NCBI RefSeq assembly: GCF_006345805.1
Contig: NC_043006.1
Location: 97,092,001 to 97,156,000, forward strand
Direction: 5' to 3'
Length of the DNA: 64,000 nt
DNA from: Octopus sinensis
Taxonomy: Eukaryota
Shown: positions 1-64,000 of the stretch, piece after piece
Layout: every line of letters begins with the position of its first letter
Numbering within the stretch: the stretch's first letter is position 1
Program-made: the position numbers and the translations under genes
Notes under the pieces: model-generated
The model's input: only the letters and a program-made list of their open reading frames with translations
Database searches by the model: none
What the model was told of the DNA's origin: nothing

Positions 1-35
1 ACAAAAACGTAAAAACAATAACAGTAAGGATAAAA

Positions 36-240
36 ATGCATATATATGTGCATATATATACATATATACATACACACAGATACATATACTTATATGTATA
101 TCTATTTACATATCTATACATAGGAATATATACGTATGTCTATATACTTTACATACTATATACACACCTGCATATACCTAGCCACACACACATACGCATA
201 TACTTAGTAGCACACACATACGCATAGACACAAACACACA
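36..240. repeat. Mixed (TA)/(CA)/(CATA) microsatellite
   Basis: Alternating purine-pyrimidine simple sequence; the 63-aa ORF is an artefact. Confidence 0.9.
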
Positions 241-499
241 TACGCACACATTTGAAATAAAGAATTGAATTTCATTACATTGCGAACTGAAAGCGAGAAC
301 TGTCATTCTACTTCTGCTGATTTTATAAACTGTCGAGTCTTCGATTACCTTTTTCATTGCACATTTCTTAATATTTCATTAATTTTTTTCCTAAATAATT
401 TTTGCTGGTTGGCTCCCTATAATATATTATTTTGTTTTAATTGAGTGTTTGTTGTGGTTATCCTCTTAATGTTTGACATTTTGTTGTTTGTACTTTGTT

Positions 500-830
500 A
501 TTCTTGATCAAACCTACGAATGCTACACTTAGACAACAAACAGAACGTTCAAAGCCAGATGTACACAACACTTATACACATTCTGCAAATCTTTAAATAG
601 AAAACGAAAGTCTCTTTCGAAAGGTATTTCCTACTGAAAGGGCAATAACATATACGAAATTGAATCTTTCACATTACTGATTGCGATTGTGGCCTTTATA
701 CACTGCAAGGAAATCCAGCATAATTAGACAACAACGAACATATTTGCTAAAGAATACAATACGAGATAATATCATGTAGTCTTCAGAATAAATTTATTTA
801 AAAACGAATAAACACTTGATGGAAAATAAA
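500..830 (+). mobile_element. Degenerate Penelope-like element, GIY-YIG endonuclease C-terminal fragment
   Basis: Manual translation TTNRTFKARCTQHLYTF...SLSKGISY*KGNNIYEI resembles the PLE motif T-x-R-T-F-K-x-R-x-x-x-H...S-L-S-K-x-I-W-x-L-K; stops present. Confidence 0.5.
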
Positions 831-1798
831 GGGAAAATATCTATGGAACAACGTCGATGCAAATATGCAAATCACCGCGCAGAAATACCAAAATACAAAC
901 CGTCTAGAGGATATCAAAGTATTAATTAGCTATCGCAATAAATGTTGATTATTCAGAACTATGTGTACATATTCTTAAGCGTTAAGAAAGAAAAAAACAT
1001 TCATATGCATGCATATACACATGTATAAACCCTGAAAAATAAGCACATACGCGTGTGTATATATGCGTGTGTATATACGCGTGTGTATATACGCGTGTGT
1101 ATATACGCGTGTGTATATATGCGTGTGTATATAGACAGGCACATAAGCGCGTGTGTACATATGCATGTACTCGTACACACATATATGTGCATGTAGGAGT
1201 CAGTGTATGTTTGTCTCTATGCCTGTGGTGTATATCAATGAGGGGGCACATGTATGCATATAGGCATATACAAATACAAAAACGAATACGAAAACAAGAA
1301 AGATTCTGGGCCCTACATTTCGTTACGCCCCCAAAATCAAATTAATATTATGTTTTCTGGCGTAATCTACGCCTATTATATGTATGCATGCTCACATACG
1401 CACACACAAATTCATGTGTGTGACTGTAAAAATGAATGGGTGTATGTATAAACCACCAAACATGATAAATGCCCCAAACCATGGCATCTATGTAGATGTA
1501 CATACGACTTTGTACTGGTTTATGTATGGGGAGTATACACACCCACACAACATTTGATATGTTGTGGTAGTTGCATCGTGGGGATGTCTGTGTGTGTGTG
1601 CTTGTGTGTGTGGATGTGTGTGTGTGTGTGTGTGTGTGCTTGTGTGTGTGGATGTGTGTGTGTGTGTGTAATCAAAATAAGCAACAAGGATATCCAGATC
1701 CTTGTTGCTTATTTTGATTTTAATCACCATTTTGAAATTTATAGGATAATATCATACTAAATTCTGGTGCCTCAAACTTAAGTACCAAATTCATCTGA

Positions 1799-1800
<2 letters not shown>

Positions 1801-1830
<30 letters not shown>

Positions 1831-1837
1831 GTCTGTC

Positions 1838-1900
<63 letters not shown>

Positions 1901-1967
1901 TATATATATATTATATATATATATATAATATATATATACATATATTATACATATATATATATTATAT

Positions 1968-1999
<32 letters not shown>

Positions 2000-2098
2000 A
2001 TATATATATATATATGTATGTATGTATGATGTATGTATGTATGTATGTATGTATGTATGTATGTTGTATGTATGTACGTATGTATGTATGTATGTATG
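1801..2098. repeat. Compound microsatellite (TATC)n-(TA)n-(TATG)n
   Basis: Direct reading. Confidence 0.95.
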
Positions 2099-2239
2099 AT
2101 GGATTCCCTTGTCGTGAGAGTTCAGTAAAATAAAGCGTTAATCATGTTCTGTGGACATGAATGCGTCTCTTAAAGTTTGCTGTGCTTGCAAAAATTTTTG
2201 CAAATGGAACAAGTTGAGGACTTGTATATATATATGTAT

Positions 2240-2502
2240 GCAGTTCTATATTTAAGAGATGTGGAATTATGTGCATTGTTTACATTTACATTTGACGGAT
2301 ATTTGTCCTCATCTTGTTTGTTGTTACCACAATGTTTCGGCTGATATACCCTCCAGCCTTCTTCAGGTATCTTGGGGAAATTTCGAACCTGAGTTCTCAT
2401 TCCTAAGGTATTTTTCGATGTTGTTGTTATTGCTCTTTGCTCTTTGCTCTTTTACTTGTTTCAGTCATTTGACTGTGGCCATGCTGGAGCACATTATTAT
2501 TA

Positions 2503-2539
<37 letters not shown>

Positions 2540-2606
2540 GGTCACTGCCTCGAATCGAATTCGGAAACTTTTGGTTAGTAGCCAGTGCTCTTAACCACTA
2601 CGCCAT
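2240..2606 (-). mobile_element. tRNA-headed SINE-like element with hammerhead-bearing (Penelope pLTR-like) tail, copy 1
   Basis: Minus strand: TGGCGTAGTGGTT A box and GAATTCGATTC B-box-like motif (2541-2606), then (AAT)n, then tail containing CTGAAGA-A-GGCTG..CAGCC-GAAA; colinear with 49440-49678. Confidence 0.7.
2326..2371 (-). ncRNA. Minimal type-I hammerhead ribozyme motif (family A, degenerate)
   Basis: GATAC-CTGAAGA-A-GGCTG(gagggtatat)CAGCC-GAAA-CATT-GTGG; helix III no longer palindromic. Confidence 0.55.
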
Positions 2607-2634
2607 ATTATTAAGTGACCTTAATAATAATATA

Positions 2635-2703
<69 letters not shown>

Positions 2704-2705
<2 letters not shown>

Positions 2706-2860
2706 GCATCGAAAAATACCTTAGAAATGAGAACCCACGTTCAAAATTTCCCTTAGACACCTGATGAAGGCTGGAGGGTATATCAGCCGAAGCGTTGTCT
2801 TAACAACAAACAAGATGAGGACAAATATCTGTCGAATATAAATAATGTACGTAATGTAAA
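2704..2860 (+). mobile_element. Headless inverted copy of the family-A hammerhead tail
   Basis: Reverse-complement match to ~2270-2420. GACAC-CTGATGA-A-GGCTG..CAGCC-GAAG-CGTT at 2756-2801 (GAAA mutated to GAAG). Preceded by (TAA)n at 2620-2703. Confidence 0.7.
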
Positions 2861-3754
2861 TATTGCATATGTATGTATGTATGTATATGTATGTATGTTG
2901 TATGTATGTATGTATGTATGTATGTATGTATGTATGTGTGTGTGTATGTATGTGTGTATGTATGTGTGTATGTGTGTATGTATGTGTGTATGTATGATTG
3001 TAAGTGTATTTGTATATGTGTGGTGCAAGATCAAATAGCACGAAGTTGAAGAAAAAAGAACTGTGTTAGATTTACGCTCAGGAAAAATAGAAGGAAAAAT
3101 CTTTTGCGTATTGAGCATAAACTTTTCTACCAAGAGAAAAAAATGAAGCGAGAAAAGCTATGGAGGGAGAAAAAAACAAATGTGTCTCAGTTTAACTGTC
3201 ATATGTAAGTATATATGCATGTATGTGTGTATATATGTATAATATTAAAAGAATCTAACGCTGTTAATAAAAATTACAAGAAAGGTACTCTGTCCGGTGA
3301 AAATCCTCTCTTGTGAGGTGGAATTCATTTGTGATGATAGAGAGTCCATATCTTCATCACGAGAAATAATTTTCACAGGTCACCGCAAAGCCAACAAAAC
3401 CCTCCTGGAATGCAAGAGGGCTTTCCAAATAAGAAAAATGATCGGGGAGAGAAAACATTCAAAGTACGAAAAGAATAAAGGCACTGTTGGTAAATTCTAT
3501 AAAGGGCTCCATGTGTGTTTATAGCATGTTTTAAGTGAGCCCGCTGCTAGACGTAGACGCTGTCTTGCAGATTCTGATTAAAGAGCACACGGAAGATACC
3601 GAACTCAAAAGACTTTTAAGTTGTGCGGGGGTATATAAAAAAGCAAATACATACACGTACAGACATTCCATCAGTCTTTCGACGAAGCTCTAAGTTAGGG
3701 GTGTGAGTAAACCAGCTCCTGTTTTCAAGCAAACACACACATATATATATATAA

Positions 3755-4155
3755 CTAGCAGTATCGTCCGGCATTGCTCGGGTTTGTAAGGGAAATAACT
3801 ATATAAGCATTTTTAGAGAGTTATAGCCAAAAATAGCAAAAAAATGCATTAAAAATGGAAAAAAAATTATGGTAAATTTTTTTTAAATCATTGACTCATC
3901 GTAGACATTTTTAGAGAGTTACTTCCCTTATATAATAGCGAAAAAATGCATTAAAATGGAAAAAAAATGATGGTAATTTATTTTTAAAATCGTAGACTCA
4001 TCGTAGACGCACGCTAATACCCAGACGGGCTCGATATGAATCACGACTATAAGATACCCGGTTTGGGTTAAACTGCACCGCAAAATGTGGGAGTAGTTAG
4101 GAATCTAAATCGTAGGAGACAGACACACAACTTCACTTTTATATATATAATGTGT
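3755..4155 (-). mobile_element. Non-autonomous Helitron (HINE/Lep1-like)
   Basis: Minus-strand 3' end CTAG|T with a GC-rich subterminal hairpin-like stretch; internal ~100-bp duplication; near-identical copy at 47966-48366. Confidence 0.75.
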
Positions 4156-4464
4156 GTATGTATTAGAAGACGCTTATTCAAAGTGCCGTGCAGTGGGACT
4201 AAATCCGAAACCACGTGGTCGCAAAGCGTTCTTCAAAACGACACAGCCATGCCTGCGGTTAAATAGCAAAGAGAAGGGGGGGAAAAAAACACTTACCCAA
4301 CGTGTCATACAGTGGAATCGAAACCTGGAACTTGCGATGGAGAAGCGCACTTTACAAGCATCCGGCCCCGCCTGCGTCTGCTACAAGATTACTTTCATCA
4401 TATCCATCATTTCAACAGTCACAACGGTACCTTTATCATCCCCTCCGCACTTCTTCATACCACC

Positions 4465-5090
4465 ACCACCCCACCACTGCCATCACCACCACCACCACCA
4501 CCACCACCATTGCTATCATTACTGTTACTACTACAACCACCACCACCACCACCACCGGCACTACTATAACACCACTTCAACTACCACCTTTGACTTCGTC
4601 ACGAACAACGCCGCCTGTATATCAATACTACCATCCAACATTTCTTCACCACCACCACCACCACCACCACCATCATCATCGGCGTCGGCGTCGTCGTCGT
4701 CATCATCGTCACCATCATCATCATCATCATCATTATCACCACCACCTCCAACAACAACAACACCACCATCAATACTACTACTACTACTACAACCGCCACC
4801 ATCATCACCACCACCATCTTGGTCACAGCAACCACTACCATCATCATCATCACAAATTATTTGCATCATTACCACCACCACCGCTACCACCATCATCATC
4901 ATCATCATCACCAACACCAAGTCACCACACTTAATACCATTACTACCAAGCCAGCATTAACATCACCCTTCCCGACCCCTACCCCCACCCCACCACCACC
5001 ACCACCACCGCCACCACCACTACCACCATCACCAACGCCATACTAACCATACCACTCTTCCGTCACCATTTATACCGCCAAAACCACCAA
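4465..5090. repeat. Mosaic trinucleotide low-complexity tract (CAC/CAT/TAC/CGT)
   Basis: Runs of accacc, catcat, tactac; poly-His/Pro/Thr ORFs in several frames. Confidence 0.9.
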
Positions 5091-5444
5091 CACCACCATT
5101 GCACCAATCACCCGAGAAACCTTAATGTTAATCCATGTTAATCACGTTGATTATCCTCGTAAATATCCAACAATTACCGCCCTAATTCATTTTCTTCAAC
5201 TACGTATGTGATATCTTCAGTCTGATATCTTCTGTGTTGATTATAGTCTGATAGATACAGCCATCAGACAAGATTATATCGTATCATCTATATAAGAAAC
5301 CGATTGGTTTCTTAGCAACAATTGAAAGCTGGACTTCTGAGAAATATTTCTTTTGCCTTCTTTATTGATATTGTCAAAGATACTCTGGATGTCTTCTTTT
5401 CTGACCGCCGTTGCCATTGACCACCATATTTACACCATCACTTC

Positions 5445-5975
5445 CATCGTCGTCGTCGTCGTCTTCGTGGTCGTCGCCATTATCAGCAACAACAGCAACA
5501 GCAGTAGCAGCAGCAGCAGCGGTAGCAGCAGCAGCAATAACAGCGTCATCATCGTCACAACACAACCTTCCCCCACCGTCGTCGTCGACACCATCACTAC
5601 TATCATCATCATCGTCATCATCATATTCATCATCATCATTACCGTCGTCATTAACATCATCATCATCATCATCATCATTGCAGCCGTCGTCGTCACCATC
5701 ATCATCTTTATCAATTGCATCAGCATCACATTCACTACATCACAAATAGTTCAGATGATAATAATGATACCGACGGCGACGACGACGACGGTAATGGCTG
5801 TGATGATGATGATGATGATGATGACGACGACGAGGAGGAGGAGGAGGAGGAAGCGGAGGAGGATAAACCTGACAATGACTACCACGATGATGATGACAAT
5901 GACGACGACGACAACGATGTTTATGATAATGATGATGATGATGTGGAGGAGGAGGAGGAGGAGGAGGAGGAATTA
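5445..5975. repeat. Mosaic trinucleotide tract (CGT/AGC/CAT/GAT/GAG)
   Basis: Direct reading; open in nearly all frames, so no coding signal. Confidence 0.9.
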
Positions 5976-6679
5976 TCGCATTACGTACAATTACATTCAA
6001 TTTTGTCGATCATGCGTTTTCACAGTTCAACAGCAGCGCATCTGTTTACCGAATCGTTTAAAGTTGGCGTCTGCTCTACATTATGATAAGCGCCTAATAT
6101 TCTCTTACACCGTAAATTTCGCTCTTGATAGGTTTGATAAACCTAGAACAAGGTTTCTGATTCAAGTTGATCTTGTGATCATTGAAGGTCTCATATGGTT
6201 TACTCTGTTTAAGGCGGTCTACTTGGTCGTCAGCATTTCATTCAGTGGGTATGTTTTATATCGTCATAACTCTTGTTGTACATTCTAGCATTGGTCTTCT
6301 CCTACGTCTTTGTATCGGTGAGTACTTCAGTGCATGAGTGTTTCTGTGTGTGCTTGCGTACGTGTGTGTGTATTGATAGATAGACACTATAGAATATAGT
6401 AAAATGTATGAAATGTATGTAATGTGCATATATTATATATAAATATATGTATAATACATACAATATAATTATAAATGTGTATATATATATATATATATAT
6501 ATATGGCAAAAAGAAAATGGAGGGGATACAAAAATGACATACATCAGCCGGTAGACATTCTGTTAAGTCTATTTATTCCAAAACAAAAGGGAGTATTATA
6601 AGAATATACATACAAAGACTGTGTGCTATACAAATATATACTAGTAATGCATAAAAGAGTAAAAGATTAACAGATCAGT

Positions 6680-7400
6680 TCCTTACGGCCGTTTCGGCCA
6701 AGAGGCCATGATATCCTCCATGTTAGCTCCATCTCCTCAGAGTTCTGTAGAGATGGGTAGATAGAGTTTGGATGTTGAGTGTGCCTCTGGGTTTCATCAG
6801 GAGAGCTGATGCATACAAGAGTTTGTTACTAATAGGCACAGTATATTTTCTTATTGAAGAGGGCATAAGAAGAATAGGACCCAGACTTAGAGTGTGAGAG
6901 GAGTAAAATTTAGTAAAATGGATTAGGTATAGGAAAGGGAAATAAGTCATAGACTTTAAGTGCTGCCTTCCAAGATTCCTGCTATTTTGTCCAGCGGTGG
7001 ATAGGTAGATGTATTCGTTCTAAGGATGAGTTTTTTTAGGAAGGGTAAATTTAGGCAGTGGTTCTTATTTTGCTTACATATAAATACATGTTATGTTTGT
7101 GTTTACAGTGATGGGTTTGAAAGTATGGTTTGAAAGTATGGTCCATGTTTCAGAGATGGAAGTTTATATGTAGGATATCAGATGGCACTAAAGAGAGTAT
7201 GGCACCAGGTGGTGACCAAAGTACGGTGTTCGTGTTCGTTATTTTTTCGATCAACAAGTCCCTGAATCCTTTTGTGCAGTTTTTATGGTCAGTCCTGCAA
7301 CCTAATTGGTCAGCTATATTTTGAAAACTATGACGCGGTTCCGGTTCCTTGATGGTTAACAGATAACATAAAAACAAATCATATAAATAAATTAAAGAAT
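6680..7400 (-). mobile_element. Degenerate Penelope-like element 3' region
   Basis: Minus-strand remnants GQNSRNLGRQH and KLLYASALLMKPRGTLNIQ resemble GIY-YIG motifs; followed by GGCC(TCTT)GGCC-GAAA-CGGCCGT-A, a half hammerhead. Confidence 0.4.
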
Positions 7401-7766
7401 AAATGGATAAAAAAAACCGTGGCCACTATGGGCAAGTAGGAGAGCAAAATAACATTCAAACTAGATTAAATTGAATTAAATGTAGACAAGTAAATAAATA
7501 AATACATGAGTATGTGAGTGTGCATAATAACTAAAGCAATATGACTAAGGGGATATGATCTTAAGGGACTGCATAAGAAGAAATAAATGATTGCAAACGC
7601 ATAAAATAAAAAATAAAGATGTAAAATATCTATCAGGGGATACAGCTATATTGTTAAACATAATATAGGACAGAGGATTCATTTTTGTTGGAAGGATTTT
7701 CTGACAAGGGACAACAAATGGAACGGACCGAATCGATTGCTTGTTTTCTCAGTTATCTCTCTTTCT

Positions 7767-8167
7767 CTCTTTTACTTGTTTCAGTCATTTGACTGCGGCC
7801 ATGCTGGAGCACTGCCTTTAATCGAGCAACTCGACCCCGGGACTTATTCTTTTGTAAGCCCAGTACTTATTCTATCGGTCTCTTTTGCCGAACCGCTAAG
7901 TAACGGGGACATAAACACACCAGCATCGGTTGTCAAGCAATGCTAGGGGGACAAACACAGACACACAAACACACACACACGCATATATATATATACATAT
8001 ATACGACAGGCTTCTTTCAGTTTCCGTCTACCAAATCTACTCACAAGGCTTTGGTCGGCCCGAGGCTATAGTAGAAGACACTTGCCCAAGGTGTCACGCA
8101 GTGGGACTGAACCCGGAACCATGTGGTTGGTAAACAAGATACTTACCACACAGCCACTCCTGCGCCT
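7767..8167 (-). mobile_element. tRNA-derived CORE-type SINE (octopus OR1/OR2-like), full length
   Basis: Minus-strand head TGGCTGTGTGG / GGTTCAGTCCC and CORE-like CCTTGGGCAAGTG; central (CA)(TA) run; more than 10 copies in the window. Confidence 0.85.
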
Positions 8168-8351
8168 AGTTATAGTTATTTATTGCTAAAACCTATACTA
8201 TTAAAATGTAGAATAATGGATATAAAGTATTAAATAGATGTGTGTATATACCTATCAATATACGAATATAGTATAATATATAAACGTACCTATATAAAAG
8301 CACTCGCTTCTGTTTCGACTATGAGAATACTCGTTATCTAATGGCCTACAC

Positions 8352-8639
8352 CAGTGCTTCTCAAACTATCTGATGTGGCGTACCTGCTGTTTTTCCTCCC
8401 ATGTGCCAGGGACCGGTAATATTTCTTAGTAATATTTATTTATACCGGAAATAGTATATATGATGAGTATAATAAACAAGTTGACTAATTTTTAAATCTT
8501 ATATTTATTTTGTAAACAAATGATATAATATTACATAAGCGTTTTATAATGTTTCTTTTCTGGAAACTCGCCGCGTATCCGGCAGCTGATGTCTCGCGGA
8601 CCGGCACCGGTCCGCAGACCACCAATTTGAGAGGCACTG
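8352..8639. mobile_element. hAT (Charlie-like) MITE
   Basis: TIRs CAGTGCTTCTCAAA / TTTGAGAGGCACTG; 8-bp flanks GCCTACAC / ACTTAGAC resemble a decayed NTCTAGAN target. Confidence 0.75.
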
Positions 8640-8857
8640 ACTTAGACCACTTAGCATATAAGTGGATGAATATTTCGCAGACACGCTAATTCTGAATCAA
8701 AGATCAGCGCGGCACACTGTAGGATAAAGTAGGCCCTTTGAATTACAGGTAGACATTCTATAATATAGAACAATCTCTAATCTTAAACAATGGCTAACAG
8801 CGCTTTTCTTGGATTTCGCAAACGTGTTATATCTATCTTTTTATTTTTTCACCTTTT

Positions 8858-9075
8858 ACCTGTTTCAGTCATTAGACTGCGGCCATGCTGGGGTACCGCC
8901 TTGAAGGATTTTAGTCGAACGATTAGACCCTAGTACCTCTTCTTTTCTTTTTTTTTCTTTGCATTAAAGCCTGGTACTTATTCTATCGGCCTTTATGCCG
9001 AACCGCTAAGTTATGGGGACGTAAACGCACCAACACTAGCTGTCAGACAGTGATGGATCACAAACACTGATGCAA
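8858..9075 (-). mobile_element. CORE-type SINE, 3' half
   Basis: Matches the tail of the 7767-8167 family. Confidence 0.75.
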
Positions 9076-9095
9076 AGACACACACACACACACAC

Positions 9096-9174
<79 letters not shown>

Positions 9175-9176
<2 letters not shown>

Positions 9177-9476
9177 AGGCGCAATGGCCCAGTGGTTAGG
9201 GCAGCGGACTCGCGGTCGTAGGATCGCGGTTTCGATTCCCAGACCAGGCGTTGTGAGTGTTTATTGAGCGAAAACGCCTAAAGCTCCACGAGGCTCCGGC
9301 AGGGGATGGTGGTGATCCCTGCTGTACTCTGTCGCTACAACTTTCTCTCACTCTTTATTCTGTTGGCCTGCTCGCTTAGCCAGCGGGGTGGCGTCATTTG
9401 AAGGCTAAAACAATGCGAAGCGCATTGTGACCAGCGATATGTAGCAACATTTGATAGCCTGGTCGATCCCGGTGAT
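9175..9476 (+). mobile_element. tRNA-derived SINE family 2
   Basis: GGAGGCGCAATGGCCCAGTGGTTAGG..GGTTTCGATTCCC head; homologous to 27399-27787 and 50052-50437. Confidence 0.85.
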
Positions 9477-10059
9477 ATATATATATACACGGAGCAAATA
9501 ATTCACGAAAAATTAATTTGCGAAGATACCATTGACTCTGTTATCTCGTGTAACAATTTTAAAATGATAACAGAATCACTAATATGGACGATTGCAGGCC
9601 CCCCAAAAGCATTAAATAGCTTTTAAACTTAATCAAAGGACATACTACATATGTCTCTCTGCTGGAAATAACAGTCAAAACTCTTATATAAATCGCCAAA
9701 ATATACTGATAATAACTGCAGAAATCAACTGTCCGAAGGCAAACAGGCTAAGACAATCTCCCAACTTACATTTAAGTATTTGGACTCACGTTGACCGGTT
9801 TCTGCCCTGGCAAAAATAGCCAGTGCAGAAACAGTGCTTATGTAAGTTTATACATCGTGTTGATATTTCGGTCTCAAGTAAACCCTGTATTCCAGGCTGC
9901 AGAACTCAGTAAGCTGCACGTAACGATTACTGATTGTGACTTTAATATAATTATAAGCTGTACCTCTAATTTAACATCAAGCTGTTTATTTTGCATAAAT
10001 ACAAGCGGTGTTTGAAGTCTGTCTCTTGTTTCACTCATAAAGTTTGAGCCCACCTTTGG

Positions 10060-10162
10060 CAATGTTGAATGATATTTGTGAAAGATGAAACGCGGTCGGA
10101 TCGAATCCGGGATTTCGTGACTGCAAGGCGAACTTCTAAACTTCTAAACCACTCGACCATGC
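10060..10162 (-). mobile_element. Old tRNA-derived SINE head
   Basis: Minus strand TGGTCGAGTGG..GGATTCGATCC; homologous to 13425-13520. Confidence 0.55.
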
Positions 10163-10738
10163 CTACATACATACATATACACACATACATACATACATAC
10201 ATGCATACATACATACATACATACATACACACATACATACATACATACATACACATACATACATACATACACATACATACATACATACATACATACATAC
10301 ATACATACATAGACACATACATACATACATACATACATTCATACATACATTCATACATACATACATACATACACATACATACATACATACACACATACAT
10401 ACATACATTCATACATACATACATACATGCATACATACATACACACAAACATACATACATACATACATACACATACATGCATACATACATACATACATAC
10501 ATACATGCATACATACATACATACATACATACACACACATACATACACACATGCATACATACATACATACATACATACGTGCATACATACATACATACAT
10601 ACATACATACATACATACATACATACATACATACATACATTCATACATACATACATACATACATACATACATACATACATACATACATACATACATACAT
10701 ACACACACATACACACATACATACATACGTGCGTACTT
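10163..10738. repeat. (CATA)n array, ~0.57 kb
   Basis: Direct reading. Confidence 0.95.
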
Positions 10739-12394
10739 ATGTCTGCACATAACTATTTGTTAGTGCATTGCAATTCCGAATATGTTTGTGTATGTAGAAG
10801 AGAGCAAAGGAATGAAAACAAGAAAATCGCTGAAGGATATTTCGTGTTGATTTTATTAATAATACTTTTGTTTATTTAGCATAAATACCAGCGGGATTTG
10901 AAATCAGAACGCAATATGATGAAATGAAATAGTACAAGACATATGGTATGGTGCTCTTTATGTTTCTTCTACTTCACTGTAATTAGACTTAATGTGTTAC
11001 CCGTTTGAAGGATACCACCTGACAAAGCCTTACAAAAAAAATCAAATTACCCACCGTAATTAATATAGTTGATTAACATAAACGCATGACCTCGAATTCT
11101 GTGGTGATGCTATGAGGTAATAATGTGTTATTTAGACGGAAACTTAGCTTTTCTCCACTTGAAATCGTTACCTTGCCGTGCTGAGGGAACTTGCGTATTC
11201 CAGTGAGCCCACAAACCATATTGTCGGGAATGTCCTACTTCTTAGAGGGCTACTCATGGTGACAAGGTTTGATCAGCTCGAGGAATGTATTTGTATATTT
11301 ATAAACATAGACTTATACACATTGAAAGCACATAAATCGAAAGCATTTTGGCCGAAAGATAAATGTTGAATGTCATATTCGCAGAAAGACGAAATAGTCC
11401 AATGAGAAATTGTTCATAAACTTATCAAACGACATTAAATGCATACAAAGGTGTATTCATTGTAAAATTATGTCTAGAAAACCTTAACTATATACTAAAA
11501 CTATATTTCGACCATTTTTTATATTATTTATGACAAGACCAATTATTTTTTTAAAGAAATTTAAGTTCAATAAATCTCCAAAGAGAAGCATCGAAATATC
11601 ATCTAATATTTTTAAACAACTTGTTACAATTTTAAGAGCAAATTATTTTTTTATGAAATATATTTTTAAATATTTGTGTATGTGTATTCGTTACGTTTGG
11701 TAACATATAACATCTAGTTAAACATTTATCAGTTCAAATGTTTTTGGCAATATTTCTAACATATGCACATGGGTTGGGCACAGTTGATTAATTACATTAT
11801 AATTTCACTGGTACTTATTTTATCGACCCATGAAAATATGTCAATAAATATGACTATGAGGAGATTTCATAGAAGGAGCTAAAGAGAAGTGATTCAGTGC
11901 TGCAGACTATTGTGTTCCACGATCTACGTGTTCACTGCCACACCACGCATTGCCCTTGTAATAAGTATCAATATCAGAGGTTCACAACATGAACAAACAA
12001 AAGACACTAGTAATTATTCATGCATTATGTCTTATTTAATTACTGTTTTGTCCAGAGTATCTTCCTGAAGAACGTTAATGATTCTTCTGATGTGACTGGT
12101 CATACTTTATGCTTTATGATTATTGCGAATAACTTTATCAACCTAACGTCAATACATCATGTACAAAATCATTTTTGATTCATATATTAATAATTTCTAA
12201 ATTTTAGAACTTATGACAAGTGATTCAAATATCAATAAATCATTGCATTACTTTTGTATATATAGGTTGTTTGCGCTAAATCTGACGATTTTTATGTCTT
12301 CTTTTTCCGCGAACAGTTTGATGAATTGGTGAACAGTCAACGGTGTTAAAGAACACAATGATTAAAGTTTTAGTTGAGAAAAAGTTTACTGTCA

Positions 12395-13125
12395 TACAGG
12401 GCTGGAAGCTCATATGAATATTGGAAAATAGTTACCTGTATTATGATGATTTGCCCTGGGTATTAAAAGGACGAAACTATGACTGTTACTAAATGCTTGG
12501 TGAACTCTGTAAAGGCTGCAAGACGTGACAGGAACAGCTGCAACGGAGACTACGAAGCCGTGGCCAGCAGGAAGATGATGGCTTTTACGTGTCTCTACAG
12601 TGAGGGTGATGTTCTGCTACCCCATATCTTTGAACAGGATCTTAGGCTCAATGTGAAGCTGGTGGGGACTTATCAAACAGCGGCCGGAGAGGGTTGCTGC
12701 TGGAAGGTCATATATGTGACAGCAAGATTTGTTACCTTTACATACATCTGAAGAGAGTCAGAAGTGGTGTCGGAGAATTTCTTTGCCTTCATCAACCCTA
12801 ATACTCCTGATTGTAATCCCATGGATTACTACCTTTAGGGCGCGGTTGAAAAAGACGCCAACTGCTCTGCCTGCAACACCGAGGTCGAGCTGGAGCCCAA
12901 GATCAAACAGATGTTCGAAGACCTTCCCAGGAACACAGTGAGAAACGCATGTGTCAAGTTCCGGAGCCGTACCTGAGGCCGTGATGAGAGCTGAGGGTAG
13001 TTACTTATTATCTCCCAGTCGTATTCTAGCTGTGATTTTTGATTTTTTCCAAAAATACGTTTTTTATTGAATGGAGTGTTGTATTTTTTTTCCTTTCACA
13101 TAAACTGTCAAATTTAGCCCGATGC
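12395..13125 (+). mobile_element. Internally deleted Tc1/mariner (maT/DD37D-like) transposase pseudogene
   Basis: SEGDVLLPHIFEQDLRLN, HTSEESQKW, TPDCNPMDYYL*GAVEKD...KIKQMFEDLPRNTVRNAC across frameshifts. Confidence 0.75.
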
Positions 13126-13249
13126 AAACAAACTAACACCGGTTGTCAAGCCATAACGGGGAACAAGTACAACACAATGGCATACATAGATATATAGTCA
13201 TATATATTTATATACATACACGCGCGTGCGCACTCATACATGATATGCT

Positions 13250-13385
13250 ACTCTTAGTTTCCGTTTACCAAATCTACTCCGAGGGCTTTGGTCGACCTGG
13301 GGCTATTATAGAAGACACTTGTCCAAGGTGCTGTACTGTGGGACTGAACCCGGAACCATGCGGTTGAAAGGTACACTTCTTACCG
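13250..13385 (-). mobile_element. CORE-type SINE, 5' half
   Basis: Matches the head half of the 7767-8167 family. Confidence 0.75.
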
Positions 13386-13519
13386 TCTAATGTACAATTC
13401 AACATATGGTGGAAACTGACCTTTGGCTTCGTTTAATGATATTTTCCCAAAGTACCACTTCGACGGATCAAATCCGGGATTATGTGAATGCAAAGCGAAC
13501 TCCTAAAACCGTTCGGCCA

Positions 13520-14830
13520 TGCATGCATACATACATACATACACATATACATACATACATACACACATACATACATACATATATACATACATACATACAT
13601 ACATACACATATACATGCATACATACATACATACATACACACATACATACATACACACATACATACATACATACATACATACATACATACATACATACAT
13701 ACATGCATACATACATACACACATACATACATACATACATACAGCATACATACATACATACATACATACATACATACATCATACATACATGCATACATAC
13801 TACATACATACACACATACATACTACAACATACATACATACATGCATACATACATACATACATACACACATGCATACATACACGCATACATACATACATA
13901 CATACATACATGCATACATACATACATACATACATACATACATACATACACATATACATACATACATACATACATGCATACATACATACATACATACACA
14001 CATGCATACATACACGCATACATACATACATACATACATGCATACATACATACATACATACACACATGCATACATACACGCATACATACATACATACATA
14101 CATGCATACATACATACATACTTACATACATGCATACATACATGCATACATACATACACACATACATACATACACACATACATACATACATACATACATA
14201 CATACATACACATATACATGCATACATACATACATACATACATGCATACATACATACATACATACACACATGCATACATACACGCATACATACATACATA
14301 CATACATGCATACATACATACATACATACATACATACATACATACATACATACATACATACATACAGCATAATAACATACATACATACTGCATACATACA
14401 TACATACCTACATACATACATACATACATACATACATACACATACATACATACATACATACATACATGCATACATACATACATACTACATACATGCATAC
14501 ATACATACATACATACATGCATACATACATACATACATACTACATACATACATACATACATACATGCATACATACATACATACATGCATACATACATACA
14601 TGCATACATACATAATACATGCATCATACATACATAATACATACATACATACATGCATACATACATACATACATACATACACGCATACATACATCATACA
14701 TACATGCATACATACATACATACATACATACATACATACATACATACATACATACATACATACATACATACATACATACATACATACATGCATACATACA
14801 TACATACATACATACACATATACATGCATA
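13520..14830. repeat. (CATA)n array, ~1.3 kb, with higher-order CATG/CACG variants
   Basis: Direct reading; source of the 480-aa HTYI ORF. Confidence 0.95.
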
Positions 14831-15196
14831 TATTATGTACATAGGTAGGGTAAAATGCCAGCTGTTTCCTCTTGAAGCACATCTGCTTATTCCATTATTA
14901 CAATCCAATATGTGGCTGCATCAATACATATTAAAGTTGAAATTTCTGGAAATATTTTTACAGAGTTATTGTATAACAACACAGGAAGTTGGAAAATTTA
15001 TTATTATTATTTATTAACTATTACACATGTTCCATTTGCTAATGTCATTCTATTTTTCTGTCTGAAGAATTTCTAATCGGAAATTCCACACATGTTTATC
15101 TAACGTGTAAAACTCTGTGATTCCTATTAGCAAATGAAACATGTGTAATGGTGGATAAATAATACCAATACACTTTCCAACATTCTACTTTGTTGC

Positions 15197-15761
15197 ACAT
15201 ACATACATACATACATACATACATACATACATACAAACATACATGTATACATACATACATACATACATACATACATACATACATACATACATACATACAT
15301 ACACACATACATACATACATACATACATACACACATACATACATACATACATACATACATACATACATACACACATACATACATTCATATATACATACAT
15401 ACATACATACAAACATACATGTATACATACATACATACATACATGCATACATACATACATACATACATACACACATACATACATACATACATACATACAT
15501 ACATACATACAAACATACATGTATACATAACATACATCACATACATACATACATACATACATACACACATACATACATTCATATATACATACATACATGC
15601 ATGCATACATATATACATACATACATACATGCATGCATGCATACATACATACATACATACATACATGCATGCATACATACATACATACATACATACATAC
15701 ATACATACACACACACACATACATACATACCTACATACATACATACATACATACACATACA

Positions 15762-15794
<33 letters not shown>

Positions 15795-15800
15795 GCTCAC
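15197..15800. repeat. (CATA)n array
   Basis: Direct reading. Confidence 0.95.
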
Positions 15801-16239
15801 ACATACATGAACTCATACATATATTCAAGGTGGCTGTCAGCTCGTAGATGACTAATCATCCTGACGAATTATCTTATCCTAGATGTTAAAGATAATAGCT
15901 GTTTGCAATGTCCATACTGAAATTTAATGGCAATAAAAGCTTTCACAACATCGCTAAGACTCTGACTTAGAAAGCCAAGTTGTCCAGAAACAAGCAAAGG
16001 TTATAATCTCTGGTTTCGCAATGCGGAGGATGCTACTTCAGAAATTCCTTCAATACAGATGTCTGTATTGGTATGTATTGCAAGAAACTGCCATGTTTCT
16101 TTCTCCATCCTTTTATATAGTTCAATCTTTGCAAGTTAATGTGTGAAAAACAAACTAGAAATTTTGAAAGAAGTTTCTATAAAGCTAGTTTTTAAACATC
16201 AAATGGCTATGAGAGTCTACCGGAATAAAATAGTGATCA

Positions 16240-16480
16240 AATGGGTTCATAGATAAAAACTGGCTGAAATCCCCTGCCCTCGTGGAAGGAATTTCGGAAG
16301 TAACATCCTCCGCATTGCGAAACCAGAGATCATGCTTCTGACAGGCTTTGGCTTTCGTCCTGCTGTGTCCAAACGAAAACCACTTTCGTTACCAAATAAG
16401 CTTGGTGGGGTTGCCAGATTAGTCGCCGAAGGCCCAACCATCCTAAAGGTTGTACTGGGTTACATGTTACCAATAACACA
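16240..16480 (-). mobile_element. Retroelement (RTE-like) 5' fragment
   Basis: Homologous to 17490-17770 (shared GGGGTTGCCRG.TTAGTCGCCGA.GGCCC.ACCAT...GTACTGGGTTACATGTTACCA); clade assignment is inference. Confidence 0.45.
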
Positions 16481-16484
16481 AGCA

Positions 16485-16512
16485 TATATACATACATACA
16501 TACATACATACA

Positions 16513-16545
<33 letters not shown>

Positions 16546-16756
16546 CCATCCATTCATCCATCCAAACATACATACATGCATACATACATACATACGTACG
16601 TACGTACGTTCGTACGTACATACATACATACATACATACATACAAACATACATACAAACATACATACATACATACATACATACATACACACATACATACA
16701 TACATACATACATACATACATACATACATACATACATACATACATACATGCATACA

Positions 16757-16788
<32 letters not shown>
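16485..16788. repeat. (CATA)n array
   Basis: Direct reading. Confidence 0.95.
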
Positions 16789-16789
<1 letters not shown>

Positions 16790-16790
<1 letters not shown>

Positions 16791-17125
16791 AAACCTGATA
16801 TAATGATTTGGGATAGAGAAGAGCAACTGTACAGTTGTGGAATTCAGCTGCCCAACGAATGTTAACATAAAGCTGAAAATCAGTGAAAAAGAGAATACAT
16901 GCTCTGAACTATTGAGAAATCTGCAGTTACTCTATACATATTACAAGTTCAGGTTTATACATTTAATTAGAGGGGCACTGGGATATGTAACACACTCCCT
17001 AAATACCAATCTTAACACACTGCCTAAATACCAATCTTGAGAAATTAGGTTTCTCAAAACTAGAAGGGAGAAAGCTGATTCAAAATCTGTAAAACTTTCC
17101 AGAAGTTTATCATTTGAATATATAT
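16790..17125 (+). mobile_element. RLE-encoding non-LTR retrotransposon (R4/Dong/NeSL-like) 3' fragment
   Basis: KPDIMIWDREEQ..VEFSCPTNVNIKLKISEKENT..ELLRNLQLLY..GALGYV matches the PD-(D/E)xK restriction-like endonuclease motif. Confidence 0.7.
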
Positions 17126-17399
17126 GAGCATGTATATATATGTAAGTATATGCATGAGAATACATGCATAAAACAAAACATGCAAATCTGCACATATACA
17201 TACATACAGGCACACATACATGGTGGCTGCCCCCTCGTTATCGAGTATGGCCAATGCGCGAAGCTTAATCAGCGTTGTTATCGTGCAATGCCTGTGCAAG
17301 AAGTTTTTTTTATAGTGAGGAAAGGCTGTGCACTGAGTCAATCCCACTCACTAAGCAACAGCAGCCATAATCCGAAAAGAACAAGTCAACATCATCGGT

Positions 17400-17770
17400 A
17401 ACCACTGAGCCGCAGGTTCTATATCGGAGTTATCCCAGTTACCTGAGTTACCTTCTCCTAGAAGGATGCCCTAACAAAAGCTAGGAGTCCTTCACTCCCA
17501 ATGGTTTAACCGCGCGATCGGGTATTCAGTCCGATTATTTCTATGTCCCTGCGCAAGATACAGCCTTAAGACATTTATTGGATGGCCGTTGACTCTCAAG
17601 AGTTCCTCCGCCCTTTCACGGGTTTTGTTTTTCATCCCGCAGGGTGTCCAATAAACACCCTCCTCACCAAGCAAGCTTGTTGGGGTTGCCGGTTTAGTCG
17701 CCGACGGCCCGACCATGCAACAAGTTGTACTGGGTTACATGTTACCAGTAGCACTTGAAAGTGACCTGAC
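17400..17770 (-). mobile_element. Retroelement (RTE-like) 5' fragment
   Basis: Paralog of 16240-16480; ORF MVGPSATKPATPTSLLGEEGVYWTPCG. Confidence 0.45.
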
Positions 17771-18539
17771 ATACATACATACATACATACATACATACAT
17801 ACATACATACATACATACATACAATATATACATACACGCTATAATCTTACTTTTATTGTCTTTTAGTAAGAAAGTAGGGTGCATTGAATCATGTAGTCCT
17901 AGATATACTAATGCTGGAAAAGAAAAGCAGGATGGTCACGGCTGGTACGCCATCGACGGTAGATCAGCTCAGTCAACAGTAGCCAAGAAGACATAAATAA
18001 TCACATCATCGCCATCATCATCATCATCAGCATCATCATCATCGCCATCACCAACAACATTATTAACATCATCATCGTCAACAGAAGTATCGTCATTGTC
18101 AAAGACGATAATAACGTCAACAGCCACACGACAGCAATCAATCGCTGGAAAAGTACACGAGACTCCACGTAAACTGGTTTCCAGCGGTGTATATAAACAA
18201 ACATATCTATGTGCATGTGTGCGTGTGTGTGTGTTCATGTGTGCGTTAGTGTGTGTGAGTGTGTGCGTGCATATATGAGTGTGTGTCTATGTATATATGT
18301 ATATGTATGCATGTATGTATGTAAACATATAAATTTATATTTACATGCATAAAATAAATTTATATATTCATACATGCACCCACCCACAGGCACACACGTA
18401 CATAAACACGTGTGTAAGTGTGTGTATACATATGTGTGTGTATATGTGTGCGTGTATGCGAATATATATGTGTATGTGCGAATGTGCATATATATATATA
18501 TATAATGTTATATATATATACATATATATATATGCATAT

Positions 18540-18575
<36 letters not shown>

Positions 18576-18581
18576 ATATGC

Positions 18582-18614
<33 letters not shown>

Positions 18615-19789
18615 ACATTATTTTATTATATATATGTGTGTGTGTATGTGTGTGAATATGCGTGTGTGCGTATGTACCTGTGAGTGTATATATTTATGTA
18701 TGTAAATATAAATAAATAGATAGATAGATAGATAGATGTGCATACATGTATACGTATAAAAATAAATATCATGGATGTTTAAAATATACATCCATGAGAA
18801 TGTATACACGCATATGTATTTAAATAACATATTTCCCATTACCCTGTGGTGCTAATTGTAAACTTACGAAACCTTTCATAAATATAAATTAGCTAATAGA
18901 TTTTACAGTCTTAACTTTAACCAGATATTTAATAAGCAACATTTCATAACGTGTCTTGCACATACGCACGCTCCCCTACACACACACACATACACACACA
19001 CACACTCACACACACTCGCACTCACATAGACACACATGCACATTCAAGTATACACGCCTGCACACACACACACACACACACGCGTATACACACGCATTCG
19101 CACGTACGCATACATACACACATATGCACACAGATGCAGGAAACAGACACATTATAACGCATAGCACACACAATCAATCTCTCTCTACCTCTCACTCTCT
19201 CTTTTCCTTTCCCTCTCTGTGTGTGTCTCTTTCGCCCTCTCCCCTCTCTCTACCTCTCTCTCTCTCTCTCTCGTTCTCTCTCTCTCTCGTTCTCTCCCTC
19301 TCGTTCTTTTTGTGTCTTTCTCCCTCTCCTCGCAATATATTTCGCACACACACACCACACACATACTTACGTATATACATACATACATACATACATACAC
19401 ACATACACACACGTGTGTGTGTGTGTGTATTTTGTATATATGTAAGTGTGTGTGTACGTGTAATTCCCCTTAGCCTGCTTCTCACTCATTGGCCGCAGAA
19501 GCATGGTTTCATATTGCAGTCAATTAATCGTCTACAGTTTAATATTTAGTCAAAATGTGGCAATTTATTAAGAATTAAGAAAGAAAATTTCTTCTGACAT
19601 CTATATGAATAAAATTTTACGGAGAAGGCGGGAAAGGGGAGAGAAAGACAGAGAGAAATAGAGAGACAGAGGGACAGACAGAGGTAGAGATAGAGAGATA
19701 GGTCTACGTATATGTATTTACATATGCATGTATCCATATATACACATATAAATATATGTATTATATATATATATATATATTATATATAT

Positions 19790-20000
19790 ATATTAAGTTA
19801 ATCCAAACAAGAAAACAAAAAGACAACAACGCGAGGACGTGGAACAAATAAAGTATTACTGGACGCTCAGGAAAGAAGGGAAGAAGGAGGGTTTGACGTT
19901 TCGAGCGGAGCTCTTCGTCGGAAACATAGGAGAAGGAAAGATCCCGAGAAGGGAAGACAGAGGTAAAAAAATCGCTAGTGATACAGACGGGGTCACATAC
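19790..20000 (-). mobile_element. Penelope pLTR-like repeat with a variant hammerhead (family B, 19891-19925)
   Basis: GTTT-CCGACGA-A-GAGC(TCC)GCTC-GAAA-C-GTC-AAAC on the minus strand. Confidence 0.55.
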
Positions 20001-20678
20001 TAAAAAAAAAAAAGAAAAAAAAACTCGTAGGTTTCAACAAGTCAACATCGACTTCTCCTGTCTCTAGCAGTCAATTTTCTGAATTTGCGCTCCAACGAAT
20101 TTTTCCACCGTCTAGGCTTAAAAAACCCCTCAATGCCGGTTTCCTTGTCCTGTTTTTATTCTTTATGTGTACTGTATTTTTATTTGTATTGCTTTTACAT
20201 CCTGTTCTTGTCACTTGTTTTCTTTCCTTTTTTTTACCCTTCTGCAAAAGAATTTTATTTAATTCTATTTGCAGGAAGGACGGTTTCGGCCGGAATGTGT
20301 TCTGCCCTTACCTTCGAAACATGCATTGAGTCGAACTAGGGGCAGCTGATGAAGGGGAATATTCCTTGTATTGTTTGTCTTGTACTCTGTTTTTTCGTTG
20401 TTAAAAAAAGTCCGTTTCCTTGTTTGTTTTTATGTTTTCGTTTCTCGTTGTGTCTACGTTTATTTGTGGTGTCCTGGACTCATATATACATATATATATA
20501 TATATTATATATATATATATATATGCATGCATATATATATATATATGCATGCATATATACATACAGATGTAGGTATGTACATATATGTATATATGTATGC
20601 ATATGTTTTTTTTGTTAAATTGTTATTATATGCATATATATATACATATACATTATTAATATATATATACATATATGT

Positions 20679-20713
<35 letters not shown>

Positions 20714-20720
20714 TATATAC

Positions 20721-20764
<44 letters not shown>

Positions 20765-20800
20765 CAAATGTATATTTATATACATAGATAGATAGATAGT

Positions 20801-20858
<58 letters not shown>

Positions 20859-20972
20859 TAGGGAGAAAGGGGGTAAGTAGTGATCGGGTGGAGGTTGAGC
20901 GTGTTTGTGTATGGGTAGATGAGTGTGTGACAGAGGAAGAGAAATAGAGAGTAAGAGCACTTTCCTCTAGCG

Positions 20973-21090
20973 TAAAACTCTGAGTTTCGGATGGAAATCC
21001 ACACCACCATCTCTTCAGTTATCCGGCCATCGGAAAAACGCTATAAAAAAATGACCGTTATACAAAGGGAAATTACTGTGTTATTGACAC
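20973..21090 (-). mobile_element. Short repeat with hammerhead motif (family C)
   Basis: GGATAA-CTGAAGA-GATGG..CCATCC-GAAA-CTCAGAG-T-T-TTA; homologous to 29915-30058. Confidence 0.55.
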
Positions 21091-21142
21091 TATTTAGACA
21101 AAAGCGCTATTCGAATGACCGCTAATTAAGGTAAGGCGTAAT

Positions 21143-21575
21143 CGCGCCTGTTCATACGTACACATGTGCGCTCGCACACCCACGTGCGTACGCATACATC
21201 ACTAGAAAACCGTACACATCTTCACTCGCATCTTTCGCCAAATGTATATGCATATATATACACAAACCCACACATACACGCGCGCACCGTCTGTGCATGC
21301 ATAAGGTTGTGTCCGTATATGAACGAGGTCTACTTTTTTTATACTTCCTTATGCCATTTTTCTGTATTGTTACCCTTAACTCTGTTTTTTCTTGTGCTTG
21401 TGCGTATATAGACGTATGTATGAACCTTTGCGGTGCGCGCGTGTGTGTGGGTTTGTGTATATATATGCATATACATTTGGCGAAAGATGCGAGTGAAGAT
21501 GTGTACGGTTTTCTAGTGACGTATGCGTACGCACGTAGGTGTGCGAGTGCACATGTGTACGTATGAACAGGCGCG
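21143..21575. repeat. Foldback: ~146-bp inverted arms around a ~140-bp spacer
   Basis: 21143-21289 is the near-perfect reverse complement of 21431-21575. Confidence 0.85.
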
Positions 21576-22479
21576 GTTATTTAAATACTTTTATTTTTCA
21601 AAATTAAAATAAACAAATTTCTTTTTTAATCTAAAATATACTCTCCTTCGTTTTCTACAATGCCCTTCAATCTATCAGGTAGACTTGCAAGGTCCCTCTT
21701 CCAAAATTCACTTGTCCGTGACGAAAAATACTTCTTCAGTACTGTCCTGAACTCGTCTACAGAATTCATATTTTTTCCGTCCAAATGATTTTGAAGACTG
21801 CGGAATAAATGATAATCAGATGGAGCAATGTCCGGCAAATACGGTGGGTGGGGCATTGTTTCCCATTCAAACTGCTCCAGCCTTTCGAATTTCCTCCTCG
21901 CTGTATGTCACCGAGCATTATCCCGATGGAAGAACATCTTTCGACTTGAAACCAAAGAGAGTCGTGTTCCTTTTAGCACTGACTTGAATGACTGGCTGAA
22001 TGACCAAACCCAAGCTTCTCTGCTAATTTCCCAACAGTTACGATGGGATTTTGTTCCATCGGGGTTTGCAGGACGTCCTCGTCGAGCTCCACAGATCTTT
22101 TAGGACGAGGCTCTTCTTCTAGGCTGTAGTTTCCGGCTCGGAATTTCTGGAATTACCGTTGACACTGGCTTATAGTTATTGTCCGATCCCCATATTCCAC
22201 TGCATTAATATTCCTCGCACTTTCCGTGGCGCTGTTGCCTTTATTGAACTCATAAAGCAAAACATACCGAATATACTCCTTTGCCACTTTCATTATAGCT
22301 TTGAAAAAATAACTGTTAAAATCGAACTGCACTCTTCAAAAGTTGCACTAAGAATAAGTACAAGGTAAAATTACTACCTGCTTTTATAGCAAGTTGATGC
22401 AGGTAGTTTATCCCGTCCCCTTCCGACTTTTAGTTCATGCAATTGAAAAAAAAAACGCATTATTTATGGGATGACCCAA
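21575..22479 (-). mobile_element. Mariner transposon, internally deleted pseudogene
   Basis: ORF HPPYLPDIAPSDYHLFRSLQNHL (YSPDLAP motif), RDNAR motif; TIR ...TTATTTATGGGATGACCCAA|TA at 22479; the other TIR is truncated. Confidence 0.9.
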
Positions 22480-23439
22480 TATGTGCGTATGAGTACATGT
22501 GAGAGTGTGCATGCATATGTGCATAGTTGTATGTGTGTGTGTGTACTTTTGTCTGCGTGTGCGTGCCTGTGTATACCTGCATATGTGTGTGTGTGTGTAT
22601 GCGTGCCAGTGTGTACCTGTATGTATGCTTGTGTGTGTATGTGTGTGTTTGCATGTGAACGTCTACTTGTTTGCCTGTCCGTGTTCGGTGAATTAACCAT
22701 AGAAACAAAAACCGATTGATTAAACACCATTCGTTTGCTATAATTTGAACAAACTGCTGGCTATTTCCACGTGACCCGGCTTCTACATTTCGCTAATGTG
22801 AAATTTCTATCATTCGTAAGTATATAATTTAATGCCGCTGAAAGCTTTACTTACAGATTAAACCAGACGTTCGATCGCTATTTATTCAAATGTTAGCACA
22901 ATGAGTCCATTAAAAAAAATATCGCAGAGGTGTGTTTTCTTTCGTGTCTTTTTTTAACTCTTGTGCTTTTTTTTGTCACAAATATTGCACCTGCTGATTA
23001 GAAAAGATAAGAAAACAACGTGTTAACATATAATGATATAATATATATAGTGGAAATTGATTTATCTCCCCTTTTTCGTTCCGTTCTTCCTTAAGTTGAT
23101 CACATCATAACAATGTGGTTATTAGGTGCCGCAGTACTATTGAAATGTAAATAGACCTAGATATTGTTGTTATTGTGTTAAGTGTTTCTTAATGTTGTTG
23201 TGGATGCTGTTGCTGCTGTATTTGTTGTTGATGTTGTTGCCATTTCAGTTTTATTGTTTTTGTTCAAACCATCTAGTCAATACCACTCTCCCAGTAACGT
23301 CACATTCTCATTTTAAGTTTTAAGAGTCCAGCGAAATAATTTATGTTTTAACGATTTTCGTGGTCGCCATATCAAAAAGACTTCATTGAATGTCCTGCAT
23401 AATGTCTAAACAAATGAAACTATATTCATCCCTGTATTT

Positions 23440-23442
23440 ATT

Positions 23443-23520
<78 letters not shown>

Positions 23521-23649
23521 GATCTGTCTATCTATATATCTATCTATCTATCTCAATCTATCTATTTATCTATCTATCTATTTATCTATCTATCTAATCT
23601 ATCTATCTATATATCTATCTATCTATATCTATCTATCTATATATCTATA

Positions 23650-23684
<35 letters not shown>

Positions 23685-23743
23685 TTATCTATCTAATCTA
23701 TCTATCTATCTATCTATCTATCTTATCTATCTATCTATCTATC

Positions 23744-23807
<64 letters not shown>

Positions 23808-23824
23808 CTATCTATCTATCTATC

Positions 23825-23889
<65 letters not shown>

Positions 23890-23960
23890 GTCTCTCTATC
23901 GATCTATCTATCATCTATCTTCTTATCTATCTATCTACCTATCAATCTAACTACCTATCC
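23440..23960. repeat. (TATC)n array
   Basis: Direct reading. Confidence 0.95.
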
Positions 23961-24236
23961 TTCTGCTTATTTATCTATCTGTCTTTCTCTCCTCTTTCCC
24001 TCTCTCTCCCTCTCTCATATATGTGCGCGCGCGTGTGTGTGTGTGTGCATGTGTGCCAAAAGTTTGTGATCAACAGACATTAACAGTAAAATAAAAGACA
24101 TCTATTCTTGCACATGTCCATACATACGCTCACGCACACACATGTATGTATATGTATGTATATATATATATATTATATATATATGTATATATGTATGTAC
24201 ACGTTTCGTGACGTCCTGTGCCCACATATTCATATA

Positions 24237-24345
<109 letters not shown>

Positions 24346-24638
24346 TATAGATGTATGTGTATGTACATATACTTACGTATATTTGCATATATATATATAT
24401 CATTTTATATTATATATGTATGTATGTATGTGTGTATATATATATATATATGTATACTAAGCAATAAGGGTTTAGCAACGAGTTGCCTTACCACATACCG
24501 AATTTAGAAATAGCAGTCAAAGGGTTATAGCTATTTCTTCTACTAAAAAGGGAGATCTCAGTAAAAACAGCATTTGGAAGGCACAAACAGGTAAGAGAGA
24601 ATGAATTGACTGCAATCTATCATACATTTTTTTAGTTA

Positions 24639-24752
24639 TCCACGGACGTACGTTTCGAAATCAAGTTTTAAGGAAAGCATACGAATTAAATATTAAATAT
24701 TAAATAATAAATAATTCTATCTTACCGAAACTTCTTTTCTCTTCAGCGTAGA
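24639..24752 (-). ncRNA. Type-I hammerhead ribozyme motif with intact core (family D)
   Basis: TCTACG-CTGAAGA-GAAA.AG.AAGTTT[loop]AAACTT.GA.TTTC-GAAA-CGTACG-T-C-CGTGGA. Confidence 0.65.
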
Positions 24753-25092
24753 ATATATAATCATAAATGATTATATATTGAATTTTGAGATACCAGAAGG
24801 CACCAACTCCACTCAGTATCAGAGCGAGCTAGAACCCGCAACTGGTATCACCGAATTCAATTTGTGAATGAAACGATTGTGTCAACAGCCCCTTCCCACC
24901 CGCGTGTAGCCAAAACAAGATGCTGTGGTCATCTACTGAGATAAAATATGGTTATCCGTAATAATGAAGGGTGAAATTAATTAATTTGGAAAAATTATCA
25001 ATTACACCAAGTAGTCTTCGGCATGTAAAAGCCTCATTCGAGGAAAATTTAAGTAATATTATTATATATATATGTATATATATATATATGTG

Positions 25093-25124
<32 letters not shown>

Positions 25125-25299
25125 TGCCTACATATATACATGTATACGTGTATGTATATATATATTCATATATATAAATATGTGTGTAACCATGTGTGTG
25201 TATTTGTGTGAGTGTATGTGTGCGTGTGTGTGTGTTTGTGTGTGTGTTTGTGTGTAAACATCTATATCATTGATATCAATGTTATTCCAATAAACGGTC

Positions 25300-25620
25300 A
25301 GCTATACACAAATACAGACGCTTCGCTGCACTTATTTGAATTGTGGAAGCTGTTGACTAGAGTGGGTTGTACATAACAGCTTGAAGTGTAACCGTTTTAT
25401 TTGCTGATACATACACTCCTTTTGGCACAGTAAACAGTACACTCCTTCAGATAATCACTGTTGAGTGGGCAGTTGTTAGGGCCATTGTAATACTATTTTT
25501 GTATGAAGCTCGTGCGTTTTGTTCATTTTCCTGCAGTTGATTCTTTAATTGTAGTCTTTATGCTGGACACACAGCTGTAGTTAACTTTTATATTGTTTCT
25601 GTTAAATAACTCACGCTGCA
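25300..25620 (-). mobile_element. Penelope-like element GIY-YIG linker fragment
   Basis: Minus-strand KVNYSCVSSIK and CPLNSDYLKECTVYCA resemble the PLE K-x-S-Y-S-C-M-P-N-I-K and C-P-L-x-G-x-C-L motifs. Confidence 0.55.
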
Positions 25621-26189
25621 ATGCTGCATAAAGTAAGGTCGAGAGAATGGTTTCACCATATTCGTTTAAAAGATATCTTACGATTTGCTGTTGTTCCTGC
25701 TTTGTTATTGTTGTTGTAATTGTTGGTGGTGGTGGTTTTTATGGTGATGGTGTCGATGGCAGTGGCGATGATAGGGTGGTGTTGGTGGTGGCAATGGTAG
25801 TGCTGGTGATAGTGATTGGTGGTGTTAAATCTACATTCTTCAGAATTTTACATGCTCTATATTTTGTCGAGGTTCGCCCACCTATGGATGAAAAGCAAAA
25901 TTGATATCTGGAGGATTTGAATTCAGAACGTAAAGAGCGGGTTGAAATACCACACGCATTTTATCCAATATTCTAACGATTCTGCCAACCTTTCAATGAA
26001 ATGAAATTTTCATTACTGATTACTGGTCAGATATTCATATGCTATGTTAAATTACCGAGTGGGAGAGCTCCCACTCCGTAATTTACTTACGGTGAACCGC
26101 CGTATAGCGCTGCCGTCATTGTACGGTGACTGGAAAAGCATAAGAGAGGTAATCTGTGAATTCAGTTCGCAGTGCCGCCTGGTTAGTGT

Positions 26190-26237
26190 CTGTGACTGAT
26201 GAGGAGACAACTACACCGAAATGTTAACATCTCACAG
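26190..26237 (+). ncRNA. Minimal type-I hammerhead ribozyme motif with intact core (family E)
   Basis: CTGTGA-CTGATGA-GG..CC-GAAA-TGTTAACA-T-C-TCACAG: 6-bp helix I, palindromic helix III. Confidence 0.7.
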
Positions 26238-26699
26238 TCTAGGTAGATGGCGCAGCGGGTTCCTCTAAGTGTATACACACCATTTGTCAACAAGCGAAAT
26301 ATATTCTCCGTAACAAAACGCTACGAGTAGCTTGTTATCCAGTTCGAACGTGCATCATGCATATTCGCACTGATAATAACATTGCAACAACACTGTTGTA
26401 GCTATAAGACACTTAACAAAGGACAATACGATCTAGTCTTTTAAGACAGACATAGAAGTAAGAACTTCCTAAAGAAATGCAATAGATCCATTATCAACTA
26501 GAATTTATTTGTTGCTGTTTCATGTATTTATGGATCAATCAATGTTTTACTGTATATTCTTATATACGTATATACTTACACACGCTCGTGTGCACACACA
26601 CGCAAACACGTTCGCATACATACATAATACATACGTACATACATAATACATGCATGTATGCATACATACATACAGACAGACAAACATACTATTGAGACA

Positions 26700-26910
26700 T
26701 TAGCAGTTACTCTATCCATATTGCAAGTTCAAGTTTATTCCTGTAATTACTGGGTCACTGGGATACGTAGCAAACTACTTAAATACTAATCTTGTGAAAT
26801 TAGGCTTCTCAAAACCAGAAAGGAGAAAGCTGATTCGAAGACTACAGATCCAAACCAGCACCGGAACTGTAAACATCTGTAAAACTTTCCAGAAGTTCAT
26901 AATTTAAGTA
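26700..26910 (+). mobile_element. RLE-LINE 3' fragment, paralog of 16920-17125
   Basis: QLLYPYCKFKFIPVITGSLGYVA...KLIRRLQIQT; nucleotide similarity to copy 1. Confidence 0.7.
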
Positions 26911-26964
26911 TGTGTACATGTCTAGATATGCAAGTATATAATGACAATAATAACAATTCTACTA

Positions 26965-27165
26965 TAGGCAGAAGGCCTGAAATTTGTAGGGTGTGGGTAA
27001 GTCTATCACATCGATCCCAGTGCTTGAATGATACCTATTTTATAAGATTCGGCTGGATAAAAGCAAAGTCGACCTCGGTGGAATTTGAACTCAGAATGTA
27101 AAACGGTCGAAATGCTGCTAAGCATTTAGTCCGGCGTGCTAACGATTCTGCCGGCTCACCACCTT
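26965..27165 (-). mobile_element. tRNA-derived SINE family 3
   Basis: Minus strand GGTGGTGAGCCGGCAGAATCGTTAGC..GAGTTCAAATTCC; similar copies near 45290-45505, 46400-46790 and 54545-54750. Confidence 0.75.
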
Positions 27166-27398
27166 GCTGAAGATTAATATTAAATAAATAATTTATGGAA
27201 AGAGTTAAAATAAATGACGGCTTGTGAATAAAATATAAAAGGGACAGTGTGTGCAGGATGGACACGGAACAAAGATGGAGTGGATAAAGTGGTGTCAAGT
27301 TAGAAATTAGGGATGAGTTAGAAGCGGGTGTGTGAAAATAGGCAATGAGGAAGCTACGAGTAGTTACAGTGATATGTTTGTTATGGTTTGTTATGGGT

Positions 27399-27787
27399 GT
27401 GTGGAAGCACTCCGTCGGTTACGACGATGAGGGTTCCGGTTGATCCGAATCAACGGAACAGCCTGCTCGTGAAATTAACGTGTAAGTGGCTGAGCACTCC
27501 ACAGACACGTGCACCCTTAACGTAGATCTCGGGGATATTCAGCGTGACACAGAGAGTGACAAGGCCGGCCCCTTGAAATACAGGTACAACAGAAACAGGA
27601 AGTAAGAGTGAGAGAAAGTTGTGGTGAAAGAGTACAGCAGGGATCACCACCATCCCCTGCCGGAGCCTCGTGGAGCTTTTAGGTGTTTTCGCTCACTAAA
27701 CACTCACAACGCCCGGTCTGGGAATGGAAACCGCGATCCTATGACCGCGAGTCCGCTGCCCTAACCACTGTGCCATTGCGCCTCCAC
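27399..27787 (-). mobile_element. tRNA-derived SINE family 2, full length with TSD
   Basis: 11-bp TSD TTGTTATGGGT at 27388-27398 and 27788-27798. Confidence 0.9.
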
Positions 27788-28521
27788 TTGTTATGGGTAT
27801 GATACAGATGGTACATACTAAACGTTTTGAAGATCTTGTGGATAGGCGAAAATAGTTTTGCAGAGTGCCTGTTTAATAAGGGGTGTTTAGCATATAGGTT
27901 TTTCGATCTCCAAGATGCTTATACTGAATACCGAAAAAACTTGCAGCCGCTGCCTGACAAAGTCATATGAAAGCTTATATACTAAACACTTCCTACTAAT
28001 TAGACACTCTGAAAGACTGTTTTCGTGAAGCCGCAAAATCTTCAAAACATTCAACTCGGTACTATATCTGTACCTAGGATAATCCCACTAAAATGATCGC
28101 TGTGACCTCTCCGCGGAGAAGTGAAAACATTATTAGTTCAGTGACAAATATTATTAGCGCAAGAACGGGGGACAACTCCGATTTATTAGGTTTTATTAGC
28201 CATCCTCAACGAAGTATAGTCATTGAACTAATAGGCTTTCCTCATTTGCATAAATGTTTCTAATTAGAGTTATGATAGCCTGCATAATTATGTTTGTCCC
28301 AAATTTAATTATTGATTTTTCAGGCGCCTGATGTCTAGGATAATTATCTTCAGTGATTTATTTAATTTATGTGAGTGTAGGTGTGTGGGTGAGGTGCGCT
28401 CGTGTGTGTGTGTGTGTGTATGTGTGTGTGGTGTGTGTGTGTGTGCTAAAATGTATGACATGAACTAACTTTTCTTAAACACATACACACGCATATATAT
28501 TCACACATACATACCTACAAT

Positions 28522-28588
<67 letters not shown>

Positions 28589-29105
28589 TGCATAGATAAC
28601 ACAAAAGACAGATATACATAGACTTACATATATATATACACAAATATAAATATGAAAGCTATGCTTCGCGTATGTATATGATGGCTTGATTGAAGGATAT
28701 GATTGATTGATGGATGTGTGTGACGGATGATATAATGGATGAATGGCTAGCTAGTTGACTGTGTATGATGGATGGATGGATAGATGGATGGATGGATGGA
28801 CGGATGGACGGATGGATGGATGAACGAGTGGATGTGTGAAATTATTCTGGAATAGATTTTACAAATCATAATCTGAATTGCTAATATAATTGAGAGTAGA
28901 GCTTCATGTGGACCAAACTCAGAAATGAGGGAGAACCAAATACTCACTATTGCTGTCACTATTCAAAGTGTTCAGCCTTTTCTTTCTGTGATATTGCTTC
29001 TTTTTACTCCGAGTCACCCGTTATGGAACGGAATGATATGGGGAATAATGCATTCTACCCGTGACCATGTCACCTTTTCATTAATATCCAGATATATATC
29101 CTTCT

Positions 29106-29268
29106 TAGGGGCGGACCTAAGGCAGGTGGGTGAGTGCTGAGGGTACGTGCCACCCTCAAGAAAAGAAGTGTGCCCTTCAAAATAATGCCATTACACCCTT
29201 TTCTCCTGGAATTGTATTCCCTTCTGACTTTGTGCCCTCCCTTCGAAAAATTCTTGGGACCGCGCCTA
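29106..29268. mobile_element. Small MITE
   Basis: Imperfect TIRs TAGGGGCGGACCTAAG / CTTGGGACCGCGCCTA; flanked by CTTCT on both sides. Confidence 0.55.
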
Positions 29269-29914
29269 CTTCTCCCCTTTGCATCAGTGCATCCTCCCTT
29301 AAGTATATACGACTCAGTGAAAACTCTCAAAGTCGCTACAAATGTTAGAATTGACGAACCTTGACAATCTCTCTCGGAAGACATTGTCAAAACCATATCT
29401 CAAAGGCAAAGAGCCTCCTCAAAGCTAGTATATACTTCACTCCTTTCCTCTACAAATAAGCATACCAAAATTTTGTCTGTCTTTTCAAGATCAGATAATA
29501 GTTCACATCTAAACAGTTGCTGTTCCACTAGAACACGTGTCGTAAATCTGGGCTAGCTGTAATTAAAAACAGTCTGCTGATTGACACCAGCTCACTCACT
29601 GATAGGGTAATATCATTAGCACACAGGTATACTACCTATTCTCTCTCATTGCTTTATTGTTACAGTATTTGTATCACTAAACAAGCATGTCCTCTCGCTG
29701 CAAGATCATCTGTTGCTCTCGTTATCTTCTTATTGTCTTTATGGTGCCTCATACAACCGACTACGCACTAACTATAAGTATACTTATAGGCGCATGTACA
29801 TGGGTATGCGGGCGCGCATGTGTAGGTATGGACATGCTCGCTTACGCGAATACTATGAATAGTTTTACCCCCTTACCTTTACTCTCTCCCCTCACTTAGC
29901 GGTCATTCTAACAG

Positions 29915-30058
29915 CTCTTTTGTCTTAATAACTGTCAACCACACAGTCATTTTCCTTTGTTTAACGGTCATTTTCATAGCATCTTTTTCGATGGCCGGAT
30001 AACTGAAGAGATGGTGGCGTGGGTTTCCGACCCGACATCCGAAACTCGGAGTTTCATC
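29915..30058 (+). mobile_element. Short repeat with hammerhead motif (family C), second copy
   Basis: GGATAA-CTGAAGA-GATG..CATCC-GAAA-CTCGGAG-T-T-TCATC at 29996-30058. Confidence 0.55.
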
Positions 30059-30164
30059 ATAGCTACCGAATAATTGTCGCATATTACATTTACAGATATA
30101 TATATATATATATATATGAGTGATACATAATTTGCACAATGCGAAGAATATACCACCAGCATTG

Positions 30165-30470
30165 CCCAAATGACCTACACATTAATTTCAGAATTCATCC
30201 AATGTCAGGACCACGTGCTATACGTCCCCTACAGGATCACAACACAAATACACGGCAACACAATGTCTTTCCCTGAAAAAAAGCCCTGCCCAATTTAACA
30301 TTGTCCCAAGGCAAATCAAAGAGGTAAAAGATCCCATCATCATTAAGCGGAATCTGGGAAAATTTCTTCAAGGGATACCACATAAGCCATCTATACCTGG
30401 ATACACCTCACTCGACAAGAGCTCTCTACATGAATAGGCCATGATACCACAAAACTTGACTTAAAAAGGA
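30165..30470 (+). mobile_element. LINE (L2/Crack/Daphne-like) 3' fragment
   Basis: LGKFLQGIPHKPSIPGYTSLDKSSL resembles the LDKFL..IPD.P..PGY C-terminus. Confidence 0.5.
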
Positions 30471-30546
30471 TTTAGCAAATCCTGTCAGGTGATGCAATTA
30501 AGCTAGACATGGCCTGGGCCAATCTTTGGCTGCAATATATCTAAGT

Positions 30547-30592
<46 letters not shown>

Positions 30593-31904
30593 TATATATA
30601 GATAGATAATAGATAGATAGATAGATAGATATGTTTCTTTATTAGCCACCAGGGCTGCCACACAGATAGAACAAATTACAAGGTAGAGCTTTTTTTTGAA
30701 GGTTAAAAAAAAAAAGAAAAAAAAGGAAAGGGGGGAGTTTCGATCAAAAGGAATCGTAAAAGGAGGAAAGAGGACAAAAAATGGGGGGTTAAAAAAAGGG
30801 GGAGAGGAAAAAAAAATTGATCAATAGGATCGTTATCACAGAAATGTCAATATGAAGTGTAAGGGAGGACAGGTGAGGTTTACCCGTGGAAGAAAAGCCT
30901 ACGGAAAAGACACGGTACCTCGGTCATGAAGTCACATTTTATATTTCTTTTTTTTTTTTTTTTTTGCAAATAAGCAAATCTCTGTTTTCAATTTCTGGGT
31001 TCATAGGACTATGTCAGGTGGCTTCGTCATTCATACGTGCCATTCTTGCTACATTCACCATCTTTTTTTAAAACATTCGCTAGACAAAATTGCCTCTCTA
31101 CTCTCACTTTCCTTTTCAAGTGGTACTTGAAGAAGTTGATGAGAGATTGACCAGAGAGGAAAGTGTTTGTCTCCAATCCTTTCAGACGCATATGTAGATA
31201 TATATAGAGACATAGATATATACATATATATACATATAGATATATATATACATATATACATAAACATTCATATATTTACATACATATATATGTATACATA
31301 CACCTAAAACAAATGTGTGGGAGAATGTGTATATGCATGTGTGTGTATGTGTGTATGTATGAGCATACTATAAGATATATACACGCGCGCGCACACACAC
31401 ATATACACAAAATCATATGTATGTATGTGTGTGTGTATAAATGGTATTTATATGAAGACAAATCTGTCTGGTGAACAAGCTAATTAACAGCCTCTGTGAT
31501 ATACAACCGTTTTACAAGGTCAGTCAAACGAAATTGTTTTGGCGCCTCTATAGGTAGACGACAACGAACCGTAACGCTGGTTTACATCACACAGGCACCA
31601 ACCTTCCAGCCCTCCCGTATTGCCAACTTGTCTTCATAACGACTCGGCTTGCCTCAATTAAAACGAACGCATATACGCATGTATGTTTATGTATGTATGT
31701 ATGTATGTAAGTGTATGTATGTATGTATGTATGTAGTATGTATGTACACATATGTGTAAAAGATATATATATGTATATATATATGTGTGTATATATATAT
31801 ATATAAAAGTATATTCATACATACAATGTATAATTATGAAAATATATTTATATGTGTGTGTGTGTATTGTGTATATATGTGTATATATAAATGTGTGTGT
31901 GTGT

Positions 31905-31937
<33 letters not shown>

Positions 31938-32508
31938 TTGTGTGTGTGTTTTGCTTTTTATCTTTTACTTGTTTCAGTCACTGGATTGTGGTCATACTGG
32001 AGCACCTCCTTGAAGGGTTTTAGTCGAACAAATCGACCAGATTAAGCTTATTTTTTTTCTTTTTCTTAAAGTGTGGTACTTATTCTGTTGGAGGTCTTCT
32101 GCTGTACGGTTAGGTTACGTGGATGCAAACAAGCCAACACCGCTTTTCAGAGGGTGTTGGATGAACAAATAAGAACGAAGAAAAAAGGCTAATTATTTCT
32201 GGTCTCTTGAAATTTCTAATGATGTAAACAACCTTCTGTTCTCGCTGGTAAGAATGAAGGTTTTAAAATAAGTCAAGAAATTCTAAGAAATGCTTTGGCT
32301 CAGTGGTAGAATGTCTGTCAGTTTCACAGAAGATGTAGGTTCGAAACTGACGGGCAGCTTTCAACTTCTTCTGTTCAAAGGCTTTTGCCCAATATTTACG
32401 CGCTATTATTTATAGCCTTATATACTTCGAGCTCCTCCGTTCAAATAAGGAAGTTTCTAAATTATTTTAGTAGCTAGTTCGCTAGGCGTAGATACATACA
32501 CACGCACT

Positions 32509-32880
32509 AGGCGTCAGGGTGGCTGTGTGGTAAAAAGCTTGCTTCCCAACCACATCGTTCCTTATTCAGTTCCACTGCGTGGTACCTTGAGCAAAGTGTC
32601 TTCCGCTGTAGCCTCGGGCCGACCAAAACCTTGAGATTTGGATGTAGTAGGCGGAAACTGAAAGAAGCCTGTCAAATATATATATGTGTGTGTTTGTGTA
32701 CGTGCATTTGTGTCTGTGTTTGTCCCCCACAACAGCTTGACAACCGGTGTTGGTTTGTTTATATCCCCGAAACTTAGAGGTTCAGCAAAAGAGATCGATA
32801 GAACAAGTACCAAGCTTTAAAAAAGTACTGGGATCGATTCATTCGACTAAAAATTCCAATGACAGAAACAAGTAAAAGTG
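32509..32880 (+). mobile_element. CORE-type SINE variant
   Basis: GTGGCTGTGTGGTAA head and family body in plus orientation. Confidence 0.8.
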
Positions 32881-33469
32881 AGCTAAGGGAAATAACTCAG
32901 GGGGCCAGTGACATATTTTGTATATATCCTGGGCAATAGGATATGTATCAATGTGCCTGGAGCAAAACATGGCTGAACTAGGATTTTTCGGAAGAGAATG
33001 TAATTCCTTGATTCATTCACTACAAATAATCGCAGTGCTTTTGGACAATAGAAATTTCCAAGAGCTTCTTGAGATTTAAAGGATGATGGTTGAAACAAGA
33101 TACATTCCTTCACAACCTTGCTACCAAGTAGGTGGCCGGTCAAAATGTATTCTAAATTTAAAAGAGGAAGAGAACATACATACATACGTTTTTTTCATAT
33201 TATTTTTCAATCATTTGACTGCGGCCATACTGGAGCACCGCCTTGAAAGGTTTTTAGTTGAACCCCAGGACTTATAATTTTTTTAAGCCGAGTACTTATT
33301 CTATTGGTCTCTTTGGGATGAACCGCTAAGTTATGGGAACATCAACACACCAACACCGGTCGTTGTTGTCGAACGGGTACGGAGAGACAAACAGACACAA
33401 AGACATACACACAGACATATACATATATATACGTGCATACATACATACATACATCATACATACATACAT

Positions 33470-33518
<49 letters not shown>

Positions 33519-33591
33519 GCCACTACCATTATTTTCTCTCCTTGTTTCATTCTATGTTCCTTTCTGTGAAAGAGCGTAGGCTCGAAGCGTA

Positions 33592-33691
33592 NNNNNNNNN
33601 NNNNNNNNNNNNNNNNNNNNNNNNNNNNNNNNNNNNNNNNNNNNNNNNNNNNNNNNNNNNNNNNNNNNNNNNNNNNNNNNNNNNNNNNNNN
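33592..33691. other. Assembly gap (100 N)
   Basis: Run of N. Confidence 1.
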
Positions 33692-34377
33692 CTCAGGTTG
33701 TTTTCATGCACTTTGGGACACTATTATCTCGTTTCTGGCTAACAAATGGTTACAGCTAAATGTAATACATTTTATTTATCCAATATATGACAAAATTAAT
33801 TTAATAAAGAGTTTCAAGGCCGAAACATTGATCTAATATCCTCCAAAGGAGATATTAGTCCTTTCTCGAAAAAGTACCACTCTAGAAAATGAATATTGCA
33901 TGTCGTGCATTGTTACAAATTCCTAGTTTGGAATCGACTAGCAGTAATCTGCATCAGGATGACCTTGTATACTGAACAGCTGAAAAAACTTGCAAAATTA
34001 TATGCCAGGTCAGTTTAGCAACATACTGAAGTTAAATAGACCATGTTGGGTAACACTTCTTTTTGAAGTTAATGTTACTTATGTAGATATCTGCAAGAGA
34101 ATCTCACTGGATTCCGGAGTAACAAAATATTTCCAGCAAGATTTACCCCTTTAAAGAGCAACCTGACTATATAGCCAGCCGAAAATATTTTTGGTTTAGA
34201 CGACCAACGTGAATTTCAGCACAAATCTCATTAGTACATTTGTGAAACACAATTTCAGTTTGTAAATAGTTGTGTTACAGCACCCAACATTATTTGGTGC
34301 GATATCTGAGCTCTGCGAATTTTGGGAGATATTTTTTCTACATTTTTTTCTTTGGCAATTGTTTTTCAAGTTTTAAA

Positions 34378-35371
34378 ATGGATAACAGTTTCATGCAATC
34401 AAGCAGTGAATCTGAATTTGAGAAGTTTTCAACGGAAGATACAAAGAAATTGAACACCATACAAGTGAAAAACAAAAGCATGTGCTGTATCAAAATGAAT
34501 TTAAAACTATTTTTACAAACAATTTTTCAGAAGAGACTGGACCTACTCATATGTGGAGTACCAAACTTCAATCCATAATTTAAAATCAGACCTGTCATCA
34601 AATGCATAAAAACGACTCTACAACCCAGGTACATACATGTAGTGATGCTGCTGTGTAAGGTTCAGCGCACATGCGCAGAATGGGATTGCTTCCAGTTGGC
34701 CACCGGAAGTCTTCCCCCATGCGCATGTGCGGGGAAACTGACCCCTAAAACGCTGTTCGCTCATTCATCCTTTCTGGCCCTAACAGCCTTCGAGAACGGA
34801 CGTGTACTGGCAGTCTCTGTGGACTTCATACCAGCCAAGCAGCGAACCACGACGAATCATTTCGACCAACAAACAAGAATCAGTACTACAGATTCGGCTG
34901 TCGGTTTCCCTCCAGAGAACACGTACACCAGTTCTACATTACGACGAGAAATAAACACCATTACTTTGCTGTGTTCGTAGACAACCTGACTTGTCTGTTA
35001 TTTTTAACTAAAATTGAAGGTGACGGGATCAGATCGGACACCCCTCCAGTGATACCGAATCCAGATCCTGTTACATACCTATCCGTTGATAAAGGCAGAA
35101 TACATTTCCTATGATATATGCCAGGAAAACCCACAAAGTAGGGAATCAAAGTCTGGAAGATTTGTGAAGCAAATATGGGGTACTGCTGTGGGTATAGTTA
35201 TAATTCAGAAAGAAGAGAAATGATCTAAGTCAGCATGGCCTAGGGCACAATGAAGTTTGGAATTTATCACTTCCATACCATAACCAGGACTGTATATCTT
35301 TTGACCAATTTTTTAGTTTAGTCAAACATGTGATGGATATAATTGCGACAACATACACATGTGCTACAGTA
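34378..35371 (+). pseudogene. piggyBac-family transposase, 5' half (deleted, frameshifted, LTR-interrupted)
   Basis: MDNSFMQSSSESEFE; FKIRPVI; YNPGTYLSVD (after removing the LTR); KGRIHFL*YMPGKPTK*GIKVWKICEA; HGLGHNEVWNL; FDQFFSLVKHVMDIIATTYTCATV. Confidence 0.85.
34638..35075 (+). mobile_element. Solo LTR (Gypsy-like), 438 bp
   Basis: TGTAGTGATGC...ATCCTGTTACA termini; AATAAA present; 4-bp flanks TACA/TACC; excision restores the YNPGTYLSVD reading. Confidence 0.8.
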
Positions 35372-35578
35372 GTGACACTGGATATTGGGAATCATAAGGA
35401 AATGACACCATTGCTGGAAGCCGTCTCCGGGGCCCACCTCGGAATTATCCATAAACTCATCATACATGGTGCAAATGTAAATGCTGTCGACAATGATGGT
35501 AATAATTGTTTACCCCTCTCCATAATAAAAAAAGAGAGGTTCCATTCTGAGGAGGAACATATTCCCATTTTAGATGAG
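35372..35578 (+). CDS. Ankyrin-repeat exon fragment (resembles Mind bomb-type E3 ligase ankyrin repeats), copy 1
   Basis: VTLDIGNHKEMTPLLEAVSGAHLGIIHKLIIHGANVNAVDNDGNNCLPLSI fits the ANK consensus TPLxxA..G...++..L+..GA.VN..D..G; ends GAG|GTAAGT. Confidence 0.75.
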
Positions 35579-38500
35579 GTAAGTTTTTAAAATTGTTTGT
35601 GAATATGTGTGTGTGTGGTTGGCATTAGGAAGGGTATGCAACCGCAGAAACTATGCCATAAGAAAATGACACCATTGCTTGAAGCTGTCTCCGGGGCCCA
35701 CCTCGGAATTATCCATAAAATTATCATACATGGTGCAAATGTAAATGCTGTCGACAATGATGGTAATAATTGTTTACATCTCTCCATAATAAAAAAAGAG
35801 ATATTCCATTCTGAGTTGGAAACCATTCCCATTTTAGATGAGGTAAGTTTTTAAAATTGTTTGTGAATATGTGTGTGTGTGGTTGGCATTAGGAAGGGCA
35901 TGCAACCGCAGAAACTATGCCATAAGGAAATAACACCATTGCTGGAAGCCGTCACCGGGGCCCACCTCGGAATTATCCATAAACTAATCATACATGGTGC
36001 AAATATGAATGCCAACGACAATGATGGTAATAATTGTTTAAATCTCTCCATAATAAAAAAAGAGATGTTCTATTCTGAGGTGGAAACCATTCCCATTTAA
36101 ATGAGGTAAGTTCTTAAAATTGTTTGTGAATATGTGTGTGTGTGGTTGGCATTAGGAAGGGCATGCAACCGCAGAAACTATGCCATAAGGAAATAACACC
36201 ATTGCTGGAAGCCGTCACCGGGGCCCACCTCGGAATTATCCATAAACTAATCATACATGGTGCAAATATGAATGCCAACGACAATGATGGTAATAATTGT
36301 TTACCCCTCTCCATAATAAAAAAAGAGAGGTTCCATTCTGAGGAGGAACATATTCCCATTTTAGATGAGGTAAGTTTTTAAAATTGTTTGTGAATATGTG
36401 TGTGTGGTTGGCATTAGGAAGGGCATGCAACCGCAGAAACTATGCCATAAGAAAATAACACCATTGCTGGAAGCCGTCTCCGGGGCCCACCTCGGAATTA
36501 TCCATAAAATTATCATACATGGTGCAAATGTAAATGCTGTCGACAATGATGGTAATAATTGTTTACCCCTCTCCATAATAAAAAAAGAGATGTTCTATTC
36601 TGAGGTGGAAACCATTCCCATTTTAGATGAGGTAAGTTTTTAAAATAGTTTGTGAATGTGTGTGTGGTTGGCATTAGGAAGGGCATACAACCGCAGAAAC
36701 TATGCCATAAGAAAATGACACCATTACTGGAAGCCGTCTCCGGGGCCCACCTCGGAATTATCCATAAACTCATAATACATGGTGCAAATGTAAATGCTGT
36801 CGACAATGATGGTAATAATTGTTTACATAGCTCCATAATAAAGAAAGAGATGTTCCATTCTGAGGTGGAAAAAATTCCCATTTTAGATAAGGTAAGTTCT
36901 TAAAATTGTTTGTGAATATGTGTGTGTGGTTGGCATTAGGAAGGGTATGCAACCGCAGAAACTATGCCATAAGAAAATGACACCATTGCTTGAAGCTGTC
37001 TCCGGGGCCCACCTCGAGATTATCCATAAACTCATCATACATGGTGCAAATATGAATGCTGTCGACAATGATGGTAATAATTGTTTACACCTCTCCATAA
37101 TAAAAAAAGAGATATTCCATTCTGAGGTGGAAACCATTCCCATTTTAGATGAGGTAAGTTCTTAAAATTGTTTGTGAATATGTGTGTGTGGTTGGCATTA
37201 GGAAGGGCATGCAACCGCAGAAACCATGCCATAAGAAAATGACACCATTGCTTGAAGCTGTCTCCGGGGCCCACCTCGGAATTATCCATAAACTCATCAT
37301 ACATGGTGCAAATATGAATGCCGTCGACAATGATGGTAATAATTGTTTACACCTCTCCATAATAACAAATGAGATGTTCCATTCTGAGGTGGAAACCATT
37401 CCCATTTTAGATGAGGTAAGTTTTTAAAATTGTTTGTGAATATGTGTGTGTGTGGTTGGCATTAGGAAGGGCATGCAACCGCAGAAACTTTGCCATAAGA
37501 AAATAACACCATTTCTGGAAGCCGTCTCCGGGGCCCACCTCGGAATTATCCATAAAATTATCATACATGGTGCAAATATGAATGCCAACGACAATGATGG
37601 TAATAATTGTTTACACCTCTCCATAATAAAGAAAGAGATGTTCCATTCTGAGGAGGAGCATATTCCCATTTTAGATGAGGTAAGTTTTTAAAATTGTTTG
37701 TGAATATGTGTGTGTGGTTGGCATTAGGAAGGCATGCAACCACAGAAACTATGCCATAAGAAAATAACACCATTGCTGGAGCCGTCTCCGGGGCCCACCT
37801 CGGAATTATCCATAAACTCATAATACATGGTGCAAATATGGATGCCAACGACAATGATGGTAATAATTGTTTACACCTCTCCATAATAAAGAAAGAGATG
37901 TTTTATTCTGAGGTGGAAAATATTCCCATTTTAGATGAGGTAAGTTTTTAAAATTGTTTGTGAATATGTGTGTGTGGTTGGCATTAGGAAGGGCATGCAA
38001 CTGCAGAAACTATGCCATAAGAAAATAACACCATTTCTGGAAGCAGTCTCCGGGGCCCACCTCGGAATTATCCATAAAATTATCATACATGGTGCAAATA
38101 TGAATGCCAACGACAATGATGGTAATAATTGTTTACACCTCTCCATAATAAAGAAAGAGATGTTCTATTCTCAGGTGGAAACCATTCCCATTTTAGATGA
38201 GGTAAGCTTTTAAAATTGTTTGTAAAATATGTGTGTGTGTGGTTGGCATTAGGAAGGGCATGCAACCGCAGAAACTATGCCATAACAAAATAACACCATT
38301 GCTGGAAGCCGTCTCCGGGGCCCACCTCGAAATTATCCATAAACTCATCATACACGGTGCAAATGTAAATGCTGTCGACAATGATGGTAATAATTGTTTA
38401 CACCTCTCCATAATAAAAAAAGAGATGTTCCATTCTGAGGTGGAAAATATTCCCATTTTAGATGAGGTAAGTTCTTAAAATTGTTTGTGAATATGTGTGT

Positions 38501-39846
38501 GTGGTTGGCATTAGGAAGGGCATGCAACCGCAGAAACTATGCCATAAGAAAATAACACCATTTCTGGAAGCCGTCTCCGGGCCCACCTCGGAATTATCCA
38601 TAAACTTATCATACATGGTGCAAATGTAAATGCTGTCGACAATGATTAATAGGTAACATTGTTACACCTCTCCATAAAAAAAAGATGTTCCATTCTGAGG
38701 TGGAAAATATTCCCATTTTAGATGAGGTAAGTTCTTAAAATTGTTTGTGAATGTGTGTGTGTGGTTGGCATTAGGAAGGGCATGCAACCGCAGAAACTAC
38801 GCCATAAGAAAATAACACCATTGCTTGAAGCCGTCCGGGGCCCACCTCGGAATTATCCATAAACTCATCATACTGGTGCAATATAATGAATGCCGTCGAC
38901 ATGATGGTAATAATTGTTTACACCTCTCCATAATAAAAAAAGAGATGTTCTATTCTGAGGTGGAAAATATTCCCATTTTAGATGAGGTAAGTTCTTAAAA
39001 TTGTTTGTGAATATGTGTGTGTGTGGTTGGCATTAGGAAGGGCATGCAACCGCAGAAACTATGCCATAAGAAAATAACACCATTGCTTGAAGCCGTCTCC
39101 TCCGGGGCCCACCTCGAATTATCCATAAACTCATCATACATGGTGCAAATGTAAATGCTCTCGACAATGATGGTAATAATTGTTTACACCTCTCCATAAT
39201 AAAAAAAGAGATTTCCATTCTGAGGTGGAAACCATTCCCATTTTAGATGAGGTAAGTTTTTAAAATTGTTTGTGAATATGTGTGCGTGTGGTTGGCATTA
39301 GGAAGGGCATGCAACCGCAGAAACTTTGCCATAAGAAAACAAAACTATTTCTGGAAGCCGTCTCCGGGGCCCACCTCGGAATTATCCATAAACTTATCGT
39401 ACATGGTGCAAATATGAATGCCAACGACAATGATGGTAATAATTGTTTACATCTCCATAATAAAGAAAGAGATGTTCCATTCTGAGGTGGAAACCATTCC
39501 CATTTTAGATGAGGTAAGTTTTTAAAATTGTTTGTGTGGTTGGCATTAGGAAGGGCATGCAACCGCAGAAACTATGCCATAAGAAAATAACACCATTGCT
39601 GGAAGCCGTCACTGGGGCCCACCTCGGATTATCCATAAAATATAATTATCATACATGGTGCAAATATGAATGCCAACGACAATGATGGCGATAATTGTTT
39701 ACACCCCTCTCCATAATAAAGAAAGAGATGTTCTATTCTGAGGTGGAAACCATTCCCATTTTAGATGAGGTAAGTTTTTAAAATTGTTTGTGAATATGTG
39801 TGTGTGGTTGGCATTAGGAAGGGCATGCAACCGCAGAAACTATGCC
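35393..39846 (+). repeat. Tandem array of 17 x ~262-bp units (ankyrin exon + donor + intron start + SINE piece)
   Basis: Unit starts (CATAAG/CATAAC) near 35393, 35657, 35921, 36184, 36446, 36707, 36968, 37230, 37494, 37755, 38016, 38281, 38544, 38804, 39066, 39330, 39579. Confidence 0.95.
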
Positions 39847-40782
39847 AAAACTGGCAATTGGTGCCTGAGCAGCTCTGCAGCTGCCCAGCTTCTGCCGAAC
39901 TATCCAACCCATGCCAGCATAGAAAACGAATTAAAAATGATGATGAGGAGGATGTGTGTATGTGTGAGTGAGAGAAATAGAGAAACAGGCAGATATTGTT
40001 GGCTATTTTCTTTCACTCCCATCCACTTCTCTTCCTTTAGTATTAAATAGTTCAGTTTCCCCCCTGATAGCACTAGTTGTATTATGTAACTAACAATATT
40101 CCATCTTCTTTCACCTTCAAAAGCATGGCCACTGCACTGTAAAGAATGTAACCCATCTTAAATATGTGTCATGTAACACTGCTATCACTGTATGAAGGAG
40201 AGGTGACCAACGACAGAGATAAGTCTTTAAATTTAGAAAAGAGAAATTCACAAACTGTTTTAAATATCGAATTTCAAGTTAACGAGTTGAACTGTGTTAA
40301 TTGCTAGAAAGCATACTTCATTATTCTTTTTCAAAGAAAGGAAAAGGAAAATAAATTGTTTATGGACAATTAAATTTAAAGAAAACATACTCATGGAATT
40401 CGAAGAAAGTTTCTTTTATCAGTATGACAATGAATATATAACTGAGTTTATTCAAAGTTGATAATTAGGGTTCCAAATATTGCCAGGGATTGGACTTTGT
40501 GTGTATATTGACTACAGTAATACCCCTTGCAATGATTGTAAAGAAGGGAGATGTGAGGAGAATGAATTTACATTAAGATGTGTGCACAAAAGTGCAATGT
40601 CCCGAGATTGTATGTATGATGATGTAACTAGACAGATAGTCTAGAGGCCCTTTGTTACCAACAAGATAGCTCTCTGAACTTTGCCCTGCTTAATCTTATT
40701 CTAGCAGCTATGCTCTTGGCGCATCCACCTCCACTACTGACCTGATTACCTATATAACACAGTAGCTATCAACCACTTCTAG

Positions 40783-40837
<55 letters not shown>

Positions 40838-41179
40838 TGAATAGTCGAATATTTAGATATATATTGTGGATGTCCGCTTGCTTTACATGGTACAATCATG
40901 GTTTATATTATTATTATTTTAATATTAGTGACTTTTTGTGTGGTTATACGGACTGTTAAATATATATGCCTGCTTCAAATTTAAATGTGAGTGTACATGT
41001 ATTTCCTTGATGTTGGTTATAGAACTATGAGTTCAATATGGAACATTATTGTGTTTGTTAATGTATATTGATATATATTGTTTATATTGTATTATTGTGT
41101 ATATATATGTGTAGAATTATGAGTGTGTATGCACACATTTTTATATTTATATGTAAATTTTTTTCATACTTACATTAAA

Positions 41180-41290
41180 TTCTCTGAAGAGGCCGTGAGA
41201 CATTCTTGTTAATGTCTCATTTATACCTGCTTTATATGGCTAATAGGTTAAATGGGACATACCTGTCTTCACGGCCGAAACAGCTGTCAG
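41180..41290 (+). ncRNA. Type-I hammerhead ribozyme motif (family F)
   Basis: CT-CTGAAGA-GGCCGTGA[...]TCACGGCC-GAAA-CAGCTG-T-C-AG; palindromic helix III, only 2-bp helix I. Confidence 0.6.
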
Positions 41291-41877
41291 CTACAATGTA
41301 AATGTATTTTTATTTCTATGTCTTGTTATATTTGTAATATATTATGTATAATGTCATTACTGTTGTGTAATGGTTTAATATTGATTGGGTATTATCTGAT
41401 GGTTGATGATTGATTTAGGTATGTTTCTCCATTTTCTCATTTTGTATATATATATATATAATATATATATATGTGTGTGTGTGTGTGGTGTGTGTGGTGT
41501 GTGTGTGTTTGTTTGAAAGACCTCAGCATCTATCCACTGGTAGATCTGATGGTGTTTATTGTCTGTTGTTGCAGAATTTAAGCAACTCTTTGATTCCCTA
41601 ATATGTAACGGTCACTACAGATGTGTGTAGAAAGGGATCCTTAGTCGTAGTGAAGGCAATCTATCTAGGGAGATAACCTTATAATAAATCACTCGGTCCG
41701 TTTAGAAATACTGGGTTGACGTCCAGCGGGAACAGCTTTGTTTCATGGAGGTGGAAAGATCTTCTTTAGTACATGGTTGTACAATGCTTTCCAATGTGCG
41801 CAGTAGTGGCGCGCGCACACATTATTAGCCATTTGAAAAGACTATGAGTCTCGACCATGGTCGAAAATGATGATGAT

Positions 41878-42500
41878 GCTAGTAGAAAAGGGTTGTCAGT
41901 GGATATGAAAAAAGCAAAATTAAAACAAAAAAAAAGTGAAATAATCCAAGAGCTGAAAAGAAATCTATCTACCTATGCACAACCATGTGTAGATGAAAAC
42001 GGCACCCTGTTTGTAAACCTTGATTATAACAGGTACATGGGCAGCGTAGATCAGCTGAATCAAATAATAAGCTATTATCCAGTTGGTACACTGGGTAATA
42101 AATGATGGTGATACCTGGATGTCCTTCCTAACACACACCACCACTCCAAGCGTGTAGCCAACCATTCCAAGAGTGTTCATATTATATAGCAAATCAGGAG
42201 GGGCTTGAAGCAGCGTGACCATCTGCAGCTCTCCAAGCAACTGTAGCAACACAGTTGAGGAAACGTTATTCCTTCAACAAAATAGGACAGAAAGCCAAAG
42301 CCTGCCAGAGAGACATCCCTCTCAATTAAGCCAATCTCCACAATAAAAAAAAATTAAAAAATTGAGGGTGCCGTGAATGGCTGCATCAACAAAACTCCCA
42401 GTGGATGGACAGTTGAAACTTCTTTCCAATGGGCATTTTGCAAGGGCGCAATATGTAGAATGGGATGTTTTACAAGTTTCTATGACAGAAATATTGTGAA
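41878..42500 (+). pseudogene. piggyBac-family transposase, 3' half
   Basis: ASRKGLSVDMKKAKLKQK; DYNRYMGSVDQLNQIISYY; K*W*YL; Cys-rich tail CKGAICRMGCF. Confidence 0.85.
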
Positions 42501-43299
42501 TATTATTATTATATACCGAATATTACCGTTGATTGTTGAAGTATAAAGACGTGTTTTCACTCCTCTCCACGCTGGTCAGCAGCAAGCTTCACAGCTACAA
42601 ACGAAATTGACCGTCACTTATATTCCTATTCATTCGAAACCACGCGTTTCTCGACTCGTGAGTAGACTTTTCTTTAACTACAAATTATTTCCAGAAATTT
42701 AAGCAAAACTACACACTCTTATGAGAGAGTATTTATTTATATATACACCCCGTCAACACCTTCTGTTAACTAAAGGATCACCCACCCAATAAAAAATAGA
42801 AGAAAAAAAAGAAGAAAAGAAAGAAATTTTACTGCAAGCTCATAATTCAAATACAATCACATATTTCTAAGTATTCCAGCCAATATTCTGTACAATCTAT
42901 TTTATTCTACATACTTCTCCCTAAACAAAGAATAAATTTTTTTTTAAATGTATGATTACATTTTATAAATATTTTCAAATTTACTTTGTTTCTACTTTTT
43001 TTTGCCTGTAAATTGCAATTTACCTGTAAGGTGACAAGTTCTGATTTAACTTCTATTGTAAATCTTTATTATATACATTTTTAAGTATTCATGTATGTGT
43101 GCAAGTTTTATAAAAACACAACGGGATTTTTTCAAGCATCGAATGGTTAAGAGGGCCTATCTGAGTAAAATAGGAAACAAGAGGGTCCACAAGTAAAAAA
43201 TGGTCGAGAACACCTATTCTAGATGGTTCTTTTGCCAACAACAACCCATGCTGCTGACACATGTTTAGAGTACTGCCAGAATTGAAAAACAGTCAGCTA

Positions 43300-44350
43300 C
43301 TGTCCAGCAATGATGCCTCCAAAGAATCCATGTTAAAATCACGGTATAGCAACAGCTTGTTCATGTGAGAGGCCAAGTAACGGACCAATCACGTAACAGA
43401 TCCATCAGACATCATTTAACAGAAAACTCTTGGAGCTTCTAAGATATTCTCTAAACAAGACCTACAAATAGGCACATTTCTGAGCGCCAATTTTTAGTGT
43501 GTGGCAACATGCAGCTCAGCTCCATAAACTCTCTTGCTGTTTTTAATAATGGTTATCAGAGCTCTTATGCAACTATAAGATTCCGTTAGAGTTGGCCGAT
43601 ATGAATTCAAAGTGTATATTTTCTCCTGTCTTGGCAAGCTTAATTACAAAGCCTTCTTAATCAACAATTTGTAATAGCTACAGGATTATTTTTCACATTG
43701 TATCAAATTCGTTGCAGCAGCTATTTCACAACCAACAAGAAAATTACTTGTGCAGTGAAATAAATCTCGTTAATTTATCACAGGTGTTGTGCATTCATTA
43801 CATGCAGAACTGTCAATATTCTGTCATTTCCTATTCATGATAATCCTACCGGCCATGACATAAGTTTAAGACTGGTTCTCTATAAGAATTGCCTTAAAGC
43901 CAATGATCTAATTCTCAGAGCTGAATCTATATCAGAATTAGAGAGAAAACGCCAAGTATGGAAGACAGACCGAAAATAGAAGACAATAAATCGGGGTAAA
44001 TTATTCAATTTCAGGTAAAAGGTAAAAATAAAATTCTTGAGGGAAATGAGGACTCGTTAGACATAAATTATATAAAAAACGTGTTCCTTGCTATGACAGA
44101 AATTTTTCTTCTTCCAACACTGCATCTGTCCAACATAATGGACATGTAAATAGATTCAATAAACATTTTGAATTCAAAGAATCTATGATTTTCTTCCTTT
44201 CAAATAAAGTGGGTAACATTGGCATAAATAGATATATTTTAGGGTAATTGGTTAAAAAAGTTCCCAGACCTACAACAATTTGGCTATAAAGCAAATTTAG
44301 CAAAGACTCATCACCCACATTGTCTAATCCCTCCCTCAAACCACTTCACT
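43300..44350 (-). mobile_element. Highly decayed LINE RT fragment (L1/Tx1-like)
   Basis: Minus-strand GFVIKLAK and NSYRPTLT remnants; many stops. Confidence 0.3.
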
Positions 44351-45503
44351 CCTCCAATTGAATTTCCTCCCTACTTCAGTTTTTTTTTCCCCGATGGCAT
44401 TTAACTTGCAGGAGTAACAATATTAACAGTATCAATTTAATTAGTCCCATTAGAGCAAAAAAAAAAACAAAAAAAAACCTTACCCACTCTATAGGGTTGC
44501 CATGATATGAAAACTAAGGTACTTCCATGCATTGGACAGGCTCTGGGTTATCAAAACTGTAACCAATGAGATTAACAGGCCTAACAACTTTGAAGAATCT
44601 TAATCACTCCTCAACCAAAAATGGCCAGCTGCTTAAGTAAAAGGCTTTCCTATACACACACACACACAGCATTTGCTGTTTAGCTTACTTTGAAAACTGC
44701 AAACAATAAAACCCCTCAAAGCTTTTCTTTATTGCTCTGCAAGTCCAATTACCATGGGAAAATGTCCTGGCCATCATCATCATCAAACCTCACACTAAGG
44801 TCCTCCTCAAACTATTCAATTTATTCTGATGTTCCAAAAACTCAAAACATGGTAGGAATTGAACTTGTTTACAATATTGTTAACCCTGTTACCCTCATTA
44901 TATCAATTCTGCTTGAATGGATACAAAAAAGAAAAGATAACAAATGTTGAAAAAAAAAACAAAAAAAAAACAAAAAAACAAAAAAAACAGTGAAAAGTAA
45001 CGCCAGGAAGTGCCACAGGTTTCTATCAGCCAAACTAATAAAGAAAAAAAACAAACAAAAGCTAAAAAAAAAAATAAAAAATATAATAACAAAATGCTTC
45101 TTGAAAGCAAAAGTGAAAAGTTTCAATATTCACTCGGATGTTTCTCTTCTTGCAACAGCTGTTTCCAAATATCCAACTACCAACACTGATACATTTCCAA
45201 GGTTGCTGTGCACCTTCAGGATCCGCCAATGCAAAGAATCAAGTAAAGGTCCCTTCAAAGAGATAATAATAATAATAATAATAATAATAATGGCTTTAAA
45301 TTTTGCCACAAAGGCAGCAGTTTTAGGGGCAGGGATGAGTCAATTACATTCACCCCAGTTTTCAACAGGTATTTATTCTATCAACCCCAAAAGGATGAAA
45401 AGCAAAGTCAACCTCAGTACAATTTGAACTCAGAACATAGCGATAGGTGATATACCACTAAGCATTTTGCCCAGCATGCTAACAATTCTGCCAGCTCACC
45501 ACC

Positions 45504-45536
<33 letters not shown>

Positions 45537-45589
45537 TGATAATGATTTCAAATTTTGGCACAAAGCTAGCAATTTAGAGGGAGGGTGCT

Positions 45590-45870
45590 AGTGGCATATA
45601 AAAAGCACCATCCGTTCGTGGACGGTGGCACATTAAAAGCACCATCCGATCGTGGCCGTTTGCCAGACTCGTCTGGTACCTGTGCCGGTGGCACGTAAAA
45701 AGCACCCACTACACTCATGGAGTGGTTGGCATTAGGAAGGGCATCCAGCTGTAGAAACATTGCCAGAAACTGGGCCTGGTGCAGCCTTCTGGCTTCCCAG
45801 ACCCCAGTTGAACCGTCCAACCCATGCTAGCATGGAAAGTGGACGCTAAACGATGATGATGATGATGAAC
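45590..45870 (+). mobile_element. RTE-tailed SINE/LINE 3' end ending in (GAT)n
   Basis: GGTTGGCATTAGGAAGGGCATCCAGC..GGACGCTAAACGATGATGAT; copies at 50520-50900, 51720-51975, 55722-56155(-), 59176-59411, and a piece in every ankyrin unit. Confidence 0.8.
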
Positions 45871-45982
45871 CCAGTCCTTATTTTCTCAACCCTGAGAGGA
45901 TTAAAGGTAAAAATCAACCTTGGTGGAATTTGAGCTCACAACAAAGCCAGATGAAATATTGTTAAGCATTTTGCCCATCATA

Positions 45983-46360
45983 CTCTTTTACTTGTTTCAG
46001 TCATTTGACTGTGGCCATGCTGGAGCACCGCCTTTAGTCGAGCAAATCGACCCCGGGACTTATTCTTTGTAAGCCCAGTACTTATTCTATCGGTCTCTTT
46101 TGCCGAACCGCTAAGTGACGGGGGACGTAAATACACCAGCATCGGTTGTCAAGCAATGCTAGAGGAACAAACACACACACATATATATACATATATACGA
46201 CAGGCTTCTTTCAGTTTCCATCTACCAAATTCACTCACAAGGCTTTGGTCGGCCCGGGGCTATAGCAGAAGACACTTGCCCAAGATGCCACGCAGTGGGA
46301 CTGAACCCGGAACCATGTGGTTGGTTAGCAAGCTACTTACCACACAGCCACTCCTGCGCC
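45983..46360 (-). mobile_element. CORE-type SINE, full length
   Basis: Colinear with 7767-8167. Confidence 0.85.
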
Positions 46361-46977
46361 TAACAATTGCTAACAATTCGGCCAACTTGTTGCCTTGTAA
46401 CTGATGGTTTGAAATTTTGACACAAGACCAGTAGTTTTAGGGAGAGGATAATTTGATTACATCAATCCCCAGTACTTGGCTGGTCCATATTTTATTGACC
46501 CCTAAAAGCATGAAAAGCAAAACTGACCAGAATGAAATTTGAACCTTGGACGTAAAACCAGATGAAATACCACTAAGCATGCCAATAATTCTGCCAGCTT
46601 GCCCACCTTGTATCATAATAATTATGTTGTTGATTGGTTCAAATTTTGGCACAAGGCCAACCATTTCGAGGGCAGGGTTCATTGATTACATAAACCCAAG
46701 TACTCAATTGGAACTTATCTTTATCAAATCTTGAAAGGATGAAGGGCAAAATCAACCTTGGCAACATCTGAACTCAGAAAGTAGCTACATGTTTGCTGGT
46801 GAGAGAGAAAAACTGTATCACAGAAACAATCAGCTGTAAACATGTGTCATCATAGCCATGTAGGATAGGCTTTTGCAGAGTGCTGATGACACTACAACAA
46901 GAGTCTCCTACATTCAGAATGAGGAGTGCCTTTGGACCAAGCCATTGCATTACTTCATTCTGATTTTCTCAAGGTAT

Positions 46978-47749
46978 TGTAGTGATGCCATCTTGGAAAT
47001 CTCCAGCACGCATGCGCAGAGCTGGATTCTTCCAGGAGGCCTGCCAGAAGTTCCCTCATGCGCATGCGCAGAGCTGGATTCTTCCGGGAGGCCCGCCAGA
47101 AGTTCCCTTATGCGCATGTGCAGAGCTGGATTCTTCCGGGAGGCCCGCCAGAAGTTCCCTTATGCGCAGAGCTGGATTCTTCCGGGAGGCCCGCCGGAAG
47201 TTCCCTCATGCGCATGCACAGAGCTGGATTCTTCCAGGAGGCCCGCCGGAAGTTCCCTCATGCGCAGAGCTGGATTCTTCCAGGAGGCCCGCCAGAAGTT
47301 CCCTCATGCGCAGAGCTGGATTCTTCCGGGAGGCCCGCCAGACGTTTGCGCATGCGCAGAGCTGGATTCTTCCTGGAGGCCCGCCAGAAGTTCCCTCATG
47401 CGCATACGCAGAAAACTAGCAGCAGCGAAATTCCCTTGTATCGTTCTCTCGAACGCCAGCAGCTGAACAAGACAGTCGTGTTTTATCAGCTCTCTCAAAC
47501 TGCTACCTCGTGGCGTGTCTCTGCTATGCCTGAACGGACAGGATTTGGCTCACTCCACTTGACTACTGTGATAAGCTCCTAGGCTGCCGATTCGCCCAGA
47601 AAGAAGAATGTATACATTGCGAATCAAGAAATAAATATTTATACTGTTGAAGTTAAATCGGAAGTCTTGACTCTTTCCTTCGATTAATATTTAATGTAAA
47701 AGGATGCGAGCTGCACCCTTCCAGTGCAGGGACCTCCCATCCTGTTACA
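46978..47749 (+). mobile_element. Solo LTR with perfect 4-bp TSD
   Basis: GTAT|TGTAGTGATGC...ATCCTGTTACA|GTAT; same termini as 34638-35075; AATAAA at ~47631. Confidence 0.9.
47010..47408 (+). promoter_or_regulatory. 8 tandem 46/52-bp repeats in the LTR carrying NRF1-like, GC-box and ETS-like motifs
   Basis: Unit GCGCAGAGCTGGATTCTTCCRGGAGGCCCGCCRGAAGTTCCCTCAT(GCGCAT); TGCGCATGCGCA, CCCGCC and CCGGAAGT are visible. Confidence 0.6.
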
Positions 47750-47965
47750 GTATTTTCTCAGCAGAGATATTGGGATTGTTTGTCATTGCCTCACTCCAGC
47801 TGGATGGAGAGAGGTCCACAGGGAGCTCAGCCATCGTTCAATAGATCTTGTTTTTAGTCCTACTGGGTGTGACCGATTTCATAAAGAATGTTAATGAAAA
47901 AGGGGGATGGGGTGATGGCTAACAGCACAGAAAGGTTAACGAAAACAAAAAATAAATGATGGATT

Positions 47966-48366
47966 ACATTGTATATATAAAAGTGAGGTTGTGTGCTGTC
48001 TGTCTCCTACGATTTAGATTCCTAACTACTCCCACATTTTGCGGTGCAGTTTAACCAAAACCGGGTATCTTATAGTCGTGATTCATATCGAGCCCTTCTG
48101 GGTATTAGTGCGCGTCTACGATGAGTCTACGATTTAAAAAAAAATTTACCATCATTTTTTTCCATTTTAATGCATTTTTTCGCTATTATATAAGGGAAAT
48201 GACTCTAAAAATGTCTACGATGAGTCAACGATTTAAAAAAAAGTTTACCATCATTTTTTCCCCATTTTTAATGCATTTTTTTGCTATTTTTCGGCTATAA
48301 CTCTCTAAAAATGCTTATATAGTTATTTCCATTACAAACCCGTCCAACGCCGGGCGATACTGCTAG
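47966..48366 (+). mobile_element. Non-autonomous Helitron, second copy
   Basis: Ends CCCGTCCAACGCCGGGCGATACTGCTAG|T; reverse complement of 3755-4155. Confidence 0.75.
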
Positions 48367-49203
48367 TTGTATATATTGGCATCCAATATAATTTCTCGAT
48401 ACCCAGGTATTATGAGAGAAAGAGAGAGAGACTAATGACAAGTTAAGATTTACTACCGAGAGAGAAGAGGCAGGTGAATGATGGGGGAATCACATGGTTT
48501 CAGGTTCAGTTCCACTATATGGTACTATAGGCCAAAGCCTTCAACTAGAGCCTCAATCTGACCAGTGCTTAGGTAGATGGAATCTGAAAAAAGCAGGATA
48601 TATACACATCTGTGTATATACATGTTTGAGTGAGTGAGTGTGCACGTGTAGGCTCAGGTGTTTGTATTTTTGCCTCAACACTGTATGACAAATGCAAATA
48701 AGCCTTATTCTTAATCTTCCATGCAAACTTATCAGACCATGGGAAAATATTAGCTTGTTTGGAGACAGCTAAGAGACGGCGACAAGAGCACCTAACCATA
48801 TAAATTTCTGCTTCAATGAATTCCGTTTAATCCATGAAGGCAGAGAAAAGTGGAAGTGAAAATAAAAACAGAAACTCATTTTCTTTCAAAGAGAATAAGC
48901 TTTATGCCTTTTTCTTTTTAAAATTACTTATATATTCAATTTGTTTTATGTTATTAGACAAATAACATTTTGTATTAGTTTTTTGATGTATTGTGTGTTA
49001 TTGGTTTACACTACATTCCAAAATTTTCATGTAAATACAAAAAAACTGATGCTAACATCGTCTTTATATGGGCTATTTGCTACAGTAAAACTAAGTTTTA
49101 AAAAACAAAAACAAAACTATTAATTAAATTGAGCATACCTTTTTTTCAATCTGTGTGTACATGTGTGTATATGTAAAGAGACAGAGAAATACTACCGTGT
49201 TAA

Positions 49204-49424
49204 CCCTTTTGTTACCAAACCGGCTGAAACTGGCTCTGGCTCTGTTGTACAAATGTCTTGTTTTCTTAAGGTTTCAATTAAAATCTTCCACCAAACCTTA
49301 GTCACAATTTATGTTCCTAATATAAGCTGAATGATAACTAAGTTATTTTACTAAATTCTTTATTATATTTAAAGTAATTGAAAGAAACACAGAACATCTC
49401 AAAATAAATACAGTAACGAAAGGG
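49204..49424. mobile_element. piggyBac-type MITE
   Basis: TTAA|CCCTTTTGTTAC...GTAACGAAAGGG|TTAA. Confidence 0.85.
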
Positions 49425-49439
49425 TTAATACCATATAAC

Positions 49440-49678
49440 AAAAATTCTCAACATTATTTACATTAGATGGATATTTGTCCTCATTATGTTTGTTATTAAC
49501 ACAATGTTTCAGATGATATACCCTCCAGCCTTCATCAGGTGTCTTGGGGAAATTTCGAACCTGGGTTTTCAGTCCTAAGGTATTTTGCGATATTACTATT
49601 ATTATTATTCATGTCACTGCCTGGAATCGAATTCATAATCTTGGGGTTAATAGCCCACGCTCTTAACCAATACGCCAT
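49440..49678 (-). mobile_element. tRNA-headed hammerhead-tailed element, copy 2
   Basis: Head 49613-49678, (AAT)n, then GACAC-CTGATGA-A-GGCTG..CATCT-GAAA-CATT-GTGTT at 49498-49543. Confidence 0.7.
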
Positions 49679-49689
49679 TATTCAAATTA

Positions 49690-50520
49690 TCTCAGGCAGA
49701 TTGTAAGATACCTGTGTGTAAACAGCTATGCTACACAGCAGTGAAACATGGGTTGTGACAGCTGAGGACATGCATAGGCTTCAAAGAAATGAAGCCAGTA
49801 TGCTTCGCTAGATATGCATGCTAATAGAGTGTAAACATCTTGAGAGAAAAGTCGAGCATAAGAAGCATCAGATGTGATGTGCAAGAGAGACAACTGTGCT
49901 GGTATGGTCATGTGATACAGATGGATGAAGACAGCTGTGTAAAGAAGTGCTAATTTCTGTGGAGGGAACCTGTGGTGGAGGTAGACTCAAGAAGACATGG
50001 GATGAGGTGGTGAAGCATGATCTTCCAACTTTGCGCCTCACAGACGCAATGGATGGAAGCACTCCGTCGGTTACGACGACGAGGGTTCCGGTTGATCTGA
50101 ATCAACGGAACAGCTTGCTCGTGAAATTAACGTGTAAGTGGCTGAGCACTCCACAGACACGTTCACCCTTAACGTAGTTCTCGGGGATATTCAGCGTGAC
50201 ACAGAGAGTGACAAGGCCGGCCCTTTGAAATACAGATACAACAGAAACAGGAAAAAAGAGTGAGAGAAAGTTGTGGTGAAAGAGTACAGCAGGGATCACC
50301 ACCATTCCCTGCCGGGGCCTCATGGAGCTTTAGGTGTTTTCACTCAATAAAAATTCACAACGCCCGGTCTGGGAATTGAAACCGTGATCTTATGACCGCG
50401 AGTCCGCTGCCCTAACCACTGGGCCATTGCGCCTCCACACAGACGCAATGACTAGTGATGGAAACTTTTGGCAATATGCTGTGCTTGAGAAAACCCGTCA
50501 AGCCAACTGAAATCATAGTC
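49690..50520 (+). mobile_element. RTE LINE 3' ORF2 fragment interrupted by a SINE
   Basis: SETWVVTAEDMHRLQRNEASML; WYGHVIQMDEDSCVKKC; GRLKKTWDEVVKHDL. Confidence 0.75.
50052..50437 (-). mobile_element. tRNA-derived SINE family 2 with TSD
   Basis: 13-bp TSD CACAGACGCAATG at 50039-50051 and 50438-50450. Confidence 0.9.
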
Positions 50521-52189
50521 ATGGCTGATGGTTTGTAACTGGCACCAATGACAGTGGCACATAAAAAGCACCTTTTGAGTGTTGGGCCTCACAGAGGCAA
50601 AGTGGCTGAGCTCCTTTCAAGAGTTGGGTCTCATGAAGACAATGACCAAGACCTTTGGCATTATGTCCAGCTTGAGAAGACCCGTCAAGTAAAATCACAA
50701 CTGTGGCAGATACTAATATCATGCAAATGGTACATAAAAGCACCCATTACATTCTCAGAGTAGTTGGCGTTGGGAAGAGCATCCAGCTGTAGAAACCATG
50801 CCAAATCAGACTGGAGTCTGGTGCAGCCTTCTAGCTTGCCAGCCCTGGTCAAACTGTTCAACCCAAGCCAGCATGGACAACAGATGCTAAATGATGATGA
50901 ATCGACCCCAATACTTGTTTCCAGTTTTAAAGCAGTGGTGGGAAACAAACACAAAGACACACACGACGGTCTTCTTTCAGTTTCCGTCTATCAAATTCAC
51001 TCACAAAGCTTTGGTTGGCCTGATACTTGCCCAAGGTGAAACACAGTGGGACTGAACCTAGAAATATGTGGTTGGGAAGCAAGCTTCTTACCACACAGCC
51101 ATATGGACCAAACAGAATCCACTGAAGCAGATTTACAGCCAGATACACTTCCTATTGCAACCAAACATCGCTGCTTGTTTGATAGAGATGATCATTTACA
51201 ATTAGTTTGCGATGTCAAGACAAGGCAATTATGAGCACACACACACACACGATGGGCTCCTTTCAGTTTCCGTCTAGCACTTACAAGGATTTTTTCAGAT
51301 TGGGGCTGTAGTAGAAGGCACTTAACCCATGGTGTTACTCAATGGGGTTGTGCCAGTGCCCATATGATTACAATGTGAATTTCTTAGCCACAGTCATGTC
51401 TGTATCCACACACACACAAATGATGAAATACGAGCACAATAATAATGAAACCATCAAGCATCAAATCCTGTACTAGACTGGTACTATATAATTTTAGTGA
51501 CCCCAGAGGGATGAGGAAAGACTAAGTTGACCTCTATGAGATTTGAATACAGAATGTAAAAAGAAGAAATACAGCAAGACATTTTGTCCAAGATTTTAAT
51601 GGTTCAGCCAAGCCACAATTTCTGACTCAGACACAAGGCCAGAAATTTAGCTAAGTAAATTGGACCCAGGACTTGACTCGGAACCCTTGTTAATTGAATG
51701 ACAATAATATTATAGTAATATGCCAGCCTCGCCTGGCCTCCGTGCCGGTGGCACATAAAAAGCACCATCCGATCGTGGCCGTTTGCCAGACTCGTCTGGC
51801 ACGTAAAAAGCATCCACTACACTCATGGAGTGATTGGCGTTAGGAAGGGCATCTAGCCGTAGAAACATTGCCAGATCAAACTGGGCCTGGTGCAGCCTTC
51901 TGGCTTCCCAGACCCCAGTTGAACCGTCCAACCCATGCTAGCATGGAAAGCGGATGCTAAACGATGAACGATGATAAGTATATACAAATCAACAACCATG
52001 ATTGTAGAGTCCAAGAAGTATAAAGTTCCAATTGAGATGAGGATCCAAGAGAGGAGGAAAAGGAAGTTCGGTCAGGCTGGATCAAACTGCATATAAGTAG
52101 ATATACATGCTCACACGAATACATTTATAGGTTATGTCTGCAGAGATACATTGTGTCCAAGCACTTATAACATGGATACACAACTCTCT

Positions 52190-52586
52190 TTACTCTTACT
52201 TTTTTATTTGTTTCAGTCATTTGACTGTGGCCATGCTGGAGCACTGCCTTCAGTCGAGCAAATCAACCCCAGGACTTATTCTTTGTAAGCCTAGTACTTA
52301 TTGTATCGGTCTCTTTTGCAGAACCGCTAAGTTACGGGGACATAAACACACCAGCATCGGTTGTCAAGTGATGTCGGGGGGGACAAATACAGACACACGA
52401 AGATATATACACACACATACATATATACAACGGGCTTCTTTCAGTTTCCATCTACCAAATCCACTCACAAGGCTTTGGTCGGCCCAAAGCTATAGTAGAA
52501 GACACTTGCCCAAGGTTCCACGCAGTGGGACTGAACCCGGAACCATGTGGTTCGTAAGTAAGCTACTTACCACACAGCCACTCCTA
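52190..52586 (-). mobile_element. CORE-type SINE, full length
   Basis: Colinear with 7767-8167. Confidence 0.85.
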
Positions 52587-53162
52587 CAACACTAGCTAAA
52601 TTTTAATTTTTTCATATCTCTAGTTAGGAAGCGCTATTTATTTGCTTTTCTCCAAGCATTCAAAGGAAACGACTACTATTCCCTTTCAAACGTTGCTTTT
52701 GTGACTTGGTGACATCAATGTTTTGAACCAAACCTATTTTCCATTACATTTCAGACAGATTCAGTGCTGAGTTGCTGAAGCAGATGTACAGTAACTATTC
52801 TGCTCAATGACACAAATTTGCTTTGTCAGTTTGTTTGACTTTAACCACTTGTGCATGTCTCTCAGTGAGTGACAATATGTGCACCTCTAATCATGGGCAG
52901 GAGTAGTGGGGGACATCACAGCCATGTGTTGAGAGGGATTCTTTGGGGGCTTGAAAAAATGTAACGAAAGCAAAGCAATTTTTAATGCTTTCTACAGGTA
53001 AATATTCTGGGTGTGTGCCAGTGTGCGTCTGCCTTGACAACCTGTGACGGCAGTAAACAAGCGTCACCATAATATTGGATTATCCCATAAATAATGCATA
53101 TCTATGAATAGAATGCATGTATGTAAAGATGTATGCATGTATATGTGCAAGCATATGCATAT

Positions 53163-53543
53163 ACTCTTTTACTTGTTTCAGTCATTGGACTGCGGCCATG
53201 CTGGAGCACCGCCGTTAGTCGAGCAAATCGACCCCGGGACTTATTCTTTGTAAGCCCAGTACTTATTCTATCGGTCTCTTTTGCCGAACCGCTAAGTGAC
53301 GGGGACGTAAACACACCAGCATCGGTTGTCAAGCAATGCTAGGGGGACAAACGCAGACACACAAACATACACACACACACCCACATATATATATATACAT
53401 ATAAACGACAGGCTTCTTTCAGTTTCCGTCTACCAAATCCACTCACAAGGCATTGGTCGGCCCAAGGCTATAGCAGAAGACACTTGCCCAAGATGCCACG
53501 CAGTGGAACTGAACCCGGAACCAAGCTACTTACCACACAGCCA
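53163..53543 (-). mobile_element. CORE-type SINE
   Basis: Colinear with 7767-8167; small deletion in the head. Confidence 0.85.
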
Positions 53544-55329
53544 CATGAATGTTGAAGAGAAATGCAAGTGGATGCTGAAAAGTTCCTGGCTTTGGGCAAA
53601 AGACCTCATCACAGGTTCCCTCCAGAGATGAGCACTTCTTTACACAGCTGTCCTCATCCATCTCAATAACAGCTGCTACCCAAGGACAAAAGTACACAAT
53701 CTAACAAAGGCAGTGATTTACATTAAAAATAAATATGTTAATAATCTCATGTAGAGATAATAATACAGAAGACGCTTGCTTTTGTCAATGTGGAAAAAGT
53801 ATTTTTTTAGTAATATTTATTTGTAATTTTTATCAACTTTTCTTCATAAAAACTGAAGCAATTTTCCATATCACACCCACAGACACTTCTGTAAATTTGG
53901 TAATATTAAAGCATAAGAGATAGTTTGTAAACTGTCTTTGTTTTTTTTTTCCTTTCATTATTAATAAGCTAAATGTTTTTAACTGCCTCTCGTCACATGC
54001 CTTCAATTAGGAATTATATTTACAGCACATCTTGCTAAAGAAATTCAATAATGGATGGCTCCATCTTTACCAATTAGACAAATACTTGGCTTATGCTTTT
54101 CTTCATATCTCTTTGCTTCTAATTGTTACTTCAACAGATGTGTTGACGACTATGAAATAGCAAGTTCCATAGTAATGTCGTTAGCAGAAGTCAGTTAGTT
54201 TGGGTGGATGACACAGTTTCTATAAGAAAAAACACAAATATCTGCCACTAAAGCAGGTTTCAGAATGATTGGAAGAAGACAGGAATAGAATCTGATTATG
54301 AAGAACACACATTCTGCTAACAGAGCAGTGTCTGGAAGTGAATTCATTGTCAGTAAGGGAAGAAGAGAAAGCTCACTCTACAATTAAACCCAAGAACAGA
54401 CACAAATTCACACACATGTAGCATTTATGTGATTCTGGGACCAAGATCCGAATCACTGGCTATATTACTTCTGAGGGGGAATGGAGGTTTCCCAAAAGGA
54501 ATGCATTTATTTCATCTCTTTAGTAATAGTAATTATTATTCTAACTATAGGCACAAGGCCTGAAATTTGGGGGGAGTGGACTAGTCAATTACATCGATCC
54601 TCGTACGTAACCGGTACTTATTTCACTGACCCCAAAAGGAAGAAAGACAAAATTGGCCTCGGCAGAATTTGAACTCAGAATGTAGCGACAGGCAAAATAC
54701 CACTAAGCATTTCGTCCAGCATGCTAACGATTCTGCCAGCTCGCCGCCTTAACAATAGTAAATGCCCTGATACAGTACCGTGTAGTAGCTCTCAAGGCTT
54801 TTGATCTGAACTGATTGGAAGTGTTATCACGTACATGTTTTTGCCTTGGTGGCAAAGATGGGCAACAAAAAAGCATCTCTGATCACAAGTAGAAGTAGTG
54901 GTGGAGCATCAGTCATGTGCCGAGAGGAATTTTGGGGGTTTCATAATTCACTTCTGGAAACATAGGTCTTTCAATTCATCATCCTTAAACTAGGGAGAGC
55001 AGAGAGAGCAAAGAGAGGGAGAGTGGAGAGAGCAAAGAGAGGTTGAGTGGAGAGAGCAAAGAGAGGTTGAGTGGAGAGAGCGAGAGTGCGGAGAGAGAGG
55101 GAGAGCGCGGAGAGAGAGGTTGAGTGGAGACAGTGGGAAAGTGGAGAGGAAGGGAGAATGTCAGAGAAAAAGAGAAAGGGAGAATGAGAGAAAGCATTGT
55201 ATGTGCGTGTGGGTGATTTGCTACTGTATTAAATCTCATCCACCTTTTAAACTGAAAGGCAGAAAACTAGTCCCCTTCTAGCTTACATATACGAAAGGGT
55301 TCTGTAATGTTCCTGGTTTTAAGGGTATT

Positions 55330-55498
55330 GTGAAGGGCCTGGCTGGAGGACTGACCTGAGTTCTTTTACAGGGCTTAGAAATAACTGAAGGACTGCTGCA
55401 ATAAGTGTGAATCTGAGACGGGAATATGTTGAATAAAGTCATAATTAACTGATCCTCTTGTATTTTCTTTTACCCAAAGACAGGAACTTGTCAGCACC
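55330..55498 (+). mobile_element. Mariner-like element 3' end
   Basis: C-terminal remnant resembling KCVxLRGEYVE*; end reads GGGTGCTGACAAGTTCCTG on the minus strand. Confidence 0.5.
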
Positions 55499-56207
55499 CA
55501 CTTGCATTTCTCTTCAACATTCATGTATATGTCCATATGCATATACATGCACACATGAATATATGTATACATACATGCATATATTTACACACTATGTACT
55601 GAATTTTGCATTTCTTTACATTAGCAAACCTACAACAGTCAGATATCAAACTGATTGAGGCAAAGTTCAGATGTAAATAATAATAAAAAGACCCTTCATC
55701 ACCAAAAGATTCATACTTCAAATCATCATCATCATTTAGCGTCCGCTTTCCATGCTAGCATGGGTTGAACGGTTCAACTGGGGTCTGTGAAGCCAGAAGG
55801 CTGCATCAGGCCCAGTCTGATCTGGCAGTGTTTCTACAGCTGGATGCCCTTCCTAACGCCAACCACTCCGTGAGTGTAGTGGGTGCTTTTTACGTGCCAC
55901 CCGCACAGGTGCCAGACAAAGCTGGCAAACGGCCACGGACGGATGGTGCTTTTTACGTGCCACCAGCACGGGGGCCAGGCGAGGCTGGCAATGGCCACAA
56001 TCGGATGGTGCTTTTTACGTGCCACCGGCACGGGGGCCAGGCGAGGCTGGCAACAGCCACGAACGGATGGTGCTTTTACGTGCCACCAGCACAGGGGCCA
56101 GGCGAGGCTGGCAACAGCCACGAACGGATGGTGCTTTTACGTGCCACCGGCACTTCAAATGTCTCAACAAATTTATGAATTCAGAATTTATAAGCCAAAC
56201 TACTTAC

Positions 56208-56312
56208 TAGGATTAGCCATTTCTTCGGATTCTTGAACTAATTTCTCAATCAGTTTCTTTCCTTTCTCTATGTTCTCGTATGTTAACTGCAAGCTCTCAT
56301 GAGGGTGCGAAA
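56208..56312 (-). CDS. Orphan internal coding exon of an unidentified host gene (105 nt, phase 1-1)
   Basis: Acceptor TTTTTATTTCTTTGTGGTTTTCAG|, donor |GTAAGT; open frame xSHPHESLQLTYENIEKGKKLIEKLVQESEEMANP; non-repetitive. Confidence 0.6.
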
Positions 56313-56460
56313 CTGAAAACCACAAAGAAATAAAAACGTGTAAGTCTTCCCATTTACTTGTAAACAAAAAAAAAGGGACCAACAAAAAAGAAAAGTTTTA
56401 TAAATTAAAAAACAAAAGGAAAAGAGAAAACAACTTTAAAACATTTTTATAATGACTTAA

Positions 56461-56679
56461 CCCTTTGGTGTTTAAGCCGGCCATATCCGGCCCAAATATC
56501 CTACATGTTTTACATTCAAACTGGCCATATCCAGCCCCTCACACCTAACCTACATTGACATTCTAAGAATAAACTATCACACCATTGAAACTACAAAACT
56601 AAGATAATGTATGATTAATTCAAAACAATACAATTGATAAAAGTATTACATTTAACAGATTAATCTGAACACTAAAGGG
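56461..56679. mobile_element. piggyBac-type MITE
   Basis: TTAA|CCCTTTGGTGTTTAAG...CTGAACACTAAAGGG|TTAA. Confidence 0.85.
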
Positions 56680-57097
56680 TTAAGCACAAGCATGGCTGTG
56701 TGCTTGCGAACCATGTGGTTTTGGGCTTAGCCCCTGCATGTGGCACCCAAGCCAATCATCTACTACATACCTAGATTGATCAAAGCATTCTGAATAGGTC
56801 TAACAGATGGTAACCTAAAGAAATCCACTGTCTGGGCGTGTGCCAGTGTGTGCCTTTGTCTTGACAACCTGCGACAGCAGTAAACAAGCGTCACCATAAT
56901 ATTGGATCATCCCATAAATAATGCAATTCTTTTAATACATTTATCAAAACTGAGATGAAGTCTTTTTAATCTAAAATATACACTCCTCCGTTTTCTACAA
57001 CACTCTCCCATCTTATCTGGTAGACTTGCTAGACCCCTCTTCCAATTCCAAATTTCCGTGACGAAAAATACTTCTCCAATACTGTTCTGACCTTTCT

Positions 57098-57640
57098 CTC
57101 TCTTTTACTTGTTTCAGTCATTTGACTGCGGCCATGCTGGAGCACTGCCTTTAATCAAGCAACTCGACCCCAGGACTTATTCTTTGTAAGCCAAGTACTT
57201 ATTCTATCGGTCTCTTTTTGCAGAACCGCTAAGTGATGGGGACGTAAACACACCCCAGCATCGGTTGTCAAGCAAGCTAGGGGGACAAACACAGACACAC
57301 ATATATATATTATTATTATTATTACTATTTTCAGCTTCGCCTTGTATTGCATATTATTTCTCCATACAGGGGTTTTTTTCAATGGCGGCCCATTTTCGCG
57401 GGGTCCACTATTTCCCTTCTCTCTCTCCCTCTATTACGTTGTCTGCCATCCCCCCTCTTCTTTGCTAAGAGCATTTTTAAGCCAGCCCGTCATATTCCGT
57501 GTCAGGCCGAAGAACGAAATGTTCCCAAGATAAGAGAGTCTTTCTAATCTAATGTTGTGGTTGAGCTGTTTATTATTTATTATTATTACTATTATTAGTA
57601 GTATTAGTATTGTCCCTTTGATCCTCGGTCGAAAATTTGC

Positions 57641-57679
<39 letters not shown>

Positions 57680-58001
57680 TTACTATTTTCAGCTTCGCCT
57701 TGTATTGCATATTATTTCTCCATACAGGGGTTTTTTTCAATGGCGGCCCATTTTCGCGGGGTTCCACTATTTCCCTTCTCTCTCTCCCTCTTTTACGTTG
57801 TCTGCCATCCCCCCTCTTCCTTTGCTAAGAGCATTTTTAAGCCAGCCCGTCATATTCCCGTGTCAGGCCGAAGAACGAAATGTTCCCAAGATAAGAGAGT
57901 CTTTCTAATCTAATGTTGTGGTTGAGCTGTTTATTATTTATTATTATTACTATTATTAGTAGTATTAGTATTGTCCCTTTGATCCTCGGTCGAAAATTTG
58001 C

Positions 58002-58037
<36 letters not shown>

Positions 58038-59574
58038 TTACTATTTTCAGCTTCGCCTTGTATTGCATATTATTTCTCCATACAGGGGTTTTTTTCAATG
58101 GCGGCCCATTTTCGCGGGGTTCCACTATTTTCCTTCTCTCTCTCCCTCTTTTACGTTGTCTGCCATCCCCCCTCTTCCTTTGCTAGAGCATTTTTAAGCC
58201 AGCCCGTCATATTCCCGTGTCAGGCCGAAGAACGAAATGTTCCCAAGATAAGAGAGTCTTTCTAATCTAATGTTTGGTTGAGCTGTTTATTATTTATTAT
58301 TATTACTATTATTAGTAGTATTAGTATTGTCCCTTTGATCCTCGGTCGAAAATTTGCTTATTATTATTATTAGTATATTATTATTATTATTATTACTATT
58401 TTCAGCTTCGCCTTGTATTGCATATTATTTCTCCATACAGGGGTTTTTTTCAATGGCGGCCCATTTTCGCGGGGTTCCACTATTTCCCTTCTCTCTCTCC
58501 CTCTTTTACGTTGTCTGCCATCCCCCCTCTTCCTTTGCTAAGAGCATTTTTAAGCCAGCCCGTCATATTCCCGTGTCAGGCCGAAGAACGAAATGTTCCC
58601 AAGATAAGAGAGTCTTTCTAATCTAATGTTGTGGTTGAGCTGTTTATTATTTATTATTATTACTATTATTAGTAGTATTAGTATTGTCCCTTTGATCCTC
58701 GGTCGAAAATTGGCTTATTATTATTAGTAGTATTATTATTATATTATTACTATTTTCAGCTTCGCCTTGTATTGCATATTATTTCTCCATACAGGGGTTT
58801 TTTTCAATGGCGGCCCATTTTCGCGGGGTTCCACTATTTCCCTTCTCTCTCTCCCTCTTTTACGTTGTCTGCCATTCCCCCTCTTCCTTTGCTAAGAGCA
58901 TTTTTAAGCCAGCCCGTCATATTCCCGGTGCACCCGCCCTTGCCCACCCCCACCACCAATACCGGATATCTCTATATTTTTGCTCCATCTATACCGGATG
59001 TCGCTTCTCCCACCACCATTATAGGTGTCTACTCTTCGAACCCCCCTCTTCAATACGCTATTTCACCATGCATTACCCTCTCTTGATTATCCTACGTTCT
59101 ACTTGCCTAGAACCTGTCATCATTTCTCTGAACCACCCCTCCCCACTGGTGCTCCCCTATATTCCCCCCCCCCCCACATAAAAGCACCATCCGAACGTGG
59201 CCGATGCCAGACCCCTCTGGCACCTGTGCAGGTGGCACGTAAAAAACACCCACTACACTCGCGGAGTGGTTGGCGTTAGGAAGGGCATCCAGCTGTAGAA
59301 ACACTGCCAGACTAGACTGGAGCCTGGGGCAGTCCCTAGCTCCCCAGACCCCGGTCGAAACCGTCCAACCCGTGCTAGCGCGGAAAACGGACGTTAAACG
59401 ATGATGATGATACATATATACGACAGGCTTCTTTCAGTTTCCGTCTACCAAATCCACTCACAAGGCTTTGGTTGGCCCGAGGCTATAGTAGAAGACACTT
59501 GCCCAAGATGCCACGCAGTGGGACTGAACCCGGAACCATGTGGTTGGTTAGCAAGCTACTTACCACAGCCACTC
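57098..59574 (-). mobile_element. CORE-type SINE split at its central microsatellite (57098-57307 and 59412-59574)
   Basis: The two halves join into one family-length copy. Confidence 0.8.
57310..58926. repeat. Tandem array, ~4.5 units of 354-358 bp
   Basis: CAGCTTCGCC anchors at 57332, 57690, 58048, 58403, 58757; units nearly identical. Confidence 0.95.
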
Positions 59575-60759
59575 ACCCAAATGATTGTGGAGACAACAAT
59601 AAATGATAATCAAATGGGGGCAATGTCCAGCAGATATGGGGGTGGTGCATTGCTTCCCATTCAATTGCTCCAGCCTTTAAAATATCATCCTCACTGTATA
59701 TAGCCGAGCATTTTCCTGATGGAAGAACACCTTTCGTCTTGAAACCAAAGATGGTCGTTTTTCTTCTAGTGCTGACTAAAGCCACTCAAGCTGCTCGCAG
59801 AAGATCTCCTTTGTTATCGTTTGGTTTGGGTTTAAAAGTTCAAAAGTGGGTTTAAAAGTGGACCAAACCTTTCATATCCCACCAAACAAGTAACACCTTA
59901 CACGAGTGAAGACCTTATTTAGCATGAGGTGCCAGTGTTTCTCCTTTTCTTATGCACTGTCTTCAGCACTTTTTATAAAGAACTCATTTCTCATCACCAG
60001 TCATTATTTGGTCAAAAAAAGTCCATTTGAGAGACATGAGAACAAAGAACACACATTTACTCTGCATGCATTAGACTCAAAAGTTTGAGGAACTCACTGA
60101 CCCAATTTGCTGACTTTTCCGATGGTACGCAGGTGTTGATGAATGGTTTAATGACCAAATCCATGCTTCTCTCCTAGTTCCTCAATAGTTATGATGGGAT
60201 TTTGTTCCACTGGGTTTGCAAGACATCCTCGTCAAGTTCTACAGATCTTCCAGGGCGAGGCTCATCATTTAGGCTGCAGTTTCTGGCTCAGAATTTCTGG
60301 AACCACCGTTGACACTGACTTATGCTTATTGTCCGATCCCCATATACTGCATTAATATTTCTCACACTTTCCATTGTGATGTTGCCTTTATTGAACTCAT
60401 AAAGCAAAATAAGCTGAATATTGTCACTTTCATTATAGCTTTGAAAAAATAACTTAAAATCGAACTGCACTCTTCAAAACTTGCACTAGGAATAAGTACA
60501 AGGTAAAATTACTACATGCTTTTATAGCAAGTCAATGCAGGTGGTTTATCCCATGCCCCTCTGACTTTTAGTTCATGCAATTGAAAAAAAACTGCATTAT
60601 TTATGGGATGACCCAATACAGTCAATGTTGCTTTCCAATCTTTCATGGAGACATGTGCAGCCAAGATGAAAAGTTTGCATTACTTGAAAGTAGATGAGCG
60701 CTAACATCAGGGAGGGTCATAGAAAATCTACAACTGATTCTGTTCGATCCTGAAGGTAC

Positions 60760-61030
60760 AGGTGAGGCTGTGTGGTAAGAAGCTTGATCCCCAACCATAG
60801 CGCCTTGAGCTTTGTAAGCGGATTTGGTAGACGGAAACTGAAAGAAGCCCTACATGTGTGTATCGCCCCAAAACACCACTTGACAACCGGTGTTGTTGAG
60901 TTTATAGTTCGGCAAAAGAGACCAATAAAATAAGTACTAGGTTTTCAGAAAAAAAAAGTATGGGGTGGGAGTCATCATTTGACTAAAATTTAAGGCAGTG
61001 CCAAAGAAGTCCATTGACTGAAAGTAAAAA
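60760..61030 (+). mobile_element. CORE-type SINE, decayed
   Basis: GAGGCTGTGTGGTAAGAAGC head and family body. Confidence 0.7.
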
Positions 61031-61751
61031 AAAAAAAATGCAAAAAAGACCCATGCAGGCTTAATGATAATGATGATTTGGATATGAGAAGCATGAGACT
61101 CAAAGCAGAGAGCTGAGGGTTTTTGATCACTGCACAGGACCAAAGCCTCCACATCAGAAACAATATAATTAAGCAGAAACTGCAGAATATGAAAAGATGG
61201 AGAAGAAACAATTAACCACATATCTCTGGCTGCTCAGTTGTATCCAACAAGGAGTTTATCTACAGACAAGACAGAATTGAGACTAACACTGGAAGTAATG
61301 AAATACCAACAGAACAGAAACTGCACAGACACGTCCGAAGAAAGGCTTCCAAGAATGGCAAAGTAATCCTACTCTAGGACAGTGCTCCACAACTGGGATG
61401 CTGGGAAAAAACTGGTGTGCCACAAGATGAGGCTAGATGGGCTGCAGTGTAACCTGAATTTTGAAAAAGTTACCACAAGTGAAAAGAGGTTGCGGGGCAC
61501 TACTCTAGGATACGCCAGTACACAGACGGGGAAATCAAGGCTAATCAAGGAGATATTATTGTCAAGGACCAGCAGGAAATCCTATTTCACCTAATGGACA
61601 TATTAATCCCAACAGATGGAAATGTGTTGCTAACATTTTCATGATTTTGTCAATGGGCAGAACTTGTTGATGGAAGAAGTGAAGCTGAGGATATAGAATA
61701 GGTAGCCTGATGTTTCACATTATCCAGATATGTTAAAAATAAAAATAAATG

Positions 61752-61997
61752 CGCCCTTTTTAAAGCCTAGCCAGGCTCATGGGCCCGGTTTCCAGGTTTC
61801 AATGGCGTATGTGTTCTCTAGCTGGACGAGACGCCAGTTCATCGCAGCGTTACTTATTTTTGCCAGCTGAGTGGACTGGAGCAACGTGAAATGAAGTGTT
61901 TTGCTCAAGAACACAACACGTCACCCGGTCCAGGAATCGAAACCACAATCTTGCGATCATGATGCTGAGACCCTAACCACCATTCCACGTGCCTCCA
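61752..61997 (-). mobile_element. tRNA-derived CORE-like SINE, further family
   Basis: Minus strand GGTTTCGATTCC B box and GTGTTCTTGAGCAAAACACTT core-like block. Confidence 0.65.
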
Positions 61998-62346
61998 TAT
62001 CTATATATGTTATGTGCATTTAATTATTTTGAATGTATGATAAAGTCTTACTATAAAAGAGGGATTAGTGTTAGAGCTGGAGTCGGTGATTCCATAAATC
62101 TAGATATCAGATACATAGGTTTCTACAGTCCTGAATCAAGGATAGGAGAAAAGAGCATTATTACTACATTAATAGGGTCTAGGACAGATGAAAGACAATG
62201 CAGGCCTCACTAAGATCAGGATGCAAATGAATAAAACTGAAATAAAACTTTCCAACAATCTACTGCACTACTGCTTATAAAGCAATGACAGCAACAAGCT
62301 TTCATATTGGCACTTGGTCACATATTGGCAGAGCAGGTGGTATCAC

Positions 62347-62730
62347 TCTTTACTCTATTTTACTTGTTTTCAGTCATTTGACTGCGGCCATACTGGAGCA
62401 CCGCCTTTAGTCGAGCAAATCGACTCCAGGACTTATTCTTTGTAAGCCCAGTACTTATTCTATCGGTCTCTTTTGCCGAACCGCTAAGTGACAGGGACGT
62501 AAACACACCAGCATCGGTTGTCAAGCAATGCTAGGGGGACAAACACAGACACACATATATATATACATATATACGACAGGCTTCTTTCAGTTTCCGTCTA
62601 CCAAATCCACACACAAGGCATTGGTCGGCCCGGGGCTATAGCAGAAGACACTTGCCCAAGATGCCACGCAGTGGGACTGAACCCGCAACCATGTGGTTGG
62701 TTAGCAAGCTACTTACCGCACAGCCACTCA
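62347..62730 (-). mobile_element. CORE-type SINE, full length
   Basis: Colinear with 7767-8167. Confidence 0.85.
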
Positions 62731-63780
62731 CTGACTGAGTTAACTTTAGTATATTGTCTGAGAATTTAGTGACATAGATTGAAGTTAACTAATGGCCCCA
62801 CAACCACTCATTAACACACTCCAACAACTAACCCAGAGACAAGAGGTTTTTCTCACTGTTGTTGCTTCAGATATTACAGTGGCCATTGTTCTTTAAAACT
62901 GGTTAATTCTGTGTTGACTCCCGTCAGCATGCTAGATACACACTTCTCTAATTTTTCTTTCTTACCCAGCTGCTTAAGAGGAAAATAAACCCTTCCACAT
63001 TATTCTGTCAAAACTGATGCTTTTTTGTTCATTGTTTTGAATTAATTATGCATTATTTCGTAGGTTTGAGATTTTAATGAGCTAACCTAATTTTTAGAAT
63101 AATGAAGGGTTGGTGCATGAGGCCAGGCCTGGTGAATTTGGACATAAATATTTTGGCCAGAAACAGCCAGTTTTAATGGTATCTATCTCACCATCTCCAA
63201 GGTGAGAGCAACAGGCACATCACTGACCTCCAAGCCAAACTATTTCGGCCAAAGACCCTTTAACATTTAAACCAGCCATCTCTGGCCCAAATAATCTGTC
63301 TTATGTTTAAACTCCCTAACTATAACTTGCATGTATTTCTTGCCTTCATAGCCATCATTGTTGTGAATGTCAATGCATACAAACAGTGTCCTTTGCTACG
63401 TTCCATGAAAATAAGCCTGGTCTTGAGGAAATATTACCTTAGTTGGAAACCGGTCAGGGTTGGCAAACAGGAAAGGTTTCTGACCCCAACAAATTACACC
63501 CAGCCCATGTCAGAGTGGACTGTGAAACAATTATTATGATATAAAAGGTACAAAAGAATTGGTTTCAATGAATGTCTGTAGAATGCAGAAACTAATATAA
63601 CATCGGTGAAAAAATGAGGAATCACCACCTCTGGAAGAGAGAAAGAAATCTAAAATTGAAAGGTTTTATTGCACCAGAAGAGCAATAACCAATGAAAGCA
63701 TACACCAGAGACCAACTATTACTGTAGAGCAGGGCTCTGCAACCTTTTTTTTTACACTTGCAATACACTTTCTCTTTTTT

Positions 63781-64000
63781 CTTTTACTCTTTTGCTTGTT
63801 TCAGTCATTTGACTGCGGCCATGCTGGAGCACTGCCTTAGGTCGAGCAAATCGACCCCGGGACTTATTCTTTGTAAGCCCAGTACTTATTCTATCGGTCT
63901 CTTTTTTGCCGAGCCGCTAAGTGACGGGGACGTAAACACACCAGCATCGGTTGTCAAGCAATGCTAGGGGGGACAAACACAGACACACAAACACACACAC
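63781..64000 (-). mobile_element. CORE-type SINE, cut by the window edge
   Basis: Family tail. Confidence 0.85.

What the first reader, a model, noticed from the sequence alone, without database searches (positions are those of the whole stretch)
34378..42500. piggyBac transposase split at one codon by a 6.5-kb host-gene-derived insert, fused in frame to ankyrin
Seen: the 5' half ends ..TYTCATV (35371) and the 3' half resumes ASRKGLSVDMKKAKLK (41878). These are adjacent segments of the piggyBac T-Y-x-C-G-T-V-R-x-N-R-K-G-L motif, and about one codon is missing. The insert begins mid-exon, in frame (TCATV|VTLDIGNHK), and holds the ankyrin array, intron-like DNA and a hammerhead element. There is no clear TSD, only TG microhomology. 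Inference: a templated insertion or gene-fragment capture inside a DNA transposon, or a segment-swapping rearrangement (a weak TIR-like TTAGCCATTTGAAAA and the palindrome TCGACCATGGTCGA sit just left of the right junction). Upstream stops mean the fusion is not a full transposase chimera.
Basis: partly seen in the sequence, partly recalled or inferred. Interest (0 to 1): 0.7.

Follow-up and report, generated by a model that had tools for sequence, protein, structure and literature searches.

The report
Gene fragment inside dead piggyBac transposon
A long-dead piggyBac transposon in an octopus genome is interrupted at one codon by two stacked insertions, a small retroposon and a copied piece of an ankyrin (MIB2-like) gene that later grew into a 17-copy tandem repeat; this is ordinary genome decay rather than a working fusion gene.

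Summary
The core observation holds. Two collinear pieces of one decayed piggyBac transposase (PGBD4-like, mollusc family) end at 35371 (..TYTCATV) and resume at 41878 (ASRKGLS..). Relatives read ..CGTI-M-ANRKGLP.., so exactly one residue is missing.

The 6.5 kb between them is not one insert:
- **Gene fragment, 35371-41627.** A DNA-level copy of part of an octopus "E3 ubiquitin-protein ligase MIB2-like" ankyrin gene. It starts 5 nt into an exon and runs into the downstream intron, 94-95% identical to the single-copy O. sinensis/O. vulgaris locus.
- **Tandem array inside it.** A 262-bp piece (180 nt of exon plus 82 nt of intron and SINE start) was amplified in place to 17 copies. Without the array and two window-specific segments, the fragment is about 1.1 kb.
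- **Retroposon-like piece, 41637-41877.** It has a stem-loop and a (GAT)3 tail, and is flanked by a target-site duplication made of piggyBac codons (GTAGAAAGGG / GCTAGTAGAAAAGGG).

The gene fragment has no transposon ends and no duplication of its own. It shows 1 nt of junction overlap and about 7 nt of target loss. Break-repair insertion is the most likely mechanism, but that step is inferred.

The in-frame ankyrin fusion is incidental. The piggyBac frame carries stops, and 7 of 17 array units are broken. The hammerhead is not confirmed.

The parts
34378..34635 (+). piggyBac fossil, 5' part a. N-terminal remnant (MDNSF.., ..FSEETGPTHMW..) followed directly by ..PNFNP*FKIRPVIK.., which matches relative residues ~209-232. 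About 100-150 codons are deleted internally, with a frameshift and a stop.
   Evidence: Frame translations; tblastn with P0008 and P0017.
34636..35042 (.). Nested repeat inserted in the piggyBac, related to the tandem repeat at 46978-47121.
   Evidence: It falls between adjacent residues of the relatives. blastn finds 75-77% identity to 46978-47121.
35043..35371 (+). piggyBac fossil, 5' part b. Reads ..YLSVD..KGRIHFL*YMPGKPTK*GIKVW..LGHNEVWNLSLPYHNQD..DQFFSLVKHVMDIIATTYTCATV and ends with the Val codon GTA at 35369-35371.
   Evidence: Pfam PF13843; PDB 9c0f and 6x67; tblastn, 49-54% identity to P0017.
35371..35394 (+). Start of the copied gene fragment: nt 6-29 of the ankyrin exon (..VTLDIGNH..), not part of the repeat unit. 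Base 35371 (A) is shared with the piggyBac Val codon.
   Evidence: blastn aligns 35371-35661 to L001 9970-10258. The exon starts at L001 9965, after ..ccacaaag.
35395..39847 (+). Tandem array of 17 units of ~262 bp. Each unit equals L001 9994-10255: the last 180 nt of the exon, GTAAGT.., a (TG)n run, and the first ~50 nt of an old SINE copy. Unit-to-unit joints read ..ATGCCA|TAAG.. with CA microhomology. Ten units keep an open exon. Units 3, 10 and 13-17 are broken.
   Evidence: TRF; unit alignment; distances; ORF list.
39848..41627 (+). Rest of the copied intron. 39848-40305 and 40666-40790 match L001 10256-10830. 41456-41627 matches L001 14629-14788. An old 5'-truncated SINE copy lies at 39804-39971. 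Two segments are window-specific: 40306-40665, and 40836-41455 inside an (AT)n run.
   Evidence: blastn at 94.4%, 95.2% and 90.1% identity; boundary views; SINE family hits.
41166..41307 (+). Hammerhead-like motif inside the window-specific 620-bp segment: CUGAAGA, a long helix II, GAAAC-AGCU-GUC, and flanking helix I. Not validated.
   Evidence: Fold -44.2 kcal/mol, z=-5.1. The motif with helix II closure is expected 0.04 times per shuffled window. No Rfam match.
41627..41636 (+). Left copy of the retroposon's target-site duplication, GTAGAAAGGG. It is a piggyBac remnant covering codons (A)GT AGA AA(A) GGG, i.e. S R K G.
   Evidence: Direct repeat with 41882-41892. Homology to the source gene ends at 41627.
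41637..41877 (+). Retroposon-like piece (a SINE or a 5'-truncated LINE 3' end). It ends in the stem-loop TCGACCATGGTCGA (41851-41864), then AAAAT, then (GAT)3 (41869-41877).
   Evidence: It matches neither the source gene nor the rest of the window. An abundant (GAT)n-tailed family in the window has the same 3' layout. It is flanked by a duplication. Its body is not significantly similar to that family.
41878..41892 (+). Right copy of the target-site duplication, GCTAGTAGAAAAGGG, coding A S R K G. This is where the piggyBac resumes.
   Evidence: Relatives read ..M-A-N-R-K-G-L-P.., so GCT (Ala) is piggyBac sequence.
41878..42504 (+). piggyBac fossil, 3' part. Reads ASRKGLSVDMKKAKLK..DYNRYMGSVDQLNQIISYYPVG..NK*W.. 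and a Cys-rich C-terminus (..ETSFQWAFCKGAICRMGCFTSFYDRN), with stops and deletions.
   Evidence: phmmer over 1.84 billion representatives; tblastn with P0008, P0017 and P0020.

Best explanation
An old, non-functional piggyBac copy (PGBD4-like mollusc family) in an Octopus-type genome was hit twice within a few bases, inside the codons for the C-G-T-V/I-M-A-N-R-K-G motif.

**First hit (order inferred).** A small retroposon with a stem-loop and a (GAT)n tail was inserted by target-primed reverse transcription. It duplicated about 15 nt of piggyBac (GCTAGTAGAAAAGGG).

**Second hit.** A piece of roughly 1.1 kb (at most ~2.1 kb) of genomic DNA was pasted immediately upstream of the left duplicate. 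It was copied from a MIB2-like ankyrin gene: the exon minus its first 5 nt, plus the start of the downstream intron with an old SINE. It replaced about 7 nt (ATG+GCTA). It has no target duplication, no transposon termini and at most 1-3 nt of overlap at the joints. That is the signature of double-strand-break repair, either end-joining capture of a DNA fragment or synthesis templated on an ectopic locus.

**Amplification.** Within the pasted fragment, a 262-bp stretch was then duplicated head-to-tail at a CA microhomology. Unequal exchange expanded and reshuffled it to 17 copies (4.45 kb), which have since diverged by about 6% and partly decayed. Two further segments (360 bp, and 620 bp inside an (AT)n run) are either later insertions or were lost from the compared species.

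**Function.** Nothing here needs to function. The in-frame transposase-ankyrin junction is a 1-in-3 accident in a frame already closed by upstream stops.

**Shown versus inferred.** Shown: the anatomy, the source gene type, the duplication flanking the retroposon, and the decay. Inferred: the order of events and the break-repair mechanism.
For: One piggyBac copy, split at one residue:
- Continuous Pfam, PDB and relative alignments across the junction.
- The same best relatives for both halves.

Source gene:
- The array unit is 95% identical in protein to P0001, MIB2-like isoform X2 of O. vulgaris/O. sinensis.
- At its loci L001/L002 the unit is single-copy and collinear with the window: 35371-35661 matches L001 9970-10258; 39578-40305 matches 9992-10713 at 94.4%; 40666-40790 matches 10708-10830; 41456-41627 matches 14629-14788.
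- The exon limits come from P0001 and P0003 mapping: DSV.. starts at L001 9965 and ..ILDE|gtaagt ends at 10177.
- Exon 2 of P0001 is absent from the window.
- The fragment contains the intron and an intronic SINE, so it is not a copy of a spliced mRNA.

Array:
- 17 units with CA joints and mosaic shared variants.
- Mean pairwise distance 6.0%; unit to source gene 5.4-9.0%.
- The compared species have one copy.

Retroposon:
- Source-gene homology stops at 41627.
- GTAGAAAGGG / GTAGAAAAGGG flank 41637-41881. A shared exact 7-mer at two random boundaries occurs 1.4% of the time, and the extra GGG lowers this to about 5e-4 by my estimate.
- The stem-loop plus (GAT)3 tail matches the 3' layout of an abundant family in the same window.

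Order of events:
- GCT (Ala) upstream of the right duplicate fits the family consensus M-A-N-R-K-G.

No function:
- Stops, a frameshift, an internal deletion and a nested repeat in the piggyBac.
- 7 of 17 exon copies are broken.
- 19 synonymous, 38 non-synonymous and 0 stop unique substitutions, not clearly different from neutral.
- No protein in the 5.8-billion-sequence database spans the junction or several array modules.
Against: - The mechanism of the gene-fragment insertion is inferred from negative features only: no duplication, no transposon ends, no tail.
- Two independent insertions in the same orientation within ~7 nt of each other would happen by chance only a few percent of the time. 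This hints at a link I cannot explain, such as a re-used LINE endonuclease site or a fragile site.
- The same-species source gene was not available. The age of the event, whether the array arose before or after copying, and the status of the two window-specific segments are therefore all open.
- The body of the retroposon-like piece is not significantly similar to the (GAT)n-tailed family. It also carries Helitron-like end marks: A|TC at 41637-41639, and a hairpin followed 14 nt later by CTAG|T.
- No reads were available to confirm the assembly or the array copy number.
Confidence: 0.65

Rival explanations
1. RNA-mediated insertion. The gene fragment is a 5'-truncated reverse transcript of unspliced MIB2-like pre-mRNA. 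It was made by the same LINE machinery that inserted the neighbouring (GAT)n-tailed retroposon, at a re-used endonuclease site, with a small target deletion instead of a duplication.
For: - The two insertions are within ~7 nt of each other and in the same orientation.
- The fragment's left end is arbitrary, as with 5' truncation. Its right end (..CAGATGTGTG) has a GATG like the tail repeat.
- (GAT)n-tailed retroposons are abundant in the window.
Against: - There is no tail or stem-loop at the fragment's 3' end and no flanking duplication.
- The fragment retains about 1 kb of intron.
- A template-switch chimera would put the duplicate to the left of the gene fragment, not between the fragment and the retroposon.
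Confidence: 0.12
2. Transduplication. A still-mobile piggyBac acquired the gene fragment, for example by abortive gap repair after excision. The chimera then transposed, and this is one decayed copy of a Pack-type family.
For: - A host gene fragment lies inside a DNA transposon, with loss of only a few nt of transposon sequence.
- piggyBac families are active in O. vulgaris (PMC13282606).
Against: - No TIRs or TTAA ends are detectable.
- The copy has an internal deletion, stops and nested repeats.
- No second copy exists in the window or in ~70 kb of other Octopus loci.
- No relative in the protein database carries the junction.
- The retroposon duplication shows the neighbourhood was already collecting junk insertions.
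Confidence: 0.06
3. Helitron involvement. The right end (a hairpin, 14 nt, then CTAG before a T) is a Helitron 3' terminus. On this reading either the whole insert is a 5'-truncated gene-carrying Helitron, or the last 245 bp (A|TC..CTAG|T) is a small non-autonomous Helitron.
For: - Only 2 places in 128 kb of both strands show a GC-containing hairpin followed within 5-20 nt by CTRR+T, and one is exactly here.
- The canonical features are as described for Helraiser (PMC4778049).
- Mollusc Helitron-type elements carry tandem arrays (PMC7492417).
Against: - There is no 5' TC at 35372, and source-gene homology starts right at the junction.
- Helitrons make no target duplication, yet a 10/11-nt direct repeat flanks the 245-bp piece.
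- CTAG overlaps the piggyBac codons GCT AGT, and Ala fits the family consensus.
- A stem-loop plus (GAT)n tail is the layout of local retroposons.
- No other copy of the terminus exists in the DNA at hand.
Confidence: 0.04
4. Assembly artefact: a chimeric join or collapsed/expanded repeat near the 100-N gap at 33592-33691.
For: The assembly is a draft with a gap 1.7 kb upstream. Arrays of 17 near-identical units are hard to assemble.
Against: - A misjoin would not place two halves of one ORF in the same orientation with adjacent codons on either side.
- It would not create a matching duplication either.
- The units differ by 3-9%, enough to be ordered by long reads.
- Only the copy number is really at risk.
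Confidence: 0.04

Closest known systems
piggyBac superfamily / PGBD4-like transposases of molluscs (e.g. XP_033758852.1 Pecten maximus; Ostrea edulis, Argopecten relatives)
   Same: - DDE_Tnp_1_7 domain.
- The YMPxKPxKWGIK, DxFF, CGT(I/V)MANRKGLP and DYNxxMGGVD motifs.
- A Cys-rich C-terminus.
- 40-57% identity in blocks.
   Different: - The copy is dead: stops, frameshifts and ~100-150 codons deleted.
- It carries nested insertions.
- No TIRs or TTAA ends could be found.
- No close (>60%) relative exists in the protein databases.
Insertions of ectopic genomic DNA at repaired double-strand breaks ('filler DNA' / templated insertions; gene-fragment duplication without a transposon)
   Same: - An unspliced genomic fragment is copied.
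- There is no target duplication and there are no transposon ends.
- The joints show 1-3 nt of overlap.
- A few nt of target are lost.
   Different: Kilobase size is at the upper end for such events. The mechanism is not demonstrated here. The adjacency to a retroposon junction is unexplained.
Pack-type transduplication (Pack-MULEs and similar) and Helitron gene capture
   Same: A host exon-plus-intron fragment sits inside a transposon sequence.
   Different: There is no evidence of mobility, no terminal repeats or Helitron ends bounding the chimera, and only a single copy in the data.
Tandem repeats born from pieces of genes or transposons (proto-satellites; TE-to-tandem-repeat conversion, PMC6947457; mollusc Helentron-borne arrays, PMC7492417)
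   Same: A short unique segment duplicated at a microhomology and then expanded by unequal exchange into a kb-scale array with mosaic variants.
   Different: The unit is a chimera of coding exon, splice donor, intron and SINE start. The array sits in a copied gene fragment, not within a Helentron frame. It is known from one locus only.
Stringent-type LINE/SINE 3' ends (stem-loop plus short tandem-repeat tail) with target-site duplications
   Same: A stem-loop, an A-rich spacer and a (GAT)n tail abutting a duplicated target. The same layout occurs in an abundant family in the window.
   Different: The body is not significantly similar to that family. No partner LINE was identified. The left duplicate is 1 nt shorter and lacks its first 4 nt.
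CSB-PGBD3-type host-piggyBac fusion genes (from my own knowledge)
   Same: Transposase and host exon lie in one reading frame.
   Different: There the piggyBac ORF is intact and spliced to host exons. Here both partners are fragments, the frame is closed upstream, and no transcript or protein is on record.

Membership tests
piggyBac transposon | DDE_Tnp_1_7 transposase homology, collinear along the element | tested here: met
   Pfam PF13843, E=9.5e-12, across the junction. Relatives P0017 209-343 and 345-567 map in order.
piggyBac transposon | Terminal inverted repeats flanked by a TTAA duplication | tested here: not met
   No TTAA-anchored or free inverted match between 33692-34400 and 42400-43600 exceeds chance. 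The left end may lie in or beyond the N gap.
piggyBac transposon | Intact transposase ORF (autonomous element) | tested here: not met
   Several stops, frameshifts, an internal deletion and nested insertions.
Pack-type / transduplicating DNA transposon | Host fragment lies between functional transposon ends, and the chimera occurs in several copies | tested here: inconclusive
   The host fragment is shown. Transposon ends were not found. There is no second copy in 64 kb plus ~70 kb of Octopus loci. No whole genome was available.
Helitron | 5'-TC start, 3' hairpin plus CTRR end, insertion between A and T, no target duplication | tested here: not met
   The 3' marks are present. But there is no TC at 35372, and a 10/11-nt direct repeat flanks the terminal piece.
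Non-LTR retroposon (SINE or truncated LINE) for 41637-41877 | 3' tail of simple repeats abutting a target-site duplication; 3' stem-loop | tested here: met
   (GAT)3 tail, stem-loop at 41851-41864, and duplicates at 41627-41636 and 41882-41892.
Non-LTR retroposon (SINE or truncated LINE) for 41637-41877 | Sequence homology to a dispersed repeat family | tested here: not met
   Only the last ~23 nt resemble the (GAT)n-tailed family. The local alignment score of 12 equals the shuffle mean. No other copy is at hand.
Ankyrin-repeat gene (MIB2-like) exon | Ank repeat profile match and homology to an annotated gene, with the same exon-intron boundary | tested here: met
   Pfam Ank 3.3e-13. 95% identity to P0001. 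The ..ILDE|GTAAGT boundary is shared with L001.
Functional multi-exon ankyrin gene (array as coding exons) | Open frames in all units, usable splice sites in phase, signs of purifying selection, and a transcript or protein on record | tested here: not met
   The splice donor is kept, and a CAG| acceptor would give 195-nt phase-0 exons. But 7 of 17 units are broken, the synonymous/non-synonymous ratio is near neutral, and no such protein is in the database. Transcription could not be tested.
Hammerhead ribozyme | Conserved core in a three-way junction recognised by family covariance models; self-cleavage | tested here: inconclusive
   The core CUGAAGA..GAAAC..GUC and a three-helix fold with z=-5.1 are present. 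No Rfam hammerhead model matches at E<=10. Cleavage cannot be tested here.

The most novel reading that the evidence does not exclude
The 262-bp array is, or recently was, a newborn coding gene. Each unit keeps the GAG|GTAAGT donor and an in-phase ..CCGCAG| acceptor. Splicing unit to unit would string together 65-codon modules of about two ankyrin repeats each into a long ankyrin solenoid. On this reading, the excess of variation in the exon part over the intron part (57/180 against 14/82, p=0.016) reflects diversification of a binding surface rather than noise.
Probability: 0.04. Interest if true: 0.65.

Novelty: new member of a known kind. Interest (0 to 1): 0.3.

Why it matters
- It is a clean worked example of how an apparent transposase-host-gene fusion dissolves into stacked, unrelated events once the source locus and close relatives are aligned.
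- It shows a coding exon, its splice donor, a piece of intron and a SINE start being turned into a 4.5-kb tandem repeat. This documents a route by which new satellite-like arrays arise from unique DNA.
- It shows that kb-scale gene fragments can be duplicated in octopus without any visible transposon vehicle.
- For annotation, the locus can spawn false 'MIB2-like', ankyrin or 'piggyBac-derived' gene models.

Tried and rejected
- **Protein search with the stitched piggyBac pseudo-protein.** It found nothing.
- **TIR/TTAA search.** Negative.
- **Self-blast of the halves and insert pieces.** It returned only microsatellites and one repeat family.
- **Helitron reading.** I took it seriously because the hairpin plus CTAG|T motif is rare. 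I rejected it after finding the flanking direct repeat, the (GAT)n-tail layout and the Ala codon.
- **Overlap of the two halves.** I tested whether sequence just left of 41878 (..VSTMVENDDD) is a diverged duplicate of the piggyBac segment at 35320-35371. It is random at the DNA level (6 of 27 matches by eye), and HMMER alignments start at S9. Rejected.
- **Circular-permutation (eccDNA) origin.** The right-end 245 bp has no match upstream of the exon in L001/L002.
- **Homology of the 245-bp piece to the abundant SINE.** A MAFFT alignment looked suggestive, but the similarity is not significant.
- **Second hammerhead-like motif at 28257-28353(-).** Unrelated in sequence.
- **Species identification.** The window holds no usable gene, and the eukaryote genome cannot be searched by DNA with these tools.

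Full report
**What is there**

The window is a repeat-rich draft eukaryote assembly with a 100-N gap at 33592-33691. On the + strand, decayed piggyBac-type frames run from about 34378 to 35371 and from 41878 to about 42504.

Several results show that these are two parts of one transposase:
- Stitched together, they give a single uninterrupted match to Pfam DDE_Tnp_1_7 across the junction: E=9.5e-12, query 135-250 on profile 138-256.
- They give a single alignment to the piggyBat transposase 9c0f.
- A full HMMER search with the clean window ORF 41857-42102 found a family of mollusc PGBD4-like proteins. The best full relative is XP_033758852.1 of Pecten maximus.
- A follow-up search gave 77 relatives. 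The same proteins (P0017, P0020, P0015, P0016) are the best matches of both halves: left 45-51% identity, right 31-57%.
- P0017 residues 288-343 end at 35371 (..TYMCGTI on ..TYTCATV). Residue 345 (ANRKGLP..) starts at 41878 (ASRKGLS..). Only M344 has no counterpart.

**State of the piggyBac**

The copy is a fossil:
- The N-terminal remnant jumps straight to relative residue ~209, so about 100-150 codons are lost.
- A ~400-bp foreign repeat sits at 34636-35042, between adjacent residues. It is related to the tandem repeat at 46978-47121.
- Stops interrupt YMPGKPTK*GIKVW and NK*W.
- The 3' half has deletions.
- No TIRs or TTAA ends could be found.

**Where the ankyrin DNA comes from**

One array unit is 95% identical in protein to P0001, 'E3 ubiquitin-protein ligase MIB2-like isoform X2' of Octopus vulgaris/O. 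sinensis. Its loci in both species, L001 and L002, hold the unit once, and they are collinear with the window:

| Window | L001 | Identity |
|---|---|---|
| 35371-35661 | 9970-10258 | 91% |
| 39578-40305 | 9992-10713 | 94.4% |
| 40666-40790 | 10708-10830 | 95.2% |
| 41456-41627 | 14629-14788 | 90.1% |

- In L001 the exon starts at 9965, after ..ttacttccacaaag, and reads DSVKLDIGNHKKMTPLLEAV... This boundary is confirmed by the paralogue P0003, which reads ..LLLNQ|DSVNLE...
- The exon ends ..ILDE|gtaagt at 10177.
- The window copy starts at L001 9970, so it lacks only the first 5 nt of the exon.
- It carries on through the splice donor into the intron, including an old 5'-truncated copy of an abundant SINE (39804-39971).
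- Exon 2 of P0001 is not in the window.
- L001/L002 show no piggyBac homology next to the exon.

So the gene locus is the source type and the window holds a DNA-level partial duplicate. Whether the 5-6% divergence is paralogue age or species distance cannot be told. The window's species is unknown, and the genome cannot be searched by DNA here.

**The array**

TRF finds 17.0 copies of a 262-bp unit at 35393-39847, with 92% matches.
- The unit equals L001 9994-10255. That is the last 180 nt of the exon, then GTAAGT.., a (TG)n run and the first ~50 nt of the SINE.
- Units are joined ..ATGCCA|TAAG.., a CA microhomology between the two ends of the segment.
- The array is preceded by 24 nt of unique exon sequence and followed by the collinear intron. 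It therefore arose by internal tandem duplication, not by insertion of a pre-made array.
- Units differ from each other by 3.4-8.9% (mean 6.0%) and from the O. sinensis copy by 5.4-9.0%. The last unit is the closest to the source.
- Variants are shared in mosaic patterns, as expected from repeated unequal exchange.
- Without the 16 extra units and the two window-specific segments (40306-40665, and 40836-41455 inside an (AT)n run), the pasted fragment is about 1.1 kb.

**The right end is a different element**

Homology to the source gene stops at 41627 (..CAGATGTGTG). The sequence that follows is laid out in this order:
1. GTAGAAAGGG at 41627-41636.
2. About 240 bp that match nothing else available.
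3. The palindrome TCGACCATGGTCGA at 41851-41864.
4. AAAAT.
5. (GAT)3 at 41869-41877.
6. GCTA.
7. GTAGAAAAGGG at 41882-41892, where the piggyBac frame (A S R K G) resumes.

The 10/11-nt direct repeat sits exactly at both boundaries. An exact shared 7-mer at two random boundaries occurs in 1.4% of trials. With the additional GGG I estimate about 5e-4.

A palindrome, an A-rich spacer and a (GAT)n tail are also the 3' layout of an abundant interspersed family in this window: 45722-45866, 59266-59411 and 55722-55866(-). The piece is therefore best read as a retroposon (a SINE or a truncated LINE 3' end) with its own target-site duplication made of piggyBac codons. Its body is not significantly similar to that family.

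GCT (Ala) just left of the right duplicate fits the family consensus ..M-A-N-R-K-G... The original duplication was thus probably at least 15 nt (GCTAGTAGAAAAGGG), and the left copy has lost its first 4 nt. From this I infer that the retroposon came first. The gene fragment was then pasted immediately upstream and replaced about 7 nt (the Met codon plus GCTA).

The gene fragment's real right junction is at 41627.

**How the gene fragment got in**

- The left joint reads ..ACAGTA|GTGACACTGG, and one base (A, 35371) could belong to either partner.
- The right joint reads ..GATGTGT|GTAGAAAGGG, with G/GT shared.
- GTA occurs on both sides.
- There is no duplication, no TIR, no 5'-TC, no tail, and a small target loss.
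- The fragment is unspliced genomic sequence.

These features fit repair of a chromosome break by end-joining capture of a DNA fragment, or by synthesis on an ectopic template. That is my preferred mechanism (confidence about 0.65 for the whole scenario), but this step is inferred, not shown. The tight proximity and shared orientation of the two insertions is unexplained. It keeps alive an RNA-mediated alternative: reverse transcription of unspliced pre-mRNA at a re-used LINE endonuclease site.

**Helitron check**

A GC-containing hairpin followed within 5-20 nt by CTRR+T occurs at only two places in 128 kb of both strands, and one is exactly at 41851-41883. These are the canonical 3' marks of Helitrons (PMC4778049). 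Four things speak against the Helitron reading:
- There is no 5' end at 35372.
- Helitrons make no duplication, yet one is present here.
- CTAG overlaps codons that fit the piggyBac consensus.
- The stem-loop plus (GAT)n layout is explained by local retroposons.

I rate Helitron involvement at about 0.04.

**Function**

The frame is open from 35204 to the stop at 35588-35590, and it joins transposase and ankyrin codons in the exon's native frame.

In the array, each unit keeps GAG|GTAAGT, and a ..CCGCAG| acceptor would give 195-nt phase-0 exons. Against a coding role:
- Unit 3 has a stop, unit 10 a frameshift, and units 13-17 carry indels.
- Unique substitutions in the exon part are 19 synonymous, 38 non-synonymous and 0 stop. 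About 21% synonymous is expected under uniform mutation (binomial p=0.024 before allowing for transition bias).
- No protein in the 5.8-billion-sequence database contains several modules or the junction.

I conclude the locus is non-functional. One oddity remains: the exon part carries more unique substitutions than the intron/SINE part (57/180 against 14/82, Fisher p=0.016).

**Hammerhead**

The segment 41166-41307 has CUGAAGA, a long helix II, GAAAC-AGCU-GUC and a flanking helix I. It folds at -44.2 kcal/mol, z=-5.1. The motif with helix II closure is expected 0.04 times per shuffled window. Yet no Rfam hammerhead model reports it at gathering score, at E<=1 on 9.3 kb, or at E<=10 on 191 nt. 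A second motif hit at 28257-28353(-) is unrelated in sequence. The status is inconclusive. The motif lies in a window-specific 620-bp segment and has no bearing on the main finding.

**Comparison and novelty**

All components are of known kinds: a decayed piggyBac, a nested retroposon with a duplication, a transposon-independent gene-fragment duplication, and the birth of a tandem repeat by microhomology duplication and unequal exchange. Reviews and mollusc examples are in PMC6947457 and PMC7492417. piggyBac and Helitron families in O. vulgaris are covered in PMC13282606.

It is not a member of the Pack-type or Helitron capture classes, because the defining ends and multiple copies were not found. 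It is a new instance of known processes, tidy but not surprising. Interest 0.3.

**Limits**

- No reads were available.
- The same-species genome could not be searched, so copy number in the genome, the empty or intermediate site, the same-species source locus and expression could not be checked.
- The order of events and the repair mechanism rest on a few nucleotides at the joints.

Noticed in passing
window 45600-45866(+), 59140-59411(+), 55722-55990(-), 50640-50900(+), 51710-51983(+); also 39804-39971 and L001 ~10215-10370, 22013-22161: An abundant SINE-like family. Its 3' end is the palindrome CCATGCTAGCATGG, then ..GGACGYTAAAC, then a (GAT)4-5 tail. A 5'-truncated old copy lies 36 nt downstream of the ankyrin exon in both the source gene and the window, and it supplies the last ~50 nt of each array unit.
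   Followed up: partly
window 41166-41307: A hammerhead-like three-way junction with a very long helix II, inside a 620-bp segment inserted in an (AT)n run. It has the core boxes and a stable fold, but no Rfam hammerhead model matches.
   Followed up: partly
window 46873-47582 and 34636-35042: A tandem repeat with a period of roughly 100 bp (ORF-like 'AQSWILPGGPPEVPSCACAELDSSGRPARSSLMR'). It is 75-77% similar to the repeat nested in the piggyBac 5' half.
   Followed up: no
window 35395-39847: Within the array, the exon part has about twice the density of unique substitutions of the intron/SINE part (57/180 against 14/82, p=0.016). Multi-nucleotide variants (ACC/AAT/CAT, coding T/N/H) echo residues seen in paralogues.
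   Followed up: partly
L001 10831-14628 (O. sinensis) versus window 40787-41472: The same (AT)n site in the intron carries a 3.8-kb insertion flanked by GCATAT in O. sinensis/O. vulgaris, and a different 620-bp insertion in the window. The microsatellite looks like a recurrent landing site.
   Followed up: no
window 21629-21907(-) and 49929-50174(+): A mariner-type transposase fragment (..PHPPYLPDIAPSDYHLFRSLQNHL..) and an RTE/LINE-type ORF2 tail fragment (..GGGRLKKTWDEVVKHDL..).
   Followed up: no
window 10035-10880, 13400-15850, 16330-16865, 23390-23950: Kilobase-scale degenerate tetranucleotide-type arrays, (ACAT)n-like and (TCTA)n-like, which give long spurious ORFs.
   Followed up: no
window 4000-6300: A GC-rich block (44-48% against ~35% around it) with strong negative GC skew (C excess), made of codon-like triplet repeats that translate as His/Pro/Ser/Asp runs. 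Its nature is unknown.
   Followed up: no
protein P0002 (metaclust, 61 aa): An environmental ORF 77% identical to the array unit also reads through the splice donor into ..ILDEVSF. Related exon-plus-intron-start sequence therefore exists in another cephalopod-like source.
   Followed up: no

What the first reader, a model, noticed from the sequence alone, without database searches (positions are those of the whole stretch)
35393..39846. Seventeen-copy tandem array of an ankyrin-repeat exon cassette with mosaic amino-acid variants
Seen: 17 units of ~262 bp. Each encodes TPLLEAVSGAHLGIIHKLIIHGANVNAVDNDGNNCLHLSIIKKE..PILDE and ends GAG|GTAAG (AAG|GTAAG in copy 6). Substitutions (M/I, L/F, S/T, G/E, L/I, V/M, V/N, P/H/N, R/I/M, H/Y, H/T/K/N) recur in shuffled combinations. 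By my reading 10 copies are frame-intact (1,2,4-9,11,12). Unit junctions join a SINE (..ACTATGC) to CATAAG inside the exon; after the last unit the SINE continues normally, so it grew from one exon+intron segment. Inference: unequal crossover or gene conversion created a Dscam-like or repeat-number-variable ankyrin cassette. Similarity to Mind bomb-type E3 ankyrin repeats is from recalled motifs, not a search.
Basis: partly seen in the sequence, partly recalled or inferred. Interest (0 to 1): 0.8.

Follow-up and report, generated by a model that had tools for sequence, protein, structure and literature searches.

The report
Pseudo-exon minisatellite inside a dead transposon
The 17-copy array is real, but it is a tandemly amplified scrap of an octopus ankyrin/RING (MIB2-like) gene that sits, without the rest of that gene, inside a decayed piggyBac transposon, so it is most likely inert repeat DNA rather than a set of alternative exons.

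Summary
There are 17 head-to-tail units of about 262 bp at 35393-39847. Each unit holds a 186-nt ankyrin-coding exon tail, a GTAAG donor and about 76 nt of intron that runs into a SINE-like repeat. Ten units keep the frame (1, 2, 4-9, 11, 12), and the variants are shuffled between units.

The functional reading is not supported, for these reasons:
- The units lack the parent exon's splice acceptor.
- The parent gene's other parts (ANK run, exon 2, RING exon) are absent from all 64 kb.
- The whole block, about 35371-41880, interrupts a piggyBac-like transposase pseudogene exactly between homologue residues 191 and 192.
- Three parent-like loci in Octopus sinensis and O. vulgaris each carry one unit, with a proper acceptor and downstream exons.
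- Seven units are frameshifted.
- Private mutations look neutral: 10 synonymous against 22 non-synonymous, and the same per-site rate in exon and intron.

My best explanation is that a gene fragment was copied into a dead transposon. One microhomology-mediated duplication followed, and unequal crossover and gene conversion then expanded and shuffled the units.

One thing stays unexplained: shared variants are enriched in the exon part, and some are the same alleles that separate the O. sinensis paralogues. Interest is low to moderate.

The parts
33592..33691 (.). Run of 100 N (assembly gap) 1.7 kb upstream of the array
   Evidence: It shows the window comes from a scaffolded assembly. The array itself contains no N.
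35043..35377 (+). piggyBac-like transposase pseudogene, 5' part. It matches residues 72-191 of the scallop piggyBac-like protein P0009, in two frames with in-frame stops.
   Evidence: tblastn of P0009; Pfam DDE_Tnp_1_7 at 21.3 bits on this piece alone; piggyBat and piggyBac transposase chains 9c0f and 6x67.
35371..35392 (+). Start of the copied gene fragment: 22 nt of the parent exon upstream of the repeated part. The parent acceptor and the first 5 nt of the exon (GATTC) are missing. The fragment overlaps the transposon sequence by up to 7 nt (AGTGACA).
   Evidence: Homology to L001 9970-, L002 9970- and L004 9832- starts here in all three loci. Junction printed.
35393..39847 (+). 17-unit tandem array, period about 262 bp. 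Each unit is a 186-nt ankyrin-coding exon tail, a GTAAG donor, about 76 nt of intron with (TG)n, and the first 43 nt or so of a SINE-like repeat. Unit starts: 35393, 35657, 35921, 36184, 36446, 36706, 36968, 37230, 37494, 37755, 38016, 38281, 38543, 38803, 39065, 39330, 39578. Intact frame: units 1, 2, 4-9, 11, 12. Broken: 3, 10, 13-17.
35204..35578 (+). Stop-free 125-codon frame that runs from transposase-derived sequence into ankyrin unit 1 (a chimeric frame). It has no ATG before the M inside the unit.
   Evidence: I regard it as incidental.
39804..39975 (+). SINE-like dispersed repeat that continues normally after the last unit. Its first part is the 3' end of every unit.
39848..41627 (+). 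Intron-derived 3' flank of the copied gene fragment. It is 90-96% identical to the intron downstream of the single-copy exon in O. sinensis and O. vulgaris. Homology ends abruptly at 41627.
41628..41880 (+). About 250 bp of unique sequence of unknown origin between the gene fragment and the resumption of the transposase. It contains a 14-nt palindrome TCGACCATGGTCGA at 41851-41864, followed 14 nt later by CTAG.
41881..42492 (+). piggyBac-like transposase pseudogene, 3' part. It matches P0009 residues about 192-413, including the C-terminal zinc-finger region, and has several stops.
   Evidence: tblastn. Homologues of the ORF 41848-42102 are DDE_Tnp_1_7 proteins. The joined flanks give DDE_Tnp_1_7 at 60.6 bits through the junction.

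Best explanation
The array is a non-functional minisatellite of pseudo-exons.

A DNA-level copy of part of an octopus ANK-plus-RING ('MIB2-like') gene was inserted into the reading frame of an already resident piggyBac-like transposon. The copy held the exon without its first 5 nt and acceptor, plus about 1.9 kb of the following intron with its SINE-like repeat.

Within that fragment, one illegitimate duplication joined ...ACTATGC (in the SINE-like repeat) to CATAAG... (in the exon). The two breakpoints share only CA, or CA[T/A]AA if one mismatch is allowed. That gave a 262-bp direct repeat. Unequal crossover or replication slippage then expanded it to 17 units. Recombination and gene conversion between units, and probably with paralogous copies of the exon, shuffled the variants.

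Shown:
- the array and its unit anatomy;
- the missing acceptor and missing partner exons;
- the split transposase;
- the single-copy state at three parent-like loci;
- the mosaicism;
- neutral-looking private mutations.

Inferred:
- the order of events;
- the mechanism by which the fragment was inserted;
- the lack of transcription.
For: (1) Anatomy. The unit starts 28 nt inside the parent exon and ends in the intron, so no unit carries the native acceptor.

(2) Parent-like loci. O. sinensis L001, O. vulgaris L002 and the O. sinensis paralogue L004 each have one unit. Each also has a 75%-pyrimidine acceptor, a downstream exon 2 and, in L004, a RING exon (zf-C3HC4_3, 41 bits).

(3) Missing partners. 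The window has no exon 2, no RING exon and no upstream ANK run.

(4) Limits of homology. Homology to the parent loci is confined to 35371-41627.

(5) Split transposase. Immediately outside that block lie the two halves of one piggyBac-like transposase: P0009 residues 72-191 end at 35377, and residues about 192-413 begin at about 41881. The joined flanks match DDE_Tnp_1_7 at E=2.1e-16 in a single stretch that crosses the junction. In the scallop relative the ORF is uninterrupted. No piggyBac sequence lies near the parent loci.

(6) Decay. Seven of 17 units are frameshifted or stopped. Private substitutions are 10 synonymous to 22 non-synonymous, against 21-27% synonymous expected (p=0.31). Singleton columns are equally frequent in exon (28/186) and intron (10/76).

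(7) Mosaic. 205 of 378 site pairs fail the four-gamete test.
Against: - pN/pS among the ten intact units is 0.48, not 1. Most of that signal comes from shared, older variants that may have been inherited or converted from paralogues that were under selection.
- Ten intact 62-codon frames out of 17 is more than long neutral decay would leave, although the array may simply be young: intron diversity is 2.8%.
- Shared variants are enriched in the exon part, 25/186 against 3/76 (Fisher p=0.027). Pure neutral drift within the array does not explain this.
- An AG 9 nt upstream of each unit would give in-frame 195-nt exons, so splicing is not formally impossible.
- No expression data or reads were available.
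- The species of the window, and so whether the parent loci are orthologues or paralogues of the source, is unresolved.
Confidence: 0.85

Rival explanations
1. The units are working cassette exons. They are either spliced one at a time (Dscam-like) or in series, to give an ankyrin protein with a variable number or choice of repeats.
For: - Every unit keeps a consensus donor, GTAAG.
- Ten units keep the frame.
- The SINE-derived CAG|AAACTATGC lies 9 nt (3 codons) upstream of each unit. Donor-to-CAG splicing would give 195-nt exons in phase 0 at both ends.
- pN/pS among intact units is 0.48.
- Variation is concentrated in the coding part.
Against: - The candidate acceptor has 35% pyrimidines, against 75% at real acceptors of the same gene family, and its introns would be 65-70 nt.
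- There is no upstream or downstream exon of the gene in 64 kb.
- The block is embedded in a transposase pseudogene.
- Seven units are broken, five of them in a row at the 3' end.
- Private changes are neutral.
- The exon is single-copy in O. sinensis and O. vulgaris.
- No protein with more than one unit exists among 5.8 billion clustered proteins.
- The unit encodes one ANK repeat, a third of the next and a non-ANK linker. Serial inclusion would not make a regular 33-residue ANK stack (inference).
Confidence: 0.04
2. The copy number is an assembly artefact. The real locus has fewer units, or one, and the assembler expanded it.
For: The window comes from a scaffolded assembly with a 100-N gap 1.7 kb upstream. 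Tandem arrays are a classic place for mis-assembly. No reads could be checked.
Against: All 17 units differ from one another by 3-9% and carry unit-specific indels. An assembler loop over one or a few units would give identical copies. The array has no N, and both of its flanks join cleanly to homologous single-copy sequence.
Confidence: 0.07
3. This is an alternative for how the fragment arrived. It was carried into the piggyBac relic by another mobile element that had captured it (Helitron-like or a Pack-type element), rather than by repair synthesis or template switching at a break.
For: The 3' end of the insert reads TCGACCATGGTCGA (a palindrome), then 14 nt, then CTAG, followed by T of the transposase. 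From my own knowledge this resembles a Helitron 3' end. About 250 bp of foreign sequence lies between the gene fragment and the transposase. TIR elements and Helitrons expanded in octopus about 25 My ago (PMC13282606).
Against: The 5' end does not start with TC after an A. It overlaps the transposase by a 5-7 nt microhomology, which is typical of end joining or template switching. The palindrome is short, with a 5-7 bp stem. The 250-bp piece has no other copy in the window or in the fetched loci. No second copy of the composite could be looked for.
Confidence: 0.15
4. The array is kept as a reservoir of donor sequences for gene conversion into the expressed parent exon, as pseudogene-templated diversification works in chicken immunoglobulin genes.
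For: Five of the 14 exon sites that separate the O. sinensis paralogues L001 and L004 segregate for the same two alleles inside the array, against none of the 5 intron sites. The EEEHI variant of units 1, 4 and 9 recurs as EVEHI in P0002. Shared variants are enriched in the exon. So sequence has moved between copies of this exon.
Against: The direction of transfer is unknown, and flow into the array fits just as well. Nothing indicates that the parent gene needs diversity. The frameshifted units and neutral private changes show no maintenance.
Confidence: 0.03

Closest known systems
Minisatellites or tandem segmental amplifications that grow by unequal crossover and replication slippage from one founding duplication
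   Same: The units are head to tail with a constant period of 262 bp. A single junction type with 2-5 nt of microhomology is shared by all units. Variants are mosaic between units, and indels accumulate.
   Different: Most of the unit is protein-coding sequence from a real gene, with its splice donor. This makes the array look like an exon cluster.
Host gene fragments embedded in DNA transposons (transduplication: Pack-MULEs, Helitron and CACTA gene capture)
   Same: An intron-containing, truncated piece of a cellular gene lies inside transposon sequence, on the transposase strand, and is even frame-continuous for 125 codons.
   Different: Here the fragment interrupts the transposase ORF of a decayed piggyBac-like copy. 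It does not sit between the terminal repeats of a non-autonomous element. No terminal repeats, TTAA sites or further copies were found, so capture and mobilisation are not shown. Filler DNA at a repaired break fits as well.
Clusters of mutually exclusive alternative exons (Dscam1 exons 4, 6 and 9; similar clusters in other arthropod and molluscan genes)
   Same: There are tandem, similar, same-length coding units with conserved donors and variable residues.
   Different: Dscam-type units each carry their own acceptor and donor. They lie between constitutive exons, are all intact and are conserved between species. None of these holds here.
Mind bomb 2 (MIB2)-like ANK-plus-RING E3 ligases
   Same: The source gene in O. 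sinensis and O. vulgaris is named MIB2-like by NCBI. It has ankyrin repeats and, in the paralogue L004, a C-terminal zf-C3HC4_3 RING.
   Different: Only 62 codons of it, one and a third ANK repeats plus a linker, are present in the window. The N-terminal MIB/HERC2, ZZ and REP domains that define Mind bomb proteins were seen neither in the window nor in the fetched parent loci.

Membership tests
Ankyrin repeat (Pfam PF00023) | Match to the Ank profile above Pfam's gathering score | tested here: met
   The consensus unit peptide scores 30.5 bits (gathering score 21.1), E=3.8e-7, residues 5-34. Two joined units give two Ank matches.
Mind bomb (MIB1/MIB2) E3 ubiquitin ligase | C-terminal RING finger(s) after the ankyrin region | tested here: not met
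   The window has no RING exon (tblastn, best E=0.11). The parent paralogue L004 does have one: zf-C3HC4_3 at 41 bits, stitched across frameshifts.
Mind bomb (MIB1/MIB2) E3 ubiquitin ligase | N-terminal MIB/HERC2 domains, ZZ zinc finger and REP repeats | not tested
   I did not search for these domains by profile in the window or in the parent loci. The 'MIB2-like' name is NCBI's automatic name for P0001.
Cluster of alternative cassette exons (Dscam-like) | Each unit has its own functional 3' splice site (acceptor with a polypyrimidine tract) | tested here: not met
   The native acceptor lies outside the repeated segment and is absent from the window. The only frame-preserving AG has 35% pyrimidines at -22..-3, against 75% at three real acceptors of the parent loci.
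Cluster of alternative cassette exons (Dscam-like) | The cluster is flanked by constitutive exons of the same gene | tested here: not met
   There is no exon 2, RING exon or upstream ANK exon anywhere in 64 kb. The flanks are a transposase pseudogene.
Cluster of alternative cassette exons (Dscam-like) | All units keep an open frame, and the cluster is conserved in related species | tested here: not met
   Seven of 17 units are broken. There is one unit in O. sinensis (two loci) and in O. vulgaris.
Cluster of alternative cassette exons (Dscam-like) | Transcripts that include one or more units | not testable with these tools
   No RNA-seq data or reads were available. No protein with more than one unit was found in the 5.8-billion-cluster protein collection.
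piggyBac superfamily transposase (Pfam DDE_Tnp_1_7) - flanking element | Match to the DDE_Tnp_1_7 profile above the gathering score | tested here: met
   The joined flanks score 60.6 bits (gathering score 22.4), profile positions 138-256, in one stretch. Seven of 8 homologues of the downstream ORF are DDE_Tnp_1_7 proteins. tblastn with P0009 covers residues 72-413.
piggyBac superfamily transposon - flanking element | Terminal inverted repeats flanked by a TTAA target duplication | tested here: inconclusive
   No inverted repeat other than SINE copies, and no TTAACCC or GGGTTAA, was found around the ORF. The N-terminal 71 residues were not found, and an assembly gap lies upstream.
Helitron-type gene capture | 5' TC and 3' hairpin plus CTRR termini, inserted between A and T | tested here: inconclusive
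   At the 3' end a palindrome plus CTAG|T is present. At the 5' end TC is absent and there is microhomology instead.

The most novel reading that the evidence does not exclude
The pseudo-exon array is used after all, in one of two ways. Either it is transcribed from the transposon relic and spliced through the SINE-derived, in-frame CAG acceptor into a copy-number-variable ankyrin-like protein. Or it serves as a bank of donor tracts that diversify the expressed MIB2-like exon by gene conversion. The exon-restricted excess of shared variants and the alleles shared with O. sinensis paralogues leave this open.
Probability: 0.05. Interest if true: 0.8.

Novelty: new member of a known kind. Interest (0 to 1): 0.22.

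Why it matters
As it stands this is a cautionary example. In a repeat-rich cephalopod genome, a tandem array of in-frame, donor-bearing 'exons' can look like a Dscam-style diversity cluster and still be a decaying gene fragment inside a dead transposon. Automatic gene predictors could easily annotate it as a multi-ankyrin protein.

It also records a concrete case of intron-containing gene DNA copied into a piggyBac-like element and then amplified. This is one route by which coding sequence can seed minisatellite or satellite DNA.

If the units turned out to be expressed, or used as conversion donors, it would be a new way of making ankyrin diversity. The evidence here points the other way.

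Tried and rejected
- **Rest of the parent gene in the window.** tblastn with P0001, P0003, P0004, the exon 2 peptide, the 34-aa ANK consensus and the RING peptide hit only the array units.
- **Synteny upstream and downstream with 10-kb flanks of L001, L002 and L004.** Outside 35371-41627 only dispersed repeats match. One hit at window 49959-50051 is the tail of a LINE reverse transcriptase. One at 19749-19866 is next to an (AT)n tract.
- **Pfam and PDB on the downstream transposase piece alone.** Nothing was found. The piece was resolved only through the exhaustive HMMER search and P0009.
- **Close relatives of this piggyBac family in octopus**, to define the empty site at nucleotide level. 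The word-index search found none.
- **Species, or an independent assembly, by exact-protein look-up.** I tried window ORFs and P0002. None is on record.
- **piggyBac terminal repeats and TTAA sites.** None were found.
- **Rfam and tRNA scans for a SINE head.** Nothing was found.
- **Adjacent units more alike than distant ones?** There is no trend: 5.6% at lag 1 against 5.4-6.6% at lags 2-8.
- **ORFs of 100-122 aa on the minus strand across units**. I rejected these as by-products of repeating a stop-poor frame.
- **The chimeric transposase-ankyrin frame 35204-35578.** I considered a domesticated fusion and rejected it. The transposase carries stops and frame changes on both sides, and the frame has no start codon.
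Full report

Yes. Tandem Repeats Finder reports one array at 35393-39847 with period 262, 17.0 copies, 92% matches and score 7231. Cutting at the CATAAG anchor gives 17 units of 248-265 bp.

Each unit has three parts:
- a coding part of nominally 186 nt that reads HK[KE][MI]TPLLEAVSGAHLGIIHKLIIHGANVNAVDNDGNNCLHLSIIKKEMFHSEVETIPILDE;
- a GAG|GTAAG donor (AAG|GTAAG in unit 6);
- about 76 nt of intron, made of a short (TG)n tract and GGTTGGCATTAGGAAGGGCATGCAACCGCAGAAACTATGC.

Units 1, 2, 4-9, 11 and 12 are open. Units 3, 10 and 13-17 have indels or stops.

After unit 17 the last motif continues into a dispersed repeat. That repeat has five further copies, at 72-74% identity, on both strands of the window. 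It is SINE-like, although no tRNA or Rfam family is detected.

The 'shuffled' variants are real. There are 28 parsimony-informative columns, and 205 of 378 site pairs fail the four-gamete test.

**2. What is the coding part?**

The unit peptide matches Pfam Ank (PF00023) at 30.5 bits, above the gathering score of 21.1. A search of 5.8 billion protein clusters returned only two relatives:
- P0001, 123 aa, 'E3 ubiquitin-protein ligase MIB2-like isoform X2' of Octopus vulgaris and O. sinensis;
- P0002, a 61-aa fragment.

No protein with more than one unit exists in that collection.

**3. The parent-like loci.**

P0001 is encoded at L001 (O. sinensis CM016886.1) and L002 (O. vulgaris OX597840.1). 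A paralogue or divergent haplotype, 94% identical, is at L004 (O. sinensis VCDQ01005388.1).

All three loci carry exactly one unit. The exon there begins 28 nt upstream of the repeated segment, behind a good acceptor, tttttacttccacaaag|GATTC, with 75% pyrimidines.

The exon is followed, after an intron that contains the same SINE-like repeat, by exon 2 (CCKELQLDMDRRLSG...). In L004 a RING exon follows as well. When stitched across its frameshifts it matches zf-C3HC4_3 at 41 bits.

Upstream in L004 lies a long run of near-identical 34-aa ankyrin repeats. The source gene is therefore an ANK-plus-RING gene. The Mind-bomb-specific N-terminal domains were not examined.

**4. What the window holds instead.**

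Homology to the parent loci is confined to 35371-41627 and is 90-96% identical. It starts at the same base in all three comparisons and ends abruptly.

The acceptor and the first 5 nt of the exon are missing. Exon 2, the RING exon and the ANK run are absent from all 64 kb.

What lies immediately outside the block is one piggyBac-like transposase pseudogene, split in two. The scallop protein P0009 carries DDE_Tnp_1_7 (E=1.2e-66) and zf-Tnp_2. Its residues 72-191 align to 35043-35377, and residues about 192-413 align to about 41881-42492. Both pieces are on the + strand and both contain stops and frame changes.

Joining the two flanks gives a peptide that matches DDE_Tnp_1_7 at E=2.1e-16 (60.6 bits). 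The match is a single stretch, profile positions 138-256, that runs through the junction. In the scallop the ORF is uninterrupted.

The upstream half on its own weakly hits DDE_Tnp_1_7 and the piggyBat and piggyBac structures. Homologues of the downstream ORF are piggyBac transposases. No piggyBac sequence lies within 10 kb of the parent loci, and the transposon flanks have no match there.

So an insert of about 6.5 kb, or about 2.3 kb before amplification, sits inside a transposon relic. It consists of the gene fragment plus about 250 bp of unique sequence at 41628-41880. The window is not the parent gene.

**5. How the array most likely arose.**

Junctions of the insert (shown):
- The 5' junction overlaps the transposase by up to 7 nt, AGTGACA against parent AGTGAAA.
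- The 3' side has 250 bp of foreign sequence.

Inference: a DNA-level copy was made by break repair or template switching. A carrier element is a weaker alternative. The 3' end has a short palindrome followed by CTAG|T, which resembles a Helitron end, but the 5' end does not fit.

Founding duplication: every unit junction is the same...ACTATGC|CATAAG.... At the single-copy loci the two breakpoints read AAT|CATAAG and TGC|CAAAAC. They share CA, or CA[T/A]AA if one mismatch is allowed. This points to one founding microhomology-mediated duplication, followed by unequal crossover or slippage.

Recombination between units explains the mosaic. Neighbouring units are no more alike than distant ones.

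**6. Is it under selection?**

Evidence of decay:
- Seven units are broken, five of them consecutive at the 3' end.
- Substitutions private to one unit are 10 synonymous and 22 non-synonymous. Chance predicts 21-27% synonymous (binomial p=0.31).
- Singleton columns are as common in the exon (28/186) as in the intron (10/76; Fisher p=0.85).
- The only AG that would let units splice in frame, CAG|AAACTATGC (9 nt upstream, giving 195-nt exons and 65-70-nt introns), has 35% pyrimidines upstream.

Two points go the other way:
- pN/pS among the ten intact units is 0.48.
- Shared variants are enriched in the exon, 25/186 against 3/76 (p=0.027). Exon diversity is 7.3% and intron diversity is 2.8%.

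Part of that shared variation is older than the array or was imported into it. Five of the 14 exon sites that separate L001 from L004 segregate for the same two alleles among the units, against none of the 5 intron sites. The EEEHI variant also recurs in P0002 as EVEHI.

The simplest reading (inference) is ectopic gene conversion with paralogous copies of the exon, or a multi-source origin. Variants that once evolved under constraint in real genes would then have been brought into the array. I could not test this without the genome.

**7. Dating (rough inference).**

PMC13282606 equates a Jukes-Cantor distance of 0.09 with about 25 My in octopus repeats. On that scale:
- the 4-6% flank divergence from L001 corresponds to a few million years;
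- so does the 2.8% intron diversity among units.

The same paper puts the O. vulgaris / O. bimaculoides split at 13-33 My. The source copy is therefore closer than that split would predict.

The species of the window remains unresolved. Whether L001 and L004 are orthologues or paralogues of the donor is also open. Either way, every gene-context copy seen has one unit and only the transposon-embedded copy has 17.

**8. Caveats.**

No reads and no expression data were available. The window is from a scaffolded assembly, with 100 N at 33592-33691. The units are all different from one another, by 3-9%, which argues against an assembler loop. The copy number is still unverified.

**9. Verdict.**

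The functional part does not hold: it is not a Dscam-like or variable ankyrin cassette.

This is a pseudo-exon minisatellite in a gene fragment lodged in a dead piggyBac-like element. It is an ordinary kind of object in an unusual disguise, with one unexplained feature: the exon-restricted shared polymorphism.

Noticed in passing
L004:800-2700 (O. sinensis VCDQ01005388.1), + strand: Upstream of the single-copy parent exon lies a very regular tandem run of about 34-aa ankyrin repeats (GWTPLHRASYNGHTDTAKLLLQQNGTDVRVVDNA; copies 82-93% identical). The run switches between all three frames, and a 763-aa gene model covers it. A genuine, recently homogenised ANK array therefore exists in the source gene family, but not in the window.
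   Followed up: partly
L004:9827-10186 and 13317-13473: The O. sinensis paralogue of the parent exon is itself frameshifted, and its RING exon needs three frames to read. The automatic models (763 aa, 103 aa) split around these defects. This gene family is duplicating and decaying in O. sinensis too.
   Followed up: partly
window 35393-39847 (exon part against intron part of the units): Shared (parsimony-informative) variants are 3.4 times denser in the 186-nt coding part than in the 76-nt intron part (25 against 3, p=0.027), while singletons are equally dense. Five shared variants are the same allele pairs that separate the O. sinensis paralogues L001 and L004. This suggests conversion with paralogous exons, but it is unexplained.
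   Followed up: partly
window 41851-41884: A 14-nt perfect palindrome TCGACCATGGTCGA, then 14 nt, then CTAG, lies directly before the transposase resumes with T. It resembles a Helitron 3' end, but there is no matching 5' end.
   Followed up: partly
window 57308-58927: A second long-period tandem array: 358 bp x 4.5 copies at 98% identity. I did not examine it further.
   Followed up: no
window 47009-47412 and 55882-56153: Two GC-rich short tandem arrays. The first has a 46/98-bp period with 8 or 4 copies. The second has a 61/123-bp period with 4 or 2 copies and sits next to a copy of the SINE-like repeat.
   Followed up: no
window 10164-10728, 13518-15791, 16483-16790, 23443-23988: Very large tetranucleotide microsatellites, (CATA)n/(TACA)n up to 570 copies and (TCTA)n. 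These produce the long spurious ORFs in all frames.
   Followed up: no
window 49900-50100, + strand: The tail of a LINE-type reverse-transcriptase ORF (...GGGRLKKTWDEVVKHDL...). It also matches L001:21412-21504. It is a dispersed element, not evidence of synteny.
   Followed up: partly
window 33592-33691: A run of exactly 100 N: a scaffold gap 1.7 kb upstream of the array and within or next to the missing N-terminal part of the piggyBac-like element.
   Followed up: yes
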